The notes under the pieces: generated by a model
Databases searched by the model: none
The model's input: the letters and a program-made list of their open reading frames with translations, nothing else
Told to the model about the DNA's origin: nothing
Assembly (NCBI GenBank): GCA_965213625.1
Contig: CBDBZU010000004.1
Location: 1,824,001 to 1,888,000 of the forward strand
Direction of reading: 5' to 3'
Source: a bacterium
GTDB taxonomy: Bacteria > UBA8248
Length of the DNA: 64,000 bases
Program-made: the position numbers and the translations under genes
Shown here: positions 1-64,000 of the stretch, one piece after another
Position numbering within the stretch: position 1 is the stretch's first letter
Layout of the letters: the number at the start of each line of letters is the position of its first letter

Positions 1-82
1 ACTGGTATGAAGGGGGAATCCAAAAGGCGTCGGGCCGGGTTCCGGCGCGTTTTTTTAGGCCTTGATAATTTAACGGGAGAGG

Positions 83-1216
83 ATGATGGCGGCTTTGGGA
101 GGTGAGAAAAATCCGATTGGACTGGCCATAGTCGGCTGCGGCCGCGTGGGTCGCATTCGCGCGCGCTGCGCCAGGGAGTACCCGGGCACGGAATGGCTCG
201 GCTGCTGCGACATCGACGAGAAAAAGGGCAGGGCGATGGCCGAGGAATTCGGTGCCGATTTTTTCACGACCGATTTCGCCGAGCTCATTAAGCGGCCCGA
301 GGTGAACGCCGTCATCATCGCCACGGACGAGGAATGGCACGCGAAGCCGCTCTCGGAATCGATAGCGCAGGGTCACAAAATACTCGTGGAAAAACCGTTG
401 GCCACGAGCGTGGTGGAATCGGCAAATATCGTGGAGGCGGCGGAGGCTGCGGGCGTGGAGTTGCTCGTGGGCTACACCCAGCGCTTCAGGAGGCGCTGGC
501 TTACGGCGCGCGAGCACGTGCAATCTGGCGTGTTGGGCGAGGTGACCTCCGCGACGACGCGTGCGCTGCTGAACCGCCAGGTCGGCATCACCCGGCTGTC
601 CAAGAACGAGGACCGCTCGATGCTGACGCCCATGGTGATTTCCGGCACCCATGCGCTGGACGTGATGCTGTTCGTGATGGGGCCGGAGAAGAAGCCCGTC
701 GAGGTGGTCTCGCGCTCCATATCGCGGGTGATGACGGGCATCGGCACGCAGGACGCCACCTTCAGTATCTTCACCTTCGACGACGGGACCATCTGGAGCA
801 TGGAGTGCAACTGGGGGATGCCCACTATCTGGCCCGCCTCGACGTACGGCGTGACCATCAGCATGGTGGGAACCGACGGTGCGCTCACCATCGACGACAC
901 CCATGCCGATTTCATCATGGCGTCCGAGAACCCGCTGGCCTCACACCGGGGGGAGGAGCGCCACGTCCACCTGCTCGAAAGCTACCCGGCGGGAGATATG
1001 TCCAAAGGGCAGTTCTGGGGGCCGATGCGCGATGAGTCCATCGCCTGGCTCGCGCACGTCTATACGGGGACGGACATGCCCCACGCCACGGGGGCCGAGG
1101 GCCACCGGAACCTCATGCTCTGCATGGCGTGCGACCTATCCGCCAAGCGAAAGGAAGTCGTGAAGCTGCCCATCGACCCCGAAGAGCTGCACGCGGGGTT
1201 AAAAGCGAGAAACTAG
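83..1216 (+). CDS. Gfo/Idh/MocA family NAD(P)-dependent oxidoreductase
   Basis: N-terminal Rossmann motif IVGCGRVG, LVEKP motif, GYTQRF, GTHALD; GGAGAGG RBS upstream. Confidence 0.9.
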   Translation: MMAALGGEKNPIGLAIVGCGRVGRIRARCAREYPGTEWLGCCDIDEKKGRAMAEEFGADFFTTDFAELIKRPEVNAVIIATDEEWHAKPLSESIAQGHKILVEKPLATSVVESANIVEAAEAAGVELLVGYTQRFRRRWLTAREHVQSGVLGEVTSATTRALLNRQVGITRLSKNEDRSMLTPMVISGTHALDVMLFVMGPEKKPVEVVSRSISRVMTGIGTQDATFSIFTFDDGTIWSMECNWGMPTIWPASTYGVTISMVGTDGALTIDDTHADFIMASENPLASHRGEERHVHLLESYPAGDMSKGQFWGPMRDESIAWLAHVYTGTDMPHATGAEGHRNLMLCMACDLSAKRKEVVKLPIDPEELHAGLKARN

Positions 1217-1221
1217 TCCAT
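1175..1221 (+). repeat. 47-bp direct repeat, left copy
   Basis: GACCCCGAAGAGCTGCACGCGGGGTTAAAAGCGAGAAACTAGTCCAT; 46/47 identical to 2334-2380. Confidence 0.95.
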
Positions 1222-1258
1222 ACAAATGATGTGAATTTCCCTTTGGAGTTAAAGCAGG

Positions 1259-2065
1259 ATGTCGGAACTCGATTTCTTGAAAAACATCGTGAAAACCTTA
1301 GAGCGTTTTTATACAACTCTCGAACGGTCTCCATTGATCGAAGCGCCCCAATGGTTAGAGTCTAGGAAGCAGTATCGTCATGAAAAAAAGCATGCTCGCC
1401 TATTTGTCTACTTGAAGGGAGTTCGTTGGGTCAGCCTATTCAATGCGTCTATTGTCTTACTTGAGGCTGGGCAAGTCCATGAGATAGGGATTCTCTGTCG
1501 ATGCATGAATGAATCTTTTGAAGACATGATGCTATTTATTCCAAGCCTTGGTCCGGATGATAAACAGAAGGAGAAACAGGAGAGAGTTATTAAGGAGTTT
1601 TTCCAAGAGGTTTTTGAGGAAGCATCTGCTCCAATACTTTCAACGACAAAACGAGATAGATTGCCTCGGAAACAAGTGCGTGCGGCCATTGCTTCACTAC
1701 CGGAAAATCCTATCAATCCTCATGATTCTGCTCAAATTTCCGAAACGATCTACAGCACTTTCTCAGGTTATGTCCATGGTGCTTATCCGCATATCATGGA
1801 CTTGTACAGTAAGAATCCACCGCGATATCACATGACGGGGATGCTAGTTACGCAACGCATCCAGGAGTGGGAAAAACAGCTGATTGGATACGCCTATAAT
1901 TGTGTCTTAGGCGCATGGCATGCAGCCGAACAACTCGGCGATGAGAGTGTTGTACAGGAGGCCTTGCTATTGAGGGAAGAAATGGAGATGCGCTATCCAC
2001 ATTTCAAAGGCGACCCCACGAACCTCCTCAGGGAAATGAAGAAAAAGAACTCTGAGCAAAATTGA
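1259..2065 (+). CDS. hypothetical protein (AT-rich, probably foreign; possibly DUF5677-like helical family)
   Basis: 268-aa ORF, visibly AT-richer than flanks, YSTFSGYVHG motif, lies between the 47-bp direct repeats. Confidence 0.7.
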   Translation: MSELDFLKNIVKTLERFYTTLERSPLIEAPQWLESRKQYRHEKKHARLFVYLKGVRWVSLFNASIVLLEAGQVHEIGILCRCMNESFEDMMLFIPSLGPDDKQKEKQERVIKEFFQEVFEEASAPILSTTKRDRLPRKQVRAAIASLPENPINPHDSAQISETIYSTFSGYVHGAYPHIMDLYSKNPPRYHMTGMLVTQRIQEWEKQLIGYAYNCVLGAWHAAEQLGDESVVQEALLLREEMEMRYPHFKGDPTNLLREMKKKNSEQN

Positions 2066-2086
2066 GCAGTAGCGCAATAAATAAAA

Positions 2087-2260
2087 TGACTCCCCCCTTG
2101 AGGGGGTCGGGCTTCCCGAGGGGAAAGCCCGACAGAGGCCGAGCGGTTTATGTGAAGGCCGATGTGGTGGGGGGAGATTTGCTCTTTGGCATGTCCCCCC
2201 ACCGATTCGGTTTCGGGTTTACACCCTCACCTCATCGACTCCCCCTCAAGGGGGGAGTAA
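2087..2260. repeat. MITE/REP-like element with 20-bp terminal inverted repeats
   Basis: TGACTCCCCCCTTGAGGGGG (2087-2106) vs CCCCCTCAAGGGGGGAGTAA (2241-2260), 1 mismatch; partial copies near 2291-2301 and 9246-9259. Confidence 0.75.
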
Positions 2261-2333
2261 TTCTTTTCATTCTCGTCAATAGGCGACGACTCTCAAGGGG
2301 GAAGTGATGTCTCCTTCCTCCTCGGTCGGGTTT

Positions 2334-2380
2334 GACCCCGAGGAGCTGCACGCGGGGTTAAAAGCGAGAAACTAGTCCAT
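2334..2380 (+). repeat. 47-bp direct repeat, right copy
   Basis: GACCCCGAGGAGCTGCACGCGGGGTTAAAAGCGAGAAACTAGTCCAT; contains the cupin stop codon on the minus strand. Confidence 0.95.
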
Positions 2381-2722
2381 CGTCGCGGTCGGCGGGGGCC
2401 AGCCCTCCGATTTGTTCTTGAACGAGAGGTAGATGAAATCGCCGCCGCTCTCGTTTTTGAACTCGTGCTCGGTGCCCTCGGGAACATGGATGATGTCGCC
2501 TGCGGTGACGGTTTTTTCCTCATCCCCCACACGGAACCAGGCGGTTCCCTCGACGACGTTGATGATTTGCTCGCAATCATGCGTGTGCGGGCGGGCCAGC
2601 TTGCCCGGCTGGCTCACCGAACGGTTCAGGGTGACGTGCTCGCCGATGATGATGCTGCCCTCTGAGTCTGACGGCCTCGCCAGATTTTTTCGCTTCATTT
2701 CATCCCAACGGTAAAACGGCAT
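2372..2722 (-). CDS. cupin domain protein
   Basis: PHTHDCEQ and HVPEGTEH cupin metal-binding motifs; AAGGAG RBS. Confidence 0.85.
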   Translation of the reverse strand: MPFYRWDEMKRKNLARPSDSEGSIIIGEHVTLNRSVSQPGKLARPHTHDCEQIINVVEGTAWFRVGDEEKTVTAGDIIHVPEGTEHEFKNESGGDFIYLSFKNKSEGWPPPTATMD

Positions 2723-2807
2723 GTTCCGGCTCCTTGTTAAAAAAGCGGTTTTTTCGGGTTGTTCCAGATTGTGAAACAGAAAACGCTCGCGTGACGTCTA
2801 AGTTTCA

Positions 2808-2837
2808 TTGACAGCGAAACGCTCCCGTCTGTAAGAT
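2808..2837 (+). promoter_or_regulatory. putative sigma70 promoter of the TAXI-TRAP operon
   Basis: TTGACA-N18-TAAGAT. Confidence 0.5.
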
Positions 2838-2976
2838 TCAGGCCCAAGCATACAGAAAAGTGCGCTCATTGAGAACGCGGCGAGAGAGTTCGTTCTCGCC
2901 GGGGCGCTTCTCGATGAGCGGGAGTCTTCGAACCACTTCATCGAAGTTTTACTTCACTTCATCAGGGAGAGGAAAA

Positions 2977-3960
2977 ATGAAGAGAATCGTCATGATGTTC
3001 GGAATTCTGGCTCTGACCCTGCCGTTCTTGACGGTGGGCGACGCCTACGCAGCGCCCGCGAAATACGACCTCGCGGTCGGCAGCCTTGGCGGTACGATGG
3101 GCAGGCTGGGCGCCGGCCTCAGCGAAATCGTCAACAGGAAACAAAATAAGATCATCCTCAACGTGACGCCCGGCGGCGGGCGCGCAAACCCGGCCCGTGT
3201 GGGTGGGGGAGGCGCCGACTTCGGCTATTCGTTCTCGAACTTTGCGGGCGCGGCGATGGCCGGAAAGATCCCCTTCAAGAAGTCCTACAAGAACCTCCGG
3301 GGGATCGCCGCATTCTGGGATTCATGCTACCACCAGTACGCCGCCAAGGAGCAGTATGACGCAGGCATCAAGACCTGGGGCGACATCATCAAGTCGAAAA
3401 AGCCGCTCAAGCTGGCCCCGGCCAAGAAGGGAACCAGCACGGAGTACATCGCGAGCATGATCGTCAAGCACTACGGCTCGAGCTACAAGGAGCTAAACAA
3501 GCGCGGCTACAAACTCACCTTCCCGGGCGCGGGCGGCATGTCGCGCGCGATCAGGGCGCGCCAGATCGATTTCTACTTCCACAACTCGGGCGACCCCAAC
3601 GGCGCCGGCATCCAGGCGGCCCTGGGCCGGAACATCGTGTTCCTGGACATGGCGGATGACGTGAAGAAGCTGCTGGCGGGCCACGGTTTCACGCCCTGCC
3701 AGATTCCGGGCGGCATATATAAGGGCAACCCCAATCCCAAGGACTCGATGGGGCTTTCAGGCGTCTTGTTCACCACGACCAAGATGAGCGCCGACGTGGT
3801 CTACTCGATCCTCAAGATAGCGAAAGACGAGCAGAAGTACCTCGGGGGCGTCCACAAGATCTACAAGAGATGGGACCCCAAGAAGGCGGGCAAGAACGTC
3901 GGGATACCCCTGCATGAGGGCGCCAAGCGGTTCTACAAGGAAGTCGGGGGTTCGATGTAA
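2977..3960 (+). CDS. TAXI family TRAP transporter solute-binding protein
   Basis: Signal peptide; GSLGGT, IPGGIYKG and GIPLHEGAKRFYKE motifs; start placed at ATG 2977 after GGAGAGG. Confidence 0.9.
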   Translation: MKRIVMMFGILALTLPFLTVGDAYAAPAKYDLAVGSLGGTMGRLGAGLSEIVNRKQNKIILNVTPGGGRANPARVGGGGADFGYSFSNFAGAAMAGKIPFKKSYKNLRGIAAFWDSCYHQYAAKEQYDAGIKTWGDIIKSKKPLKLAPAKKGTSTEYIASMIVKHYGSSYKELNKRGYKLTFPGAGGMSRAIRARQIDFYFHNSGDPNGAGIQAALGRNIVFLDMADDVKKLLAGHGFTPCQIPGGIYKGNPNPKDSMGLSGVLFTTTKMSADVVYSILKIAKDEQKYLGGVHKIYKRWDPKKAGKNVGIPLHEGAKRFYKEVGGSM

Positions 3961-3984
3961 CCATCCCGGGGAAGAGGCGAGAGC

Positions 3985-5958
3985 GTGAACGATATACAGG
4001 AAAGAACCCCTCTGAATTGGCTCGTCCTGGCGATAGCGGTCGGGATGTCCGTCTATCATATCCAGATAGCCTACACGGGAGGGTATGAGCCGCTGTACCA
4101 GAGGGCGCTCTCGTATCTGTTCGGTATGACCCTGATATTCATCATCTACCGGAAACCCGCAGGAGGCGGGTGGCGCGCCGTTGTTACGGCCGCCGTCTGC
4201 CTCCTGACGGTCTCCTCCATCGCCTACCCGATACTCTATACCGATTATTTTCTGGATCGCCTGTATTACGTCGACCCGCTCGAACCCATAGATTTGTTCC
4301 TGGGCACGGTGGTTATGCTGCTTACCTGGGAGGCGGCGCGCAGGACCATCAATCTGGCGTTGCCGCTGATATCGTTATTCTTCTTCGTGTATTCGTATTT
4401 CGGCCCCTATTTCCCCGGGTATCTGGCGCACAAGGGGGCCTCCTATATGCACATTATCGATCACCAGTACTTCACCTACGACGGCCTGTGGACGGCGCCA
4501 TTGAGCGTTTTTTCGGTCTATATCTTCCTGTTCATCCTCTTCGGCGCGTTTTTGGATCGCATGGGGGCTGCGGATTTCTACGTGAAACTCTCCGTGTCGA
4601 TCGCCGGCAGGCTGCGCGGCGGGCCGGCGAAGGCCGCGGTTTTCGCCAGCGCCATGACTGGCACCATCATGGGCAGCGCGAATGCGAACGTGGTCACCAC
4701 GGGTTCGTTCACCATCCCGATGATGAAGCGCACAGGCTTCAAGCCCGAGACGGCGGCGGCCATCGAGACGGCGGCCTCCACGGGCGGGCAGATCATGCCG
4801 CCCGTCATGGGGGCGTCGGCGTTTTTGATCGTGGAGTTCACGGGCATATCGTATTGGGAGATCGTGAAGGTTTCGATTCTGCCGGCCGTTTTGTACTTCT
4901 TCTCCGTCTACGCGACCGTGCATTTGGAAGCGAGAAAAGAAGGCCTGGTCGGCATGCCCAGAGAGTTGATACCCCCTCTGGGACCCATCATGAAGGACGG
5001 GTGGTTCTACCTCCTGCCCCCTATCGTGATTCTGGCGATCCTCATGACGGGCCGAACCGTGCCCTTGGCGGGGCTCGCCGGCATTCTCTCCGTCGTGCTC
5101 CTGGCCGGACTCAAGGGCGCCCTCGTCTTGCTGGAAAAAGCAAGAAGAGAGGGCACGAGTCTTGTGGAAGTCGTGAGCGAAGTGGGCCGCGGGCTTTGGA
5201 ACATCGTACTGGCGCTCGAGAAGGGAGCGATCCAGTCGCTGCCCATCTGCGCAGCGGTAGGCGCGGTGGGCATCATCATGGGAGCGTTGTTCCAGACCGG
5301 CTTAGGGCTGAAGTTCTCTTCCCTGGTCACGAACATGGCGAACGACAGCCTGTTTTTCGGCATCCTCCTGGTGGGTATCGCTTCTTTCGTGCTCGGCATG
5401 GGGCTGCCGACGAGCGCGGCCTACATCGTCCTGTCTGTCATGGCCGTGCCTGCGCTCCTGGAACTCGGAGAGCCGTTCAAGCTCTCGTTGCTCGGCGCGC
5501 ATCTCATCGTGTTCTGGTACAGCCTGGACAGTTGCTTTACGCCCCCTGTATGTGTGCCCGCCTATACGGCGGCGGGCATCGCGGACGCCAACCCGGCGAA
5601 GGCCGCCTGGGCATCTTTCCGCACGGCGAAGGGCATGTATATCGTGCCCCTGATGTTTGCCTTCACCCCGATTCTGCTGATCCGCCAGCCCTGGCTTTCA
5701 CTCGAGACTTTCGCCGCAGGGCTTCTCGGCTTCCAGGCGTTGGCCGCCGGCATGGTCGGGTTCATGTATTTCCGCTTCTCGACCCCGATGCGCGGGTACC
5801 TGTTCCTGGCGGCGGGCCTTCTGTTCTGGCCGGGCTACCTGAACCACCTGGTGGGCGCGATTATGCTGGGTGCGGTGTTCATCCTGCAGAGAAGACGCCT
5901 CGCCGAGGAGGGAGAGCCCACGCCAACCCCCGTGGCCGGAGGGGCCGCTTCCGCATAG
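3985..5958 (+). CDS. TRAP transporter fused 4TM/12TM permease
   Basis: RGGPAKAAV, ASTGGQIMPPVMG, LGMGLPT and TPPV motifs; multiple TM segments. Confidence 0.92.
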   Translation: MNDIQERTPLNWLVLAIAVGMSVYHIQIAYTGGYEPLYQRALSYLFGMTLIFIIYRKPAGGGWRAVVTAAVCLLTVSSIAYPILYTDYFLDRLYYVDPLEPIDLFLGTVVMLLTWEAARRTINLALPLISLFFFVYSYFGPYFPGYLAHKGASYMHIIDHQYFTYDGLWTAPLSVFSVYIFLFILFGAFLDRMGAADFYVKLSVSIAGRLRGGPAKAAVFASAMTGTIMGSANANVVTTGSFTIPMMKRTGFKPETAAAIETAASTGGQIMPPVMGASAFLIVEFTGISYWEIVKVSILPAVLYFFSVYATVHLEARKEGLVGMPRELIPPLGPIMKDGWFYLLPPIVILAILMTGRTVPLAGLAGILSVVLLAGLKGALVLLEKARREGTSLVEVVSEVGRGLWNIVLALEKGAIQSLPICAAVGAVGIIMGALFQTGLGLKFSSLVTNMANDSLFFGILLVGIASFVLGMGLPTSAAYIVLSVMAVPALLELGEPFKLSLLGAHLIVFWYSLDSCFTPPVCVPAYTAAGIADANPAKAAWASFRTAKGMYIVPLMFAFTPILLIRQPWLSLETFAAGLLGFQALAAGMVGFMYFRFSTPMRGYLFLAAGLLFWPGYLNHLVGAIMLGAVFILQRRRLAEEGEPTPTPVAGGAASA

Positions 5959-6128
5959 GGAATTTGCCGATTTGATGGCCGCTTGGCGGCTGTTTGATTC
6001 GCATGAAGTCGGGTGGATTCTCCATCATCCTCTGATTTTGATTCCGCTCGCGCGGGGGTAGTTTCTCCCATCCTTCTACCGGACGGACGCTTCCACTATT
6101 CAGGCAGACCGCAGGGGAGGGTTTTCTC

Positions 6129-7352
6129 ATAGAAGAAAGAGCGATCGACCGGATCGACGAATCCCGGGGAGCGCACTATGAACCATACGGCTGGCACCAC
6201 TGGCCCGAGCACCCCTGGATGTCCTATCAGTTCCGCCGTGCCCTGGGCGAGACCCAGGAGGGCGGCGGCTCGGTGAGCGAGTGTTTTCAGGCCGCGAGCC
6301 GCATGAAGCCCGGCGACAACGAGAGCTGGTACGCCGAGTGGACGCGCGTGGGCGATCGAAACCGCGAGCGCGGGGATGGGGCCGCCGCCGCGGGGCGCAT
6401 CCAGACGGCGCGCAACTGCTGGCTGCGCGCGGCGGATTACTACCGGAGCGCGGAATTCTGGCTCGAATCGGACGACCCGCGCAGATTCGAGACCTTCGAG
6501 AAGGTGGAGGCGTGTTCCAGGGCGTTTTTGAGCCACATCACACCTCCCGGCGAGGTGGTGCAGGTCCCCTATGAGAACGGCGCGCATCTGGACGCCTATT
6601 TCGTGCCTGCGCCTTTTCGCGTGGATAGGCAGCCCGCCGTCATCAGCTTCGGCGGCCTGGACGCCTATAAAGATGAGATGTGGTTCATGGCGGGGCGGGG
6701 GTTCCTGCAGCGCGGAATATCGGTCTTGATGATCGACGGCCCAGGCCAGGGTGGAACGCTGACAAGAGGAGGCATTACCAGCCGCCACGACTATGAGGCG
6801 CCCGTGGGCCGCTGCATCGACTATCTGGAGGCGAGGGGAGACGTGGACGCCTCGCGGGTCGCTGTCTGCGGCGGGGGAATCGGGGGCCATTTCGCCGCCC
6901 GGGCTGCCTGCTACGAGCACAGGCTCGCCGCCGCGCTCTCCCACACTGCCGGGTGGAGCCTGCAGGACTTGTGGCGCGATGCGGGCGAGGATCACCGCCT
7001 GGCCGATTCCATCAAGTGGGTATTCGGGGCCGCGAGCGTAGAGGAAGCCGTGGAGAAGCTTGCGCCCTTCACGCTGGAAGGGCACATCGGGCGCATGAAG
7101 TGTCCCTACCTCATCGTCCACGGGGGCTACGACGTGCTCGGCGTGGCCCAGGCGCGCAGGGTGTATGATGCCGCCAAGGCCGCGGGGGTGGACGTGACGC
7201 TCAGGCTCGTCGATGAGGAGGAGACGGGCGCCGACCACTGTCAGCACGACAACCCCACCATCGGCCAGGAGATTTTGGCCGACTGGCTGGCCGGGGTGTT
7301 CGGGATAGACGAGCGTGAATTGATGTCAAAAACCATAACGCCGATGCTTTAG
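6129..7352 (+). CDS. alpha/beta-hydrolase fold protein (2,6-dihydroxypseudooxynicotine hydrolase-like); start uncertain (ATA 6129 or ATG 6219); nucleophile Ser absent
   Basis: WLRAADYYRSAEF, GGLDAYKDE, DGPGQG and GADHCQ motifs; frame open back to ATA 6129, 8 nt after GGAGG; elbow reads CGGGIGG. Confidence 0.75.
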   Translation: MEERAIDRIDESRGAHYEPYGWHHWPEHPWMSYQFRRALGETQEGGGSVSECFQAASRMKPGDNESWYAEWTRVGDRNRERGDGAAAAGRIQTARNCWLRAADYYRSAEFWLESDDPRRFETFEKVEACSRAFLSHITPPGEVVQVPYENGAHLDAYFVPAPFRVDRQPAVISFGGLDAYKDEMWFMAGRGFLQRGISVLMIDGPGQGGTLTRGGITSRHDYEAPVGRCIDYLEARGDVDASRVAVCGGGIGGHFAARAACYEHRLAAALSHTAGWSLQDLWRDAGEDHRLADSIKWVFGAASVEEAVEKLAPFTLEGHIGRMKCPYLIVHGGYDVLGVAQARRVYDAAKAAGVDVTLRLVDEEETGADHCQHDNPTIGQEILADWLAGVFGIDERELMSKTITPML

Positions 7353-7401
7353 TCGGATCGCCGAGCCGGAAGAGACTAGCTTCGTAAGAGGAGAAAGAAA
7401 G

Positions 7402-8241
7402 GTGGCCGTCATTTTGAATGAAGATTCCATCCAGGGCATTTCCTTGGGAGATGGCGTTACATGCCAGACGCTGCTGGATGTGGAGAAAACCGGGAACAAT
7501 CACCTGATCGTAGAAAAATGGACGCTTGCGCAGGGCGCCCGCAAGGACGTCGAAATCCCCGGCGAGAATCTGGCGTGGATCCAGATTATGGGAGGCGAAG
7601 CTCGTCTTTCTGGTTCTGCAGGCGCATTCACTCTAGCGGATACGAGCGTGGCGTTTTTCCCGCCCGGCTTCAGCGGCGCGCTGGAGTGCGAGGTGGGGGC
7701 ATCAGCTTTGTAATGCGAGGTTCCCGACGCCGAACGCTTCGATGCGAGGTTCCTCTCCGATCCGCCCGGCTTCAGGGTGCTGGACTGGAGCGGCGAACCC
7801 GTTTTGAAATCCGAGCACGACGCCAGAAGCCGCATTTACCTCGTGACCCCCAACCTTTTCGGCACGAAGGTCATCAAGGGGGAGATGATCATCTATCCAC
7901 CGGGAACCGTCGCCTCGAGCCACCACCACGAGGGGGCGGATCATTTCATGTACGTGAAACACGGCGCGGGCGTCGTGTACGTGAACGAAGAGCCGCATCG
8001 CGTCCGTGCGGGCGATATCCTGTATTACTACGAGATGGAGCGCCATTATCTGGAAAACGACGGGGACGAAACCCTGGTTTTCAGCGAGTTTTTCGTGCCC
8101 GCGGAACACACGACCATATGGACGGATGAGAGCCTGATCTGCGCCTGGCTGCCCACCGGTAGAAACATCAACGGGGGAAAACCCGTTCGGGAGATCAAGG
8201 CGCACTCCTCAGCCCACGTCGAAAATCCGGTCGACGTATGA
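7402..8241 (+). pseudogene. bicupin protein interrupted by an in-frame TAA
   Basis: ORFs 7402-7713 and 7777-8241 share a frame, separated only by TAA at 7711-7713; C-terminal half has cupin motif HHHEGADH. Confidence 0.75.
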
Positions 8242-8312
8242 TGAAGAATGAATAGTAATTTTGAGCGCGCGGGCTGCTGAGGCGCTCGCGCCGATTCTGT
8301 GAGGAGGTTCAC

Positions 8313-9215
8313 GTGAGAATCACGCTGCTTGAGAATTTCAGGGCCGTTTTCTACACGCCGTTCTACGCCGCTTTCTCGCTGGGGGCCTATGAGGAGGAGG
8401 GCGTGGACGTTCGTATCGAAACCTCGCCCGATCCCGCCCGGAACGCGGAGTTGCTCATGTCCGGCGAGGCGCAGGTGAGCTGGGGCGGGCCCATGCGCGT
8501 CATGGTGGCGTACGACAAGAATCCCGAGTGCGACCTCAAGGTGTTCTGCGAGGTCGTCTGCCGTGACCCGTTTTTCTTGATCGGGCGCGAGCCGACGCGC
8601 GAGTTCCGGATGGGCGAGCTGATGGGACCCAAAATCGCCACGGTGAGCGAGGTGCCCACCCCCTGGATGTGCCTGCAGCACGATTTGCAATTGGCGGGAC
8701 TGGACCCGGCGGCGCTGGAGAGAATCCCGGACCGGACGATGGGCGAAAACGCGGACGCACTGCGCGCGGGAGATGTGGACATCATCCAGGTGTTTCAGCC
8801 CTTTGCGGAGGAGTTGATCCGGGAAGGCACGGGCCACATATGGTATCAAGCGGCTGACCGCGGCCTCACGACCTATACGGCGTTCTACGCGCCCGCCTCG
8901 TTCCTGCGGGAGAGTCCTGAGTCCGCCCTTGGCATGACGCGCGCCATGGCGAAAGCAGAGCAATGGCTCGCAGAGAACGATGCCGAAGCCGTCGCCCGGC
9001 TGGTGAAGTCCTGGTTCGAGGAGATGGACTCAGCGCTTCTGACGGCGGCCATTGAGCGCTACAAGAGCATCGGCCTTTGGAACCGGAACCCCCGCCTCGC
9101 GAAGGAGAGCTTCGAGTGGCTCAGGGACGCGTGCCTGAGCGGCGGGCTGATCTCCACGGGCGTCTCATACGAGCAGGCGGTGGACATGCGTTTTGTGGAG
9201 CAGGCGATGGCGTAG
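8313..9215 (+). CDS. NMT1/THI5 (SsuA/TauA-like) ABC transporter substrate-binding protein
   Basis: ENFRAVFYTPFY start, EEGVDV, GDVDIIQVFQP; GAGGAGG RBS; no clear signal peptide. Confidence 0.8.
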   Translation: MRITLLENFRAVFYTPFYAAFSLGAYEEEGVDVRIETSPDPARNAELLMSGEAQVSWGGPMRVMVAYDKNPECDLKVFCEVVCRDPFFLIGREPTREFRMGELMGPKIATVSEVPTPWMCLQHDLQLAGLDPAALERIPDRTMGENADALRAGDVDIIQVFQPFAEELIREGTGHIWYQAADRGLTTYTAFYAPASFLRESPESALGMTRAMAKAEQWLAENDAEAVARLVKSWFEEMDSALLTAAIERYKSIGLWNRNPRLAKESFEWLRDACLSGGLISTGVSYEQAVDMRFVEQAMA

Positions 9216-9326
9216 GGGTAGGTTCTCCGACTTTGGTTAGATTTTACTCCCCCCTTGAGATATTTTGCCGACTAGGTAGAGAAATGGAATCACTCCCCCT
9301 TTGATGAGTTGTTGACCCCCCCTCCG

Positions 9327-9443
9327 CCTCATCCTGAGTAGCGGCGAAGCCGCGTATCGAAGGATGCCCTCTCGCACCGGCGCGAGGCGTTCGACTCCCC
9401 TCGCCCTTCGATACGCCGCCTTCGGCGGCTATTCAGGGTGAGG
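9327..9443. repeat. inverted pair of palindromic REP-like units
   Basis: CCTCATCCTGAGTAGC-hairpin-GTATCGAAGG (9327-9363) and its inverse CCTTCGATACG-hairpin-CTATTCAGGGTGAGG (9405-9443). Confidence 0.85.
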
Positions 9444-9499
9444 AAAGAGGCGTTGGCGGTTTGCGGGGGTCGCAGACGGGGCTTTTTTTAACAACCCCC

Positions 9500-9522
9500 G
9501 TAGGGGACAGGTCGCGACCTGT
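9500..9522 (+). repeat. GTAG-type REP (partial)
   Basis: GTAGGGGACAGGTCGCGACCTGT, same family as 12925-12952. Confidence 0.7.
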
Positions 9523-9651
9523 GTGGCAGCCCCGAGGAGGGGCTGTTACTACCAAAGGCGTGAAATTCCTATTGCATTGATTGGGAAAATGCAGTCCTTC
9601 CCTCATCAGGCGAGAATGCCGTCGCAATTATTGGCGCGGACTCACGGGCGC

Positions 9652-9771
9652 CCTTCGATACGCCGCTTCGCGGCTACTCAGGGTGAAGGAGTGCGCTCTT
9701 CCCTCGTCCCTGGCAGGCGAACCGCCAATCCGCCTCATCCCGAGTAGCCCCCGAAGGGGGCGTATCGAGGG
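9652..9771. repeat. two further copies of the 9327-family palindromic unit
   Basis: CCTTCGATACGCCGCTTCGCGGCTACTCAGGGTGA (from 9652) and CCTCATCCCGAGTAGCCCCCGAAGGGGGCGTATCGAGGG (from 9733). Confidence 0.8.
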
Positions 9772-9895
9772 ACGGTCCCTCTCTCTTCGGTCAGGTCTGA
9801 CTCCTTCCTCGGTCGGAACCGACTCTTTGCGTTCCACAGAATACATCTGGCAAGATGGCGGCTACTCTATGCCCCCTGGCTAAGGAGGACCCTTC

Positions 9896-11662
9896 ATGGC
9901 GTTTCGCCACACCACCCCCGAGGGCCGCGAATACATCGCCCACAGGCCGCAGGTGAGCGCGCGCGAGGCGATGGTCGCATCCGGCCATCACTACGCGAGC
10001 CAGGCGGGTCTGAGAATCCTCGAAAGAGGCGGCAACGCGATAGACGCAGGCGTCACGGCGGGGATCTGCCTGAGCGTCCTTCACTCCGACATGGTGTCGT
10101 TCCTGGGCGTAGCGCCCACGATGGTCTATCTGGCGAAAGAAGAGCGCGTCCTCACAATCAGCGGTCTGGGCCGCTGGCCCAAGGCGGCCTCGGTCGAGTG
10201 GTTCGAGAAAAACTGTGGTGGCGAGATTCCTCCCGGAGTTCGGCGCGCGGTTACGCCCGCGGCGATTGACGCCTGGCTCACGGCTCTTGCGCGCTACGGC
10301 ACGAAAAGCTTTGCGGAGGTCTCCCAGGACGCCATCTCGCTGGCCGAAGACGGCTTCGCCATGCACCATTTCATGTACGACCACATCAAGTCGGCGGAAC
10401 AAGACTACTACCGCTGGGAATCGACGCGGCCCATCTATTTTCCGGGCGGCGACCTCATTTCGGTGGGCGGGCGGGTGCGGAATCCCGACTTGGCCGAGAC
10501 GATGCGGCGCATGGTGCGCGCTGAGCAAAGTGCGGGCGGCGGTCGCGCCGGGGGCGTGCGCGCGGCGCGCGATGAGGTCTACACCGGCGAGACGGCCCGC
10601 CGGATGATCGACTTCATCCAGCGAGAGGGCGGCCTGATGACGATGGACGATCTGGCCGATTTCCACGTCTTAGAAGAAGAACCCGTCGTGACGGAATTCC
10701 TGGGTCATGAAGTCTACGCCTGCGGCCCCTGGTGCCAGGGCCCGACGCTGCTGGAGGCGATGAACATCCTCGCCAATTTCGACCTCAAGGCACTGGGCCA
10801 CAACTCCCCCGGCTACCTCCACAAGCTGATGGCCGCGCTCAATCTCGCCTTCGCGGACAGGGAGGCCTTTATCGGAGACCCCGAGTTCGTGGATGTGCCG
10901 ATAGACGGTCTTCTTTCCCAGGAATACGCCGCCAAGCAGGCGGAGCGGGTCGATATGGATGCTGCTTTCGCCGATATGCCCGAGCCGGGCGACCCCTGGG
11001 CGCACCAGGGGGGCGCGCATCCGTGGCGTTACGACGGCGCGCACCGGGTTCCGCAAAAATCGGGGGCCGAATACCAGCACGACACTTCTTATTGTACGGC
11101 GGTGGATTCGGAGGGAAACGCCTTTTCCTGCACGCCTTCGGACCCGGCGAACACGATGCCCTTCGTACCGGGCGTGGGCGCGACCGTCTCGGGGCGCGGC
11201 TCCCAGAGCTGGCTCGATCCGGCGCACCCGAGCTGCCTCGCGCCCTGGAAGCGACCGAGGCTCACGCCGAACCCCGCCCTCACGCTCAAAGACGGCGCGT
11301 TCTACATGACGCTGGGCACCCCGGGCGGCGACGTCCAGCCCCAGGCCATGCTGCAGGTGTTCCTGAACCACGCGCTCTTCGGCATGCCGCCGCAGATGGC
11401 GATCGAAGCGCCGAGGGCTGCCACCTCCAATTTCCCCAATTCCTTCTGGCCCCATGCCTATGAGCCTGCGAGCGCTAAGGCCGAAGCGCGGCTTTTGAGC
11501 GACGCAGGATCTGCGCTCTCCGGGATGGGCTACAAGATGGGTTCATGGCCCGATTTCAGCTGGCCGCCCGGCAGCGTCTGCGCGATCGTGAAAGACCCCG
11601 AGACGGGGTTCCTGCTCGGCGGCGCCGACCCGAGGCGTGAATCCTACGCAGTGGGGTGGTAG
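9896..11662 (+). CDS. gamma-glutamyltransferase family Ntn hydrolase
   Basis: GGNAIDAG, LAFADRE, nucleophile Thr in HDTSY, PWKRPRLTPNP, GTPGGDVQPQ, GGADPRRE. Confidence 0.92.
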   Translation: MAFRHTTPEGREYIAHRPQVSAREAMVASGHHYASQAGLRILERGGNAIDAGVTAGICLSVLHSDMVSFLGVAPTMVYLAKEERVLTISGLGRWPKAASVEWFEKNCGGEIPPGVRRAVTPAAIDAWLTALARYGTKSFAEVSQDAISLAEDGFAMHHFMYDHIKSAEQDYYRWESTRPIYFPGGDLISVGGRVRNPDLAETMRRMVRAEQSAGGGRAGGVRAARDEVYTGETARRMIDFIQREGGLMTMDDLADFHVLEEEPVVTEFLGHEVYACGPWCQGPTLLEAMNILANFDLKALGHNSPGYLHKLMAALNLAFADREAFIGDPEFVDVPIDGLLSQEYAAKQAERVDMDAAFADMPEPGDPWAHQGGAHPWRYDGAHRVPQKSGAEYQHDTSYCTAVDSEGNAFSCTPSDPANTMPFVPGVGATVSGRGSQSWLDPAHPSCLAPWKRPRLTPNPALTLKDGAFYMTLGTPGGDVQPQAMLQVFLNHALFGMPPQMAIEAPRAATSNFPNSFWPHAYEPASAKAEARLLSDAGSALSGMGYKMGSWPDFSWPPGSVCAIVKDPETGFLLGGADPRRESYAVGW

Positions 11663-11761
11663 GGGGGCGATCTTCCGCGAAGATGGGTGTTTTCTTGTCT
11701 CCTGTCTTCCAGCTGTGCTATCTGTGTCCTTGGAGGACCCAATAACGAAAAGGAGACTCCA

Positions 11762-12046
11762 ATGGAAGTGAAGGAAGCCGTGAAAACGGCGAAAGAATAC
11801 ATTATCGATCTTTTCGGTGATGAGACGATCACTGGTGTTGGACTTGAGGAAGTCGATCTCGACATCGAGTCAAACGACTGGAAGATAACCATCGGTTTTT
11901 ATCGTCCGCTGTCTCATCGGGGCACTTTGACCACCGTGTTCGGTAAACAGCACGAAGCACGCTCCTATAAAGTTGTAAGCATAAACAAGCAAAACGGTCG
12001 TGTGTCATCGGTCACGGACCGCGTCCTGCCAGCCGTTACCGAATAA
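11762..12046 (+). CDS. small hypothetical protein (putative partner of the downstream PIN-domain remnant)
   Basis: AAGGAG RBS then MEVKEAVKTAKEY..GLEEV..WKITIGF..RSYKVV. Confidence 0.65.
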   Translation: MEVKEAVKTAKEYIIDLFGDETITGVGLEEVDLDIESNDWKITIGFYRPLSHRGTLTTVFGKQHEARSYKVVSINKQNGRVSSVTDRVLPAVTE

Positions 12047-12050
12047 TTTG

Positions 12051-12133
12051 ATGCCCCGACCGGGTACTTCATCGACGCGAACCTTCTCGTCTTGCTCATC
12101 GTGGGTAACCGCTCCGAACGGAGAGGGAACTGA
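12051..12133 (+). pseudogene. frameshifted, truncated N-terminus of a PIN-domain protein
   Basis: Encodes GYFIDANLLVLLIVG (PIN strand-1 Asp motif) out of frame with ATG 12051, then stops at TGA. Confidence 0.55.
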
Positions 12134-12134
12134 A

Positions 12135-12902
12135 GTGGCTAGAAGCACAGAAACGAGAAAAGACGAGATGTTTGCTCTCGAATTATTGAGAGAGTACCTA
12201 AGTGAACACGTGGATCCAATATTCCAGTGCAAAGTAAATGCGAATGATCCCCCGGATATTATCGTTACATGGGAGAGTGGTGATCAATGGGGTGTGGAGG
12301 TCACACAGACTCACCAACTTGTTGCATCGATTGACAGGACAAGAGTTGTTTCCTCAGCGGGTGTTGAAGCTGTTTTACGACGTTTTGCCCAAGAACTCGG
12401 GAGGACAACTGAAAACATACGCAAGCGCGACTATTTTCTTGGTTTGGGTTCGGCTCCGCTCAGTTTGCAGCAGGAAATGATCCACCGTTACGACAGAAAA
12501 TGGCGAAAGGAAACCGAAGCAGCAATTCGGAACCATATTCTCTCCGAGGAAGTTTCCATCTTGAGGCTCTCTGGAGCATGGCTCCAACCGGGTGAACCGG
12601 GAAACGGCTGGAGATTTACGGTCAGCCCCGGAGTCGCCGAAATTCCTTCGACCATCGAGTCAATGCTGTGGCGCGCCTTCCGAGACAAGACGAAAGGTTT
12701 ATCAAGATGGAACGGCGACTTCGAACAGCGGTGGCTGTTATTATTGAACTGCTATGATCTTGCCAGCGACATTGGTGATATGAAAGAAGCGCTTCGTGAT
12801 TTTGCCGGATGGAGTGAGGAGTCGTTCGGGTTTCATGGCGTTTTCTGGAGTGGATATCCCGACCGGACGTTGATACCGATTTCGTTGCCAAAGAGTTTGT
12901 AA
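12135..12902 (+). CDS. hypothetical protein with PD-(D/E)xK-like nuclease motif
   Basis: DPPDIIV...GVEVT motif; AT-richer composition; GTG start after GAGAGGG. Confidence 0.6.
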   Translation: MARSTETRKDEMFALELLREYLSEHVDPIFQCKVNANDPPDIIVTWESGDQWGVEVTQTHQLVASIDRTRVVSSAGVEAVLRRFAQELGRTTENIRKRDYFLGLGSAPLSLQQEMIHRYDRKWRKETEAAIRNHILSEEVSILRLSGAWLQPGEPGNGWRFTVSPGVAEIPSTIESMLWRAFRDKTKGLSRWNGDFEQRWLLLLNCYDLASDIGDMKEALRDFAGWSEESFGFHGVFWSGYPDRTLIPISLPKSL

Positions 12903-12924
12903 CCTCTCCAGAGAAGGACTGAAA

Positions 12925-12952
12925 GTAGGGACAAGTCGCGACCTGTCCCTAC
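12925..12952 (+). repeat. GTAG-type REP hairpin
   Basis: GTAGGGACAAGTCGCGACCTGTCCCTAC, near-perfect palindrome. Confidence 0.8.
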
Positions 12953-13031
12953 AGAGGTTTAGCGCCCCAGTGAAAGCGTAATTGCTCTTGCCGCTAGCTG
13001 GTTCGAATTTCGACGCATGTATCACGTGGAG

Positions 13032-13060
13032 TTGACATTTGCGCCGACAAGTCCTATTGT
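13032..13060 (+). promoter_or_regulatory. sigma70 promoter upstream of the hairpin RNA and NYN gene
   Basis: TTGACA-N17-TATTGT. Confidence 0.7.
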
Positions 13061-13071
13061 AAGTTTGATTC

Positions 13072-13135
13072 GCCCCTTGGCAGTACGTTGTGCTCCTAGC
13101 GATCATGGGCGCAGCCGATCCCTGGGGGCTTTTTT
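13072..13135 (+). ncRNA. candidate structured RNA (nested stems plus U6 tail) upstream of NYN nuclease
   Basis: Outer stem GCCCCTTGG/CCTGGGGGC, inner stem TGTGCTC/GGGCGCA, then TTTTTT. Confidence 0.5.
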
Positions 13136-13153
13136 ATGTCCGGCGGCGTTTCC

Positions 13154-13849
13154 ATGATGAAAATTGCGATCCTCATCGATGGCGGCTATCTGCTCAAGCG
13201 TCTTCCGACAGTCCGCCCAAAAATTAGACATCACGATGCAAAATCCGTCAGTTCTGCAATTGGTCAATTGGTTACATCGCATTTGAATCGCGAGAACAAG
13301 ACCGCCTGCGTCGCCAACGCGAATTCATTGCTCTATCGCGTTTTCTATTACGACGCCAGCCCCTATGACGGCAAGGAACACAAACCTATCAGCAATTACA
13401 GCATCGACTATGTAAAAACCAGTGAAGCGAAATTCAGGCATGACCTGTTCGAAGAGTTGAGGCGCTCACCCAACACCGCCGTACGGCTGGGAGAGGTGCG
13501 ACGCGAACGAGGCTGGGTGCTGAAAGAAGCTCCACAGAAACGGCTCCTGAAAAGCGAGATCACTGTCGCCGACCTAAAAGATGACGATTTCGCTCTCGGC
13601 CTTCGCCAAAAAGCGGTGGACATGCGGATCGGGGTCGACATCACTTCGATCACGCTCAAGCAGCAAGCGAATACGATCATCCTCGTCGCGGGCGACGCCG
13701 ATTTCGTTCCAGCGGCGAAACTCGCGCGGCGAGAGGGCGTGCGCATAATTCTAGATCCACTTTGGCGCACTGTAGCTCCGGAATTGTTCGAGCACATCGA
13801 CGGCCTCAACAGTGGGTTTCCCCGTCCGCCCCGCAGTCGCAAGAAATGA
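13154..13849 (+). CDS. NYN (LabA/DUF88, PIN-like) domain ribonuclease
   Basis: ILIDGGY, RVFYYDA, RQKAVDMRIGVD, AGDADFVPAAKLARREG, LDP, EHIDG; alternative start 13136. Confidence 0.88.
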   Translation: MMKIAILIDGGYLLKRLPTVRPKIRHHDAKSVSSAIGQLVTSHLNRENKTACVANANSLLYRVFYYDASPYDGKEHKPISNYSIDYVKTSEAKFRHDLFEELRRSPNTAVRLGEVRRERGWVLKEAPQKRLLKSEITVADLKDDDFALGLRQKAVDMRIGVDITSITLKQQANTIILVAGDADFVPAAKLARREGVRIILDPLWRTVAPELFEHIDGLNSGFPRPPRSRKK

Positions 13850-14008
13850 GAAATAACTAGCCGATGAATGAAAGCATCATAGGTCGGTAATCCTTTCCTT
13901 CTCTTGAATCCCGACTCATATTGCATGCGTACTCCAGCTCTGGCCCAAACGCTTGCCTCAACCTCCTCCAGCACGGAGAATGCGGACGTGGAAACGGAGG
14001 AGGCGAGC

Positions 14009-14428
14009 ATGACTTCACCGGAAGCCGGGCGCAGTGAACCCACAGATGTATCCGCACAGGACGAATATTTGCTCTATGACGGCGAGTGTCCGTTCTGCAG
14101 CTTCTATGCGCGAAAATCCGAGTTTAGGACACAAACCGGCCAGCGTTTAACGCTCATCGACGCGAACCGTGCGCCCGAACGCCTCGCCCAATTGAGCGAG
14201 AGAGGCTGTGAGGTGGGAGAGGGGATGGTGCTCGTCCTGGATGGCCGCGTTTATCAGGGCGCAGATGCGATGACGGCGCTCGAGGCGATGACGAGTGGAG
14301 GCGGCTGGTTTGGCAGGCTTGCCAAATGGTTCGCCTCGAATCCAAGGCGCGTTCGTACGTTCTACCCGTTGTTTCGCAGACTGCGGGGCGTGGCGCGATG
14401 GGTGAAAGGGAAGAGCAATCCCGACTGA
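14009..14428 (+). CDS. DCC1-like (DUF393) thiol-disulfide oxidoreductase
   Basis: LLYDGECPFC motif; GGAGGAGG RBS before ATG 14009. Confidence 0.85.
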   Translation: MTSPEAGRSEPTDVSAQDEYLLYDGECPFCSFYARKSEFRTQTGQRLTLIDANRAPERLAQLSERGCEVGEGMVLVLDGRVYQGADAMTALEAMTSGGGWFGRLAKWFASNPRRVRTFYPLFRRLRGVARWVKGKSNPD

Positions 14429-14468
14429 GGAAGGAGGGGTATGGCCATTCGCATTCCCTACCTTCCTC
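14427..14468. terminator. possible hairpin between convergent genes
   Basis: GAGGAAGG...CCTTCCTC inverted repeat. Confidence 0.35.
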
Positions 14469-14507
14469 TTCGATTCGCTAAAAGAATCCCCTAAAGAAAA
14501 GCGCTGA

Positions 14508-15998
14508 TCAGGCGGACCCCTGCTTCTTCAAAAGGGAAGTCCGTTTCACGAAAACGCTGATGAGGTAGACCAGCGCCAGCGCCAGAAACACGAGGCTTAT
14601 CGGCTTGCGGAAGAAAATGCCGGGGTCGCCGTCCGAGAGGATGAGCGACATTCGCGCGTTTTTCTCAAACACCGGACCCAGGATGATCGCCAGCAGCAGG
14701 GGCATGATAGGGTAGTCGAATTTCTGCATGAAATAGCCGAGCAGCCCGAAGCCAATCATCAGGAAAACGTCGAAAAAACTGTTCTGGAGCGCGAACGCCC
14801 CGATGACGCAGAACACCGCAATGCTCGGGAAGAGAAGCCCCGGCGGCACGCGGAGCACCTGGACGAACAGGCGAATGCCCAAAAGCGCGATGACGATGGT
14901 CAGGAAAAGCGCGATGAAAAATGACCCGAATATCGAGAAAACGAAACCGCCGTGGCTCTCGAACAACAAAGGCCCCGGCGCGAGCCCCTGGATGGTGAGC
15001 GCGCCGAGCATGACTGCGGTGACGGGGTCGCCGGGGATTCCCAGCGTGAGCATCGGGATCATCGCGCCACCGGTCATCGCGCTGTTGGCGGCCTCTGGCG
15101 CCGATACGCCCTCGAGCTTTCCCGTACCGAACAATTCTGGCTCCGGCGAGCGGCGCTGCGCCGTGTTGTAGCTCAGCAAGGCGGCGACAGCGCTCCCCGT
15201 ACCCGGCAACAGTCCGATGGTGGTCCCGATGAGGGAGGATTGCGCGAGCGTCTTCCAAAGGCTTGCCAAGGTTCCCGGCGACGGCAGCAAGTCGCGCAGG
15301 CGCGTCGAGAAATCCGGTAAGGAAACGGAGGAGCCACGCATGCCGGAGATAATCTCGGGTACCGCGAAAAGCCCTATCATCACCGGCAGGAAAGAGACCC
15401 CCTGCTGAATCTGCACGACGGAAAACGTGAAGCGCGGTATGGAATCGATGGGGTCCATGCCGACGGTGGAAAAACTCAAGCCCAGAAGGCCCGAAATCAG
15501 CGCCTTGCTCATCGAGGTTTGCGCGAATCCGCAGATGAGGCAAAGACCAAGCAAAACCAGCGACGCCAGTTCGGGCGCGCCGAAGTTCAGTGCGAATTCC
15601 GCTAACTGGGGAGCGATGGTGATCAGGCAGATAAGGCTGAACAGCCCGCCCAGGAAACTCGAGAAAAAAGCCACGCCCAGCGCGACCCCGGCCCGGCCCT
15701 TTCTGGCGAGCGGGTGACCGTCCAGGCTCGTGACGATGGCGGCGGGATTGCCGGGAATGTTGAGCAGAATGGACGAGATGCTGCCCCCCGTCATCCCGCC
15801 GACGAATACGCCCACCAGAAGGCTCATGGACGTCACGCTCGCCATGTGGAAGGTGAAGGGCAACAGCAAGATGATGCCCATGCTCACCGTGAGGCCCGGA
15901 ATGGCCGCGAAGACGATTCCTAAAAAACTTCCCAGAATGGCGAAGAGAAGAGGCTTCCACGCCAGGGCCTGAACGAGGCCGTCCACCAGGAGGTCCAT
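14508..15998 (-). CDS. tctA: tripartite tricarboxylate transporter permease TctA
   Basis: IPGLT, NIPGNPAA, APEAANSA, LTLGIPGD, PGPLLF motifs. Confidence 0.92.
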   Translation of the reverse strand: MDLLVDGLVQALAWKPLLFAILGSFLGIVFAAIPGLTVSMGIILLLPFTFHMASVTSMSLLVGVFVGGMTGGSISSILLNIPGNPAAIVTSLDGHPLARKGRAGVALGVAFFSSFLGGLFSLICLITIAPQLAEFALNFGAPELASLVLLGLCLICGFAQTSMSKALISGLLGLSFSTVGMDPIDSIPRFTFSVVQIQQGVSFLPVMIGLFAVPEIISGMRGSSVSLPDFSTRLRDLLPSPGTLASLWKTLAQSSLIGTTIGLLPGTGSAVAALLSYNTAQRRSPEPELFGTGKLEGVSAPEAANSAMTGGAMIPMLTLGIPGDPVTAVMLGALTIQGLAPGPLLFESHGGFVFSIFGSFFIALFLTIVIALLGIRLFVQVLRVPPGLLFPSIAVFCVIGAFALQNSFFDVFLMIGFGLLGYFMQKFDYPIMPLLLAIILGPVFEKNARMSLILSDGDPGIFFRKPISLVFLALALVYLISVFVKRTSLLKKQGSA

Positions 15999-16000
15999 CT

Positions 16001-16486
16001 TTAGAAGAGCCAGTCCTGGGGCAGGGGCACCTTGAGGATGTGGTGAAAGACGTAGTTCACCACCAGGGCGAAGATGACGACGTAGGGGATGATGACTTTC
16101 CAGGAGCGGATTCCGCTCCACCAGATGGAGACGGCAAGAAAGGCGACGACAGCGGCGGAAAAGCCGACATACTGCATCAGGAGCGCCAGGCCCACCAGCA
16201 TGAGACAGAGGATCAGGGCGTCGAAAACGCCCTTTCGCTCAATGGCGACGTGCGCTTTATCCTGCGCTTTACCGAGGTAGTCCGTCCCGATATCGACCAG
16301 CGTGAGGACGACCAGCAGCGCCGCCCATACCCAGGGGACAAAAGAAGGCCCCAGGGGACCTTCTGCTCCAGGCCCCTGGGGCAACTCCAGAATAATCGAA
16401 CCATACCAGATGCAAAAAACCACCAGAAGGATCGGAACGGCGAAGCGTCCGACGTTGCTTTTGATTTTTTTGCTCTCCTCCGCCAT
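16001..16486 (-). CDS. tctB: tripartite tricarboxylate transporter TctB family protein
   Basis: Small multi-TM protein, LGPSFVP and C-terminal LKVPLP, between tctC and tctA. Confidence 0.85.
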   Translation of the reverse strand: MAEESKKIKSNVGRFAVPILLVVFCIWYGSIILELPQGPGAEGPLGPSFVPWVWAALLVVLTLVDIGTDYLGKAQDKAHVAIERKGVFDALILCLMLVGLALLMQYVGFSAAVVAFLAVSIWWSGIRSWKVIIPYVVIFALVVNYVFHHILKVPLPQDWLF

Positions 16487-16533
16487 GAACACCGGATCCC
16501 TTGTGGCTTTCGTCCTCGTTACGATTCAGAAGT

Positions 16534-17496
16534 CTATTTCTTCATCTTCTTTTTCTTGTCCAGACCCAGCGAAACGACGACCTCCTTGATCAGGGCGTTC
16601 TGCTTGGCCACGAAGGCCGGGAATTTGTCCGGACCCATGTAGGAGACCAGGAAACCTCGCTTCTCGGCGGTGGCCAGGACTTTCGGGTCCTTGGCGGCAA
16701 CCTCGAAGGCCTTGTGGAGCGCTTGAACCGCTTCTTTGGGCGTTCCCTTGGGAACGTGCAGCCCACGGAACTGGTAGAAACCAACATCCCAGCCATGCTC
16801 GCTGAACAGGGGAACCTTGGGGTACGCCGGGTGACGTTTCGGGAAGGAAACGGCCAGCATGCGGACTTTGCCCGCCTTGTGAAGGGCCAGGACCTCGGGC
16901 GGATGGACGGAAATCGCGTCGACCTCGCCGCCCAGCAGGCTGGGCACGCGGCGCTTGCCCAAGGGGATGTGACGGAACTTGAATCCCGCCTTTTGGGCGA
17001 GTGCGGATGCCGTGAGGCGCGTGAAGCTGCCGGCTCCGGCGCTTCCGATCTTGAGCGTTTTCGATTTGGCCGCCTTCACGAGCTCAGGCAGCGATTTATA
17101 CGGGGAATCGGCCCGGACGACGATGGCGGTTCCCTCGAACACCAGGCGGGAAACGTAATCCCATGCGCGGTAGTCATAGGGCAATTTCCCCATGGTCGTA
17201 CCGGTCAGGATCGAGGCCGAAAGCCAGCCGATCTTGTATCCGGTCGGCGGCGCGGTCTTGACGTAGGCGAAGCCGATAGTCCCGCCCGCTCCCGGGCGGT
17301 TCACGGCGACGATGGGCTGGCCGAATGTTTTCTCGGCCGCTTTCGCCACGGTGCGGCCGGAGATGTCGGCAGCGCCGCCGGGCTTGAAGGTGATGGTCAT
17401 TTCGACGGGCTTCGTCGGATAGGCGGCCGAGGCGGGTGCAACCGATACCGCCGCGACGACGAAGGCGAGTGCGAAAACCAGCAAGAACTTCTTCAT
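16534..17496 (-). CDS. tctC: tripartite tricarboxylate transporter substrate-binding protein (TctC/Bug)
   Basis: Signal peptide, YPTKPV, PGGAAD, NRPGAGG. Confidence 0.92.
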   Translation of the reverse strand: MKKFLLVFALAFVVAAVSVAPASAAYPTKPVEMTITFKPGGAADISGRTVAKAAEKTFGQPIVAVNRPGAGGTIGFAYVKTAPPTGYKIGWLSASILTGTTMGKLPYDYRAWDYVSRLVFEGTAIVVRADSPYKSLPELVKAAKSKTLKIGSAGAGSFTRLTASALAQKAGFKFRHIPLGKRRVPSLLGGEVDAISVHPPEVLALHKAGKVRMLAVSFPKRHPAYPKVPLFSEHGWDVGFYQFRGLHVPKGTPKEAVQALHKAFEVAAKDPKVLATAEKRGFLVSYMGPDKFPAFVAKQNALIKEVVVSLGLDKKKKMKK

Positions 17497-17560
17497 GATG
17501 ATTCCTCCTTGTCATTCGTCAAAAGTACGTTGAAAACTCCTTGTAACTAACGGAATCAAC

Positions 17561-19069
17561 CTAATCACGATTCCAGGAATGCCATCTCGAAAGACCGATG
17601 CAGACGCTTTTCACCTCGGTGTATTCGCGCAGCGCCTCCTCGCCATGCTCCCTGCCGATGCCGCTTTTCTTCACGCCGCCGAATGGAATCTCGGAGCCGT
17701 ATCGGTAGGTGTTGATGAACACGTTTCCGCTATCAAGCTCCTGAGCGAGCCGGTGCGCCCGGCGCAGGTCGCTCGTCCAGACGTAACTCGCCAGCCCGAA
17801 GTCCGTCGCGTTGGCGTCCCTGACGGCATCGTCGAGAGAGTCGTATTCGTGAACCGTGAGAACGGGGCCGAAAATCTCATCGCACGCCGCCTTCATTCCC
17901 TGGTTCACGCCCGTGAGCACCGTGGGCTGCATGAAGTTTCCGTCCGGCTGCCCTTCGGGTTTTGCGCGGTCTCCACCGCAGGCGACACTCGCCCCGTCGC
18001 CTAACGCCGATTCGACGTAACCGACGACATCTGCGAGATGTTCGGGAGAGATGAGCGGCCCCATATCCGTCTCTTCATCCATGGCGTCGCCCACGTTTAT
18101 CCCCTCGACGCGCTCTTTAATCTTCTCGACGAACGCATCGTGGATGGATGGCGGGAGGAACAGGCGGGTTCCGGCGAAGCATACCTCGCCCTGGCGGGCG
18201 AACACCTGGCTCATGACGCCGTCGGCGGCCTCATCCAGGTCGGCGTCTTCACAAACGATGATGGGGCCTTTGCCGCCCAACTCCGCCAGCACAGGGGTCA
18301 CGTTCGCGGCGGCGAGTCCCAGCACTTCCAGACCGCCCTCCGTACCGCCGGTGAAGACGATTTTTCTGATGTCGGGATGGCCCACGAGCTTGGCGCCCGT
18401 CGAACGCCCCGAGCCCGCGACGATGTTGATCACCCCCGGCGGGAACCCGGCTTCTTCGACCAGTTTACCGAAATAGAGCACCGACGCCAGGGCGACGGCG
18501 GAGGGCTTGATGACCACCGTGTTGCCGCAGGCCAGAGCGGCGGCCAGACCCCGGGACATGAGCTTGAGCGGGGTGTTCCAGGGAACGATGATGGCCACGA
18601 CGCCGAGGGGCTCCCTCGTCGAATACATGAGCCGATCGTTCATGAGGGGCAGCGCGCTGCCTTCCACCTTGCCGGCCCACCCGGCGAAATACTCGAAATG
18701 ACGCGCGGAGGAGGCGGATTCCAGGCGGCTCTCCTTGATGGGGATGCCCGTATTGATCGCCTCCAGTCTCGCGAGGGTTTCCGCGTTTTCGCGCATCAGG
18801 CCTGCGAGTTTCGTAATCAATTTTCCGCGGTCGAGCGCGGGCATCTTCTTCCAGGACGGGTCGTGAAACGCCCGCCAGCATGAGGAGACGGCCTCATCGA
18901 CCTGCGCGTCAGACGCCGGGAACAACTGGAAAATCGTCTCGTTGTTCGAGGGATTGAGCACGTCAATCGGCTCGCCGCGCTCGCCTTTGACCCAGTTACC
19001 GTCGATGAATTGCTGCTCCACCTCCTGGGTGAGGGGAAACTCGGTTACCTTCACAAGGCTACCTGACAT
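17561..19069 (-). CDS. aldehyde dehydrogenase
   Basis: PWNTP, FTGGT, ELGGKGP, catalytic Cys in GEVC, EIFGPV, PFGGVKKSG. Confidence 0.95.
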   Translation of the reverse strand: MSGSLVKVTEFPLTQEVEQQFIDGNWVKGERGEPIDVLNPSNNETIFQLFPASDAQVDEAVSSCWRAFHDPSWKKMPALDRGKLITKLAGLMRENAETLARLEAINTGIPIKESRLESASSARHFEYFAGWAGKVEGSALPLMNDRLMYSTREPLGVVAIIVPWNTPLKLMSRGLAAALACGNTVVIKPSAVALASVLYFGKLVEEAGFPPGVINIVAGSGRSTGAKLVGHPDIRKIVFTGGTEGGLEVLGLAAANVTPVLAELGGKGPIIVCEDADLDEAADGVMSQVFARQGEVCFAGTRLFLPPSIHDAFVEKIKERVEGINVGDAMDEETDMGPLISPEHLADVVGYVESALGDGASVACGGDRAKPEGQPDGNFMQPTVLTGVNQGMKAACDEIFGPVLTVHEYDSLDDAVRDANATDFGLASYVWTSDLRRAHRLAQELDSGNVFINTYRYGSEIPFGGVKKSGIGREHGEEALREYTEVKSVCIGLSRWHSWNRD

Positions 19070-19129
19070 CAAAAACTCCTTTGGTTGAACGAATATATCG
19101 GCCAAGCAGCCCGCAGAGGCGGCCCGGCT

Positions 19130-19819
19130 CTATAGTTTCCCGGCCTCGGGGCCGGACCATTCTTCGTCGCTCAAAACGTCCTTGTGGACCACGTCTTCCT
19201 CGACGGAAGAGACCACGTCCTTGGCGACCTGCTCATACCAGTCGGCCACGTCTTTGGGGTAGTCCGTGTGGCTGGGGAGGTCCTTGATGAGGGGGCCTTC
19301 CACGGAGGGAATGTCGCTTACGCCGTCGAACTCCTGGGAATATACCCGCCCTTTCCGCGCGGCGAATTCCTTGTCGATCGTGGCGTCAAGCTTGAGCCAC
19401 TTGCCGTCGAGATACGCCTCACCCAGCGAGTGCCACGGCAGCTTGCGGTCGCCCCATATCTTGGCGACCTCCTCGTTCATGAATGGCTTGTCGGGGCAAT
19501 GAAGCTGCTGGAAGCCGATGCGCGAGGGGATGCCAGAGGCCCGGCACAGGGCGGCGAACATGCTGGCCTTGCCCATGCAGAACGCCTTGCCGTTGTTGAG
19601 CACGTCGCTCGCCTGGCGTTTTCCCTCCGCGAGGTAGCGGAAAGCGTCGAGAATGTCGTAGGGAAAATCCCGGACGAAATAATAGATATTGCCGAGTTTT
19701 TCCTTCTCGTCCGCGCAGCCGTCGGTGAGTTCTTCGGCTTTCGAGACGATGTCGGGATTGTCCGAATCGATGAATTCGGTGGGTTTCAGGTAATCGGCCA
19801 TTTCCTGGTGTTCGTTCAT
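19130..19819 (-). CDS. transglutaminase-like cysteine protease family protein
   Basis: FCMGKA (Cys), RASGIPSR, WHS (His), WLKLDAT (Asp). Confidence 0.85.
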   Translation of the reverse strand: MNEHQEMADYLKPTEFIDSDNPDIVSKAEELTDGCADEKEKLGNIYYFVRDFPYDILDAFRYLAEGKRQASDVLNNGKAFCMGKASMFAALCRASGIPSRIGFQQLHCPDKPFMNEEVAKIWGDRKLPWHSLGEAYLDGKWLKLDATIDKEFAARKGRVYSQEFDGVSDIPSVEGPLIKDLPSHTDYPKDVADWYEQVAKDVVSSVEEDVVHKDVLSDEEWSGPEAGKL

Positions 19820-19849
19820 TGGAAAATCTCCCTGCTCGATGAGAGGGCC

Positions 19850-20857
19850 TCAGCCCCCGTTCGACAGATTTCTGACCTCGGGAAGAATCTCCTCTCCCGC
19901 GAGGCGAAGCATATCCATTTTGGCGACGTCGGGGATCGTATACAGAAAATGCCTGACGCCCGCGTCAACGTATTCCATCATTCGTTCAACGCATTCCTTT
20001 GGTGCGCCCGCGATTATACCCGTTTGGGGAATGGCGGCAAATCGCTTTTTTTCGGCCTCAATCCGCGCGCGGTCATGGCTCGGCAAAAGCAGGCACATCA
20101 AGGAGCGCCGGAACGCTTCGGGGTCGCGGCCCGCCTCCGCGCAGTTGGCGTCGATCTCGTCTTTCCGTTCGAGATAGCGCTCCGGCGGCCACCAGCGCAC
20201 GTTGAAGCCATCGGCATGCCTCGCCGCGGCGCGAAGGACTTTCTTCCCCTCTCCGCCGATCCAAATCGGGGGCGAGGGCTTCTGCACCGGCGGTGGATCG
20301 CACACCGCGCCTTTTATCGTGTAGTGCTCTCCCTCGAACGTAGGGTTGGGCTCCGTCCATATCTTGCGGATCAGCTGAACCGCCTCTTCCATCTGGGCGA
20401 TGCGGACCGAAGCCCTCGGGAAGGGAATGCCGTACGCCTCGTATTCCTCCTGCATCCAGCCCGCGCCGAGGCCCAGATCGAGCCGCCCGCCGCTTATGTG
20501 ATCGAGCGTCGCGCCCATCTTCGCCAGCACCGAGGGGATGCGGTAGGAGTTACTGAGAACGCTGGTGCCCAGGCGGAGTTTGCTCGTGACCTGGGAGAGG
20601 GCGCTGAGCGCCGTCCAGGTTTCGAGCAGGGGGATGGAGCCCGAGCCGACGCCTTCTGAATCCCCGTCATCTTCAAAGCCGGCGTCTTTGGCGTACGAAC
20701 TCGGGTCGAGCGTCAGGAAGTGGTCGCAGAGCCATACCGAATCGAAATCCAGCCTCTCCGCCTCCTGGGCCACCGATTTCATGTCCTCGAAGTTACCGAC
20801 GGCGAGCCCCCGGATGGTCAGGGCCATGATCAAACCGAATTCAACACGGGGGTTCAT
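19850..20857 (-). CDS. LLM-class (probably F420-dependent) oxidoreductase
   Basis: WLCDH, TLDHISGGRLDLGLGAGW, PPIWIGG. Confidence 0.9.
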   Translation of the reverse strand: MNPRVEFGLIMALTIRGLAVGNFEDMKSVAQEAERLDFDSVWLCDHFLTLDPSSYAKDAGFEDDGDSEGVGSGSIPLLETWTALSALSQVTSKLRLGTSVLSNSYRIPSVLAKMGATLDHISGGRLDLGLGAGWMQEEYEAYGIPFPRASVRIAQMEEAVQLIRKIWTEPNPTFEGEHYTIKGAVCDPPPVQKPSPPIWIGGEGKKVLRAAARHADGFNVRWWPPERYLERKDEIDANCAEAGRDPEAFRRSLMCLLLPSHDRARIEAEKKRFAAIPQTGIIAGAPKECVERMMEYVDAGVRHFLYTIPDVAKMDMLRLAGEEILPEVRNLSNGG

Positions 20858-20896
20858 ACAGAATCCTCCTCGTTTCCACTTAAGGAAAAATTAATA

Positions 20897-21598
20897 TCAA
20901 ACGGCCAGATAGCGCGACTTCAGTTCCTCGTCCGCTTCGAGCTCGGCCACCGTGCCACCGAAACGCACCCTGCCGTTGTCGATGATGTAGACGCGATCGG
21001 AGAGCCGGCAGGCGAAGCGGGTGTTCTGCTCCACCAGCAATACGGCGATTCCCTCGTCCCTGAGCGTCCCGATCATCTCGCCCACGTCTTTCACGATGGC
21101 CGGCGCGAGGCCTTCGGAGGGTTCGTCGAGCAGGACGAGCTTTGGCGCCCCCATCAACGCGCGGGCGATGGCCAGCATCTGCTGCTCACCGCCGCTGAGC
21201 TCGTTCCCCTTGTGGGTTTTCAATTGCTCAAGCTTGGGGAAAAGACCATATATTCGCTCAAGTGTCCAGCCGCTTGGCCGCTCCAGCTTGAAAGCGCCGA
21301 TTTCGAGATTCTCCTCCACGCTCAGACGGGAGAATATCCTCCTGTCCTCGGGCACGAAACCAACGCCTTTTCTCGCGATCTCATGCGGCTTCAGGCGCTG
21401 CACTTGCTCGCCCAGCCAGCACACGCTCCCCGCCCGGGGAGGCGTCAACCCCATGATGGAGCGGAGCGTCGTCGTCTTGCCAGCGCCGTTCCTGCCGAGG
21501 AGGCTGACCACCTCCCCCTCGGCGATACTCATATCCACGTCGAAAAGAATGTGGCTGTCCCCATAGAACGTATTGATTTTCTCGACGGTGAGAATCAA
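20897..21598 (-). CDS. livF: branched-chain amino acid ABC transporter ATP-binding protein
   Basis: GRNGAGKTT, LSGGEQQM, LLDEPSEG. Confidence 0.92.
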   Translation of the reverse strand: MILTVEKINTFYGDSHILFDVDMSIAEGEVVSLLGRNGAGKTTTLRSIMGLTPPRAGSVCWLGEQVQRLKPHEIARKGVGFVPEDRRIFSRLSVEENLEIGAFKLERPSGWTLERIYGLFPKLEQLKTHKGNELSGGEQQMLAIARALMGAPKLVLLDEPSEGLAPAIVKDVGEMIGTLRDEGIAVLLVEQNTRFACRLSDRVYIIDNGRVRFGGTVAELEADEELKSRYLAV

Positions 21599-22347
21599 AC
21601 CTCTTCCCCCAGGTAGGCGAGGCGAACGAGGTCGTCGTTTCGAATCTCATCCGGCGTTCCCTCTGCGATGATGCTCCCCTGGTGTAAGACGGATATGCGA
21701 TCGGCAATCGAGAAAACCACGCTCATGTCGTGCTCCGTAAAGACGACCGTTTTATCGGCGGATATCTTTTTTACGAGATCGATGGTGCTCGACGTCTCCT
21801 CGATCGACATACCGGCCGTCGGCTCATCGAGCAGGATCAACCGGGGTTCCAAAGCGAGCGTGATGCCGAGTTCCAGGTTTCTTCTCTCCCCGTGGCCGAG
21901 TTCGGTGGTCGGGTGATGCGCCTTGTGGCCGAGTTCCACCTCGCCGAGTATCACGAGAGCCTCGTCCTGCTCTTCTGTGTGCTTCTCGATGGGGGAGAAC
22001 ATATCCAGCGTCTTACCCCGTCTCGCCAGAACGGCGATGCGCACGTTGTCCAGAACCGAGAGCCGGGGAAAAATGTTCGTGATCTGAAAAGAACGGCCCA
22101 CCCCTTTTTTCACCACGGCGTGCGGCGGATACCCGGTAATGTCCTCCCCCTCGAAGAAAACGCCGCCGGAAGTCGGCTCGAGCTTCCCTGAGATCAGGTT
22201 GAAGAAGGTGGTCTTCCCCGCTCCGTTGGGTCCGATGACGGCGCACAACTCTCCTGCCGGAACCTGAAAGTCCACCTCGTTCACCGCCAGAAGCGAACCG
22301 AACGACTTGGTGAGAGCCTTGGTCTCAAGTACGGGGGTCGTCGCCAT
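21595..22347 (-). CDS. livG: branched-chain amino acid ABC transporter ATP-binding protein
   Basis: GPNGAGKTT, LLDEPTAG, C-terminal AYLG. Confidence 0.92.
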   Translation of the reverse strand: MATTPVLETKALTKSFGSLLAVNEVDFQVPAGELCAVIGPNGAGKTTFFNLISGKLEPTSGGVFFEGEDITGYPPHAVVKKGVGRSFQITNIFPRLSVLDNVRIAVLARRGKTLDMFSPIEKHTEEQDEALVILGEVELGHKAHHPTTELGHGERRNLELGITLALEPRLILLDEPTAGMSIEETSSTIDLVKKISADKTVVFTEHDMSVVFSIADRISVLHQGSIIAEGTPDEIRNDDLVRLAYLGEEV

Positions 22348-23353
22348 CGTTTCCGCCAATCGATAACTGGTAGGCCCACTCCTCGAAGAATCCCAGGATT
22401 CCGCCGGGGAGGAACAGGACCAGGAGCACCAGAATGCCGCCGACGACGATTCTCCAGTACTCCATGAAGTTCAATACCGTATCCCGGATGAACAGGAGCA
22501 TCCCCGCGCCGAATGCGGGTCCTAAGAAAGAATACATGCCGCCCAGGATCGTCATCAGAACGATCTCGCCCGATTGGGTCCAGTAGAGCAGATCGGGTGA
22601 AATATAGCCCTGAAATGTCGAGTATAGGCCGCCTGCGAAACCGCCTAAGGTCCCGGCGATGATGAATGCGTACAACTTGTACCTGTGCACGGGCAGGCCG
22701 ATGAATTCCACGCGCTCGGGGTTTTCCCGGATGGCCTGCAGCACCCTGCCGAATGGGGAATTGGCGATTTTCCACGCCAAATAAATAAAGGCCGCCACGA
22801 TGATGAGTACGAAATAATAAAAGTTCGTGAACGATTCCAGGGATATGCTGAAGGCGCCCGGAATCCCTATCTCGGGTTTGGGGATGCCGAGCATCCCGTC
22901 GTCCCCGCCGGTGACGTCGCGCCAGTAGTAGGCGACGGTGTAGACGACTTGTGAGAACGCGAGCGTCAGCATGGCGAAATAAAGCCCCGCCAGGCGCACA
23001 CAGAAAACACCCATGAACCAGGCGAGAAGGGCGCAAGACGCGCCCGCCGCAATCAAGCCGGCCCACATGGAGGGATACACGTTCTTCGTCAGCAGGGCGA
23101 AGGCGTAGGCGCCGACGCCCAGATAGACCGCATGTCCGAGGGAGACGAGGCCGGTAAAGCCGATCAAAAAATTCAGGCTGATGGCGAGCAGGCTCGCGAT
23201 GAGAATTTCCGTGCAAAGCTGGATGTAATAATCATTCTGGACGAGGAAAGGCGCGAGAATGGCCAGGGCGAGCAGGACCGTGACGCCGAAGCGGTTGGGA
23301 ATGCGCTCCACGAGGCGGCTCAAGAAATTTTTTCCGCGCGCTATATCATTCAT
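22325..23353 (-). CDS. livM: branched-chain amino acid ABC transporter permease
   Basis: GFTGLVSLGH, TGGDDG, SPFGRVLQAIREN. Confidence 0.9.
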   Translation of the reverse strand: MNDIARGKNFLSRLVERIPNRFGVTVLLALAILAPFLVQNDYYIQLCTEILIASLLAISLNFLIGFTGLVSLGHAVYLGVGAYAFALLTKNVYPSMWAGLIAAGASCALLAWFMGVFCVRLAGLYFAMLTLAFSQVVYTVAYYWRDVTGGDDGMLGIPKPEIGIPGAFSISLESFTNFYYFVLIIVAAFIYLAWKIANSPFGRVLQAIRENPERVEFIGLPVHRYKLYAFIIAGTLGGFAGGLYSTFQGYISPDLLYWTQSGEIVLMTILGGMYSFLGPAFGAGMLLFIRDTVLNFMEYWRIVVGGILVLLVLFLPGGILGFFEEWAYQLSIGGNDGDDPRT

Positions 23354-23369
23354 GGGTTTTTCCAAGTCC

Positions 23370-24251
23370 CTAAATCGTCGTTTCGCCGAACAGACCGCGG
23401 GGTCTCAGGATCAGAATTGGCAATACGAGCGCGTAGATGAAAATCATCGCGAAATTCTCGAGAATTTCGATGCCGAACGCCTTGAGCATCCCGATGAGCA
23501 CCGCGCCCACGAACGCGCCCAGATAACTCCCCATCCCCCCGATGATGACGACGATGAAGGATTCGATGATGATCTCCACCCCCATGCCGGGCTCGACGCT
23601 TCTCATGGGCGCGGCCAGGATGCCGCCCAGGCTCGCGAGCCAGGCGCCCAGGGCGAATACGCCGGTGAATACCCGGTTCACGTTGACACCCAGGGCGTCC
23701 AGCATCTCGCTGTCAGTGGCGGCGGCGCGGATGAGTTTCCCGAAATTCGTCCGGTTCAGAATGAACCACAGGAAAACGCCCAACAGCGGGCCGACCGCGA
23801 TGATGAAGAGAAAATACACGGGATAACTGAAATCCCCGATGGTGAGCCGTCCCTCGAACAGCGCGGGGATGGGAACGGACTTGTAATCTCGGCCCCAAAT
23901 CAGCAGAACCAGATCGTCGAGAATGAGGGTGAAGCCATAGGTCAAAAGCAGGGTGTAGAGTCTTTCGCGGCCATAGAGGGGGCGCAGGCAGAACGCTTCG
24001 ATGATGGTCGCGAACCCCGCCACCACGAGGGGCGCCAGAAGCAGGCCCACCCAGAACCAGCTTGGGTTCTTGATGATGGAACTCGAGAAAATCAGAAAAG
24101 CGCCCAGCATATAGAACGAACCATGGGCCAGGTTCAGGACACCCAGCACGCCTAAGAGAATCGTCAGGCCCGATGCGATCAGGAAGAGAACCATCGCGTT
24201 GGCCAACCCGTTCAGAAACTGGGTCAACCAGAAACTGACGTCCAATTCCAT
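23370..24251 (-). CDS. livH: branched-chain amino acid ABC transporter permease
   Basis: GVLNLAHG, FGKLIRA, IIGGMGS, RPRGLFG. Confidence 0.9.
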   Translation of the reverse strand: MELDVSFWLTQFLNGLANAMVLFLIASGLTILLGVLGVLNLAHGSFYMLGAFLIFSSSIIKNPSWFWVGLLLAPLVVAGFATIIEAFCLRPLYGRERLYTLLLTYGFTLILDDLVLLIWGRDYKSVPIPALFEGRLTIGDFSYPVYFLFIIAVGPLLGVFLWFILNRTNFGKLIRAAATDSEMLDALGVNVNRVFTGVFALGAWLASLGGILAAPMRSVEPGMGVEIIIESFIVVIIGGMGSYLGAFVGAVLIGMLKAFGIEILENFAMIFIYALVLPILILRPRGLFGETTI

Positions 24252-24282
24252 GCGCCCGGGCCTCCAGAAATGAGTGAAACGA

Positions 24283-24306
24283 CGCCCCGGAAACTCCCCG
24301 GGGCGC
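24283..24306 (-). terminator. intergenic hairpin after livK (stabiliser or attenuator)
   Basis: CGCCCCGG/CCGGGGCG inverted repeat. Confidence 0.45.
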
Positions 24307-24327
24307 CTGTGGCTTCACGCGCGATAT

Positions 24328-25548
24328 TTATTTCCGGCAGCCCTGGCCCGTGCTCTCGTCGGGGTGAGAACCCTCGACGGGAGATATCACCTGAATGTTC
24401 GAGAGAACCGGGAATGGGTAATTCTTGCTCTTTGAGATGACGCCCCAGAAGCTGGACTGCCAGCCCTGGTGATCGGAGGGGCGCATGATGATCCATCCCT
24501 CGGGCGAGTTGAAGGCGACGCCGCCCATGGCGTCAATCGCTTTTTCCTTATCCACGGCGCCCGCGCGGCGGATGGACTCCGCAATCACGTGGACGGTCGA
24601 ATACGCCTCGCCGGCAGTCATGTCCGGATAGACGTTGTACGCCTTGCGGAAGTTGTCCACGAAGCGCTTGTTGCCCGCGGAAACCGGATAGTTGTGCAGA
24701 TAGCGCGAACTCGCCCAGTGCCCGAACGGCGCCTGATCCCCAAGCGCTTTGAGCACGACGTGGTTGCCGCCGAAATCGGTGAAAATCTTCACTTTTTCAT
24801 ACATGCCGAAGGAGCGCGCCTGCTTCATGAACTTGATGAGGTCGGCCCCGAACAGGCCGACGAAAATCGCATCCGGCTTCGCCTTCTGCATCTTGTTGAT
24901 GTAGGCGGAATAATCGTTCTCGCCCAGCTTCGGCCATGCCGCATAAGGGCGTTTCGCACCCGGGTCGCGTTCTTTGAGATAGTTCCAGAACTGGCGGACG
25001 ACGGAGCGGCCGTACGAGAAATCGGAAGATATCGTCGCCCACTTCTTCAAACCCAGACGGTGGGCGATGACGGCGCCCGCGCGGGAGGTCTGCTGCGCGC
25101 TGCTCCCTACGCGCCAAGTGTAGCGGCTGCAGAATTTCGTGTTGATCTCCTCGGTCGCCGCCCAGGGGAAATTCATCGTCTTGAGTTTTTTCGATTCCTG
25201 AAGCACGGCGATGGCCGCTCCCCCGTGCAGCGGGCCGAGCAGGGCGAAGACCTTATCGCGCAGAATCAGACGCCTCGCCGTGCGCACCGAACTCGCAGGA
25301 TTTGTTTCCGAGTCGCGGATCAGCGCTTCGAACTTGTGGCCCAGGACGCCGCCCGCGTCGTTGATCTCCTTGACGGCCATGTTGATGCCCTGGCTCGTCC
25401 GTTTTCCCACGATGGAGTAGAGGCCCGTGAGCGGAGAGAGAACGCCTATCTTGATGGTTTTCGCCGCGAACGATGTGGACGCGCTCAATAAGCCAATCGC
25501 CAGGATCATCGCCCCGGCAAATAATGCTTTTTTCCTGAAACCGGACAT
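24328..25548 (-). CDS. livK: branched-chain amino acid ABC transporter substrate-binding protein
   Basis: Signal peptide, IKIGVLSPLTG, EINDAGGVLG. Confidence 0.9.
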   Translation of the reverse strand: MSGFRKKALFAGAMILAIGLLSASTSFAAKTIKIGVLSPLTGLYSIVGKRTSQGINMAVKEINDAGGVLGHKFEALIRDSETNPASSVRTARRLILRDKVFALLGPLHGGAAIAVLQESKKLKTMNFPWAATEEINTKFCSRYTWRVGSSAQQTSRAGAVIAHRLGLKKWATISSDFSYGRSVVRQFWNYLKERDPGAKRPYAAWPKLGENDYSAYINKMQKAKPDAIFVGLFGADLIKFMKQARSFGMYEKVKIFTDFGGNHVVLKALGDQAPFGHWASSRYLHNYPVSAGNKRFVDNFRKAYNVYPDMTAGEAYSTVHVIAESIRRAGAVDKEKAIDAMGGVAFNSPEGWIIMRPSDHQGWQSSFWGVISKSKNYPFPVLSNIQVISPVEGSHPDESTGQGCRK

Positions 25549-25900
25549 GAGAAGCCCCCCCTTGAAGATGGAAACATACGAATCCGAACGGCCGGAATCA
25601 GACCCCTCCGGGAGCGGAAACCGGACGTCAGAGTAATTTTATTTTCACCGTGAAGGGCAGGTTAGATGAGCCTCGATTCAGGGTCAAGGCCCAAGTTTTT
25701 CGCTTCGGACCATTGTCCATGCGATAGCGGCCGAGACGACGCGCCGCCCGGCTGCGCAGGTGCGCCAATGAATTCGTTTTCGGTTTGACGGCATCTTCGA
25801 AAGGACGGGTTTCGACCGAGATTCGAAACTGGAAATCTACGTTATCATTCCTATCCGATACCGGGGTTTACGGCCGATGAATGCTGTTTGAGCAGTTTTT

Positions 25901-26024
25901 AATTTCGATAAATATCGATAAATTCACGGGGTTATTCGATAAATTTCCATAAATTTTCGAGGGGAATTGCGGGGATTTGCGGGGAAATGCGGGTGCGGAA
26001 TGCGGGCAAATGCGGGCAAATGCG
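25901..26024. repeat. two adjacent arrays with about 10-bp period (TCGATAAAT x4; TGCGGG-type x6)
   Basis: TCGATAAAT at 25905, 25915, 25936 and variant at 25946; then GGGGAATTGC GGGGATTTGC GGGGAAATGC GGG... Confidence 0.7.
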
Positions 26025-26035
26025 CGTGATGGAGA

Positions 26036-27100
26036 CTAGGAAACCCCACCGAGACAGGGAGAGACCTCCCGGATGAAGCGTTCGGCCACGGCGCGCCAGC
26101 TGTAAGCGGCTGCGCGATTGGTTCCGCGGCGGCCCAGCTCTTCGCGCAAGGCGTTGTTTTTCAACAGTTTGATAAGCGCATCTGCGAGAGTGGCCTCATC
26201 ACCGGGGGGTGTCAGCAAAACGCCCGCATCGCCCACAACCTCCGGCGCCGCCGCGACGTCGAGCGCCACCACGGGCAGACCCGCCGCCATGGCTTCGAGA
26301 TATGCGATGCCGAAGCCCTCCTGCAGCGACGGCAGGCAGAAAACGTCCGCGCCCGCGTACTCACGGCGCACAGCCTCATCGTCGGGCACCTCACCCAAAA
26401 GCGTTACAGCGTTCTCCAGGCCTAGCCTAAGTATCTGTTCTTCAAGGCTTTTTAAAGACGGCCCGCCGCCCACGACGCGCAGCTTCGCATCGGTCACAGC
26501 CGCGAGTACCTTCGGCATGGCCTGGATAAGGCTTTTGGTGTTCTTCCTGGGGTATTGCCGCGCCACAGAGAGAATGGTGTGGCCTGAAGGGCGCTTTGTC
26601 TCGCGAACACACACCCAATGAGCCGGATGAATACCGTTTCCCACGACGCCGACTTTTTCCGCTGGTAGTTCGTACGCCTCGCAGGCTACGCCCCGACTGT
26701 ATTCGCTGGTGACGATGACCCTGTCGGCGCGTTGCGCGTTGGCTCGTTCGAGATGGGAGAGCGCGCGCAAGTACTGACGTGGCGCGCCGCGTTCGAACCG
26801 CATCTCATCGGCCGAAATTCCGTGCAGATAGACGATAAAGGGAACATTGAGACTCAAATCGAAGCCGTCGATGTCGAATCCCATGATGAGGTCAAAATCA
26901 TCGGATGATACGCGCTCTTTCAATTCGAGATTGTACAGAAGCCTTTGAAGCAGAAGGCTAGACGCACGCTCGTTCGGGCCGATGATATCCACCGTATGCC
27001 CGATTGCTTCCAACCCGTCCGCAAGACCTGTGATGGCCGCCGCCGTGCCCGAGCCTTTCGCGATATCGAGGGTCCAGGAGTTCAAAAAAGCAATCCGCAA
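26036..27100 (-). CDS. glycosyltransferase family 4
   Basis: PRKN, FCLPSLQEGFGIAYLEAMAAGLPVV. Confidence 0.92.
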   Translation of the reverse strand: MRIAFLNSWTLDIAKGSGTAAAITGLADGLEAIGHTVDIIGPNERASSLLLQRLLYNLELKERVSSDDFDLIMGFDIDGFDLSLNVPFIVYLHGISADEMRFERGAPRQYLRALSHLERANAQRADRVIVTSEYSRGVACEAYELPAEKVGVVGNGIHPAHWVCVRETKRPSGHTILSVARQYPRKNTKSLIQAMPKVLAAVTDAKLRVVGGGPSLKSLEEQILRLGLENAVTLLGEVPDDEAVRREYAGADVFCLPSLQEGFGIAYLEAMAAGLPVVALDVAAAPEVVGDAGVLLTPPGDEATLADALIKLLKNNALREELGRRGTNRAAAYSWRAVAERFIREVSPCLGGVS

Positions 27101-27116
27101 ACTTTTCTTCCCCCCT

Positions 27117-27151
27117 CAAAATAAAGGAGGGCGCAATCCTGCGCCCTCTAC
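27117..27151 (-). terminator. putative intrinsic terminator (GTAG-REP-like hairpin) after the pterin dehydratase gene
   Basis: AGGGCGCA/TGCGCCCT stem followed by TTTATTTT on the minus strand. Confidence 0.55.
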
Positions 27152-27180
27152 AATATGTACCTACGATAAGGTTGCGCTCG

Positions 27181-27513
27181 TTACAGCACTTGATCCGATT
27201 TTGCTGCGAAGACGAAATCGCTCTCCGTCAAGCCGTCGATCTTGTGTGTCCACACGGTGACTTTTACCTTCCCCCACGCCAGGTAGATGTCGGGATGATG
27301 GCCCTGCGCTTCGGCCATCTCGCCTACGCGATTCGTGAAATCGAGCGCCGTCTGGAAATCGGGAAAGCTGTATTCTTTTTCCAGATGGTGTTCATCCACA
27401 ACGCGCCAATCGCCACCCAACTGTTCGTTCAAGGCGGAGAGAGCATCTCCTTTAAGGGGAGGCACGCCTCCTTTGCAAGGCACGCATTCCTTGGCCGCAA
27501 GTTCGCTGCTCAT
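27181..27513 (-). CDS. phhB: pterin-4-alpha-carbinolamine dehydratase
   Basis: AEAQGHHPDI, WTHKIDGLTESDF..AAK. Confidence 0.92.
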   Translation of the reverse strand: MSSELAAKECVPCKGGVPPLKGDALSALNEQLGGDWRVVDEHHLEKEYSFPDFQTALDFTNRVGEMAEAQGHHPDIYLAWGKVKVTVWTHKIDGLTESDFVFAAKSDQVL

Positions 27514-27611
27514 GGATTTTCCACTCCTCTGAATAGATGTTGAAATATCTGTTGTTCACCTCGAAAGGACGCCTCATCATCGCCTCTTTCCCCGAAGGCC
27601 GCAAGGCTGTG

Positions 27612-28793
27612 TCACGCGCACTTGAGGGTGGGCATTACCTCCCGGGCGAACTTCTCCATGCTGGATGCGGCCTTCTTCACGCTCATATTTCCGAAATGAA
27701 AATAAATGACCATACCGCCGAAACCCATCTGTTCTTTTTGCGCCATCAATTCATCGCGCACTTCATCAGCAGTCCCAACAGCCGCCATACCGTTACGCAT
27801 GAGCTGGTCGGGTGTTCTCGCTTCCTCTCCGATCAGGCCTAAGGGTTTTCCCGGCGCATCCGTGGTTTGCCGTTCCGGTGAAACTGGCTCCGGTAAACTG
27901 CCCGGAAAACGGCGTCTGAGTTCCGCCAAAATATCAGGCTGCGCCCCGTAGAGGTTTCGCCAATAATAAGAGAGGGCAGGCCCCGCCTCGTCAATCGCCT
28001 TGGAGCGGGAATCCGCCACGTAAACCTGATGCTCGAGCCAGACGTGTTCCGCTCCCGCCTCCCATCCATAAGCGCGGCATCGCTCGCGGTAAAAGGCCGC
28101 TTTTTCGAGCAAATCCGCAAATGGCCTGTGGCTCAGAACCACGGGGGTCTTCATTCTGGCGCCCCAGTCGAGCGAAGTTTCTGAATCCGCCGGAAAGAGT
28201 ATCGGCGGATGAGGCTTCTGCCAGGGCCGGGTCCAGAGCTGGCAGCGCGGGTAGTGGAAATACTCGCCCTCCCAGTCGAAAGGCTCCGGCTCACTCCAGG
28301 CCTTGACGATGAATTCCCACGCCTCCTGAAATCGTCCGCGGCTTTCGGCCGGGTCCACGTTGTAGGCCAGATACTCCCTGTGCGCCCCGCGCAGGAACCC
28401 GGTCACTATCCTGCCGCCGCTCAGCACGTCGAGCGCCGCTATCTCCTCCGCCACGCGCAATGGCTGGGGGTAGAGCGGCAGGCAATAGCCTAAAATCGCG
28501 ATCTTCGCCCGCTTCGTCCGCGCGGCGATGTGGCCGGCATAAACGCCCGGGGTGGGCATCGAGCCGAAGTGCGTGCCGTGATGTTCATTGAGGCCGATGC
28601 CGTCGATTCCCGCCGCCTCGACGCGCTCCCAGAAGCGAAAATGCTCCTCCCACAAGGCGTGGGCCTTCTTCGCGTCGAATTCCGACGCATCGTGGGGATA
28701 ACTCGTCTTGTCCTTGAGATACGGCCAGGGAATGGTGTCGAAAGAGTAGATTTGCAAGTCTAGAACCTCGCCGGAAGCATAGCCCTCATCCAT
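27612..28793 (-). CDS. LLM-class flavin-dependent oxidoreductase (luciferase-like monooxygenase)
   Basis: LNEHH, PLRVAEEIAALDVLSGGR, PWQKPHPP. Confidence 0.9.
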   Translation of the reverse strand: MDEGYASGEVLDLQIYSFDTIPWPYLKDKTSYPHDASEFDAKKAHALWEEHFRFWERVEAAGIDGIGLNEHHGTHFGSMPTPGVYAGHIAARTKRAKIAILGYCLPLYPQPLRVAEEIAALDVLSGGRIVTGFLRGAHREYLAYNVDPAESRGRFQEAWEFIVKAWSEPEPFDWEGEYFHYPRCQLWTRPWQKPHPPILFPADSETSLDWGARMKTPVVLSHRPFADLLEKAAFYRERCRAYGWEAGAEHVWLEHQVYVADSRSKAIDEAGPALSYYWRNLYGAQPDILAELRRRFPGSLPEPVSPERQTTDAPGKPLGLIGEEARTPDQLMRNGMAAVGTADEVRDELMAQKEQMGFGGMVIYFHFGNMSVKKAASSMEKFAREVMPTLKCA

Positions 28794-29067
28794 CCTCTTT
28801 TAGCACCCTTTCACGCCACTGGAAACGGGAACGCGGCACCCATCAACCGCGCATGAGAATGCGGGTAATTACGGGATAAAACCCGACCTGGGAAGGGGTG
28901 TTTGCCGCCCTTCGCGGACGCAATATAGCGAACTCTGAAAAATTGAGATTACAGCTAATGCGGGGAGATGCGGGGTAAACCCTCAAATGCGCTGGTGGAG
29001 GGAGTTATATTTTCGAATCACCCCCCCTGTGTGTCGTAATTCGACGAAATCCCCCCGCCTCAGTCGT

Positions 29068-30912
29068 TCAGAACATCATCCGCAAGGCGAGCGAGAGGTT
29101 GTGGCTGCGGCGGGAGTCTTCGCCGAAGCGTCCGGAGTAGCTCAGGGAACCGCTCGCGCGCTCGCCCAGTTTCGCGCTTAGTCCCAAATCGGCGCTCAGC
29201 GCGCTGCTCAACGGCTCGTAGCCAGGAAGCGTAAAGCGCCCGGGCATGGTGTTCGAGCCCGCCGAGACGTGGATGGGGTCGTCTTCGAGTTCATATTCAT
29301 AGGCGATGCGGGCGTAGGGGCGGAGTCCGCCGACGCTCCAGCCGAAGCTGTAGCCGCCGCGCGCAATGAGCGAGTTGCGCGAGAAGTCCGAAAAATTCAT
29401 CGCGGTCGAGGAATTTCCGCTCTCCCGGTAGCCCTTGATCTCCTGGTTGAGCAGCGAGAGGCCGAAGAACGGGCCGTGACGGAGAGTCTCCGAAGCGCCC
29501 ATCGTACACTCCACATTGAGTTCGCCCCCGAACTGGGCGGCTTCGGTCGAGCCGCGCTCGGTGCGCGTGAACGCCGCCAGGGTTACCGGACGCTCGATGT
29601 CTACGGACGTCTGGCCCAGAGTCAGGGCGACGCTCACCTGCAGGCCGCCGCTGCGCCACGCGCCGTGCAGCGAGCCGAGCACGACGTCGCTCTCCAGGTT
29701 CGCCCCGTAGAGTTCGTTCCCGTGGCGGACGACGCTGAGCGCGGCGCCCCAGGAGAGGTCCGGCCCGGCGCGGTGGCCTGCCCCCAGTGTAATGCCGGTC
29801 ATGTCGGTTTCGATTTCCCCCAGACGCGGAAGTACGCCCGCGTCGTTCCTCCCGAACTGGCCCCGCGCATAGCCGCGCCAGCTCCCCTCGGGCAGCGCGA
29901 AATCAGCAGCCCGCTCCGCCCGAATGGCGCCGTGGTGAGCCGCCGACGCATCTGCGCCCGCCTCGCCCGCGAGAGATACCTGCAGCGGAGCAGCGAGCGT
30001 GGAGGTGACCATGCTCGCGAGCATCGCGTGGACGACGCCGCTCGGGTGGCTGCGATCCGCGAACAGATATGTCTCGTTCGCCCCGGGCGCATATGTTACG
30101 GGATAGGGAGTCCCCTCAGGTCCGCATTGGATGGAGACTGCGCTCCCCGCGTTCGGCGCTCCGCATGCCGTTCCGGTGGTGTTGGTGAGGCCGTACCTCG
30201 CGGGGTTCGCGGCGAGCGCGCTCAGCGCGGCATTGATGTTGATGGGGACGACGCCGTATTCATTCTCGCGAATTCCGGCGTAGAGTTTCTCGTTGTATTG
30301 GCCTACCAGCGCGGATATCCCTGCCTGATTGGCTGGACCCAGGCTGACGGCGAAAGGCGCCAGAGAGGCGTCGGGCATATTGAACACCACGACGTGGCGC
30401 GCCCCTGCTCCGCGGAGGCGGCGTATCTGCGCGGCGTTCACGTCCGCGGCCGCGAGAACGTGGCCCAGCGCAGTGGCCGGATTGCTGAGCGCGGAGTCGG
30501 CGATGTCGTTCAGCCCGCCCCAGATGGCGTAGAGCGCATTCTGATCGAGGCTCCCGCCCCGTAGGCCAAGGTGCATGCCGATTTGTTCCGTCACCGTCGG
30601 CGACAAGTCTTGATCGCAGGGCGTCGCAGGGTTCATGCAAGCTCCGGCGAAGGCGTAGTTCGGCCCGCCGGCGCGCGAGTTAAGCCCCGATGCGCCGAAG
30701 GCCTCCGCGACGATCTCCGCCCATACGGGGTCGGGGTTCGTGGTGAAGCTTGTGCCCGGAGGCAGTCCCGATCCCGTGGCCGCATTGCCGGAATCGCTCA
30801 GGCTGTCGCCGAACACGACGACGTTGCTGAAACTTTGCGCCGAGGCGTTGCCGGCGAGTCCCAGTGTGAGAACGAGAACAAAGACACAGAGCAGACGAAT
30901 GTCACGAAACAT
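29068..30912 (-). CDS. autotransporter with GDSL/SGNH esterase passenger (EstA-like)
   Basis: Signal peptide, VFGDSLSD, GGLND, FADRSHP (DxxH), C-terminal beta-barrel ending in Phe. Confidence 0.88.
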   Translation of the reverse strand: MFRDIRLLCVFVLVLTLGLAGNASAQSFSNVVVFGDSLSDSGNAATGSGLPPGTSFTTNPDPVWAEIVAEAFGASGLNSRAGGPNYAFAGACMNPATPCDQDLSPTVTEQIGMHLGLRGGSLDQNALYAIWGGLNDIADSALSNPATALGHVLAAADVNAAQIRRLRGAGARHVVVFNMPDASLAPFAVSLGPANQAGISALVGQYNEKLYAGIRENEYGVVPININAALSALAANPARYGLTNTTGTACGAPNAGSAVSIQCGPEGTPYPVTYAPGANETYLFADRSHPSGVVHAMLASMVTSTLAAPLQVSLAGEAGADASAAHHGAIRAERAADFALPEGSWRGYARGQFGRNDAGVLPRLGEIETDMTGITLGAGHRAGPDLSWGAALSVVRHGNELYGANLESDVVLGSLHGAWRSGGLQVSVALTLGQTSVDIERPVTLAAFTRTERGSTEAAQFGGELNVECTMGASETLRHGPFFGLSLLNQEIKGYRESGNSSTAMNFSDFSRNSLIARGGYSFGWSVGGLRPYARIAYEYELEDDPIHVSAGSNTMPGRFTLPGYEPLSSALSADLGLSAKLGERASGSLSYSGRFGEDSRRSHNLSLALRMMF

Positions 30913-31160
30913 GGGGAGGACTCCTCTTCCCAGGAGAGAAAGTACACGGATACCGCGGAATGGTTCACGCGTCGAATGATTGGAACATATCAAATTCACG
31001 CGGCGGGCGGCAATAAAAAACGCGACGCTCTCGGGTACTTTTCGTATCGGAAGAGAGGTTTACTGGGGGTAATGCGGAATTGGGGCCTGGGGGAATGAAA
31101 CCGCCGCGAATTTTGGTATAATGGCGCATCTGTACTCACTAAACTCAAATGGAGTTCCGC

Positions 31161-31424
31161 ATGGCGGATGGGTTGTCCGGTTTCAGGGAGCGAATCGATG
31201 CGTGCGATGCACAGATCATCCGCCTCATCAACGATAGGCTCAATATCTGCCTCGAAGTCGGCGAATACAAGAGTTCGCATGGCATCGCCGTCAAGGACGA
31301 AACGCGCGAGAATGAGGTGATCGCCAGGATATTGGAAGGCAACGAGGGGCCGTGCCCGTCAGAGGCTCTCGAGCAGATCTACCGTATCCTCATCGACACC
31401 GCCGTTCGCCTTGAAGAAAAATAA
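31161..31424 (+). CDS. monofunctional chorismate mutase (AroQ class)
   Basis: RERIDACD..RL..VGEYK..DETRE pattern; TGGTATAAT extended -10 at about 31114-31122. Confidence 0.82.
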   Translation: MADGLSGFRERIDACDAQIIRLINDRLNICLEVGEYKSSHGIAVKDETRENEVIARILEGNEGPCPSEALEQIYRILIDTAVRLEEK

Positions 31425-31662
31425 TTTTATACGGGCGGGGAGGAGTGGGACTCTCATTCCCTGCAGCCTTGATAAGCCGGGCGCTTCGGGCAGCAATGGT
31501 TTTATACGGGCGGAGAGGGGTCTTAATCAACAGCCCCTTGCAGCCCCGATACGCCTCGCGTAAGCCCGGTGAGCATTTTTTTGCGAACCCTGATACAATA
31601 GCCGCCGAAACTTCCATCCATCGCCCAATTTGTAATAACACCGCCCCAGGGAGAATTCCCGC

Positions 31663-33195
31663 ATGGAAATCTGGCACGTCGCGTTGGGAGCCGTCGCTCT
31701 CGTCGTATGCTTCTGGTTCGCCGTGAGGGCGCGGATTTCCGGGTTGTCCCAAATGCTGCGCAACGCCGAGATGGAAAAGTCCGACGCACAGGCCTCCCAC
31801 GCTGCCGAACTGGAAAAGAACATGATTCTACGCGAGGACGTGGCGCGCCTCGAGTCTGACTTGGCGCACGAGCGAAAATCGGCGCAGGAAAAGCTCGACC
31901 TCCTTCGCCGCGCGACGGAGGAGATGCGCGAGAGCTTCGGGGCGCTCAGCGCAGACGCTCTCAAGAGCAATAACGCCTCTTTCCTCGATCTGGCCAAGTC
32001 GACCCTGGAGAAATTCCAGAGCGAGGCCAAAGGCGATCTGGAAGCGCGCCAGAAGGCGGTGGAGACTCTCGTCGCGCCCATCCGAGAATCGCTCGACAAG
32101 GTGGGTACGCAGGTGGAAGACCTCGAACGCGCCAGGCGGGAGGCCTACGGCTCCCTCACCGAGCAGGTCAAATCCCTCGCGAGCAGCCAGAAAGAACTTC
32201 AATCGGAGACGGGGAACCTCGTGAAGGCCCTACGCGCGCCAAACGTGCGCGGCCGCTGGGGGGAGATGCAGCTAAGGCGCGTGGTGGAAATGGCCGGCAT
32301 GGTGGCGCACTGCGACTTTGTGGAGCAGCAGACGCTCGAGGGAGAGGAGGCGCGTCTGCGCCCCGACCTCATCGTGAAGCTGCCTGGCGGGAAGAACGTA
32401 GTGGTCGACGCCAAGGCGCCGCTCGACGCCTATCTCAACTCGCTCGAGGCGGAGGATGAGGAGGTACGCCGCGCCTTTTTGGTAGATCACGCGCGCCAGA
32501 TTCGCGATCACATGAACCGCCTAAGCTCGAAGGCCTATTGGGATCAGTGCGAGTCCACGCCCGAGTTCGTGGCGATGTTCCTGCCCGGAGAGAGTTTCTT
32601 CAGTGCGGCGCTCGAACAGGACCCCGGCCTGATAGAGGAAGGTGTGAGCCGACAGGTGATACTGGCTACGCCCACGACGCTCATCGCTCTGTTGCGCGCG
32701 GTGGCCTACGGCTGGCGGCAGGAGAAGGTGGCCGAGAGCGCCCAGGCGGTGAGCACGCTCGGCCAGGAACTCCACGCACGCCTGAAGACGCTGGCCAAGC
32801 ATTTCGACGCCATGGGCCGGGGGCTGGACAGGGCGGTCGATGCCTACAATAAGGCGGTCGGCTCGTATGAGACGCGCGTGCTGGTCTCGGCGAGAAAATT
32901 CGGCGAGTACGGCAGCGCGCCGGGCGGGGAGATCGACGTGGTCTCTCGCGTGGAGAAAACCCCGCGCGCGCTGCAGGCGCGTGAGGCGGGCGAGGAGACG
33001 AGCCTAGATCAATTATCCGCTGTAGAAAAAGTTTCCGAGAAACTCGTAGCGGACGAGGTGGATGAGCGGGAGGAGGTCGAGCCTGAGCCTTCCGGAGAGG
33101 ATTCCCCGCGCACGGACGATGCAGACGGTGCGGCTGAGTCTCTCGAGACATATGGTGAGGAGAGTGAGCCGAATTTCCACCGCATCAGTCCCTGA
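31663..33195 (+). CDS. rmuC: DNA recombination protein RmuC
   Basis: N-terminal TM, coiled coil, RGRWGEMQL, RPDLIVKLP, VDAKAP, ATPTTLIALL. Confidence 0.93.
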   Translation: MEIWHVALGAVALVVCFWFAVRARISGLSQMLRNAEMEKSDAQASHAAELEKNMILREDVARLESDLAHERKSAQEKLDLLRRATEEMRESFGALSADALKSNNASFLDLAKSTLEKFQSEAKGDLEARQKAVETLVAPIRESLDKVGTQVEDLERARREAYGSLTEQVKSLASSQKELQSETGNLVKALRAPNVRGRWGEMQLRRVVEMAGMVAHCDFVEQQTLEGEEARLRPDLIVKLPGGKNVVVDAKAPLDAYLNSLEAEDEEVRRAFLVDHARQIRDHMNRLSSKAYWDQCESTPEFVAMFLPGESFFSAALEQDPGLIEEGVSRQVILATPTTLIALLRAVAYGWRQEKVAESAQAVSTLGQELHARLKTLAKHFDAMGRGLDRAVDAYNKAVGSYETRVLVSARKFGEYGSAPGGEIDVVSRVEKTPRALQAREAGEETSLDQLSAVEKVSEKLVADEVDEREEVEPEPSGEDSPRTDDADGAAESLETYGEESEPNFHRISP

Positions 33196-33214
33196 TTCGC
33201 AATAATGCACCCCC

Positions 33215-33763
33215 CTAGAGTCGTCTCAAGTAGGGATGCTTTCTCCGCATGCCGTCCTGGAACCAGCGCGGGTAGTCCGGCCAGCGCGCCTCGATGTGGT
33301 CGAGGTCCTCCGCGTCGGGGTCCAGGTCGTTCAGCAGCAGTGTGGGCGGGAGCCTTAAGGGCAGCGTGACGACCTCGCCCCGGAGCGCCAGGAATTTCCG
33401 GGCCTCGACGAGGCGGACGCTCTCGTCTTCCGCCTCTTCGACGGCGTGAAAGCCCTTGACCACCTGGTGGAGATAGGCGCTGAAAGCCTCCAGGTTTTTA
33501 TGAAATTCCTCGAGAGGCTCCGGGCTTTCGTGCTCGAAGTGGAGGTGTCCCTCGCGGATTTTTTCCGCGATCTCCCAGATGGGCATTTGCGCGGTGAGGG
33601 GCAGGTATTCGTCCACGATGCAGTCGGCAAGGTTGTATTTGTCCATGCCTTCGAGTATGAGGTCGAAATAATAGCGGTGCCTTGGCAAGCGGAACTCCTC
33701 TCCCTCCCGAATTTCTCGCGGAGGGTGTGTTTCGAGGTGGATTTTGTCAGGATATGGGTTCAT
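33215..33763 (-). CDS. hypothetical protein
   Basis: ORF with GC-typical codon use; AGGAG RBS before MNPYPDK; no recognised motif. Confidence 0.65.
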   Translation of the reverse strand: MNPYPDKIHLETHPPREIREGEEFRLPRHRYYFDLILEGMDKYNLADCIVDEYLPLTAQMPIWEIAEKIREGHLHFEHESPEPLEEFHKNLEAFSAYLHQVVKGFHAVEEAEDESVRLVEARKFLALRGEVVTLPLRLPPTLLLNDLDPDAEDLDHIEARWPDYPRWFQDGMRRKHPYLRRL

Positions 33764-33856
33764 AATCTCCTGAGAGTCGATGTGGGGGCCTTCCGGTAGT
33801 ACCCGCTTCATATTTATACAGTATCTGAGGCTACAGCAATGAAGGAGAAACAAAGA

Positions 33857-34150
33857 ATGAGCAAGACCCTCGGCATGGGATTGGCGTTTTTCGCCGTCTT
33901 TCTCGTTTTGAGTGGATGCGGCGACATGGTGCCACGCGGCGTGGAGGTGGTCACGGAGCCTCCGGGCGCCACGGTGAAGCTCGGCAAGGAGAAGATAGGC
34001 AAATCGCCGGTTATCATCCCCTGGAAGAAAATTAAGGACCATTACGCGGATACGTTTACCGTCGAAATTCTCAAGGAAGGATATCGTCCCCACCATCTGG
34101 TGGCCGCGCAGTACGGGGGAACGATACGGGTGGCTCTCCAGAAGAAATAG
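33857..34150 (+). CDS. PEGA-domain lipoprotein
   Basis: Lipobox LSGC; TEPPGATV..IGKSP..KEGY pattern. Confidence 0.75.
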   Translation: MSKTLGMGLAFFAVFLVLSGCGDMVPRGVEVVTEPPGATVKLGKEKIGKSPVIIPWKKIKDHYADTFTVEILKEGYRPHHLVAAQYGGTIRVALQKK

Positions 34151-34194
34151 TGTAGACTCTCCTTTTTCTATTTCCTGTCGCCAAAGAAGCAGAG

Positions 34195-34863
34195 GTGTTT
34201 GTGCGCACTCATGGCATGGGTTTGTTCGCCGAGATGTTCGACTTCGCGGAAGGCGAGGAAGACGAGGCGCGCGCGTGGCTCGATGAGATCCGCCTCTCGC
34301 AAATGCTCGAAGCCTCGGGTGTGAACGGAGGAGCGAGCTATGAGGTTATTGAAGACGGCCCCCGTTTTCTGAACCTCATCGAAGCGGAGAACATCCACGT
34401 GTTCTATGGCGAGGAATTCGTCTCGCTCATGGACTCGGCTGAGATGCGCTTCCCCGTCGCACCGACAAACCACATCCGCCTCGTATGTGCGCAGGTATAT
34501 CCCGGTCTTCCGGCCCGGCAACCTGATTTTCCCTCGGTGGACGCAGCAGGCCTCGCGCCCGTCATTCAGTTCGGCAGAATCAACGTGCCCGAAGAGAGGC
34601 TCGGCGATTTTAACGGCTGGTATTCCCGTGATCGCGGCCCCCTTTGCGAAAAGGTGCCGGGCGTGAGGCGCATGCGCCGCTACAACACCGTGGAGGGGCC
34701 GAGGCTCATGATCGTCCTCTACGAGATGGAAGATGAAGCCGTGCGCGAAACGCCCGAGTGGAAGCACATGAACGCCTCCGAGTGGACGGCGCGCGTGAGG
34801 AGCTACTACAGACAGGAGCCCGGCTCTCCCGGCGTCTACAGGCGAAAGGGCTACGCCCGCTAG
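34195..34863 (+). CDS. hypothetical protein, tandem dimeric alpha/beta-barrel (EthD-like)
   Basis: FNGWY..VPGVRRMRRY..VLYE pattern in the second half. Confidence 0.6.
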   Translation: MFVRTHGMGLFAEMFDFAEGEEDEARAWLDEIRLSQMLEASGVNGGASYEVIEDGPRFLNLIEAENIHVFYGEEFVSLMDSAEMRFPVAPTNHIRLVCAQVYPGLPARQPDFPSVDAAGLAPVIQFGRINVPEERLGDFNGWYSRDRGPLCEKVPGVRRMRRYNTVEGPRLMIVLYEMEDEAVRETPEWKHMNASEWTARVRSYYRQEPGSPGVYRRKGYAR

Positions 34864-35354
34864 CCGCCCGTCGGCTTTTCTCCGGCGTTCTTCTTCAAGC
34901 GAAGAGCGCGCCAGACCACCCTACCGATAATTCTGTCTACCAGGCTTTCCCCTACCGCCAGTTCGCAGATTTCGGCGCGAAACGCCGCGCGATTCGCCGG
35001 GATGAGGGCGATGCGCCTCGCGTCGATCACCTCGACGTGTTTGACGGCGCACCGTCCCTCCGCCGAGCGTAGGGCGAATATGCCGTCTTTGCGCGGCGTC
35101 TTGTCTCTCAAATCGATGAGGACGAGGCAGCTCTCCGGTAGCAGCGGCTCCATGCTGTCGTCCAGAATTTCGGCTCCGGCGTAATTTTCCACATCGAAGC
35201 CGAATTCATCGCGCGGGAGCAGTACCCAGTCCAGGGCATCCGCATCCACGAAGCGCGCATTTGCGGCTGGATCTTTGCGTATATGATCGGAGCGCGGCCC
35301 GACTTTCTCGCGCGCCACCCATTTTCCTCCGGTGGAAATCGAGTGAAGCGGCAT
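34860..35354 (-). CDS. S24 family peptidase domain (LexA/CI C-terminal-like) without HTH
   Basis: DDSMEP (Ser), AVKHV (Lys), LIPAN, IIGRVVW. Confidence 0.75.
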   Translation of the reverse strand: MPLHSISTGGKWVAREKVGPRSDHIRKDPAANARFVDADALDWVLLPRDEFGFDVENYAGAEILDDSMEPLLPESCLVLIDLRDKTPRKDGIFALRSAEGRCAVKHVEVIDARRIALIPANRAAFRAEICELAVGESLVDRIIGRVVWRALRLKKNAGEKPTGG

Positions 35355-35420
35355 GATGCGTGAACCGGCGGACGCGCAGGGAGCGCGCCCGCCGGGGTCG
35401 TAATAAATTCTCCGCAGCCC

Positions 35421-36209
35421 CTAGCGGGGGAAGCGGCTGAAGTCGGGCGGCCTTTTCTCCTTGAACGCGTTCATTCCCTCGACGGATTGCTCGTTGTTCC
35501 ACACGGCGTTCAGCAGTTCGCTGCCGTGCATCCAGGAGGGGTAGTGGAGGTCGCCCAGGAAGTTCAGGTTCGTCTTCATGTAGCGCAGCGTGGCCGGGGC
35601 GTGGGAGTTGATGGTGGCGCACCACTCCTCGGTCGTATTCTCCAGTTCGTCATCCGGCACGACCTCGTTGATGAGGCCGACTTCCTTCGCCTCCTGCGCC
35701 GGGTAGCGCTTGGCGAGGAACAGCATCTCGCGCGCCCTGCGGTCGCCCATGAGCAGGGGGAGGTACTGCGTGGCGCCCACCACGGGCAGCGCCCCCACGC
35801 GCGCGCCCGATTGCCCGAACGTCGCGTTCTCGCTCGCGATGCAGAGGTCGCAGTAGAGCTGCCACTCGTTCCCGCCGCCGATGCACCAGCCGCGCACCAT
35901 GGCGATGGTGGGCTTGCCCGAGTTCCTGAGCGTCATGCACAGACGCCGCATCTTGTTGTTCCAGATGTGGCCCGTCTGGTAGTTCAGCCCCAGCATCATG
36001 TCCATGTCGCCGCCCGAGGAGAAGTTCCCGTTCAGGCCGTACATGACGCCCACGCCGATGTCGGGGTCCTCATCGAGCCGCGTGAAGGCTTCGATGACTT
36101 CGTTGATCATCTGGAAATTCATCGCGTTCAGCGTTTTGGGGCGGTTGAGCCCCACCCAGAGGGTTTTGTCCCTGACCTCTACGACGGTTACTCTTTCCGA
36201 CATGTTCAT
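35421..36209 (-). CDS. crotonase family protein (MenB/BadI-like)
   Basis: LNRPKTLNA, FSSGGD, CIGGGNE, FGQSGARVG, AFKEKRPPDF. Confidence 0.88.
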   Translation of the reverse strand: MNMSERVTVVEVRDKTLWVGLNRPKTLNAMNFQMINEVIEAFTRLDEDPDIGVGVMYGLNGNFSSGGDMDMMLGLNYQTGHIWNNKMRRLCMTLRNSGKPTIAMVRGWCIGGGNEWQLYCDLCIASENATFGQSGARVGALPVVGATQYLPLLMGDRRAREMLFLAKRYPAQEAKEVGLINEVVPDDELENTTEEWCATINSHAPATLRYMKTNLNFLGDLHYPSWMHGSELLNAVWNNEQSVEGMNAFKEKRPPDFSRFPR

Positions 36210-36330
36210 AGTCTCCTTCTCGTCCGCCGCTCCGTGCGGACGCCTTGTTGAATGGAATTGTCCCGGTGGTCTTTAACCAGAGTCCTTATATTCACACACG
36301 CTGCATCGATTTTCCAGACCGCCGCGCCAT

Positions 36331-37167
36331 CTACCAGAACCACTCGCTCGCCCCCTTGTAGAGAAGCTGCAGGGAAACCAGTGTCATCAGCACCGCCAGA
36401 ATGCGCGTGAGGGTTAAGGATTTCACCCGGTGCGAGATGGCGGCGCCCGCCTGCGCGCCAACGATTATCCCGATCGCGAGAGGAAGAATCACGCTCTTCA
36501 TCGCGTGTAGGTTTCCGAGGATGAAATGAAATGCCACGGCGAGTGCGGTGGTGAAGAGAAGTTCGCACTGCGAGGTGGCGGTGGCGATGTGGGGCGGAAT
36601 GCGCAGGATCCGTATCATCAGCGGCACGTGCATGGGGCCGCCCCCGATTCCCAAAAACGTCGCCAGAAAGCCCACGATGGAGCTTAAGGCTGCGCCGAGT
36701 CGGAAGCGGAAAGCATATTCGTAGACTTTGCCATGGCTGTCCACAATGCGCCGGTGCGCCAGCGCGCCGATGCCGCCGGGGCTCTCGCGCGTCGTCTCGA
36801 AGGGCGGCGGCGGGTTGATGATGGAGATGCACAGGATCAGCAGGGCCAGGCCCAGCAGGAAGTCGAACGGCCCGCGCGCGACCCCGCTTGTGGCGAAGAC
36901 GCCGATTATCGCCCCGACCGAACCGGCCAGTGCGAATGAGACGCTCGTCTTGATGTCGATTCGCTTTTGGCGGTAATAGGCGACCGAGCCGGATAGGGCG
37001 TTCAGGCAGACCACGCTGAGCGAGGTGGCGGCGATGACTTCCGAGGGCTGGTCGGTGAAGATCAGCAGGAGCAGGGGCGTCAGGATGAAGCCGCCGCCCG
37101 CGCCCACGAGCGTGCCCAGCACGCCTACTCCTAAGCCCATCGCCAGGAACTGAATGAAAAAAAGCAT
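36331..37167 (-). CDS. TauE/SafE (TSUP) sulfite exporter family protein
   Basis: Duplicated GAGGG/GIGGG...ATS motifs, multiple TM. Confidence 0.88.
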   Translation of the reverse strand: MLFFIQFLAMGLGVGVLGTLVGAGGGFILTPLLLLIFTDQPSEVIAATSLSVVCLNALSGSVAYYRQKRIDIKTSVSFALAGSVGAIIGVFATSGVARGPFDFLLGLALLILCISIINPPPPFETTRESPGGIGALAHRRIVDSHGKVYEYAFRFRLGAALSSIVGFLATFLGIGGGPMHVPLMIRILRIPPHIATATSQCELLFTTALAVAFHFILGNLHAMKSVILPLAIGIIVGAQAGAAISHRVKSLTLTRILAVLMTLVSLQLLYKGASEWFW

Positions 37168-37460
37168 CAAAAACCTTCCTGAAGGTGCAATATTTTCGTC
37201 GAGGCGCTTTGGGAGGCTTCGGGAGGCGATGCGTCTTTGGGACTCGCTTGTCCTGCCTTGCGCTGATGGGGCCAGAGTCTAATACAGGATAAAGGCGAAT
37301 GACAATTTCATCCGGTCAAAATCTAACGCCTCTCGGGTTTGTTCCGGCATCATCGCAGGAGCTGAGATCATCAAGGCATGGTTTCGCAAAACCGCCCTTC
37401 GGGGTAGAATGGATTTCTTTGGTGAATGAGGATAACCATCTTCTTCGGGAGGATGCGGGA

Positions 37461-38540
37461 ATGATAGTTCCACTCGATACGCCCGTGGCGACGCGGGCCG
37501 AGAATTTCAGGAAAGTCCTCGATTTCGACGAATCGGCGGCCTACCGCGCGTTGCAGGAGACGAAACAGGTTTACCCCGAAGCGGAAGTGCCGCCCCTTCG
37601 CCCGCCCAGGCTCAAGCGAGAGGGCAGGAGTCTCGTGGCCATGGTGCGCGGAGAGACGCGCGATGAGGCCATACGCCTGGCGGTCGAGAAACTGGGCGGA
37701 ATCCGGCATATCATCGATTCGGCAGCACCCGCGCTCCTGAAACCCAATTTCAACTCCGCCGACCCGTTCCCGGCCTCGACGCATCCCGATACGCTCGAAA
37801 CCGTTGTCGCCCTCTTGAAAGATGCGGGTTGTGAGGATATGGCCGTGGGCGAAATGGGTGGCCTGCTTTCCCTGCCCGCGCGCGGGAACTTCGAGCGCTG
37901 GGGGATGAACGATTTTCAGGAGCGGACCGGCGTGGGCCTCCTTCGCTTCGACGAGGAGCCCTGGGTGAAGGCCCGCGTTCCAGAGGCGATTCGCTGGGGC
38001 GGGTGGGTGCACTGCATCGAGCGCCTCATGACGCCCGGCCAGCACGTCATCAACCTGCCCACCATGAAGAGCCACGGCGGGGGGCCGCGCTTCAGCCTCT
38101 CGCTCAAGAACGTCTACGGGTTCGTACACCCGAGGGATCGCGTTCGCGCGCATTTCGTCTCCCAGATGGCGGAGATGATCATGGAGACGAACCTGCTCTA
38201 CTCGCCATCCCTCATCGTCCTCGACGGCACGAAGTGCTGGATTTCGGGCGGCCCCTACACCGGGGAGGAGCGCGAGCCGAACGTGATTATCGCAGGGGAC
38301 GATCGTATCGCCGTTGACGTCGTGGGTGCCTCGGTGGTGCGCGCCATGGGTTCCGAACTCCTGCGCGAATATCCCGTCTGGTCGCACCGCCAGATCAGGC
38401 GTGCGGTGGAACTCGGCCTGGGCGCGAGCGGACCCGGAGAAGTGGAAGTCCTGACGGCGGATACGACCGGCGCCGCCGATTTCACAGAACTTGCGGATCA
38501 GGTGCAAGGGTTCGTTCGGGAGCCCGACCCCGACGGTTAA
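37461..38540 (+). CDS. DUF362 domain protein
   Basis: LLKPNF, STHP, INLPTMKSH, SLKNVYG, DRIAVD. Confidence 0.85.
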   Translation: MIVPLDTPVATRAENFRKVLDFDESAAYRALQETKQVYPEAEVPPLRPPRLKREGRSLVAMVRGETRDEAIRLAVEKLGGIRHIIDSAAPALLKPNFNSADPFPASTHPDTLETVVALLKDAGCEDMAVGEMGGLLSLPARGNFERWGMNDFQERTGVGLLRFDEEPWVKARVPEAIRWGGWVHCIERLMTPGQHVINLPTMKSHGGGPRFSLSLKNVYGFVHPRDRVRAHFVSQMAEMIMETNLLYSPSLIVLDGTKCWISGGPYTGEEREPNVIIAGDDRIAVDVVGASVVRAMGSELLREYPVWSHRQIRRAVELGLGASGPGEVEVLTADTTGAADFTELADQVQGFVREPDPDG

Positions 38541-38566
38541 GTCGCTTCCCTCCTATCGTTCCCGCG

Positions 38567-38596
38567 TTGACGAGGGCGAGCGGTTTCCGCTACATT
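38567..38596 (+). promoter_or_regulatory. putative tRNA promoter
   Basis: TTGACG-N18-TACATT upstream of the tRNA. Confidence 0.5.
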
Positions 38597-38639
38597 CCTT
38601 CGCGCACCCTTCGGGGGTTTCAGGAAAATCCTCCTGTAT

Positions 38640-38715
38640 GGGGCTGTAGCTCAGCTGGGAGAGCGCATGACTGGCAGTCATGAGGTCAGGGGTTCGATCC
38701 CCCTCAGCTCCACCA
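38640..38715 (+). tRNA. tRNA-Ala (GGC)
   Basis: 76-nt cloverleaf GGGGCTGTAGCTCAG..., anticodon arm CATGA-CTGGCAG-TCATG, GGTTCGATCC T-loop, G3:U70, encoded CCA. Confidence 0.97.
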
Positions 38716-38864
38716 ACTAAATCAATTGTTCAAGCTATTTACTCGATATCTGCTATTTCGGCTGTCGCATCGTTGTTAGAACACTCGATAATCCATCCCG
38801 CATATACAGCGCAAAGCATTGAATTTTAGATGATTCAATTCTTGCAGAATACATGCCCCACATT

Positions 38865-39944
<1,080 letters not shown>

Positions 39945-40075
39945 CTCAGATTCCCCTCTCTGCGAGAATCGCTATGGACACCCGCACGAAATGGCCTGTC
40001 CTGCATGAGGCCTGTAGGCGGGTCTTCACGGGCTCGATGGCTGAAATCAATTTTAGAAAAGGCACTGCATGCTCC

Positions 40076-40909
40076 TTATTCCTTGAGACCGGTGAGCGTG
40101 ATGCCGCGGACGAAGGCGCGCTGGAAGAACAGGAATATGAACGCCGCCGGGATCATCCCCATGACCGCAAGCGCCATGATTTCATGGTAGGCGGCTGAAT
40201 CGATGCCCTCCATCTGGGCGAGGCCGAGCGGGAAAGTCTTCAGGTTGTCGGTCGTCGCCACGATGAAGGGCCAGAGGAACTGGTCCCAGTTGTCGCGGAA
40301 GGCGAGCAGCGCCAGCGCGCCCAGTGCGGGCTTGCAGTTGGGGAGAATGATGCGCCAGAAGATGCCGAATTCGCTGCATCCGTCCATCCGCGCCGCCTCG
40401 ATGAGGGAGTCGGGAATGTCCCGGATGGACTGGCGCATGAGAAAGACGCCGAAAGCGTCCACCGCCAATGGCGCGATCAGCCCGCCATAGGTGTTGACGA
40501 GGCCCAGTTCCCGCACCACGAGGAAAGTGGGCACCAATACGATTTCCAGCGGGAGCATCAGCGTGCTCAGAATCAGGCGGAAGCACAACTCCCGGTGCGG
40601 GAAACGGAACTTGGCCAGACCGTAGCCCGCCAGCGTGCAGAAAACGAGGTTTCCTCCCATGACCGCAAAGGCCACGATGAAGCTGTTGAAGAAATAGACC
40701 CCAAAAGCCCCTTTGGCCAGGGAGTTCGGGTAGTTCACCCACTGGATGTCATCCGGTATCCATTGAATGGGGAGATCGAAAACCTCGATCCCCGTCTTGA
40801 TGGAAGAGGAGACCATCCAGAAATAGGGCAGGAGCATCACCCCGACTCCTGCGACTGTGAGGAGGGATATGAGCGCGCCTCCCAAGCGGAGCATCGTCTT
40901 GCGGCTCAT
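40076..40909 (-). CDS. carbohydrate ABC transporter permease (MalG-like)
   Basis: EAARMDG motif, WDQFLWP. Confidence 0.92.
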   Translation of the reverse strand: MSRKTMLRLGGALISLLTVAGVGVMLLPYFWMVSSSIKTGIEVFDLPIQWIPDDIQWVNYPNSLAKGAFGVYFFNSFIVAFAVMGGNLVFCTLAGYGLAKFRFPHRELCFRLILSTLMLPLEIVLVPTFLVVRELGLVNTYGGLIAPLAVDAFGVFLMRQSIRDIPDSLIEAARMDGCSEFGIFWRIILPNCKPALGALALLAFRDNWDQFLWPFIVATTDNLKTFPLGLAQMEGIDSAAYHEIMALAVMGMIPAAFIFLFFQRAFVRGITLTGLKE

Positions 40910-41847
40910 TCCATCCCTCCCCGGCGCAAGAGCCGCAACTGAATCAGGGTCAGGCCGAATAGAAAGACGAACAGCACCATCGAGGCTGCGGCGGCCTCTC
41001 CCATGCGGAAGAAGGCGAATCCCGTTTCGTAGATGAAGTAGGGAAGCACCCTTGTCGTCCCGTTGGGGCCGCCTTCGGTCATGACCAGAGGGTTCAGGAA
41101 CACCTTTACGGCCGAGAGGAGAGACAACACCATCACGAACGTTATCGTGGGGAGAAGCAGCGGAATCGTCACGTAAAAGAAGCGCTGGAACACACCCGCG
41201 CCGTCGATGATGGCCGCCTCATAGTATTCCTTCGGGATGGCCTGGAGGCCCGCGAGGTAAATCACGCCGAAGAGCGGGATGCCCCGCCAGATGCCGATGG
41301 CAATGAGGGCGGGAAGCGCCGACTCCTCCATCGAGAGCCAGTTGATGCGGCCGATTCCGAAGGTCTCCAGGATCGTGTTCACCAGGCCGTAGGGGTGGTA
41401 CATGAACTTCCACACCATGGCCACCACGATCTGCGACATCGCAATCGGGAAGAAATACGCCAGACGGATGACCGAACGCCCCGGCATTCGCCGATTCAGG
41501 AGGAGGGCCAGCGCCAGAGCGAAGAACCACTCCGGGATGGAGACGCCGAACATGTACTTGACCGAGACCCAGAATGATTGATGAAAGAGCGGGTTTTCCC
41601 AGAGGAGGTTGTAGTTCATGAGCCCGGTGAATACGGGCGGGCTCATGAGGTCGTAGCGGTAGAAGCTCAGCCGGAAGGCCTGGAGCATGGGGTAGAACTT
41701 GAAGATTATGAGATGAATGAGCGCAGGGAGAACGAAGAAGAACCCCGCCCAGCGGAGGTGGCTGTGGAGGGAGCGTTTCCCCCCTCCAGCCACCATCCGC
41801 CGAATCATCGACGGTAAAGTCCGGTCGACTCCGATCTCGCGACCCAT
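40906..41847 (-). CDS. carbohydrate ABC transporter permease (MalF-like)
   Basis: YLAGLQAIP..EAAIIDGA, TEGGP. Confidence 0.92.
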   Translation of the reverse strand: MGREIGVDRTLPSMIRRMVAGGGKRSLHSHLRWAGFFFVLPALIHLIIFKFYPMLQAFRLSFYRYDLMSPPVFTGLMNYNLLWENPLFHQSFWVSVKYMFGVSIPEWFFALALALLLNRRMPGRSVIRLAYFFPIAMSQIVVAMVWKFMYHPYGLVNTILETFGIGRINWLSMEESALPALIAIGIWRGIPLFGVIYLAGLQAIPKEYYEAAIIDGAGVFQRFFYVTIPLLLPTITFVMVLSLLSAVKVFLNPLVMTEGGPNGTTRVLPYFIYETGFAFFRMGEAAAASMVLFVFLFGLTLIQLRLLRRGGME

Positions 41848-41858
41848 CTGTTCTCCGC

Positions 41859-43142
41859 CTACTTCTTGGCCAGCGCCGCGTCGATCTCCTTACACGCCCT
41901 GTCGAGCGATTTCTTGGAGTCTTCCTTCTTCAGGACCACGCGCTCCATCGCCCGGTGAATCGCCTGGTTGAGTTCGAGAACTTTGTCGGAGCGCTGCAGA
42001 AAGCGCCCGTTCGAGATGTCCTTTACGAACACGTCCAGATAGCGTGTCTTGCGCGCATCTTCCATCCCGGGAAGGTTCAGGAAATTTTTGTCGGGATGGG
42101 GATAGGAAGTCCTCTCGTACCACGTCTTGGAGTCATTGACGACGTGTTTTAACACTTTATGCACTGCCCGCTGCTTCGCCTCGGAAATATGGGGATTCAC
42201 CGCGAGGGCGAAGCCGTAAATCGGCGTCACGGGCTTTTTGGGGTCCACCTGCGGGAAGGGCACCACCTTCACGTGTTTCATTACCTTGGGGCCGAATTGC
42301 GCCACACTGCCTGCGTGGGTGATGAACATGGAGACGCGCCCCTTGGGCAGATCGTCAGCCGGGAGGGCGTTGGTGCCCAGGCTTACGGTGGGGTCCGAAG
42401 CCTTGTAGTGGTGCGCAATCCTGGCCCGGACATTCATGGCCTTCACGCCCGCCTTGCTGTTGGCCAGGCACTTTTTCCCGGAGGCGTCGAGGACTTCTCC
42501 CCCGTATTGGCGAATCGTCGTGTTGAAGTACCACATCGTCCAGGTGGAGGAGTGCATGGCGAAATCGAAGCCCTCGCGCACCATCCTGCTGCCCCTCATT
42601 TTCACCAGTTTTTTCCCGATGCGGCCAACGTCTTCCCAGGTGCGCGGGTAATCCTTGTCCGGGTCCAGGCCCGCTTCCCGGAAGTGTTTCGTGTTAATGA
42701 AGAGGCTGAAGCCGGAAGCGATGGGAGGGAGAGCGTAAAGCTTCCCCTTGTGGATGTAGCCGTCCAGCGCCCCCGGTATGTAGGCCTTCTTCATATCCTC
42801 GAGGTCCTTGTAGCCCAGCCATTCGGGACGAATGGGCGCGAGGACGTTCTTGGCGGTGAAGCCGGGCAGCAGGAAGTCGATGAGCGTGAACATGTCGGCC
42901 GCCGAGCGCGTGGAAAGCGCGGCCGTGAGTTTTTGGAAGTAGGGGGTCATCGCGAAAAAATCATACTGCACTGGAGACTTGGGGTTCTTCTTGTTCCACT
43001 CCGCCACCAAATCCTTCGAGTAGTTGTTGTGCGGCGGGTTGCTGTGTTCCCACCAGGTGATCCTTTGCTGGGCGAAAGCCGGGCTCATGAGAAGCACCGT
43101 CAGCAATCCGACCAAAAGATGAGTCATGAGGAAGCGTTGCAT
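41859..43142 (-). CDS. carbohydrate ABC transporter extracellular solute-binding protein
   Basis: Signal peptide (AFA), GKLYALP, PRTWED; GGAGAGGAGG RBS. Confidence 0.88.
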   Translation of the reverse strand: MQRFLMTHLLVGLLTVLLMSPAFAQQRITWWEHSNPPHNNYSKDLVAEWNKKNPKSPVQYDFFAMTPYFQKLTAALSTRSAADMFTLIDFLLPGFTAKNVLAPIRPEWLGYKDLEDMKKAYIPGALDGYIHKGKLYALPPIASGFSLFINTKHFREAGLDPDKDYPRTWEDVGRIGKKLVKMRGSRMVREGFDFAMHSSTWTMWYFNTTIRQYGGEVLDASGKKCLANSKAGVKAMNVRARIAHHYKASDPTVSLGTNALPADDLPKGRVSMFITHAGSVAQFGPKVMKHVKVVPFPQVDPKKPVTPIYGFALAVNPHISEAKQRAVHKVLKHVVNDSKTWYERTSYPHPDKNFLNLPGMEDARKTRYLDVFVKDISNGRFLQRSDKVLELNQAIHRAMERVVLKKEDSKKSLDRACKEIDAALAKK

Positions 43143-43782
43143 GGTATTCCCTCCTCTCCCGGTCCGTCTGTTTTGATCAGCGGACCTATGAGGATTCCGG
43201 TACATCCTATGGATATAGGTGTGCCGGAATCGAATGAGCGCTGCAGAAGCACGTCACAGGATTCCACGACGACCACTATTTCCTTTGTAGCTTGAATGGA
43301 AACATCTTAGCACCTGGCCACTCCAGATCAAAATTCCTTTAACGATGGTCCGGTTCCGGCGCCGCACTCACGCTTGCGCGGCAGACCGGTCATCCCCACT
43401 TCCGCGAACCGTTTTCGCCTCGCCGGAAGCTCTCCTGTTTGCAGTTTTTTTAGAAAATTCTTAATCGCAATGTCGCGCCAAAAGGTGTGAAAAGTCGAAT
43501 TTCAATATTGTTGCAACATTCAAAAGTTGTCCCTATATTGAAAGTAGGAACAAGTTCATAAAGAGCGCGACACGCTGTGATTTTGATTTTGAAATACGCA
43601 GCTTTTACAGGGGTGTCGATACTGCTTGTCGCTGGCCTGGGCGCGGCCAACATCGAATAGAAGTTCGCGTTCCGTGACGACGCTTCGCAGATGAGGAGGG
43701 CATAAACCGATTCGAAATAGTTGATGGTTGATGATCGTATTGACATCAGCTAACGGAAGACTTCGCCAGGGGAGTTCTCGCA

Positions 43783-44532
43783 ATGTTGATCAAATCTATT
43801 TTACCTATTTTTTTGTCCCTGTCTTTTCTTCTTATCCTTATCCCAAACGCTTCCCTGGCGAAGTATAAAGTCGTATCCATCACAGGCGGCGGGACCATCA
43901 CCGGCAAGGTGAGCTTCAAGGGCAAGCCTCCCGCCCCCGTCAAATACATTATCACCAAGGACTATAACGCCTGCGGTAAGGGCCAGGTAACCCGCCAGGA
44001 GGTGGACGCGAAGGACGGCGCCCTCAGGGGCGTTGTCGTCTATCTCGACAAGGTCAGGAAGGGCAAGGGCTATCCCAAGGAAATCCAGAGCGCTGTGGTG
44101 GACCAGAAAAAGTGCGCCTATGTCCCCTACCTCCAGGTCGTCGCCGAGGGGGGCAAGGTCACCATCCTGAACAGCGACGCCGCCCATCACAACATCCACA
44201 CCTACGAGATCATCGGCCGGTCGAAACGCTCCATGTGGAACATCTCCCAGCCCAAGCAGCGGAAAAAAGTCGTCCGCAGGGCCAAGGTTCGGCGGAGCCC
44301 CATCGTCCGTATCGAGTGCGACGTGCACAACTGGATGAAGGGGTTTCTCTTCGTGGCCAGGAATCCCTATTACGCGCGCGTGAACGATGACGGCAGTTTT
44401 GAGATCAACGACGTTCCTCCGGGGAAATACTCCCTGCGGGCGTGGCACCCGGCCCTGGGGGTCAAGAAGAAAAAGATCGCCATAACCGCCGGGGGGAAGA
44501 AGGCCGCCGCCTTCACGTTTTCTTCGAAATAA
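43783..44532 (+). CDS. secreted protein with cupredoxin-like core and carboxypeptidase-regulatory-like domain
   Basis: Signal peptide; HNIH and CDVHNWM (C-x2-H-x2-M); DGSFEINDVPPGKY..WH. Confidence 0.75.
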   Translation: MLIKSILPIFLSLSFLLILIPNASLAKYKVVSITGGGTITGKVSFKGKPPAPVKYIITKDYNACGKGQVTRQEVDAKDGALRGVVVYLDKVRKGKGYPKEIQSAVVDQKKCAYVPYLQVVAEGGKVTILNSDAAHHNIHTYEIIGRSKRSMWNISQPKQRKKVVRRAKVRRSPIVRIECDVHNWMKGFLFVARNPYYARVNDDGSFEINDVPPGKYSLRAWHPALGVKKKKIAITAGGKKAAAFTFSSK

Positions 44533-44604
44533 GGCCGTATTTCCAGCATATATGGGACGGAAGTCTTACAGGAGATAGAACAGCCAGCTTGGGAGGAGGA
44601 AAGA

Positions 44605-45711
44605 ATGGAATTCGTTCACGCCATCCGGCGCCGGATACTCTGCGGAATCCTGCTGAGCGCCTGGGTTTTTCTCCCGGCGATAGGGTGGGGAGCTTCCCTC
44701 GCACCCCTTCCGGCGCCCAAGGCCCAGAAGCCCGCGCAGACCGAGTTGGGCCGGCATCTCTTCTTCGATCCCCGCATGTCGGGGGACGGGGGGATCAGCT
44801 GCGCCACCTGCCATCAGCCCGCAAAGGGCTGGGGTGACGGCCAGAGCCTCTCGACGGGCTATCCGGGGAGTAAGTATTTCAGAAACGCCCAGACGCTCCT
44901 GAACGCCGCCTACAACAAGCGGGTCTTCTGGGACGGCCGTCTGAGCGGGGCCGACTTGCCCACCCTCGTGCGGGACCACCTGACGGAAGCCCACTTCATG
45001 CTGGTGGACGGACGTCTTTTCCCCGAGCGGCTCAAGCAGGTTCCCGCTTACGTCAAGATGTTCAAGGAGGCCTATGGCGGGGAGCCTTCCTTTGGCGGCG
45101 CGCTCAAGGCCATCTCGGCGTTCCTGCATACCATCGCCTCGCGGAACGCGCCTTTCGATGCGTACCTGAAGGGCGATAAAAAGGCCCTTTCTGCCCAGGC
45201 CAAACAGGGACTCGCCCTGTTCCAGGGGAAGGCCGGTTGCGTCCAGTGCCATAACGGCGCCCTTTTGAGCGACGGCGGATTTCACGCGCTCGGCGTTCCC
45301 GAAAACGAGCAGATTTTCAAGGACCCGATGCGCCACATCACTTTCCGCCGGTTCAACAAGGTGCTCGGCGTCCCGAATTTCATGAACTTGAGAGCCGACG
45401 CGGGCCTCTACGTCGTGACGAAAGAAGAGAGCGACCGCGGCAAGTTCCGCACGCCGACGCTGCGCGAAGTCGCCCGGACGGCGCCCTACATGCACAACGG
45501 CGCTTTCGCCACACTGGAGGACGTCGTCGCCTTCTACAATAAGGGCGGCGGGAGCGGCCCCAACAAGAGCTCGCGGCTCAAGCCCCTGGGACTCTCCGCG
45601 GATGAGAGAAAGGCCCTGGTGGAGTTCATGAAGAGTCTCTCCGGTGCTGCGGTTTCCACGAATGAACCGAAAATTCCCGATTATGAACTCCGCAAACTCG
45701 GCGATAATTGA
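44605..45711 (+). CDS. diheme cytochrome c peroxidase/MauG family protein (IdrP-like)
   Basis: LFFDPRMSGDG, CATCH, FWDGR, CVQCH, FRTPTLR, PYMHNG. Confidence 0.9.
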   Translation: MEFVHAIRRRILCGILLSAWVFLPAIGWGASLAPLPAPKAQKPAQTELGRHLFFDPRMSGDGGISCATCHQPAKGWGDGQSLSTGYPGSKYFRNAQTLLNAAYNKRVFWDGRLSGADLPTLVRDHLTEAHFMLVDGRLFPERLKQVPAYVKMFKEAYGGEPSFGGALKAISAFLHTIASRNAPFDAYLKGDKKALSAQAKQGLALFQGKAGCVQCHNGALLSDGGFHALGVPENEQIFKDPMRHITFRRFNKVLGVPNFMNLRADAGLYVVTKEESDRGKFRTPTLREVARTAPYMHNGAFATLEDVVAFYNKGGGSGPNKSSRLKPLGLSADERKALVEFMKSLSGAAVSTNEPKIPDYELRKLGDN

Positions 45712-45721
45712 GGAGACGGCC

Positions 45722-46861
45722 ATGAACGCGCGAATGAAAAACTGCTTCCTGGGTTCCACGATGGCCGTCTGCTTCATCGCCGCCCTTCTGGTGGGAGGAG
45801 CGGACGCGGCCCGGAAGGGGAAATTCCCTCCGCTGGGGCCATTACCGCCTGTTCCGGTTCCGGCTGACAATCCCATGTCTCCGGCCAAGGTGGAGTTGGG
45901 CAAGCTGCTCTTTTTCGACGCCCGCCTGTCGGGGGACGCCAGCACGTCGTGCGCCTCTTGCCACAGCCCCGAAAACGGCTGGGGAGACGGCGGCGACCTG
46001 AGCCGGGGCTACCCGGGCACGCAGCACTGGCGGAACTCCCAGACGATACTCAATTCTGCCTATTACGCAAAACTGTTCTGGGCAGGCGAGGTTCCGAGTC
46101 TGGAAGCCCAGGCCAAGAGCGCCGCCACGGGCAACGTGGCCGGAAACGGCGACACCATGATGATGGAGGAGCGTCTGCGCCAGGTTCCCGAATACGTCAA
46201 GCGCTTCCGTGAGGTGTTCGGATCCGCCTGGCCGACCATCGACGACGCATGGCGGGCCATCTCGGCCTACGAGCGCACACTGATTTCGAAGGCGGAGGAC
46301 GTGCCGTTCGACCGCTTCATGAAAGGAGACAAGAAGGCGCTCTCGGAAAGCGCTCTGCGCGGGCTGGCTCTTTTCCGCGGAAAGGCGCAGTGCATCCAGT
46401 GCCACAACGGCCCCCTCCTTTCGGATGAGGACTATCACAACATCGGCGTCCCCAAGAACCCCGCGTTCGAGGAAGACCCCTTGCGGCAGATAACGCTTCG
46501 CTTTCAGCACGTGATACGAGGCGTTCCCGAATCCGTGTACCGCAAGGCGGATCGGGATTTGGGCCTCTACTACACCACCAAGCGGGAGGCCGATAAGGGG
46601 AGGTTCCGCACCCCCAGCCTGCGGGAGCTGAATTACACGGCGCCTTTCATGCACAACGGCGCATTTTTCGAGTTGGATGAGGTCATCGATTTTTATGACG
46701 AAGGAGGAGGGGAGGACGCGAACAAGAGTCCACTTCTCAAGAAATTGGGGCTCTCGGACGAGGAGAAGGAAGACCTGCTGGCCTTTCTGGAATCGCTCTC
46801 GAGCGATAAGCCTTTGCTCGTTCAGCCCCCTGAACTGCCGCCGTACGCGGCCATGCCGTAA
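45722..46861 (+). CDS. second diheme cytochrome c peroxidase/MauG family protein (IdrP-like)
   Basis: LFFDARLSGD, CASCH, CIQCH, FRTPSLR, PFMHNG; paralogue of the upstream gene. Confidence 0.9.
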   Translation: MNARMKNCFLGSTMAVCFIAALLVGGADAARKGKFPPLGPLPPVPVPADNPMSPAKVELGKLLFFDARLSGDASTSCASCHSPENGWGDGGDLSRGYPGTQHWRNSQTILNSAYYAKLFWAGEVPSLEAQAKSAATGNVAGNGDTMMMEERLRQVPEYVKRFREVFGSAWPTIDDAWRAISAYERTLISKAEDVPFDRFMKGDKKALSESALRGLALFRGKAQCIQCHNGPLLSDEDYHNIGVPKNPAFEEDPLRQITLRFQHVIRGVPESVYRKADRDLGLYYTTKREADKGRFRTPSLRELNYTAPFMHNGAFFELDEVIDFYDEGGGEDANKSPLLKKLGLSDEEKEDLLAFLESLSSDKPLLVQPPELPPYAAMP

Positions 46862-46871
46862 GGAGGAATCC

Positions 46872-47414
46872 ATGACTCAGGAAGCCAAGGAAACCCGGCC
46901 TTGTATCTCGCGGCGCGCCTTTCTCCTGGCCGGCGGAACCGCCATGAGCGTGGTGCTGGTCGAGGGCATCCCCGGCCTGGCCGGAGCGGCCCTGCAAAGG
47001 GCGGCGTATCCCCGCCGGAAAATCGGCAAGCTCAGCGCCCTCAAAGTCGATACGCCTCAGTATTTCCAGTATCCCTGGAAGGACGTCTTCTCGGGGTGCA
47101 TGCTGGTCAAGCTGGGCGTAACGGCCGGCGGCGGCGTCGGCCCCAAGAGAGACGTCGTGGCGTTCAGTACCCTGTGCACCCACATGGGCGGCCCTCTGCA
47201 GGGGACATACAACGGGCAGTACAAGGCCATCGGCCCGTGCCCGTTCCATCTGACGACCTTCGACCTCATGAAGCACGGCATGGTCGGGGCGGGGCAAGCC
47301 ACGGAAAGCCTCCCCCAGGTCGTACTGGAGACCCGTGGAGACGACATCTACGCGATCGGAATGATGGGGCTGCTATACGGTTATCACTCGAATCTTGCGC
47401 CGGCACAGCGCTGA
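46872..47414 (+). CDS. idrB: Tat-exported Rieske small subunit (IdrB/AioB-like)
   Basis: SRRAFLL Tat motif; CTHMGG and CPFH ligands; GQATESLPQV; AGGAGG RBS. Confidence 0.8.
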   Translation: MTQEAKETRPCISRRAFLLAGGTAMSVVLVEGIPGLAGAALQRAAYPRRKIGKLSALKVDTPQYFQYPWKDVFSGCMLVKLGVTAGGGVGPKRDVVAFSTLCTHMGGPLQGTYNGQYKAIGPCPFHLTTFDLMKHGMVGAGQATESLPQVVLETRGDDIYAIGMMGLLYGYHSNLAPAQR

Positions 47415-47426
47415 GGAGGACGCATC

Positions 47427-50093
47427 ATGGCAGGAAAGGTAACGAACTACTACCTTGCGGAAGACAGTGTCCCCCTCCCCCCGCGAGACGCTGAGGTTTT
47501 CACCACGGCGTGCGACTATTGCATCGTGGGCTGCGGGTACAAGGTCTACCGCTGGCCAATCGGGCGCGAGGGCGGGCCCAAGGCCGGCCAGAACGCCCTG
47601 GGCGTCGATTTTCCCACCGCCATCATGAGCGGCGGCTGGGTCAGCCCGAACATGCACAACATCATCATGGTGAACGGTCGCCCACACCACGTCATCGTCA
47701 TGCCGGACAAGGATGCGAAGGTCGTGAACGTCGGGGGAAACCACTCCATCCGGGGCGGCGTCCTGGCGAAGAAACTCTATAATCCCAACGAACCCTCACA
47801 GGACCGCCTGCGCCAGCCGATGATGCGCGTTCGAGGAACCTTACAGGAGGTCTCGTGGGATACGGCTATGGGCGTCTTGGCGGGCATCTCGAAACACGTC
47901 CTCGACAAGTTCGGCGAGCACGCCTGGGCCATGAAGACGTATTCCTACCAGTATTTCGAAAATACCTATGCCATCTCCAAGCTCGCCTTCCGCGCCATCG
48001 GGACGCCGGCCTACGCCCCGCATGACAAGCCGGGTCCCGGCCCGGACACGCCTGGGATTGATTTTTCCGGCATCAATCCATTCAGCGCCTCCTATGACGA
48101 CTGGGGAGAGGCCGAGGTCATCTTCTTCTCGGGCGTCGACCCGTGGGAGACCAAGTCGGTGCTGTTCACCTCCTGGATCATGGGCGGAAAAACGCCGAAC
48201 AAAAAGCTGGTCTTCGCTCTTCCGCGTAAGACCTCGGGCGTGGCCTACGGCGAGAAGCGCGGCGGTCTCTTCCTGCCCGTCATTCCGGGAACGGATACGG
48301 TCCTCCAATTGGCCATCATCCGCCTGATCCTCGAGAACGGCTGGGAGGACAAGGAGTTTATCGCGAGAAAGGTGTCGAACAAGTGGGAGATCGGCTCCGG
48401 CATGGGACGCGGCACCCGCAACACGCCGTGGCAGTGGGTCACGACCTGGGGCAAGTACGGGACCGACTTCGAGGGCTATAAAAAGTGGATTCTGAGCTAT
48501 CCCTACGCCGAACTGGAGCGAGCCGCGAAGATCACGGGCGTGCCGGCGGCGGACATTCGAAAGACAGCCGAAATCCTGGCCAAGCCCAAGCCCGACGGAA
48601 CGCGCAAGAAAACCTCGTTCATGCTCGAGAAGGGCAATTACTGGTGCAACAGTTTCGGGAACACGGCTTCCTTCGCGGCCCTCGGGCTGGTCTGCGGCGC
48701 CGGGTCGCGGCCCGGTCGCGTGATCTCCCGAGGCGGGGGGCATCAGCGCGGCTGGATGGGCGCGGCCGGTTACCCGAGGAGCCTGTCTCCGGAGAAGGCG
48801 CCGGGACGCCGCAAGAAGGAAATCGATCTCGACCGCTGGGTCGTAGACGGTCACGTCCGCTTCGCATGGGTCATCGGAACCACCTGGTGCCAGGCCATGG
48901 CGGCGTCTCAGGAGTTGATGGACGTTTTCCAGCGATTGACTCGACACAACCCCCACCAGATCGAGAGTTTTGACGTCGATTCGGCGGTGGACGCCTTAAA
49001 GCGGCGCGTGGACGCCGGCGGCATGGTCGTGGCCCACCAGGACATCTACCCGGTTGCTCCCATCGGAACCGAGTATTCGGATCTGATTCTTCCGGCCGCC
49101 ACCTGGGGTGAGGAAGACTTCACCCGGTGCAACGGCGAGCGCCGCCTCAGGCTCTACAGCAAGTTCGCCGACCCCCCCGGAGAGGCCCGGCCCGACTGGT
49201 GGATCATCGCCGCGTTCGCGAGGAAGATGGGCTTCAAGGGCTTCGACTGGAAGGACAGCAACCAGATATTCGAGGAGGCGGCCCGCTTCGGACGCAAAGG
49301 AGTACTCAACTACCATCCGCTCGTCGTGAAGGCCAAGCGCGAGGGGAAACGGGGCCACGAGTTGCTCCGCGAATACGGGACCGGCGGCATCCAGACCCCC
49401 ATTCGCATGGTCAAGGGCAAACTCGTCGGGACGAAGCGTCTCCACGACGAAACCCTCGAACTGGGAACCCCCGAAGGCCCCACCATGCACAGGAAATGGC
49501 TCACCTCCTTCGGGACCCAGAGCGGCAAGGCGGTTTTGCTGAAAAGCTACTGGGAGGATTTCAAGGATTTCTACGATAGGGTCACCCCGCAGGGAGACGA
49601 GTTGTGGGTGACGAACGGCCGCATCAACGAGCTGTGGCAATCCGGCTACGACGACAAGCGGCGACCCTACATCATGCAGCGTTGGCCCCAGCAGTTCTTG
49701 GAGATTCACCCGAAAGACGCCGGCGCCCGGGGCATCGAATCAGGAGACCTGGTGGCCATCGAGAACGACGACCTGCTCGTGCAGACGGGAGGGTACATCG
49801 GCGTCGACGGCAAGGAGCAGACCTTCACCGAGCTCATGAAGGCCGGGCGGATCAAGAAGAGCAAGGGTAGCTTCACCGCCGTGGCTATGGTCACCGACGC
49901 GGTTCGGGAGGGTGTCACCTTCGCCTATTTCGGCTTTCCCGAGAACCCGGCCAACTCGGTGGTTCACCGGGTGCCGGACCCCCTGACCAACCGCTACCGC
50001 TACAAGCTGGGCAAGGGGAAGTTGAAGAAGATTGGAGAATCTCCGCACAAGCATTCGCTGACGAGCCTCAGCTTCGTCCCCCGGACGCTTTAA
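47427..50093 (+). CDS. idrA: molybdopterin oxidoreductase large subunit, AioA-like; putative iodate reductase IdrA
   Basis: VPLPP..CDYCIVGCGY ([3Fe-4S] C-x2-C-x3-C) and HSIRGG; EKGNYW, GGHQRG, NGERRLRLY; lacks the AioA HNRPAYNSE motif; adjacent Rieske and two Ccp genes. Confidence 0.78.
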   Translation: MAGKVTNYYLAEDSVPLPPRDAEVFTTACDYCIVGCGYKVYRWPIGREGGPKAGQNALGVDFPTAIMSGGWVSPNMHNIIMVNGRPHHVIVMPDKDAKVVNVGGNHSIRGGVLAKKLYNPNEPSQDRLRQPMMRVRGTLQEVSWDTAMGVLAGISKHVLDKFGEHAWAMKTYSYQYFENTYAISKLAFRAIGTPAYAPHDKPGPGPDTPGIDFSGINPFSASYDDWGEAEVIFFSGVDPWETKSVLFTSWIMGGKTPNKKLVFALPRKTSGVAYGEKRGGLFLPVIPGTDTVLQLAIIRLILENGWEDKEFIARKVSNKWEIGSGMGRGTRNTPWQWVTTWGKYGTDFEGYKKWILSYPYAELERAAKITGVPAADIRKTAEILAKPKPDGTRKKTSFMLEKGNYWCNSFGNTASFAALGLVCGAGSRPGRVISRGGGHQRGWMGAAGYPRSLSPEKAPGRRKKEIDLDRWVVDGHVRFAWVIGTTWCQAMAASQELMDVFQRLTRHNPHQIESFDVDSAVDALKRRVDAGGMVVAHQDIYPVAPIGTEYSDLILPAATWGEEDFTRCNGERRLRLYSKFADPPGEARPDWWIIAAFARKMGFKGFDWKDSNQIFEEAARFGRKGVLNYHPLVVKAKREGKRGHELLREYGTGGIQTPIRMVKGKLVGTKRLHDETLELGTPEGPTMHRKWLTSFGTQSGKAVLLKSYWEDFKDFYDRVTPQGDELWVTNGRINELWQSGYDDKRRPYIMQRWPQQFLEIHPKDAGARGIESGDLVAIENDDLLVQTGGYIGVDGKEQTFTELMKAGRIKKSKGSFTAVAMVTDAVREGVTFAYFGFPENPANSVVHRVPDPLTNRYRYKLGKGKLKKIGESPHKHSLTSLSFVPRTL

Positions 50094-50136
50094 TGGAGAT
50101 GGAGGTTTATAGGTCGTAGGCCATAAAGGAGGTTGT

Positions 50137-50523
50137 ATGAGAACGTTTCGGTCGAGAAGATTTTTCATCTGTGCAGGCCCGGTGCTCGCAGTGGCGCTCT
50201 TTTCTTGGTCCTCTGGTGACGGGGCCGCCCAGCAAAAAGGCGACGTTGCGGCCGGCAAGGTCAAATACCTGCAGCTTTGCGCCTCCTGCCACGGCGCATC
50301 GGGCAAGGGAGACGGCGTCGCAGCCAAGGCGCTCAGCCCGAAGCCGAGAAATCACACGGACGGCAAATACATGAAGACCATAACGGATGAATATATCGCC
50401 AAGATTACCAAACTGGGCGGGGTCGCGGTAGGGAAATCGCCGTTGATGCCACCCTGGGGCGGTGTTCTTTCGGACGCCGACCTCCAGAATCTGGTCGCAT
50501 TCATGCGCTCGCTGGCGAAATAG
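50137..50523 (+). CDS. periplasmic monoheme cytochrome c
   Basis: Signal peptide, CASCH, KGDG..PKPRN, distal Met in MPPW. Confidence 0.9.
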   Translation: MRTFRSRRFFICAGPVLAVALFSWSSGDGAAQQKGDVAAGKVKYLQLCASCHGASGKGDGVAAKALSPKPRNHTDGKYMKTITDEYIAKITKLGGVAVGKSPLMPPWGGVLSDADLQNLVAFMRSLAK

Positions 50524-50533
50524 GATCGCGTAC

Positions 50534-52585
50534 ATGGACTCAGGGAATCGGGAGGCCCTACCTCCTGTGCGCTCCTTTCGGGTCGAGTTGCCCGGCCACG
50601 ACCACTGGCGGAAAACGATTTGCTGTCAGGATGCGTGTCCTGTACACACGGACGCGCGGGGTTACGTCACGGCCATCTCCGAGGAGGACTTCGAGCGCGC
50701 CTACATCATCGCCCGGGGACCGAACCCCTTCGCGTCGGTTTGCGGGCGCGTCTGTGCGGCGCCATGCGAAGCGGCCTGCCGCCGCGGCAACATCGATTCG
50801 CCGGTGGCCATCCGGGCGCTCAAGCGATTCGTGACGGAGCGCTACGGGGTAGAGGCCGATTTGGCCTCCGGCAAGGGGGAATCCGCCTTCTCGCAGCGCA
50901 GCCTCAGGAGCATGCGGGACCTCCGCTTCCAGCCCTCAACGCGCACCATCAACGATTTCTCGGTGCTCGAAGCGGCCCGCCGCAAGCCCGGGGGGGTGGA
51001 GACGGCGGGGCGAAAGGCCGCCGTCGTCGGTTCGGGCGTGGCGGGGTTGACCTGCGCGCACGATCTTGCCCTGCTCGGCTACGACGTGAGCGTTTTCGAA
51101 AAACAGGAAGTCCCCGGAGGCATGCTCATGCTCGGGGTTCCCGAATACCGCCTTCCGCGCGATCTCGTTCAGGCCGAGATTCAGGCCATCCTCAGCCTGG
51201 GCGTGGAGCTGCGGGTGAACAAGGCCATTGGGCGGGACTTCGACCTCTCCACCCTTCGCAAGGAAGGCTTCGAAGCGGTGTTCATCGCCATCGGCGCGCA
51301 TGTGAGCCGTTCTCTTCCCATGGAAGGCCAGGACGCGGACGGTGTTTTCCGGGCCGTCGAATTTCTGCTGAACGTGAATCTGAACTTCCGCGTCGAGTTG
51401 GGCGAGCGCGTAGTTGTGATCGGCGGGGGAAACGTGGCCATGGACGCCGCTCGGGTCGCCGCCCGGGTGGCCGGTGAGGCGGATTCCGCCGCTAGAACTG
51501 CCGATCAAACGGAAGACGCAGTTCTCATGCGCGAGATGATGGATGTGGCCCGCGAGGCGATGCGCGTGGGAGCGAGGAAAGTCCACGTCATCTGCCTGGA
51601 ATCTCGCGACGAGATGCCTGCTGCGGACTTCGAGATCGAAGAGGCGCTCGAAGAGGGAATCGATCTCGAGCCCCGGGTGGGGCCAGTCCGCATCGTGGAG
51701 AAAGATGGCCGGGTGGTCGGGCTGGAAGTCCACACGTGCACCCGCGTCTTCAATGAGGAGGGCCGCTTCAACCCGGAATTCGAGCCGGATACCAAGCGCG
51801 TGATTCCGTGCGATTCGGTTATCGTGGCCGTCGGCCAGGCTTCGGACCTTTCCTGGATCAAGGATGAGGACGGCGTCGAGACGACGCCGCGCGGGACCAT
51901 TCGCGTCGATCCCGAAACCTTGGCCACGACCGCTCCCGGCATCTACGCGGGCGGAGACGTCGCCATGGGTCCCCGGATATTCATCGAAGGGGTGGAAAAC
52001 GGTCACCGGGCCGCTCGCTCCATACACACCTTTCTGTCAGGCGGTCAGGCGGGCGTCCAGACGCATCTCCAGTGGGCCTCCATCGAACCCTTGCAGCAGG
52101 CACTACTTCAGGAGTCGGGGGAGGGATATCCCCTTCCCATCGTCAATCCCGGATACCAGAAAGTGTCTCGGCGAAACCCGGACGCCCTGCCCATCGAGCG
52201 CAGAATCGGCGTCGCCGAGGTGGAACTGGGTTATTCGCCCGCAGATGCGGTTGGGCAGGGAATGCGGTGTCTGCGCTGCAGCGCGAATCCGATCTTCGAT
52301 GGCGCCAAATGCATCCTCTGCGGCGGTTGTGTGGACGTCTGCCCGTCGCGCTGCCTGCGAATGGTTCCCCTGGAAGCATTACAGGGAGGAGAGGATCTGG
52401 CGGCTCTGGTGCAGGCCCGATTTGGAACGTCCGCCGGGGGCGCCGGAGAGTCGGGGATGGGCGCAGCCATGATCATGGATCCGGACAAGTGCATCCGTTG
52501 TTCGCTCTGCGCCCAGCGCTGTCCCACGGGCGCCGTTACCATCGAGAATTTTTCTTTCCAGGAAGAGTGGGTTGAGCTTGGATGA
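50534..52585 (+). CDS. FAD/NAD(P)-dependent Fe-S oxidoreductase (GltD/NfnL/DsrL-like) with C-terminal ferredoxin domain
   Basis: CQDACP, CGRVCAAPCEAAC, GSGVAGL, GGGNVAMD, RCLRC, CILCGGCVDVCP, CIRCSLCAQRCP; no signal peptide. Confidence 0.88.
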   Translation: MDSGNREALPPVRSFRVELPGHDHWRKTICCQDACPVHTDARGYVTAISEEDFERAYIIARGPNPFASVCGRVCAAPCEAACRRGNIDSPVAIRALKRFVTERYGVEADLASGKGESAFSQRSLRSMRDLRFQPSTRTINDFSVLEAARRKPGGVETAGRKAAVVGSGVAGLTCAHDLALLGYDVSVFEKQEVPGGMLMLGVPEYRLPRDLVQAEIQAILSLGVELRVNKAIGRDFDLSTLRKEGFEAVFIAIGAHVSRSLPMEGQDADGVFRAVEFLLNVNLNFRVELGERVVVIGGGNVAMDAARVAARVAGEADSAARTADQTEDAVLMREMMDVAREAMRVGARKVHVICLESRDEMPAADFEIEEALEEGIDLEPRVGPVRIVEKDGRVVGLEVHTCTRVFNEEGRFNPEFEPDTKRVIPCDSVIVAVGQASDLSWIKDEDGVETTPRGTIRVDPETLATTAPGIYAGGDVAMGPRIFIEGVENGHRAARSIHTFLSGGQAGVQTHLQWASIEPLQQALLQESGEGYPLPIVNPGYQKVSRRNPDALPIERRIGVAEVELGYSPADAVGQGMRCLRCSANPIFDGAKCILCGGCVDVCPSRCLRMVPLEALQGGEDLAALVQARFGTSAGGAGESGMGAAMIMDPDKCIRCSLCAQRCPTGAVTIENFSFQEEWVELG

Positions 52586-53078
52586 CATGACTGCGGGCAT
52601 GGATGAACAGACCCCCCGGCGGCGTATGCTTCTGGGCCTCGGCTGGGTTTCTTTTCTGATTTCCCTGCTGGGCCCGGTTCTCGCCAACGTCCGCTTCTTG
52701 TTCCCCAACGTCGTTTATGAGGGTGAGTCGGTTCTGAAACTCGACGCCCTGGAGAAATACACCGTGGGGTCCATCACGTTTTTCGCCAACAAGAAAATCG
52801 TTTTGTTTCGTGAAAAAGACGGGTTCCGCGCCTGCACGGCCGTCTGTCCTCATCTTCGCTGCGTGATTACCCCCTTTGTCGGGGCGCCGGGCGCGTCTCC
52901 GGATATTTTGAGGGCCCGGTGCCCGTGCCACGGCAGCACTTTCGATGGGCGGGGACAGGTGCTCGGAGGGCCTGCGCCGCGCGGACTCGACTTCTTCCTC
53001 GTGACGAAATCGCCGGATGGCCGCGTCGTCGTCGATACGCGCAAAGTCGTTGCCCCGTCCGAGCATTTCAAGCTCTGA
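52572..53078 (+). CDS. Rieske iron-sulfur subunit of a Rieske/cytochrome b complex
   Basis: RRRMLL plus TM anchor; CPHLRC, CPCHGSTF, GPAPRGL. Confidence 0.9.
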   Translation: MSLDDMTAGMDEQTPRRRMLLGLGWVSFLISLLGPVLANVRFLFPNVVYEGESVLKLDALEKYTVGSITFFANKKIVLFREKDGFRACTAVCPHLRCVITPFVGAPGASPDILRARCPCHGSTFDGRGQVLGGPAPRGLDFFLVTKSPDGRVVVDTRKVVAPSEHFKL

Positions 53079-53087
53079 GCCGTCATC

Positions 53088-54584
53088 ATGGTCACCGAAT
53101 CACCGCAGAAATCAGGCCGCAGTCAAGCCGTATCGTGGCTTAGGGACAACCGCGTCGTCCGTTCGATTTTCCGCCGCGGTTATCCGGACAACGATCTGGA
53201 TCGCGCGGCCGTCATGTTCTCGAATTTCTTCCTGCACGTCCTTCCCGCGCGAACGCACGTTCACAGCCTGAAACCCACCTATACCTGGGGACTCGGCATC
53301 ATCTCCCTGTTCCTCTTCGTGATCCTTCTGGGCACCGGCGCTTTGCTCATGTTCTTCTACGTCCCCTCGACCGAGCGCGCCTACAGCGACATGAAGGATC
53401 TGGAATTCGTCGTCTCCTACGGCGTCGTCCTGCGGAATCTCCATCGCTGGGCCGCTCACGCGATGGTCGCCGTCGTCTTCTTGCACATGTGCCGTGTGTT
53501 CTATACGGCCAGCTACAAGGCGCCCCGCGAGTTCAACTGGGTCATCGGGGTGCTCCTCTGGGGGGCGACCCTGATGATGAGCTTCACGGGCTACCTCCTC
53601 CCCTGGGATCAGCTCGCCTTTTGGGCCATCACCGTCGGGTCGAGCATCGCCAGCTACCCGCCCCTGGTTGGAGAATCCATCCGCACGCTGATGCTCGGGG
53701 GCGATACGGTGGGGCAGAACGCGCTGATCCGGTTCTACGTCATGCACGTCATGCTCCTGCCGGGCATCATGATGATACTCATGGGCGTCCATTTCTGGCG
53801 GATACGCAAAGACGGAGGCCTTTCCCGTCCACCCACGCCGCCCTCTGAGGCAGCCCGGGGCGAGACGGCGGCTTTTTCGCCGCACAAGACGTACATGCTC
53901 GTGGAACTGGCCGAGGGCAAGACGCCCACGGTGGATACGCAGGCCCCGGAAGAAGAGGTTATGAGCTGGCCTCACACGGTGTTCAGGATGCTGGTCGTCT
54001 TCGTGGGAGTCGTGGCCGTTCTCTCCGTTGTCGCCTACTTTTTCGATGCGCCCCTGGAAGAGCTGGCCAACCCGGACCATCCGCCAAATCCCGCCAAGGC
54101 GCCCTGGTACTTTCTCGGACTTCAGGAAATCGTGAGCTATTCCGCTCTGGCGGGAGGCGTCATCGTTCCCGCCGCCGCGATTATCGGCCTCATGAGCATT
54201 CCCTACATCGACCGCAACCCCGAGGGCCAGGGAAACTGGTTCACCTCGGGCCAGGGCCGGCGGATTACGCTCTGGTCGGTCCTGGTGATCATTCCGGTCG
54301 TCCTCGTCCTGACGTATCTGAACGAGCACTACGCGGTGCGGAAACTGGTTCCGGGCGCCTCGCAGATATGGGTCGACCTTTTGAATCCGGGGACTATACT
54401 GATCCTCCTCTTCGCGGTCGGTTCGCTCTACATCTGGCGGCGGACGGGGTCGAGCCGGATGGGGGCCCTGGCCCTCTATTCTTATTTTCTGACGTCTTAT
54501 CTGATTTACACGTTCATCGGGCTTTATTTCCGCGGCGCCAACTGGGCCTGGATATGGCCGTGGCAGGCGGCGGGTCTGCACTGA
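53088..54584 (+). CDS. cytochrome b (unsplit, C-terminally extended) of a Rieske/cyt b complex
   Basis: [30 protein letters not shown], Qo-site motif KAPWYF, PYIDRNP. Confidence 0.92.
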
Positions 54585-54596
54585 GGCGGATGACGG

Positions 54597-55409
54597 ATGG
54601 CGAATTCAAATCACAATGATTCCCATGTGCCGTTCGGGTGGGTGGTCGCCTTCGCCGCCCTGAGCGTGTGCGCGGCCCTGTTTTTTCTGCTCTCCGTCTG
54701 GAAGGACTATGACCGCGAATGGCGGGGCTACCAGCGGACGTTCCGCGAATTGCTCGTCGAAAGGGCCGGAACCGAAGAAGAGCGCAAATCAGTTCTGGCG
54801 AGCGGGGATCAGTTCGAGCAAATCATCGTGGCCAATGGCGAGCGCGTGGACAGGTGCGTCATGTGCCACCGGGGGGTCGAGCACCCGGCGTTCAAGGATG
54901 CCGACCAGCCTTTCGCCAGGCATCCCTCCATTCCGCTGCATCCCTTCGAGCAATTCGGCTGCACCGTGTGCCACCAGGGCCAGGGCAGGGCGACGACCGT
55001 TCAGGACGCCCACGGAGAAGTCCCGTTCTGGGAAGAGCCGCTGCTGCGGGGCGGGTTCATTCAGGCCAGCTGCGGTCCGTGCCACGCAGGCGCCCTGAAA
55101 GATGCCCCTCTCATCCAGAGGGGAAAGCTACTTTATCTGATGAACGGCTGTCTCGCCTGCCACAAAATCAGAGGCGCCGGCGGGGTCATCGGGCCTGACC
55201 TCACGTTTGCGGGCGAACGCCGGAAGGACCCGAAGTGGCACATCGAACACTTCAAGTTTCCGCAAAAGGTTTCTCCCGGCTCCGCCATGCCCGCCTACGG
55301 CCATTTGAAGCCGGAGGATCTCGAAGCGCTGACGGTCTACATGCTGAGCCTCCGCAGGGCGCCTTCCGCCCTGGCGCTGGCTGCTCCCATAACTCCCAAA
55401 AAGAAATAG
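54597..55409 (+). CDS. membrane-anchored tetraheme cytochrome c
   Basis: N-terminal TM; CVMCH, CTVCH, CGPCH, CLACH; GPDL and SAMP motifs. Confidence 0.88.
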   Translation: MANSNHNDSHVPFGWVVAFAALSVCAALFFLLSVWKDYDREWRGYQRTFRELLVERAGTEEERKSVLASGDQFEQIIVANGERVDRCVMCHRGVEHPAFKDADQPFARHPSIPLHPFEQFGCTVCHQGQGRATTVQDAHGEVPFWEEPLLRGGFIQASCGPCHAGALKDAPLIQRGKLLYLMNGCLACHKIRGAGGVIGPDLTFAGERRKDPKWHIEHFKFPQKVSPGSAMPAYGHLKPEDLEALTVYMLSLRRAPSALALAAPITPKKK

Positions 55410-55434
55410 AAGCGGCATCGCTTTCGGGAACGCA

Positions 55435-55474
55435 ATTTATCGAAAAACCTCGTAAATTTATCTGAATTTATCGA
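55435..55474. repeat. three ATTTATCGA-type repeats
   Basis: ATTTATCGA at 55435, ATTTATCTG at 55456, ATTTATCGA at 55466; reverse complement of the motif at 25905-25954. Confidence 0.55.
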
Positions 55475-55745
55475 ATTTTTCAGATTTAATCCGACCGAAG
55501 AGGGAGGATGAAACCCGTCCCGATCGAGCCCGGGAACTGCCCCGCCATATCCGAGCCGCCGTTGCGGCGCGCACCGCTGCCGGGAACGCCTCGGTTGATG
55601 AGGCGAATCCCCGGCGATTGGCTCTCAAAGGCCTTAGTTTTTGCGAGAGAACGCTAAAAATGTTACTAATGTATTCAATCTGACATTTTGTTTGCCCCTT
55701 GATAAGGGCATCTTTCTTTTTATAACGAGGTAGGGATTCGATTTC

Positions 55746-56714
55746 ATGAATGATGCACGGGATTTTCATTTCGGCTATCTGCTGCCAACGCGCGGCGTCG
55801 TCGTGGCGGCGGGAGGCGAAGCGCCGGACACCGACCCCATATTTTCTCTCGCGAAAAAGGCCGAGAACCTCGGCCTCGACTCCGTGTGGCTCGGCGACAG
55901 TGTGCTGGCCAAACCGCGCATGGAGAGCTTCACCACCTGGGCGGCGGTTCTCGCCTCGACCGAGCGCGTTCAGGTCGGTACGGCGGTGATGCTTGCGGCG
56001 CTCAGGCATCCGGTCATGCTCGCCCAATCGATGAGCACGCTCGACTGCATGTTCCCCGGGCGCGTCCTTCCCGGTCTGGGCGTGGGGCGAACGGACTTGA
56101 AGTTCGAGTTCGAGACCATTGGCGTGCCGATCAACGAGCGCGCGCGCCGCTTCTCCGAGACGGTGGAGATACTCAAGCTCCTCATGCGCGAATCACAGGC
56201 GAACTATGCGGGCAGGCATTTCTCCTTCGAGGGCGTAGCGCTCGAGCCGAGGCCCAAAACCCCCGGCGGCCCTCCGGTCTGGCTTTCGAGCAATCTGGTG
56301 GAATCAGGCCTGAAGCGCGTAGCGCGCTTCGCCGACGGCTGGATCACGAACTCCATCACGGCGGATCTCTATCGCCAGTGCTGGGAGAAGATACTCGCGT
56401 ATTCCGATGAGTTCGGCAGAACCGAAGAAGTGGAAAAGATTCCCCAGTGCCTCTACGTGACGATGAACATCAATCCCGATGGAGCGAAGGCGGAAGCCCA
56501 GTGCGGTGAATTTCTCTCGAAGTACTACCACAAAACCTTCGATGAGGTGCGCAAGCAACTCCTTGTCCTTGCCGGGGATGGGGACCGCGTGGAGGAAGAT
56601 CTCAGATCGTATGCTGCGGAGGGAGCGCGCGTCTTCGTCGTTCGCTTCGCGGGCGGCGTCCAGGAAGAGCAACTTGAGAATTTCGTCTCCGAACTCTTGC
56701 CGAGGTTCAAGTAG
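55746..56714 (+). CDS. LLM-class flavin/F420-dependent oxidoreductase
   Basis: LLPTR, DSVWLGDSVLAKPR, RVARFADGW. Confidence 0.88.
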   Translation: MNDARDFHFGYLLPTRGVVVAAGGEAPDTDPIFSLAKKAENLGLDSVWLGDSVLAKPRMESFTTWAAVLASTERVQVGTAVMLAALRHPVMLAQSMSTLDCMFPGRVLPGLGVGRTDLKFEFETIGVPINERARRFSETVEILKLLMRESQANYAGRHFSFEGVALEPRPKTPGGPPVWLSSNLVESGLKRVARFADGWITNSITADLYRQCWEKILAYSDEFGRTEEVEKIPQCLYVTMNINPDGAKAEAQCGEFLSKYYHKTFDEVRKQLLVLAGDGDRVEEDLRSYAAEGARVFVVRFAGGVQEEQLENFVSELLPRFK

Positions 56715-57899
56715 ATGGTCCTGGAGAATGGAACGGGAGCCTCCAAAGAAGAGATTAAGGGGAGGATATCGGATGCGCGCGGCCTCATGCGCAAGGGGGG
56801 TCTCGACGTTCTCCTCGTCATCGGGCGCTCTTTTTACGACCGCATGGGGAGCCTGACCTATCTCACGAATCATTTTCCGCCGTTTCCGCCGGGGGCGTTC
56901 AGCGATACGGTTCGCGGCATGGGCCACGGGGTGCTCGTCCTGCCGATTGAGGATGAGCCGCTGCTCTTCGTGGATCACAGGAACTATCGCGCAGAGATGG
57001 TGCACGTCGAAAACGTCCAGGTGGAGGCGAACATCTCCGCGGGCCTGGTGAATCAACTGGGGCGCTTGGGAGCCGGGAGCGCGCGGGTGGGCATCGCCGG
57101 TGAGGACATCATGCCGGCGACGATGTACATCGACCTTACTTCCGCGCTGCCAGAGGCGCACTTCTCGAACGCGAACGCCCTGGTGGAGCAGCTTCGCGCG
57201 AGGAAGAGCGAAACCGAGGTCGCCTACTTGAAGTGTGCGGCGGATATCGTCGAGGCGGGCTACTCCGCTATTTTCGACGCGGTTCGCCCCGGCGTGAGCG
57301 AGAGCGACTTGTGCGCCGAGGGCCACGCGGCGGGGATGCGCGCGGGGGCTGATTTCGTGCGCTACGTCCGCGTTCACAGCGGCCCGTGGGCGAGCTGGGG
57401 TTCGCGCTGGCCGCAGGCGACGCAGAGGAAACTGGAGGCGGGCGATTTGATCCGCTTCGACTACGTGGGCGCGGTGGAGGGCTACGGGTTCGACGTCAAC
57501 CGCACCGCCGTGGTTCCCGGAAAGAAACTGGAGAAAGACGTCGAGGAGATGCTGGAGTTGACCGTCGCGACCTCGGAGGCGGCGATGGGCGCAGTCCGCG
57601 CGGGCGCAAAGGCTTTAGACGTTCATGAGGCGGCGAGTCGGTTCCTGGATGATAACGCGAACGGGGCGGGGCAGCACCTCTTCCCGATGGCGGGGCACGG
57701 CATCGGTCTTGAAACCGTGGAGGCGCCCATCATCAGGCCGGACAACGAGATGATTCTCGAGCGCAATATGGTGCTCTGCGTGGAGCCGCAGTTCGTGCTG
57801 CCCGAGGTGGGGGGTACGAACATCGAGCAGATGGTGCTCGTTGAGGAAGATGGATGCGAACTTCTCACGACGACCACCACGCGCCCTTGGGCGGAGTGA
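56715..57899 (+). CDS. M24 (Xaa-Pro peptidase/creatinase) family protein
   Basis: LRARKSETE, FD..GYGFDVNRT, GHGIGL, VEP, IEQ metal ligands. Confidence 0.88.
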   Translation: MVLENGTGASKEEIKGRISDARGLMRKGGLDVLLVIGRSFYDRMGSLTYLTNHFPPFPPGAFSDTVRGMGHGVLVLPIEDEPLLFVDHRNYRAEMVHVENVQVEANISAGLVNQLGRLGAGSARVGIAGEDIMPATMYIDLTSALPEAHFSNANALVEQLRARKSETEVAYLKCAADIVEAGYSAIFDAVRPGVSESDLCAEGHAAGMRAGADFVRYVRVHSGPWASWGSRWPQATQRKLEAGDLIRFDYVGAVEGYGFDVNRTAVVPGKKLEKDVEEMLELTVATSEAAMGAVRAGAKALDVHEAASRFLDDNANGAGQHLFPMAGHGIGLETVEAPIIRPDNEMILERNMVLCVEPQFVLPEVGGTNIEQMVLVEEDGCELLTTTTTRPWAE

Positions 57900-58048
57900 G
57901 TCAGGCGCCGCATGGCAGGGTATGAAAGCGCCGCGTAAGCGAGAATGAAATTCATGCGTGTAATGCGCTCGTAATTTTCGTGTGAGACGCTTCCTGATGC
58001 GTCTGGCGTTTGTTCGCGAAAACGCATCACCAAGGGGACGGAATTTCG

Positions 58049-59923
58049 ATGAAGCGATTCTTGAACCCGGTTGCGCTGCTGGCCATCGTCTGGTCCGTCA
58101 TCCAGCTGTACTGGGCCTTTTTCGGGATGCTTCACGTCTTCACCTCCAGGCCGCTCCACCTGAGTTTCGCGCTGGGCATCGTCTTTCTCACCAAACCTTT
58201 CCGCAAGGAAGGCCGCGTAGGCCCAGTCGATTACGTTCTGACCGTCATCGCCATGTCCATCGCGGTGCTCTATCTGTATGAGTGGAACTTCCTGAACGAG
58301 CGCATCCGCGACGTGGATGAGGTCCCCACGCGCTATATCTACTTAGGTCTCGCCTACATCCTCCTGACCGTCGAGGCCTCGCGTCGTTATCTCGGCTGGG
58401 GCGTCACCTCGGTGGCCGTCGTGGCGCTGGTCTATAATTTCCTGGGCCACCTGATACCGGGCGCCCTGGGACACCGCTTCATCCTGTTGACCGAGTTCAT
58501 CGAGTTCCAGATCCTGGGTGTCGAGGGTTTGCTGGGCGTTCCGCTGGGCGTGAGCGCGGAGGTGGTGTTCTATTTCGTGCTCTTCTCGGCGGCGCTTGAG
58601 GTCTCGGGCGGTGGGCGTATGTTCATCGATCTGGCCATACGGCTCACCGGTGCGTTCCGCGGCGGTCCGGCCAAGGCGGCAATCGTGAGCAGCAGCCTCA
58701 TGGGAACCATCAGCGGGAGCGCGACGGCGAACGTCGTGGGTACCGGCATCTTCACCATCCCGCTCATGAAGCGCCTGGGCTTCGCCCCACATTACGCGGG
58801 CGCGGTGGAAGCGGTGGCTTCCACGGGCGGGCAGCTCATGCCGCCCATCATGGGCGCCGGGGCCTTCATCCTGGCCGACATGACGGGCACCCCATATCTG
58901 AGAGTGGCGGGCGCGGCGGCCATTCCGGCCATCATCTACTACGTCTCGCTGTTCTTCATGGTCGACCTCGAGGCGAAGAAGCTGAACTTGAAGGGATTGA
59001 GCAAAGAAGAGATGCCGGAACTCAAGAGCATCCTCATGGAACGCGGCCTTCTGCTCTTCCCGATCATCCTGCTCCTGGGCTACATGATCGCCGGCTTCAC
59101 TTTGATGTGGTCGGCCACCTCGGCGGCCATAGGCGTGGTGGTGCTCAGTTGGGTGCGCAAGTCGACCCGCATGGGACCCGAGAAGATAATCGAGGCGCTC
59201 GAGAAGGCCGGTCGCATGACGGTCCCCGTCGCGGTTCCCTGCGCCATCGCGGGCGTCGTGGTCGGCGTGGTGGACGATACGGGCATCGGCCTTAAATTCT
59301 CGGGCCTCATCGTTAACATCTCGGGCGGTATGATCCTGCCCGCGCTGGGGCTGACTCTTATCGGCTGCGTCATCATGGGCATGGGAATGCCGACTGCCGC
59401 CGCCTACATCATGGCGGGCACGCTTCTGGGGCCTGCGCTCTTCAAGCTCGGCCTCCCCGTTCTGGCGGCGCATATGTTCATCTACTATTTCGCCATTCTC
59501 TCGATGCTGACGCCGCCGGTGGCGCTCTCGGCCTATGTCGCATCGGGCGTGGCCGACTCTGATCTGACCGCCACGGGCTGGAAGGCGTTTCAGCTCTCTT
59601 TGGCGGGATTTCTCATTCCCTTTGTGTTCGTATATAATCCTTCCATGCTTTTCATCGGTCCGCTCGGCGAGACGCTCTGGGTGTCGCTCACCTGCATTAT
59701 CGGTGTAGCGGCCCTGGCGGCGGCGATCACCGGGCACATATCGATCCCCTTGGCGGCTTGGGAACGGGCGGTTTTCTTTATCTGTTGCCTGGGGCTGATC
59801 GTTCCCGAGAAGTTGACGGACGTCATCGGCTCCGTTTTGCTGGTCATAGTTTTCTGGCGTCATCTGACGCGCGCAAAGAAAAGCGCACTCGACATGAGTT
59901 CGGCGGATCCGGCTTCATCGTAA
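58049..59923 (+). CDS. TRAP transporter fused permease
   Basis: RGGPAKAA, ASTGGQLMPPIMG, GMGMPTAAAY, LTPPVAL. Confidence 0.92.
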   Translation: MKRFLNPVALLAIVWSVIQLYWAFFGMLHVFTSRPLHLSFALGIVFLTKPFRKEGRVGPVDYVLTVIAMSIAVLYLYEWNFLNERIRDVDEVPTRYIYLGLAYILLTVEASRRYLGWGVTSVAVVALVYNFLGHLIPGALGHRFILLTEFIEFQILGVEGLLGVPLGVSAEVVFYFVLFSAALEVSGGGRMFIDLAIRLTGAFRGGPAKAAIVSSSLMGTISGSATANVVGTGIFTIPLMKRLGFAPHYAGAVEAVASTGGQLMPPIMGAGAFILADMTGTPYLRVAGAAAIPAIIYYVSLFFMVDLEAKKLNLKGLSKEEMPELKSILMERGLLLFPIILLLGYMIAGFTLMWSATSAAIGVVVLSWVRKSTRMGPEKIIEALEKAGRMTVPVAVPCAIAGVVVGVVDDTGIGLKFSGLIVNISGGMILPALGLTLIGCVIMGMGMPTAAAYIMAGTLLGPALFKLGLPVLAAHMFIYYFAILSMLTPPVALSAYVASGVADSDLTATGWKAFQLSLAGFLIPFVFVYNPSMLFIGPLGETLWVSLTCIIGVAALAAAITGHISIPLAAWERAVFFICCLGLIVPEKLTDVIGSVLLVIVFWRHLTRAKKSALDMSSADPASS

Positions 59924-59978
59924 ACAACGCAATATAAACGGAACTATTCGTGGCATTTCCAACAGAGGAGTTTTCAAA

Positions 59979-60953
59979 ATGAAGCGCACATCCTGGAAAA
60001 TGGTTTTCGTTCTTGCGGTGGCCATCGGCGCATTCGTGGCCGTTCAGGCCGAGGCGGCCCGCCTCACGATGGGCAGCTGGAAAAAAGGCAGCGGCTGGCA
60101 CGTGTATTCGGCCACCATGGCGAACATCGTGAACAACGCGAAAGTGGGCGTTCAGATCGACGCCCTCTCCAAAGGCGGCGGCGTGGGTAACCCCAAGCTC
60201 GTCGGCACCGGCAAGTTCAACATGGGGCTCACCTTCAGCGTGGCGGCGGCCTGGGCGTATCAGGGCAAGGTGGCCTACAAGAAGCCCTACAAGAACCTGC
60301 GCGGGCTAGTAGGCGGCCTGGATCAGTACTACCTGGGCATCGTTACCACGAACCCCAAGGTGAACGGCATCCTGGACTTGAAGAAAGTGCCCGTGAACTA
60401 CGTGACGGTTCCGCGCGGCGGGCTGGGCCAGTGGGCCACGCGCGCCATGCTCGGAGCGCACGGCATCACATATGAGGGCATCAAGAAGATGGGCGGTTCG
60501 GCCACGCACACCGGCTTCGGCGCCATCAAGAGCCGGATGAAGGACGGCCAGGCCGACATGCTGAGCCACACCGTGAACGCGGGCCACCCGGCGCTCACCT
60601 CGATCGCTGTTCAGAAAAAGCTGAAATTCTTAGGCATCGCCGATGAGTTCCGCAACAAGCTCTTGGGTATCGGCTTCCTGAAAGCCACCATGCCGGCCAA
60701 CACCTTCCCGGGGCAGAAGGAGCCCAAGAAAACGTTCGGCTTCACCACGGCGGTCCTCGCTTCCACGGCGCTCAGCAACAAGGATGCGTACAATATCGTG
60801 AAGGCGCTGCTCGATAACGTGAAGGATCTGCGGGCGGGGCATAAGGGCCTCAGGGGCTTCGACCCGGCCAAGACGGGCTGTAAGGAAGCGCAGATGGGTA
60901 TTCCGTTCCACGATGGCGCGGCCCGCTACTGCAAGGAGAAGGGCTGGAATTAG
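59979..60953 (+). CDS. TAXI family TRAP transporter solute-binding protein
   Basis: Signal peptide, GGGVGN, MPANTFPGQ, IPFHDGAARY. Confidence 0.9.
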   Translation: MKRTSWKMVFVLAVAIGAFVAVQAEAARLTMGSWKKGSGWHVYSATMANIVNNAKVGVQIDALSKGGGVGNPKLVGTGKFNMGLTFSVAAAWAYQGKVAYKKPYKNLRGLVGGLDQYYLGIVTTNPKVNGILDLKKVPVNYVTVPRGGLGQWATRAMLGAHGITYEGIKKMGGSATHTGFGAIKSRMKDGQADMLSHTVNAGHPALTSIAVQKKLKFLGIADEFRNKLLGIGFLKATMPANTFPGQKEPKKTFGFTTAVLASTALSNKDAYNIVKALLDNVKDLRAGHKGLRGFDPAKTGCKEAQMGIPFHDGAARYCKEKGWN

Positions 60954-60962
60954 TTGAGCATC

Positions 60963-60989
60963 CAGGGGGCGGAAGAGTTCCGCCGCCTG
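60963..60989 (+). terminator. hairpin after the TAXI gene (no U-tract; probably stabilising)
   Basis: GGCGGAA/TTCCGCC stem extended by CAGG/CCTG. Confidence 0.4.
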
Positions 60990-61111
60990 AAATAGCAAGC
61001 AAGAAATAGAATCGAAACTGGTTGATGAAGGATTCACTCCCGCCGTCCGTCTTTGATGGGCGGCGGGAGCCTTCCATTTCAGAATTTATTTACTCCTGTA
61101 GGGGGAAAGCC

Positions 61112-61903
61112 ATGCCGTACCGCTTCGTCGATCTCTCGCTCACCGTCGACCCGGAGGACACCTACGTCCAGTTTCCGCGCGATGAGATTTACGACAAGCC
61201 GGCTCCGGGCACGACCATCACCCCCATCGCAACGCTGGACGTGGACCACATCTGCAACTTCGGTTTCACCACCACCACGCAGAGCTACACGCACTACGAC
61301 GCGCCCTATCACTTCTTTCACGACGGTCTGAAGAACGACGAGTTGCCGCTCGATCACGTATGCGGCGACGCCTGCGTGCTCAAGGTGCCGGGTAAGGGCA
61401 ACTCCGAGTCCGTGACGGCGGAAGATCTCGAAGCCACGGGTGTGGAAGTGCGCCCCGGCGACATCGCCATCGTCAGCACCGAATGGACCGACCGCATGTG
61501 GGGCTCGCGTGATTTCTGGGAGAACATGGTCTATCTCTCGACCGACGCGGCCGATTGGCTCATCGACAAGGGGATCAAGGCGCTCGTCCAGGATTTCATG
61601 ACGTGCGACTCGCCGCTTTATCCCCCCGAGGAGCGCAAGTGGCCCGCACCGAACTGGAGCCCCAACCACATCAAGTTCCTGGAGCGCGGGATATGCCTCA
61701 TCGAGTGGTGCACGAACATGGGCGCCATCCAGAAAGAGCGCGTCCTGCTCGTTACGGGCGCGGTGAAACTCAAGGACACCGAGGGCGCCCCCGCGCGCGT
61801 CATCGCCATCGAGTTCTGGGACGAGGAGCCGCCACGCGACGGCGCTCCTCCCCTGCCGCCGATTGAGAATCCCTATACGGATCGCGGCTCCTGGGCCAAA
61901 TAA
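61112..61903 (+). CDS. cyclase family protein (kynurenine formamidase-like)
   Basis: VDLS, THYDAPYH, PGDIAIV.T.W, LIEW..N, EGAPARVIA. Confidence 0.85.
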   Translation: MPYRFVDLSLTVDPEDTYVQFPRDEIYDKPAPGTTITPIATLDVDHICNFGFTTTTQSYTHYDAPYHFFHDGLKNDELPLDHVCGDACVLKVPGKGNSESVTAEDLEATGVEVRPGDIAIVSTEWTDRMWGSRDFWENMVYLSTDAADWLIDKGIKALVQDFMTCDSPLYPPEERKWPAPNWSPNHIKFLERGICLIEWCTNMGAIQKERVLLVTGAVKLKDTEGAPARVIAIEFWDEEPPRDGAPPLPPIENPYTDRGSWAK

Positions 61904-61913
61904 GGCGCGCGAT

Positions 61914-63296
61914 ATGGTCGATCAAAGCCTGCGCGGCTTCCTGGAGATGGTGGAGAAAGACCACCCCGAAGAACTCGTGCGCATCGCAGAACCCGTTGGC
62001 AGGGAGGACATCACGCCCACTGTGTTCGAGTTCGAGCGAGCGGGCAGATACCCCGTCATCATCTTCGAGCGCGTGGAGGGTTTCGAGGGTTCGGTCGTAA
62101 CCAACATCGCGGGCAACCGGAATCTGCTCGCGGCGTGTCTCGACGTGGAGCCGGGCGACTTGCCGACGGCGTATAAGGATCGCTGCCAGAATTATCTCCC
62201 CGTGGAGGTGGTGGATGACGCCCCCTGGCGTGAAGTCGTAATCGAAGAAGACGACGTAGACCTGAACGAACTGCCCATCCCATTTCATTTTCCCGTGGAT
62301 GCGGCTCCCTACATCACGGCGGGCCAGATCGTGGCGCGTGACCCCGAGACGGGTGTCGACACGACGGGTTTTCACCGCTTACAGCTCAAGGGAAAGAACA
62401 GGCTGGGCGTTTCCCTGCATTCGCGCCGGCGGATGTACCACTTCCATAAAAAGGCGGAAGATGCGGGCGATCCTCTACCGGCGGCTGTCGTCATCGGAAT
62501 CCACCCGGTCCACTACATGGGTTCGATGGCGTATCACTACCCGCCGGGGGTGCGGAAGTACGAGATTATCGGTGCCTTGTTCGGCGAGCCGTATCGCGTC
62601 GCCAGGTGCGGCACGGCGGACCTCGAAGCCCCCGAGGGCGCGGAGATCGTTCTGGAAGGGGAGATTCTGGCCGAGGTGCGCGAACCGGAAGGCCCATTCG
62701 GCGAGTTCACCGGCTATGCGTCCTACCGCAGCACGCAGAACGTGTTTGTCGTCAAGCGCGTACAGATGCGGAGCGACGCCATGCTCCACAGCGTGGCCTC
62801 GGGCATGTCGGCGGATCACATCCTCATCTCATGCGTGAGCCGCGAGGCGGAAATCCTGAACACGCTCAGACGCAACCTGCCGGGCGTATCCGCCGTGCAC
62901 GTGCCCTCGAACACGGCGGGCGCGCTGCTCGCCATCGTCCAAATGAACAAGACGGCCGAGGGCCAGCCGCAGCAGGCCATCATGGCGGCGCTCGGCACCG
63001 AGTTTTATTGCAAGTGCGTGGTCGTGGTCGATGAGGACGTGGACATCTTCAATCTCTCCGACGTCGCCTGGGCGGTCATCACGAGGACGCGCGCGGACAA
63101 GGACATCAACTTCATCCACGGGGCGATGGGCGCCATTCTGGACCCGACTTCGGACCCCGAGACTCACACCCTCACGAAAGTGGGCATCGACGCTACCAAG
63201 CCGGCAGGACGCGACTTCGCGGAACGGCTCCATATTCCCGACGCGCAGCGAGAGCGCGTGCGCGGAATCCTCGCGAGCGCTGGCATTCACCTTTAG
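61914..63296 (+). CDS. UbiD family prFMN-dependent (de)carboxylase
   Basis: DAAPYIT, GFHRLQ, AEIVLEG, EPEGPFGEFTGY, VDEDVDI, KVGIDAT. Confidence 0.92.
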   Translation: MVDQSLRGFLEMVEKDHPEELVRIAEPVGREDITPTVFEFERAGRYPVIIFERVEGFEGSVVTNIAGNRNLLAACLDVEPGDLPTAYKDRCQNYLPVEVVDDAPWREVVIEEDDVDLNELPIPFHFPVDAAPYITAGQIVARDPETGVDTTGFHRLQLKGKNRLGVSLHSRRRMYHFHKKAEDAGDPLPAAVVIGIHPVHYMGSMAYHYPPGVRKYEIIGALFGEPYRVARCGTADLEAPEGAEIVLEGEILAEVREPEGPFGEFTGYASYRSTQNVFVVKRVQMRSDAMLHSVASGMSADHILISCVSREAEILNTLRRNLPGVSAVHVPSNTAGALLAIVQMNKTAEGQPQQAIMAALGTEFYCKCVVVVDEDVDIFNLSDVAWAVITRTRADKDINFIHGAMGAILDPTSDPETHTLTKVGIDATKPAGRDFAERLHIPDAQRERVRGILASAGIHL

Positions 63297-63304
63297 GCCA
63301 AAAA

Positions 63305-64000
63305 ATGGTGGATAGAAAAGTAAAACTCGGCGTGTTGCTTCCCACGCGTGGGGTGCTGCTCTGGAACGACGGCGCCCCGGAGGTCGGCCCCATCATCGAC
63401 TTGGCGGTGCGCGCGGAAGAACTCGGCTACGATTCGGTGTTCGTGGGCGATTCGGTGCTCGCCAAGCCGAGGCTCGAGGCGCTCAGCGTGCTTTCCGCCG
63501 TGGCGGTGAGAACCGAGCGCGTAAAACTCGGCACCGCCGTCTTTCTGCCCTGTCTCAGGGACCCCGTATTCCTCGCCTACCAGGTGGCGACGCTCGACGT
63601 CATATCGGGCGGCCGCGTCATTTTGGGCGTCGGCATCGGCCCGCCGAAGCCCCAGGAATGCGTCCATGAGTTCGAGACCCTGGGTGTTCCGTTCCGAAAA
63701 CGCATGTTCTACATGCAGGAGCACATGACGCTCATGCGGAGGCTCTGGACGGAGGAGAAAGTAACCTTCGAGGGCAGGTATTACCAGGTGGAAAACGTGA
63801 CGCTGGCACACAGGCCCATCCAGAAAACCGTGCCCATGTGGATCGCCTCAGCCACAGTGGACACCGCATGGCAGCGGGTGGCGAAGTATGGGGATGGATG
63901 GTTCCCGAACCGCGTGACGCCCGAGGAGTTTCGCGATACCTGGGGGCAGATCGTCGGTCTCGCGGAGGAGAGCGGGCGCGACCCGGGCACACCCGCGTGG
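63305..64000 (+). CDS. LLM-class oxidoreductase (partial, runs off the window)
   Basis: Read directly: MVDRKVKLGVLLPTRG..DSVFVGDSVLAKPR..TLDVISGGR; paralogue of 55746-56714; absent from the ORF track because it has no stop in the window. Confidence 0.85.
   Translation, partial: MVDRKVKLGVLLPTRGVLLWNDGAPEVGPIIDLAVRAEELGYDSVFVGDSVLAKPRLEALSVLSAVAVRTERVKLGTAVFLPCLRDPVFLAYQVATLDVISGGRVILGVGIGPPKPQECVHEFETLGVPFRKRMFYMQEHMTLMRRLWTEEKVTFEGRYYQVENVTLAHRPIQKTVPMWIASATVDTAWQRVAKYGDGWFPNRVTPEEFRDTWGQIVGLAEESGRDPGTPAW

Follow-up and report, generated by a model that had tools for sequence, protein, structure and literature searches.

The ten genes at positions 43783-55409 of the window, the whole 64-kb stretch of DNA analysed here, which comes from an uncultured marine bacterium, form one inherited and probably co-transcribed unit of two modules. 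Annotation of the open reading frames with Pfam and NCBIfam placed g1-g10 all on the plus strand, with an iodate-reductase-type set in front (module A, g1-g5) and a Rieske/cytochrome b set behind it (module B, g6-g10). We lean slightly towards the reading that this Idr-type set and an anammox-type Rieske/cytochrome b complex dedicated to it, inherited and probably transcribed together, work as a chain. The intergenic gaps from g1 to g10 were 72, 10, 10, 12, 43, 10, 1, 9 and 12 bp, lengths that depend on the start codons chosen for g3 and g8, and nine CxxCH motifs were counted in the translations (two in g2, two in g3, one in g6 and four in g10). The original observation of same-strand genes with gaps below 75 bp and nine such motifs was thus confirmed, the gaps ranging from 1 to 72 bp.

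Module A begins with g1 (43783..44532), a periplasmic cupredoxin-like protein with a signal peptide, a cupredoxin-like core and a CarboxypepD_reg-type C-terminal beta-sandwich. The cupredoxin assignment, made earlier from the sequence, rests on three lines of evidence: H136, C179, H182 and M185 were invariant in all 18 aligned homologues, the PDB profile match to the blue copper protein 5fc9 was weak (E 0.0037), and one homologue (L186:9319-9981) passed Pfam Copper-bind (32.6 bits, cut-off 21.2), but the Pfam search gave no Copper-bind match for g1 of the window itself. Homologues of g1 head 16 of the 60 idr loci outside the lineage that have sufficient upstream flank, and in 32 of 80 metagenomic flavoprotein loci the gene immediately 5' of the flavoprotein gene is such a homologue. 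The family is therefore found with each module separately elsewhere, which is consistent with a shared carrier. Next come two di-haem cytochrome c peroxidases of the IdrP type, g2 (44605..45711) and g3 (45722..46861), with PF03150 CCP_MauG scores of 148 and 150 bits, respectively, and a Tat-exported Rieske small subunit of the IdrB type, g4 (46872..47414), with an SRRAFLL motif, CTH...CPFH ligands and a match to TIGR02694 arsenite_ox_S (119 bits, cut-off 96). The molybdopterin large subunit g5 (47427..50093), of the IdrA type, has an N-terminal 3Fe-4S domain (Rieske_3, PF18465, 126 bits) together with molybdopterin domains, and matches TIGR02693 (457 bits, cut-off 359).

The g5 protein was 61% identical to IdrA of Denitromonas IR-12 (L071), 59% to that of Azonexus NCP973 (L130) and 28-31% to true, plasmid-encoded AioA. 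In our tree it fell inside an Idr-like clade with the Denitromonas and Azonexus proteins, apart from AioA. The order ccp-ccp-idrB-idrA is the diagnostic used by the idr papers, and among the best 80 loci of IdrA relatives ccp and idrB adjoin idrA in 78, while the other two begin at a contig end. Clade placement and synteny agree with the predicted idrP-idrP-idrB-idrA signature, indicating that g2-g5 are an iodate-reductase-type (Idr) set with iodate as the putative substrate. The NCBI product name does not discriminate here, as Azonexus IdrA carries the same product name. Deep IdrA members were already noted in Rokubacteria, NC10, Lindowbacteria and Planctomycetaceae in the part of the earlier study available (PMC8692401). 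It is unlikely that, within the same architecture, another high-potential oxyanion or oxidant (chlorate, bromate, selenate or a similar compound) takes the place of iodate as substrate of the Mo enzyme in this deep subclade. Such a reading could draw on the nearest assayed IdrA proteins being just 59-61% identical and on the position of the subclade, which with its Methylomirabilota and Rokubacteria relatives is sister to, and not inside, the proteobacterial clade holding all validated enzymes in the tree, a tree that does not contain the SAR324 and alphaproteobacterial MAG sequences of PMC13455634. Furthermore, g9 resembles ExtP (266 bits) and ExtQ (74 bits) of a selenite/tellurite-reduction operon, both scores lying below the NCBIfam cut-offs. 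However, the full ccp-ccp-idrB-idrA synteny is retained, and iodate reduction is reported, in the accessible portion of that paper, for idr clusters expressed from a SAR324 and an alphaproteobacterial MAG (PMC13455634), suggesting that the function holds across distant hosts.

Module B starts with g6 (50137..50523), a soluble monohaem cytochrome c (PF13442) with the Shine-Dalgarno sequence AAGGAGG ahead of its ATG. The identity of g6 to the opening gene of stand-alone Rieske/cytochrome b modules was 65%, against 29%, over 80 residues only, to the cytochrome c located 3' of idrA in Azonexus. Because of this difference the seam was put in the 43-bp gap after idrA, and g6 would by descent be the first gene of module B; a seam at 50523/50534 was rejected. 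The g7 product (50534..52585) is a cytoplasmic NfnB/GltD-like, NAD(P)-binding Fe-S flavoprotein with Fer4_20, Pyr_redox_2 and an extra C-terminal 2x[4Fe-4S] domain; no signal peptide was seen in its translation, and its best PDB match was NfnABC (9bov/9bp5, 269 bits). It is followed by a membrane-anchored Rieske protein, g8 (52587..53078, with an alternative TTG start at 52572; PF00355), whose best PDB matches, 9rk4 (Kuste4569, E 1e-14) and 9rk3 (Kustd1480, E 1.6e-9), came ahead of the b6f/bc1 Rieske proteins. The g9 protein (53088..54584; PF00033, 142 bits) is a fusion of cytochrome b6-like and subunit IV-like parts with an N-terminal extension, in which H119, H133, H220 and H235 were invariant and H50 was kept in at least 90% of the aligned rows. 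The last gene, g10 (54597..55409), encodes a tetrahaem cytochrome c that matches cytochrome c Pfam families and is anchored to the membrane through a hydrophobic N-terminal stretch (about residues 14-34). By these homologies g6-g10 appear to be a flavoprotein Rieske/cytochrome b module of the anammox type.

The two modules were found together well beyond the window. Among 23 genomes of the genus, the same 15 hold idrA, a flavoprotein orthologue (at least 88%) and a cytochrome b orthologue (at least 90%), while all three are missing from the other eight. In 13 of these 15 the modules are adjacent, and in G018 and G005 they are interrupted by contig ends. All ten genes recur in unchanged order, at 63-82% identity, in a member of another family (G029), and a member of a further genus (G050) has the opposite order, with the Rieske/cytochrome b module, 540 bp, and then g1-ccp-ccp-idrB-idrA. 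The junction between idrA and module B also recurs in the single-contig assemblies G002, G008, G011, G020 and G022. The adjacency of the two halves expected in other genomes was thus found, and the join is real and not a misassembly, which had been named as a possible refutation. Across 51 genomes of the phylum, all 18 with idrA also hold the flavoprotein, two hold the flavoprotein alone and 31 hold neither, counts that are not independent across genomes. Compared by a single marker protein, the genus members with idr fall in a group of 93-98% identity, which also holds the idr-less G014 and G017, whereas a group at 84-90% is without idr. Since the idr-bearing members cluster in one group, both modules would occur together in about four lineages and not through 18 events.

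Mere neighbourhood could also account for this linkage, with module B as a general quinol:cytochrome c oxidoreductase for the whole periplasmic carrier pool and idr landing beside it in a variable region, each regulated and used independently; we consider this fairly unlikely. Consistent with it, the five-gene module stands behind its own Rrf2 regulator without idrA in G062 and G054, and alone behind such a regulator in G060, where the modules occupy separate contigs, each flanked by other genes. The 540-bp gap in G050 leaves room for separate promoters, and the co-occurrence comes mostly from one subclade. Elsewhere, idr is found without module B: the flavoprotein and cytochrome b module was absent from all 41 idr loci outside the lineage (at least 5 kb downstream of idrA), no g7 homologue at E <= 1e-60 was found in five other deep-branching idr genomes (Rokubacteria, two Methylomirabilota, Lindowbacteria and Planctomycetales), and neither ccp nor idrB occurred in 80 metagenomic flavoprotein loci. 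The published idr model, as far as the available text gives it, passes electrons through cytochrome c551 and the bc1 complex that serves housekeeping respiration (PMC8692401), and the earlier statement that the usual idr clusters lack their own quinol-oxidising complex agrees with this and with the 41 loci. Against mere neighbourhood, the modules became or remained adjacent in both orders, across three genera of two families, and no idr-bearing genome of the phylum (0/18) lacks the flavoprotein. The ten genes also stay joined while their flanks change, with at least four downstream contexts in seven genomes; in the idr-less relatives G019, G007, G009 and G001 the flanking DUF362 and luciferase-like genes stand 1-5.5 kb apart. 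Moreover, no Rrf2 gene accompanies the fused form, whose 43-bp seam contains a Shine-Dalgarno sequence and is bridged by contigs from RNA libraries.

These contigs, about 90% identical to the block and drawn from four runs of three studies, cover 29 of 30 bins, and two of them span idrA-g6-g7 (X21 record 20, 48947-51770; X22 record 29, 49603-50714); they are weak evidence and no proof of a single transcript, as DNA carry-over is possible. A terminator scan returned 18 sites against 12.9 +/- 4.0 in shuffled sequence, with none in the gaps idrA/g6 and g6/g7. The intergenic region upstream of g1 (43206..43782), divergent from an ABC-transporter operon, is a putative promoter region: its GC content drops to 0.50 from about 0.61 around it, and it contains one sigma-70-like match (43511-43539), not above chance, and a 98-aa minus-strand ORF without a Pfam match. 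Complex prediction weakly suggested that the C-terminal domain of g7 (residues 500-683) may contact cytochrome b. The ipSAE was 0.49 (runs 0.49, 0.08 and 0.57) against 0.00 for the best of three controls. Of 157 solved complexes, 116 attain that mark, as do two of 215 mismatched pairs, but passes of 0.60 or less are more often wrong than right unless the pairing is likely beforehand. The three runs shared at least 38% of contacts, with a partner pLDDT of 71 or higher.

In the chain that we favour, quinol would be oxidised at the Qo site of g9, and the high-potential electron would pass from the Rieske protein g8 to the tetrahaem cytochrome g10, then to cytochrome c (g6) and/or the cupredoxin g1, and on to IdrB and IdrA. 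IdrA would reduce iodate or a like high-potential oxyanion, and the same carriers might feed the two peroxidases g2 and g3, which could clear reactive by-products. The low-potential electron would move through the b haems of g9 to the cytoplasmic flavoprotein g7. There, g7 could reduce NAD(P)+, as proposed for anammox, or work the reverse way and feed in electrons from NAD(P)H; we rate these two directions about equally. The host looks like an aerobic heterotroph, which would favour NAD(P)H input. If g7 takes NAD(P)H, the block would be a complete NAD(P)H-to-oxyanion chain. A point against the favoured chain is that G000 carries, in addition, a plain Rieske/b6/subunit IV set and a single haem-copper oxidase.

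It is very improbable that the whole system runs backwards, with the AioA-like enzyme oxidising arsenite or another reductant and module B lifting electrons uphill to quinone and NAD(P)+ as a lithotrophic electron entry. The enzyme family does include true oxidases (AioAB), with which g4 and g5 share fold family and subunit pair. Both NCBIfam arsenite-oxidase models (TIGR02693 and TIGR02694) were passed, among solved structures g5 comes closest to the PDB AioA/AroA chains (284 bits), and in the anammox proposal such complexes make NAD(P)H (PMC12954380). However, g5 lies outside the AioA clade, across a long branch and at the low identity given above. The locus also has two peroxidase genes, which the aio loci of NT-25, Thermus and Hydrogenophaga do not have and which the available part of the published comparison likewise gives as absent from aio loci (PMC8692401). 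Furthermore, our search found no RuBisCO, and transporters for organic solutes abound in the window, so that no demand for lithotrophic reducing power is apparent.

Returning to the favoured chain, the pairing of an Idr-type set with a flavoprotein Rieske/cytochrome b module was absent from the literature searched. The suggestion of an undescribed system stands for the join alone, since each module has been described. The principle of a Mo-reductase clustered with Rieske/cytochrome b is also known from haloarchaeal Nar, as cited in the part of PMC4683180 at hand. There too, by description only, an outer-face Mo oxyanion reductase is clustered with a dedicated Rieske/cytochrome b quinol oxidase, although the Mo enzyme is of another family (Nar and not Aio/Idr) and that part mentions neither a flavoprotein nor peroxidases. 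The IdrABP1P2 islands of Pseudomonas sp. SCT, Denitromonas iodatirespirans IR-12 and Azonexus hydrophilus NCP973 share with the locus the genes ccp-ccp-idrB-idrA in that order, a Rieske small subunit with a Tat signal and the 3Fe-4S motif. The locus differs in the five-gene module after idrA and the cupredoxin gene at its head. It also differs from Azonexus in the type of cytochrome c 3' of idrA and in having no upstream sigma-54 two-component genes.

The closest likeness of module B is to Kuste4569-4574 and Kustd1480-1485 of Kuenenia, where one operon likewise combines the genes for a Rieske protein, b6-type cytochrome b including a subunit IV portion, multihaem cytochrome c and a cytoplasmic NfnB/GltD-like Fe-S flavoprotein; the flavoprotein and cytochrome b were likened to g7 and g9 by description and not by direct alignment. 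In our locus the c subunit has four haems and cytochrome b and subunit IV are fused. The ligand of haem cN lies in the N-terminal part of cytochrome b, and residues 1-134 of g9 contain no cysteine, so a covalently bound haem cN is unlikely here, whereas the anammox complex models include one (PMC12954380). Those AlphaFold3 models also show an extra haem b ligand near the N-terminus of cytochrome b, His43/His62 (PMC12954380), to which H50 of g9 might, at a guess, be equivalent in position. The structures 9bov/9bp5, matched best by g7, were named as a structural homologue of the anammox NAD(P) oxidoreductase subunit (PMC12954380). Kuste4569-4574 likewise joins its Rieske/cytochrome b complex to a terminal periplasmic reductase encoded alongside, Kuste4574 (PMC12954380). 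However, the window host is not an anammox bacterium, and the terminal enzyme here is a Mo enzyme of the iodate-reductase type, while there it is an HAO-like octahaem protein.

Both modules of the ten-gene cluster at 43783-55409 of the window have already been described; what appears to be new is their join. All ten genes (g1 to g10) lie on the + strand. Module A comprises a secreted protein with a C-terminal domain of the CarboxypepD_reg type (g1; Pfam/NCBIfam), two di-haem cytochrome c peroxidases (g2 and g3; PF03150, 148 and 150 bits), a Tat-signal Rieske protein (g4, idrB; SRRAFLL) that passed the arsenite-oxidase small-subunit model TIGR02694 at 119 bits, and an 888-aa molybdopterin protein (g5, idrA) with the motif CDYCIVGC and a Rieske_3 3Fe-4S domain (PF18465, 126 bits), which passed the large-subunit model. 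Module B comprises a monohaem cytochrome c (g6; Pfam/NCBIfam), a 683-aa protein with Fer4_20, Pyr_redox_2 and a two-cluster ferredoxin domain (Fer4_7) (g7; Pfam), a second Rieske protein (g8; PF00355), a 498-aa cytochrome b in which a b6-like part is fused to a subunit IV-like part (g9; PF00033, PF00032), and an anchored tetrahaem cytochrome c (g10; Pfam/NCBIfam). The nine CxxCH motifs and the short intergenic gaps of the original prediction were both borne out: with the starts chosen here the gaps measure 1-72 bp, g7 beginning 10 bp after g6 and ending 1 bp before g8. Between idrA and g6 there are 43 bp, with AAGGAGG ahead of the g6 ATG. A promoter and terminator scan gave no signal above chance. 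The flanking genes are unrelated to the cluster: an ABC sugar transporter lies upstream on the opposite strand, and downstream come genes for a luciferase-like monooxygenase, an M24 peptidase and a TRAP transporter. In public records all of these genes carry names such as arsenite oxidase, subunit of glutamate synthase or subunit of formate dehydrogenase, which makes the cluster relevant for annotation.

On sequence grounds, module A is an iodate-reductase-type (Idr) set, iodate reduction itself being the predicted activity. Among assayed enzymes, the nearest to g5 are IdrA of the iodate respirers Denitromonas iodatirespirans IR-12 (61% identity) and Azonexus hydrophilus NCP973 (59%). In the IdrA-family tree (FastTree, 81 rows, 5 partial rows dropped), a 78-row Idr-like clade was separated from three plasmid AioA rows by branches of 0.6 and 0.67 with support of 100. 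The window's nine-row clade was sister to the Methylomirabilota and Rokubacteria rows, and the resulting group of 14 rows was in turn sister, with support of 91, to a 40-row proteobacterial clade holding both assayed IdrA. Deep idr members from Rokubacteria, Lindowbacteria, NC10 and Planctomycetaceae are listed in the available part of an earlier study, where peroxidase synteny served as the idr diagnostic (PMC8692401). We analysed the best 80 of at least 555 loci with g5 relatives in the genome collection, and all 80 belonged to the Idr-like group; ccp and idrB matches stood upstream of idrA in 78 of them, and the remaining two start at a contig end. Membership in the AioAB arsenite oxidases was rejected: the AioA proteins of Thermus, Hydrogenophaga and an arsenite-oxidising isolate match g5 at only 28-31% identity, g5 falls in a separate clade, and peroxidase genes are present here, whereas they were absent from the three aio loci examined. 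A PDB search with g5 returned no IdrA structure, the best relatives being AioA chains at 284 bits. Two further IdrA observations were made. A contig titled as a Methanobacteriota archaeon (L025, 3-4277) carries ccp-idrB-idrA, 57-68% identical to the window's genes; its idrA groups with the Lindowbacteria and Planctomycetota rows in the tree, and the contig may have been binned wrongly or may reflect gene transfer to an archaeon. In one genome (G004:C2:626467-626667), a 67-residue open frame matches residues 822-888, the C-terminal end of IdrA, at 96% identity; the intact cluster of that genome is some 374 kb away, and the fragment may be a relic of an earlier location.

Module B is, by the same kind of evidence, a flavoprotein Rieske/cytochrome b complex of the anammox type. 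The top two of the 67 PDB matches of g8 were 9rk4 (E 1e-14) and 9rk3 (E 1.6e-9); every b6f or bc1 Rieske protein ranked below them. These entries are Kuste4569 and Kustd1480, the Rieske proteins of two Kuenenia complexes with a putative NAD(P) oxidoreductase (PMC12954380, Table 1). The best PDB match of g7 was 9bov/9bp5, the NfnABC enzyme, an entry that the accessible text of the same work names as structural homologue of the anammox flavoprotein subunit (PMC12954380). Because g7 is without a signal peptide, we expect it on the cytoplasmic side. When the C-terminal 184 residues of g7 were modelled with g9, the predicted complex scored an ipSAE of 0.49 against 0.00 for the best control (runs 0.49, 0.08 and 0.57), a weak hint that the flavoprotein may be bound to the membrane complex. 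In g9, H119/H133 and H220/H235 are invariant across 17 rows with b6-type spacing, and an APWY motif is present. Its N-terminal extension (residues 1-60, window 53088-53270) carries a conserved RSIFRxGYP...NFFLH, in which H50, found in at least 90% of the 17 rows, may be the counterpart of an additional ligand of haem b that the anammox models predict. The ligand of haem cN we take to lie near the cytochrome b N-terminus; inspection of g9 residues 1-134 revealed no cysteine. In this respect g9, in which the covalently bound haem cN was not recognised, differs from b6f and from the anammox models, where the cN haems are placed as in b6f (PMC12954380).

Module B is an extra complex in these organisms, since every genome of the genus has, at another site, a plain split set of Rieske, b6 and subunit IV genes as well. 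The order flavoprotein-Rieske-cytochrome b was found in 49-51 of 80 metagenomic loci with relatives of g7 (40-59% identity), most of the others being short contigs, and ccp/idrB was found in none of the 80. The 40-48% identical cytochrome b paralogues of genomes without idr (loci L099, L100 and L101) were set aside as other Rieske/cytochrome b sets, without a GltD-like flavoprotein, and the Mo enzyme near one such paralogue is an NAD-linked formate dehydrogenase and no Idr relative. An NAD-linked formate dehydrogenase with a NuoF-like subunit and a Mo subunit of 912/913 aa is encoded at L125 13311-17353 and L099 4547-9415; in one genome (G054) it adjoins an Rrf2 gene and a Rieske/cytochrome b module, and in another (G007) a different Rieske/cytochrome b set is about 8 kb away from it.

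The position of the seam follows from the affinities of g6, which is 65% identical to the first gene of the stand-alone modules in sister genera but shares only 29% identity, across 80 residues, with the cytochrome c encoded behind idrA in Azonexus. This assigns five genes (g6-g10) to module B and places the join in the 43 bp between idrA and g6. The possibility that this junction was a misassembly had been raised beforehand. It is ruled out, because idrA, flavoprotein and cytochrome b are adjacent on one contig in 13 of the 15 genus genomes with idr, several of them single-contig assemblies; contig ends intervene in the remaining two (G018 and G005). Across the 23 species genomes of the genus, idrA and the orthologues of cytochrome b (at least 90% identity) and of the flavoprotein (at least 88%) are found together in 15, and the other 8 lack all three. 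A genome from another family of the class (G029) carries all ten genes in unchanged order, with identities of 63-82%. The predicted synteny of idrA with cytochrome b and a GltD-like gene thus recurs in 13 of 15 genus genomes, in G029 and, with the two modules in the opposite order, in a genome of another genus (G050) from the same family as the window's genome.

The cluster stays intact while its surroundings vary, with at least four downstream contexts among seven genus loci. A DUF362 gene and a luciferase-like gene are 1-5.5 kb apart in four genomes without idr (G019, G007, G009 and G001); in the window they are 17 kb apart, with both the cluster and the ABC transporter between them. A 445-aa protein (no Pfam match) and a three-gene ABC sugar-transporter operon occupy window 38853-43205, and these genes are absent from the same four genomes along with the ten-gene cluster, which defines a presence/absence block of about 38.8-55.4 kb; this block may reflect two events. 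The window also encodes a GDSL-lipase autotransporter of 643 aa (29068-30999, - strand); in the idr-less genus member G014 the autotransporter is directly beside the luciferase-like gene, which points to rearrangement there. No integrase or transposase family was matched at E <= 1e-10 among 47 flank ORFs from five loci (four genus loci and G029). One relative's cluster flank carries an ankyrin-repeat protein (L017, 21787-22551), and several DNA and RNA runs with related sequence are labelled as sponge metagenome.

At the level of the phylum (51 genomes), idrA is present in 18, if the G005 fragment is included, and never without the flavoprotein; two (G062 and G054) have the flavoprotein module without idrA, and 31 have neither. 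Five-gene modules 50-70% identical to module B, without adjoining idr, were found in G062, G054 and G060. The stand-alone modules lie at L124 6149-12357, L125 6902-12863 and L126 9038-15017, each with an Rrf2-family regulator gene ahead of it, a gene that is absent from the fused ten-gene form. In G060, g1-ccp-ccp-idrB-idrA are on another contig than module B. The G050 locus (L212, G050:C223, 3-11709) reads flavoprotein-Rieske-cytochrome b-tetrahaem and, after 540 bp, g1-ccp-ccp-idrB-idrA; its flavoprotein is cut by the contig start, and no g6-like cytochrome c matched there at >40% coverage. That different genera show two opposite orders speaks for selection acting on linkage. Co-occurrence counts here do not represent independent events, as judged by one marker, aldehyde dehydrogenase: the idr-bearing genus members fall in a group of 93-98% identity, together with the idr-less G014 and G017 (79% complete), and no member of the 84-90% identity group has idr. 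Outside the lineage, flavoprotein and cytochrome b were found at none of 41 other idr loci with at least 5 kb of downstream sequence, and five other deep idr genomes had no g7 homologue at E <= 1e-60.

The cupredoxin-like g1 is a natural candidate for a link between the modules, since its family accompanies each of them separately. Outside this lineage, a member of the family is the leading gene in 16 of 60 idr loci, and a g1-like cupredoxin plus CarboxypepD_reg gene is directly upstream of the flavoprotein in 32 of the 80 metagenomic loci (among L132-L211, including L186 9319-9981). H136, C179, H182 and M185 are present in 18 of 18 rows of g1 homologues, the g1 profile gave a weak match to a blue copper protein, and one homologue passes Pfam Copper-bind. 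The c subunit at L186 is a multi-cytochrome of 739 aa, followed by a further cytochrome c.

The window's own genome (G000, 4.15 Mb) belongs to a phylum of only 51 genomes. It has one haem-copper oxidase, no RuBisCO and no NXR/Nar-type enzyme above the cut-off (best type II DMSO-reductase/NXR-type match 138 bits against 985), and genes for TRAP, TctA and ABC solute transporters are plentiful in the window. From these traits we infer a heterotroph that is aerobic or facultative. Nitrite oxidation with iodate as the oxidant has been suggested (PMC11373643, in its available text), and relatives bear the NCBI label 'Nitrospinota'. Anaerobic nitrite oxidation with iodate was nevertheless dropped for this organism, as G000 had neither an NXR-type match over the cut-off nor RuBisCO. 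In four runs from three studies (three runs on record as metatranscriptomes, one presumed to be so), RNA-library contigs with about 90% identity to the window covered 29 of 30 bins of 43400-55700. Two of them span idrA, g6 and the start of g7; such contigs are not single transcripts and DNA carry-over is possible, so that bridging of the seam hints at co-transcription. None of the four runs gave a contig at 43400-43810, where the relatives' flanks differ, and this interval is uninformative on the transcript start.

Iodate is a high-potential acceptor. In the published model of its respiration, as far as the available text goes, electrons run from quinol through bc1 and cytochrome c551 to IdrAB, and the peroxidases remove oxidants (PMC8692401). 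We propose that module B stands in place of the housekeeping bc1 step. Quinol would be oxidised at g9; one electron would travel through g8 and g10 to g6 or g1 and on through IdrB to IdrA, as well as to the peroxidases, and the other would leave by the b haems for g7. For the anammox complexes, NAD(P)+ was proposed as the acceptor of the second electron, with the favourable c-side reaction as the driving force; quinol-driven NAD(P)+ reduction is an unproven proposal even there (PMC12954380), and the function of flavoprotein-bearing Rieske/cytochrome b complexes is likewise unproven, in anammox bacteria too. Iodate might exert an even stronger pull than in the anammox case. In a heterotroph it is equally plausible that NAD(P)H feeds the complex and that the block forms a complete chain, as was suggested originally. 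That quinol bifurcation is hard-wired here, with iodate reduction by IdrAB pulling one electron and the flavoprotein making NAD(P)H with the other, we regard as rather unlikely. If such bifurcation were true, it would be the first NAD(P)H-forming Rieske/cytochrome b mechanism outside anammox to be genetically tied to a defined and easily supplied sink, and would offer a tractable test system for this long-open proposal; selection to express sink and bifurcator together would in that case explain why sister genera have opposite gene orders. With a version tied to an expressible soluble enzyme and a cheap substrate, the question of NAD(P) coupling could be put to the test.

No description of idr joined to a Rieske/cytochrome b complex was found in the literature searched, which included few subscription journals, and the main text of PMC13455634, a study that expressed clusters from OMZ MAGs in E. 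coli, has no occurrence of bc1, cytochrome b or Rieske. Iodate respiration has been modelled as a four-gene island on the host's ordinary bc1, whereas this lineage seems to have a private quinol-oxidising complex for it, which suggests that electron supply is limiting or specialised for the pathway in some hosts. A comparable arrangement has been described for haloarchaea, in which the genes of the Mo oxyanion reductase Nar and of a Rieske/cytochrome b complex occur together (PMC4683180, in the part available). With IdrABP1P2 the cluster shares a large subunit that falls in the IdrA clade apart from AioA, two di-haem peroxidase genes beside idrBA (g2 and g3), and a Tat-exported Rieske small subunit together with the large-subunit 3Fe-4S centre (g4 and g5). 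With the anammox complexes it shares the Rieske protein, a b6-type cytochrome b with four haem-ligand histidines, the subunit IV part and, as set by the domains and PDB match of g7, a cytoplasmic NfnB/GltD-like Fe-S flavoprotein in the same operon.

Follow-up and report, generated by a model that had tools for sequence, protein, structure and literature searches.

A Flavoprotein-Bearing Rieske/Cytochrome b Operon Clustered with an Iodate-Reductase-Type Cassette: A Candidate Electron-Bifurcating Menaquinol Oxidase

Introduction

Can a Rieske/cytochrome b complex with a cytoplasmic flavoprotein split the electrons of quinol between a high-potential acceptor and NAD+? Complexes of this kind first came to notice in anammox bacteria. 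We explored this question in a 64,000-nucleotide stretch of bacterial DNA (the window; GTDB lineage UBA8248, contig CBDBZU010000004.1 of assembly GCA_965213625.1). Because a flavoprotein-bearing complex is clustered here with a putative iodate reductase, the window is a natural test case for the proposed formation of NADH by quinol-electron splitting. Our preferred reading is that four genes encode one membrane complex, which oxidises quinol and bifurcates electrons to NAD+ in an iodate-linked branch; we place it a little short of an even chance.

Organization of the Gene Cluster

Four tightly packed genes at 50534-55409 (+) encode a flavoprotein, a Rieske protein, a cytochrome b and a tetrahaem cytochrome c. 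They close a series of ten genes on one strand, 43783-55409 (+), in which a cupredoxin gene, an idrP-P-B-A cassette and a cytochrome c gene precede them:

43783..44532, +, cupredoxin-like protein, periplasmic, 249 aa, with C-terminal CarboxypepD_reg-like domain; first gene of the cluster (Pfam, homologue)
44605..45711, +, di-haem cytochrome c peroxidase, IdrP-type, 368 aa (PF03150 CCP_MauG, E 3e-43)
45644..46861, +, second di-haem cytochrome c peroxidase, IdrP-type (PF03150, E 7.7e-44)
46872..47414, +, small Rieske subunit, AioB/IdrB type, 180 aa from an internal ATG (TIGR02694; Pfam Rieske)
47427..50093, +, molybdopterin catalytic subunit, AioA/IdrA type, 888 aa (TIGR02693; Rieske_3, Molybdopterin, Molydop_binding)
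50137..50523, +, monohaem class I cytochrome c with signal peptide, 128 aa (PF13442, PF00034)
50534..52585, +, cytoplasmic iron-sulfur flavoprotein P0001, 683 aa (Pfam Fer4_20, Pyr_redox_2, C-terminal Fer4_7)
52572..53078, +, Rieske [2Fe-2S] subunit with TAT motif and one membrane helix (Pfam Rieske)
53088..54584, +, cytochrome b, fused, 498 aa (Pfam Cytochrome_B, Cytochrom_B_C)
54597..55409, +, tetrahaem cytochrome c, membrane-anchored, 270 aa (four CxxCH, domain matches)

The flavoprotein gene ends with TGA at 52583-52585, and the Rieske frame starts at TTG 52572 (14-nt overlap) or at ATG 52587 (1-nt gap). Thus, depending on the start codon, the two genes overlap or abut, as the sequence-only reading had stated. 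The Rieske and cytochrome b genes are separated by 9 nt, and the cytochrome b and cytochrome c genes by 12 nt. The second peroxidase is 48% identical to the first; its listed GTG start overlaps the previous gene, and the start codon is uncertain.

The Flavoprotein and Its Nucleotide Site

The flavoprotein is composed of an NfnB/GltD-type FeS domain, FAD and NAD(H) domains, an insert of 30-60 aa within the NAD domain, a conserved linker and a C-terminal 2x[4Fe-4S] ferredoxin. It had been described from the sequence as GltD/NfnL-like with an extra C-terminal ferredoxin domain, and this description agrees with the Pfam matches and with the NfnA, NfnB and StnC folds. The best solved fold matches of its AF2 model (mean pLDDT 82.9) were the NfnA chains of NfnABC (9bov, 9n5u), StnC (8oh5) and NfnB. 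In the alignment of relatives, each of two domains has invariant cysteines that would accommodate a pair of FeS clusters, and the protein is predicted to bind FAD and four [4Fe-4S] clusters and to have an NAD(H) site. The domain layout presumably resembles that of DsrL; a Pfam/ORF survey of the cluster detected no dsr genes.

Residues 354-358 of the flavoprotein are CLESR, which aligns with YRRT or YRRS in 5/5 of the best PDB homologues listed. L355 and E356 replace both arginines of the NADPH-type YRR motif, and E356 is invariant in 59/59 relatives; the substitution that the earlier reading had pointed out is a family trait. The Leu-Glu site probably favors NADH over NADPH. With an acidic side chain facing the ribose of NAD, the site would suit NADH, the usual catabolic donor, equally with NAD+ reduction. 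The same invariant site is also in line with a flavoprotein that serves as electron entry, in which NADH would pass electrons through FAD and the FeS chain to the b haems. Menaquinone would then be reduced at a Qi-type site, or the complex would be fed directly, and the operon would be a compact NADH-to-iodate chain. The FAD/FeS chain of Nfn enzymes is reversible, and the fold match between the flavoprotein and these solved relatives also fits NADH entry.

A stand-alone GltD, NfnB or PreT enzyme was considered and rejected. The flavoprotein scored below every NCBIfam cut-off (GOGAT_sm_gam, 177 vs. 448 bits; gltA, 279.5 vs. 471.8 bits; PRK12771, 433 vs. 516 bits), YRR is replaced by CLE, and the linkage to cytochrome b is conserved. 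It is a single-copy protein, and the genome's own GltD-like paralogue (25% identity) is placed apart from it in the tree. The grouping with stand-alone GltD/PreT that was named beforehand as a refutation was thus not seen.

Conservation of the Complex and Attachment of the Flavoprotein

The flavoprotein family has hundreds of metagenome relatives. The order flavoprotein, Rieske, cytochrome b, multihaem c was found in 15/15 genome loci, and cytochrome b was present in 46/46 metagenome loci whose downstream flank reached 1500 nt or more (44 downstream on the same strand, 2 upstream). The flavoproteins from these loci are 40-60% identical to that of the window, and the recurrence of the gene order is beyond chance. 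The proposed linkage between flavoprotein and cytochrome b is thus conserved wherever the flank was long enough.

Complex prediction for flavoprotein and cytochrome b gave weak support for binding (ipSAE 0.44, median of 3 runs; best control 0.00), with at least 37% of contacts agreeing between runs and a partner pLDDT of at least 64. The interface mark was reached by 116/157 solved complexes and 2/215 mismatches, and at or below 0.60 by only 18/157 solved complexes and both mismatches. This weak support and the segment scan, which showed no hydrophobic or membrane segment in the flavoprotein, would fit a soluble, co-transcribed protein that is no subunit, for instance a redox sensor under shared regulation or an enzyme of the NAD(P)H:ferredoxin type. 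However, the gene order is kept in all 46 loci across relatives of only 40-60% identity, the genes abut or overlap, the controls of the fold test scored 0.00, and all subunits of the Kuenenia homologue co-migrated according to the discussion in PMC12954380. We consider a separate soluble protein highly improbable, and the flavoprotein is probably attached physically to the cytochrome b dimer.

In the tree, the clade of the window falls together with sequences from its own phylum and from Methylomirabilis (SH-aLRT 99). Locus L063, which is anammox-like, is found elsewhere on a long branch; its Rieske domain matches Kustd1480 (E 8e-66), and its flavoprotein is 40% identical to P0001 over the full length and has the same CLESR. 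The label "anammox-style" in the sequence-only reading proved too narrow, given the hundreds of relatives, the clade shared with Methylomirabilis, the missing CxGG, the fused cytochrome b and the four c haems. Judged from these sequences, the family is much wider than anammox. The complex is an accessory trait: the flavoprotein is missing in 8/22 other genomes of the same genus, some of them 99-100% complete, and we counted this against the bifurcation reading. We also counted against it that the flavoprotein/cytochrome b family is without any characterised member.

Rieske, Cytochrome b and Tetrahaem Cytochrome c Subunits

The Rieske protein has one helix and an RRR TAT motif, and its cluster boxes read CPHLRC and CPCHGSTF. 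In the PDB search, its nearest solved relatives were 9rk4 (Kuste4569, E 1e-14) and 9rk3 (Kustd1480, E 1.6e-9). The CPCHGS-x-F box matches that of Kustd1480, and family Rieske proteins keep the Ser in 64/65 and the Phe in 64/65. The Rieske potential of Kustd1480 was measured at +335 mV (PMC12954380), and by analogy that of the window complex may be high.

In cytochrome b, a four-helix part resembling b6 is fused to one resembling subunit IV, which has additional helices at the C terminus. The top match in the PDB was cytochrome b6 (E 8e-42). Among NCBIfam models, ExtP reached 266 bits, short of its cut-off of 290, and there was a match to ExtQ as well. At the Qo site the motif reads APWY, a PEWY-type variant ([11 protein letters not shown]). 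H50, H119, H133, H220 and H235 are invariant in 35/35 rows, and H119/H133 and H220/H235 are the two His pairs for haems bL and bH. The position of H50 matches His43/His62 of the haem proposed for Kuenenia, and His50 of both monomers would perhaps hold a fifth haem. However, a second Rieske/b6 complex in the genome, which is without a flavoprotein gene, also has His50 and the N-terminal motif, so neither is specific to flavoprotein-bearing complexes.

Haem cN is the quinone-reducing haem of b6-type complexes. Its motif CxGG is absent from the window cytochrome b and occurs in only 2/35 rows (L063, L097). Because the attachment cysteine is missing in the other 33/35 rows, a working Qi site is doubtful, which argues against entry of electrons from NADH.

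The sequence-only reading had placed a tetrahaem c in the position of cytochrome c1, and four CxxCH motifs (CVMCH, CTVCH, CGPCH, CLACH) were indeed found at 54597-55409. Three of the protein's haems are c7/c3-like and the fourth belongs to a class I (FixO-like) domain; there is one N-terminal hydrophobic segment. In other lineages the homologues measure 451-751 aa, and the four that we scanned (451-712 aa) have further class I cytochrome c domains.

The Iodate-Reductase-Type Cassette

The small Rieske subunit scored 120.1 bits with TIGR02694 (cut-off 95.65), and the Mo catalytic subunit scored 457.5 bits with TIGR02693 (cut-off 359). Both models are NCBI arsenite-oxidase equivalogs, in line with a reading in which the complex would run in reverse as a confurcating enzyme: one electron from a high-potential periplasmic donor, via the c haems and the Rieske cluster, and one from NADH, via the flavoprotein and the b haems, would meet at Qo and reduce menaquinone. 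The Mo enzyme would then work as an arsenite-oxidase-type oxidase. The APWY Qo motif fits this as well, and Kao and Hunte argue that APWY complexes run in reverse (PMC4122944), a proposal that we also counted against bifurcation.

However, the order idrP2,P1,B,A with two peroxidase genes is the mark of iodate reductases and, in the published account, is missing beside aioA (PMC8692401). The window has two peroxidase genes upstream and the published order, and the Mo subunit is read, by synteny, as a putative iodate reductase IdrA. It is 58-78% identical to IdrA-type genes found in 17/251 Methylomirabilota genomes; these closest genes have the same cassette. Of the 17 loci fetched, 13 had sufficient flank, and in these idrP-P-B adjoins idrA in the order of the window. 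Moreover, most members of the flavoprotein family have no donor enzyme nearby. Confurcation with an arsenite-oxidase-type enzyme is thus improbable in our view. The earlier suggestion of iodate or H2O2 as acceptors gains from the iodate-reductase-type cassette and the two cytochrome c peroxidases directly upstream; the Eh of IO3-/I- is given as 0.72 V.

The link between idr and the flavoprotein complex is lineage-specific, and this was also counted against the bifurcation reading. IdrA was found in none of 80 metagenome loci of the flavoprotein family, and no flavoprotein, Rieske protein or cytochrome b was found within the fetched flanks, several of them short, of the 17 Methylomirabilota idr loci. 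Among the phylum's 51 genomes, 17 are IdrA-positive and all 17 carry the flavoprotein. The adjacency of the window is seen in 14 of them; G036 has the modules in another order on one contig, and two have them on separate contigs.

For the cupredoxin, Pfam sees only the C-terminal domain, and the L074 homologue passes Copper-bind PF00127 (29.5 bits, cut-off 21.2). H136, C179, H182 and M185 are invariant in 21/21 rows. In 28/61 metagenome loci with at least 800 nt upstream, a homologue is the gene immediately before the flavoprotein, and one heads the idr cassettes of G036, G048 and some Methylomirabilota loci. The monohaem cytochrome c has one CASCH motif and is kept directly upstream of the flavoprotein in G048 and in the idr-less G050 and G040. 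It probably shuttles electrons from the complex to IdrAB/IdrP.

Direction of Electron Flow

Because the complex is co-encoded with a cupredoxin, IdrAB, two peroxidases and a monohaem cytochrome c, the cluster would form a complete menaquinol-to-iodate respiratory branch. MqnA/D-type matches in the genome point to menaquinone as the quinone. In the bifurcation reading, an APWY-Qo ("clade G") type Rieske/cytochrome b quinol oxidase would carry the flavoprotein on the cytoplasmic face of the cytochrome b dimer. Menaquinol would be oxidised at Qo, with the quinol protons released outside. The first electron would run downhill from the Rieske cluster through the tetrahaem c and cytochrome c (or the cupredoxin) to IdrAB and IdrP, where iodate and the by-product H2O2 would be reduced. 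The second, low-potential electron would pass through haems bL and bH, and perhaps the fifth haem, to the four FeS clusters and FAD, and two such electrons would turn NAD+ into NADH.

The genome has complex I (two NuoD loci), and at a completeness of 96.6% we found no match to RuBisCO; a dedicated NADH-making device is thus not obviously needed. The missing RuBisCO match suits NADH entry, and the sequence-only reading had itself listed direct feeding by NADH. However, such an entry would be redundant with complex I. In addition, a Ser-bearing Rieske box, as in the +335 mV protein, together with menaquinone would imply very low-potential b haems, which better fit NAD+ reduction. We regard NADH entry as a serious alternative, though less likely; bifurcation to NAD+ is plausible, and flow from quinol to NAD+ is the direction that we favor.

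It is doubtful, though conceivable, that the ten-gene cluster is a self-contained menaquinol:iodate unit in which the strongly exergonic reduction of iodate and H2O2 pulls bifurcation at Qo and sends the second electron to NAD+. If so, the cell would obtain NADH from quinol with neither reverse complex I nor any cost in proton-motive force, and the cluster would be the first example beyond anammox whose high-potential partner can be identified. Since the flavoprotein-Rieske-cytochrome b core is common to hundreds of relatives from soil, freshwater and marine settings, quinone-based bifurcation to NAD+ would then be widespread and overlooked.

Comparison with Known Systems

The flavoprotein shares the folds of the FeS, FAD and NAD(P) domains with NfnB, NfnA of NfnABC, StnC and GltD (4ylf, 5jca, 9bov, 9n5u, 8oh5, 6s6s), and the cluster motifs CGRVC...C...CE..C are common to all of them. 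In contrast to these enzymes, it has Leu-Glu for the Arg pair of YRR, the NAD-domain insert and the extra C-terminal ferredoxin domain, and its relatives are always encoded beside cytochrome b. Compared with GltD, the first ~50 residues of the FeS domain seem to have moved behind the flavin domains (weak matches).

The cassette resembles idrABP1P2 (Yamazaki 2020 as cited; PMC8692401; Ca. Methylomirabilis iodofontis, PMC10989891) in the P-P-B-A order, the TAT-type small Rieske subunit and the AioA-like Mo subunit. The model described there, in which electrons pass from a bc-type complex through cytochrome c to IdrAB, may apply here too. However, the window cassette is joined to a dedicated flavoprotein-bearing Rieske/cytochrome b operon and has a cupredoxin gene ahead. 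The new feature is that the flavoprotein-bearing complex follows cupredoxin, idrP-P-B-A and cytochrome c in one cluster.

Kuenenia stuttgartiensis has two comparable complexes, Kuste4569-4574 and Kustd1480-1485 (Kartal et al. 2013 as cited; Hauser et al. 2025, PMC12954380). The statement taken over from the earlier reading, that an NAD(P)H oxidoreductase and a multihaem c are proposed there to couple quinol oxidation to NAD(P)+ reduction, is as published. As described, in both systems the operon encodes a cytoplasmic flavoprotein of the NAD(P) type with FAD and four FeS clusters (predicted for the window), together with a cytochrome b resembling b6 and a multihaem c that replaces c1/f; a conserved N-terminal His lies where an extra haem b was modelled. 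Both also have a terminal reductase in the same cluster, HAO-like in one of the Kuenenia cases and putatively Idr in the window; the cluster has no HAO-like gene, and the idr cassette occupies that place. However, in Kuenenia the cytochrome is split into subunit IV and a four-helix b6 that carries haem cN (CxGG), whereas the window has a single protein, and the c haems number six or eight in Kuenenia and four here. The window gene order, unlike that of Kuenenia, begins with the flavoprotein; the organism is not an anammox bacterium, and its clade is not the nearest branch to L063.

Dibrova et al. (2013/2017, PMC5600118) described "clade G" of cytochrome b, which is accompanied by a large FeS oxidoreductase that binds NAD(P), and Kao and Hunte (2014, PMC4122944) named the "APWY clade". 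Both accounts share with the window the APWY Qo motif and the occurrence, beyond anammox, of cytochrome b together with a cysteine-rich oxidoreductase that binds NAD(P). The distribution they report is patchy over many phyla, with a Methylomirabilis member named, and the two papers offer no biochemistry and, in the text consulted, no link to iodate reductase. We liken the window cytochrome b to this clade by motif and gene company; so defined, the complex would belong to an already published, uncharacterised family (clade G/APWY clade).

Gene Cluster and Products

Ten closely spaced or slightly overlapping genes occupy 43783-55409 on the plus strand of the window:

gene 1, plus strand: secreted protein of 249 aa, predicted cupredoxin
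genes 2 and 3, plus strand: two di-haem cytochrome c peroxidases
gene 4, plus strand: small Rieske subunit of the AioB/IdrB type (domain and family matches)
gene 5, plus strand: molybdopterin subunit of the AioA/IdrA type (domain and family matches)
gene 6, plus strand: monohaem cytochrome c
gene 7, 50534-52585, plus strand: flavoprotein of 683 aa (domain matches)
gene 8, 52572 or 52587 to 53078, plus strand: Rieske protein
gene 9, 53088-54584, plus strand: cytochrome b of 498 aa
gene 10, 54597-55409, plus strand: cytochrome c of 270 aa with four CxxCH motifs and one N-terminal helix

The cluster is real and was described correctly by the sequence-only reading: the flavoprotein gene, which ends at 52585, overlaps or abuts the Rieske gene depending on the start taken for the latter, and the product of gene 10 is the tetrahaem c that had been recognised in the complex.

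A scan for promoters and terminators did not outdo shuffled sequences, which averaged 2.8 promoter-like and 13.4 terminator-like sites where the real sequence had 3 and 18. RNA-library contigs of relatives about 90% identical, from three libraries of two studies, covered the cluster and bridged the junctions from idrA to the tetrahaem c gene; they joined idrA, cytochrome c and flavoprotein (X21 record 20), flavoprotein, Rieske and cytochrome b (record 22), and cytochrome b and cytochrome c (record 23). These contigs are a hint only, and the tool warns that they show neither transcription nor a single transcript.

On the 3' side (55746-57899) lie a luciferase-like monooxygenase gene and an M24 peptidase/creatinase-type gene, and a second luciferase-like gene (38% identical) is found at the window's end (about 63300). 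Among 15 relative loci, none had the luciferase-like gene, and the M24 gene had only a weak match, in locus L012.

The first gene product is assigned as a cupredoxin. Its homologue in the soil metagenome locus L074 passes the Pfam Copper-bind model, and the His, Cys, His and Met of the type 1 copper site are invariant in all 21 cupredoxin rows. A homologue lies directly 5' of the flavoprotein gene in 28 of the 61 metagenome loci with enough upstream flank (among the best 80 of at least 591), and homologues also adjoin idr cassettes elsewhere. Two paralogues of this cupredoxin, each 36% identical to it, occur in the window's own genome, G000, about 185 kb from each other at C4:1714-2445 and C4:186471-187202; their exactly equal tblastn figures suggest that the stretch is repeated or was duplicated in assembly.

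The Flavoprotein and Its Nucleotide Site

The domain search found the FeS, FAD and NAD(P) domains of NfnB/GltD in the flavoprotein, and a dicluster ferredoxin domain added at the C-terminus. The folds closest to its AF2 model (mean pLDDT 82.9, pTM 0.84) were those of NfnA of NfnABC complexes, StnC and NfnB, which agrees with the earlier description of a GltD/NfnL-like protein with an extra ferredoxin domain. The flavoprotein scored below all NCBIfam cut-offs. It has one copy in the genome, and its nearest paralogue is a GltD-like protein with 25% identity.

Residues of about 540-604 (window 52150-52350), ahead of the C-terminal ferredoxin domain, contain the pattern LPIERRIG-AEVELGY...RCLRC and resemble the first ~50 residues of NfnB/GltD-type proteins, in matches that are weak (i-Evalue 1.3 for T. 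maritima NfnB, E 0.013 for the GltD-like paralogue). This stretch is absent from the flavoprotein's own N-terminus; thus, the FeS domain looks circularly permuted.

In these enzymes the arginine pair of the YRR motif holds the 2'-phosphate of NADPH. The HMMER alignments placed C354-L355-E356-S357-R358 on Y-R-R-T/S-R/K in all five best solved homologues, as had been noticed from the sequence, and E356 is invariant in the 59 aligned relatives. The flavoprotein of the anammox-like metagenome locus L063, which stands outside the 59-row alignment, has CLESR too. From the Leu-Glu pair we infer that NADH would be the nucleotide.

Linkage to Cytochrome b

The order flavoprotein, Rieske, cytochrome b, multihaem c was kept in all 15 genome-contig loci, comprising 13 close relatives, one Methylomirabilis (60% identity) and one further bacterium (50%). 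Scanning metagenomes with an aligned set of diverse relatives gave at least 598 stretches, at least 591 of them encoding a flavoprotein relative, and the best 80 were taken. Among these best 80 of at least 591, cytochrome b was present in all 46 loci with at least 1500 nt downstream (44 downstream on the same strand, 2 upstream), and multihaem c in 29 of the 34 with 4 kb or more downstream. The GltD-like paralogue was set apart, on a very long branch, from the 64 cytochrome-b-linked proteins in a 65-sequence tree. The flavoprotein neither groups with this GltD-like paralogue nor lacks a linkage to cytochrome b, two of the three findings on which the sequence-only reading would have been given up; the linkage, the scores below NCBIfam cut-offs and the tree speak against a stand-alone GltD. 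The flavoprotein is a subunit-like partner of cytochrome b. It is very improbable that it is merely co-transcribed and acts as a soluble enzyme, which fits the conserved gene order poorly.

Two copies of cytochrome b (residues 1-405) were folded with flavoprotein residues 505-683. The scores were 0.55, 0.44 and 0.40, against 0.00 in all three controls, and the tool's grade was "weak support". No terminal oxidase or reductase emerged as conserved when the neighbourhoods of the 31 longer loci were clustered.

Several variants were seen in the family. Soil metagenome relatives encode a protein of ~470-500 aa 5' of the cupredoxin-flavoprotein-Rieske-cytochrome b operon (L074:2897-4315; 16 of the 31 longer loci); this protein has one CxxCH, near its N-terminus (RKY-TSC-TCH), matches no Pfam family and is missing from the window's cluster. 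The multihaem c of other lineages has 451-751 aa; in the window clade it is shortest (267-272 aa), and the monohaem c has a gene of its own. Four scanned proteins of 451-712 aa (L074:8900-11038, L015:10792-12783, L014:11224-12579 and L023:8692-10083) carry N-terminal c7-like haems as in the window and further class I cytochrome c domains. In several relatives (L012:9526-11037, L015, L017, L021, L040), in-frame stops divide cytochrome b into b6 and subunit IV; the window clade, Methylomirabilis-like loci and a group of 422-428-aa forms lacking ~70 residues near the C-terminus have it fused. These mixed forms indicate that fusion and fission occurred more than once in the family.

In outline, the family is already in print. 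Kao and Hunte (2014, PMC4122944) describe an "APWY clade" of cytochrome b over several phyla, state that no member has been characterised, and suggest reverse operation; Dibrova et al. (PMC5600118) describe a cytochrome b "clade G" that goes with a large NAD(P)-binding FeS oxidoreductase, and name a Methylomirabilis oxyfera protein as a member. The Qo motif of the window's cytochrome b is APWY. The complex is a member of a known, biochemically unexplored kind of Rieske/cytochrome b complex.

The Iodate Reductase Cassette

Reyes-Umana et al. (2021, PMC8692401) separate iodate reductases from arsenite oxidases by the order idrP2, P1, B, A with two peroxidase genes. The cassette upstream of the complex has this order and both peroxidase genes. 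Its Mo enzyme also passed the NCBI arsenite-oxidase models, so the iodate reductase call rests on synteny. A confurcating reverse mode of the complex would require the Mo enzyme to be an oxidase; the peroxidase genes speak against this, and we consider it quite improbable.

Among the 51 genomes of the phylum, the flavoprotein was found in 20 and IdrA in 17, and all 17 IdrA carriers have the flavoprotein. The two are adjacent as in the window in 14 of the 17; G036 has both modules in another order on one contig, and G015 and G048 have them on different contigs. In G040, G050 and the partial genome G022, the flavoprotein was found without IdrA. G040 is a genome of the same family; in its locus (L102, on C237; positions 10896-15853 of L102, minus strand), genes for an Rrf2-type regulator, the alpha subunit of an NAD-type formate dehydrogenase (TIGR01591, 811 bits) and a NuoF-like protein lie upstream of the module of cytochrome c, flavoprotein, Rieske, cytochrome b and cytochrome c. 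Because 8 of the 22 other genomes of the same genus, some of them 99-100% complete, lack the flavoprotein, the module is accessory.

Neither IdrA nor IdrP was found near the flavoprotein in the 80 metagenome loci (the best 80 of at least 591). IdrA occurs in 17 of 251 Methylomirabilota genomes, with 58-78% identity to that of the window, and in 13 of these 17 loci, those with enough flank, two peroxidase genes and IdrB stand beside idrA in the same order; L120 has one peroxidase gene only, at a contig end. The complex was near none of the 17 within the fetched flanks, a weak absence as several contigs end close to idrA. The tie between idr and the complex is specific to the window's lineage and is not in print within the searches made. 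No paper was found that joins idr with Nitrospinota, or iodate and idrA with such sponge symbionts; neither iodate nor arsenite appears in a comparative Nitrospinota paper, and a 2026 paper on iodate reducers is silent on Rieske, cytochrome b and Nitrospin-. The new element is the neighbourhood that joins the complex to the idr cassette.

Genome Context and Proposed Electron Transfer

The genome has a second Rieske/b6/subunit IV cluster outside the window (L097, G000:C4:2680256-2683840), with the CxGG motif and without a flavoprotein. It encodes a Rieske protein of 196 aa, a b6 of 262 aa (TWCMGG) and a subunit IV of 259 aa (APWY), and neither a flavoprotein nor a cytochrome c gene adjoins it. 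With the window's cytochrome b, this b6 shares 49% identity and the N-terminal motifs WRS-FR-G and LH-xP. On the opposite strand, at a distance of about 8 kb, is a tetrahaem c paralogue (33% identical). His50 was rejected as a mark of flavoprotein-bearing complexes, since it is also present in this complex. The genome has two NuoD loci and one haem-copper oxidase, and MqnA/D-type matches point to probable menaquinone synthesis by the futalosine route. RuBisCO had no match in the genome (96.6% completeness).

Our best reading, to which we give somewhat less than even confidence, applies to this locus the Kartal/Hauser scheme, in which the electrons of quinol bifurcate to an acceptor and NAD+. 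Menaquinol would be oxidised at the Qo site. The first electron would pass through the Rieske cluster and tetrahaem c to a cytochrome c or the cupredoxin, and then to IdrAB and the peroxidases; the potential of IO3-/I- is given as 0.72 V. The second would reach FAD and NAD+ by way of the b haems and the four FeS clusters. The hypothesis of electron bifurcation is favoured by a high-potential-type Rieske box in a menaquinone organism, by the loss of the haem cN cysteine, which makes the flavoprotein a plausible outlet of the b chain, and by the gene-level tie to a very oxidising acceptor. Against it count the presence of complex I, the lack of evident autotrophy and the occurrence of the N-terminal His50 in the complex without flavoprotein. 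Glu356 is also equally suited to NADH as donor, and the main rival, to which we give a somewhat lower confidence than to bifurcation, is that NADH enters through the flavoprotein.

To our knowledge, the role of an NAD(P)-type flavoprotein on a Rieske/cytochrome b complex has been a question since the Kuenenia genome and has been treated almost solely for anammox bacteria, which are hard to work with. The flavoprotein module forms a large family well beyond them, with a fixed NADH-type signature (Leu-Glu for Arg-Arg) and a Rieske box like that of Kustd1480, a Kuenenia Rieske protein. In one lineage its genes are joined to those of a defined acceptor system of high potential, made up of iodate reductase, peroxidases, cytochrome c and cupredoxin. 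The locus gives a concrete assay, with quinol and iodate as inputs and NAD+ reduction as read-out, and candidates that could be expressed heterologously or studied in carriers already in culture, for example Methylomirabilis. Should NADH oxidation be all that the complex does, the locus would still be a compact NADH-to-iodate chain, relevant to iodine cycling in sponge-associated and marine bacteria.

Comparison with Anammox Complexes

Hauser et al. (2025, PMC12954380) describe two Kuenenia Rieske/cytochrome b complexes whose operons also encode an NAD(P) oxidoreductase; this subunit was modelled with FAD and four FeS clusters. In these complexes b6 is split and carries haem cN, subunit IV has five helices and the c subunit is hexa- or octahaem, and an extra haem b is predicted between His43 (or His62) of two b6 monomers. 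The best solved relatives of the window's Rieske protein are those of Kuenenia (9rk4, E 1e-14; 9rk3, E 1.6e-9). Its box, CPCHGSTF, has Ser and lacks Tyr as in Kustd1480, which was measured at +335 mV; in the family, Ser and Phe are each present in 64 of 65 boxes, 13 of the 65 being near-copies of the window's protein. The Rieske domain of L063 matches all 117 residues of Kustd1480 (E 8e-66), so this locus stands in for an anammox locus, and its flavoprotein shares 40% identity with that of the window along the whole protein.

The "anammox-style" label is too narrow for the complex. The window's cytochrome b is fused to a subunit-IV-like part, whereas the Kuenenia b6 is split, and it lacks the haem cN motif CxGG, which only 2 of 35 cytochrome b rows have (L063 and the genome's own second complex). 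Its c subunit has four haems instead of six or eight. In the 65-sequence tree, the window clade groups with the same-phylum genus g9 and Methylomirabilis (SH-aLRT 99); L063 falls elsewhere, on a long branch that makes its exact position unsure. This placement argues against a specific anammox origin. Taken together, the likenesses, the differences and the tree show that the complex is related to those of anammox bacteria as one member of a far larger family, and was not imported from them.
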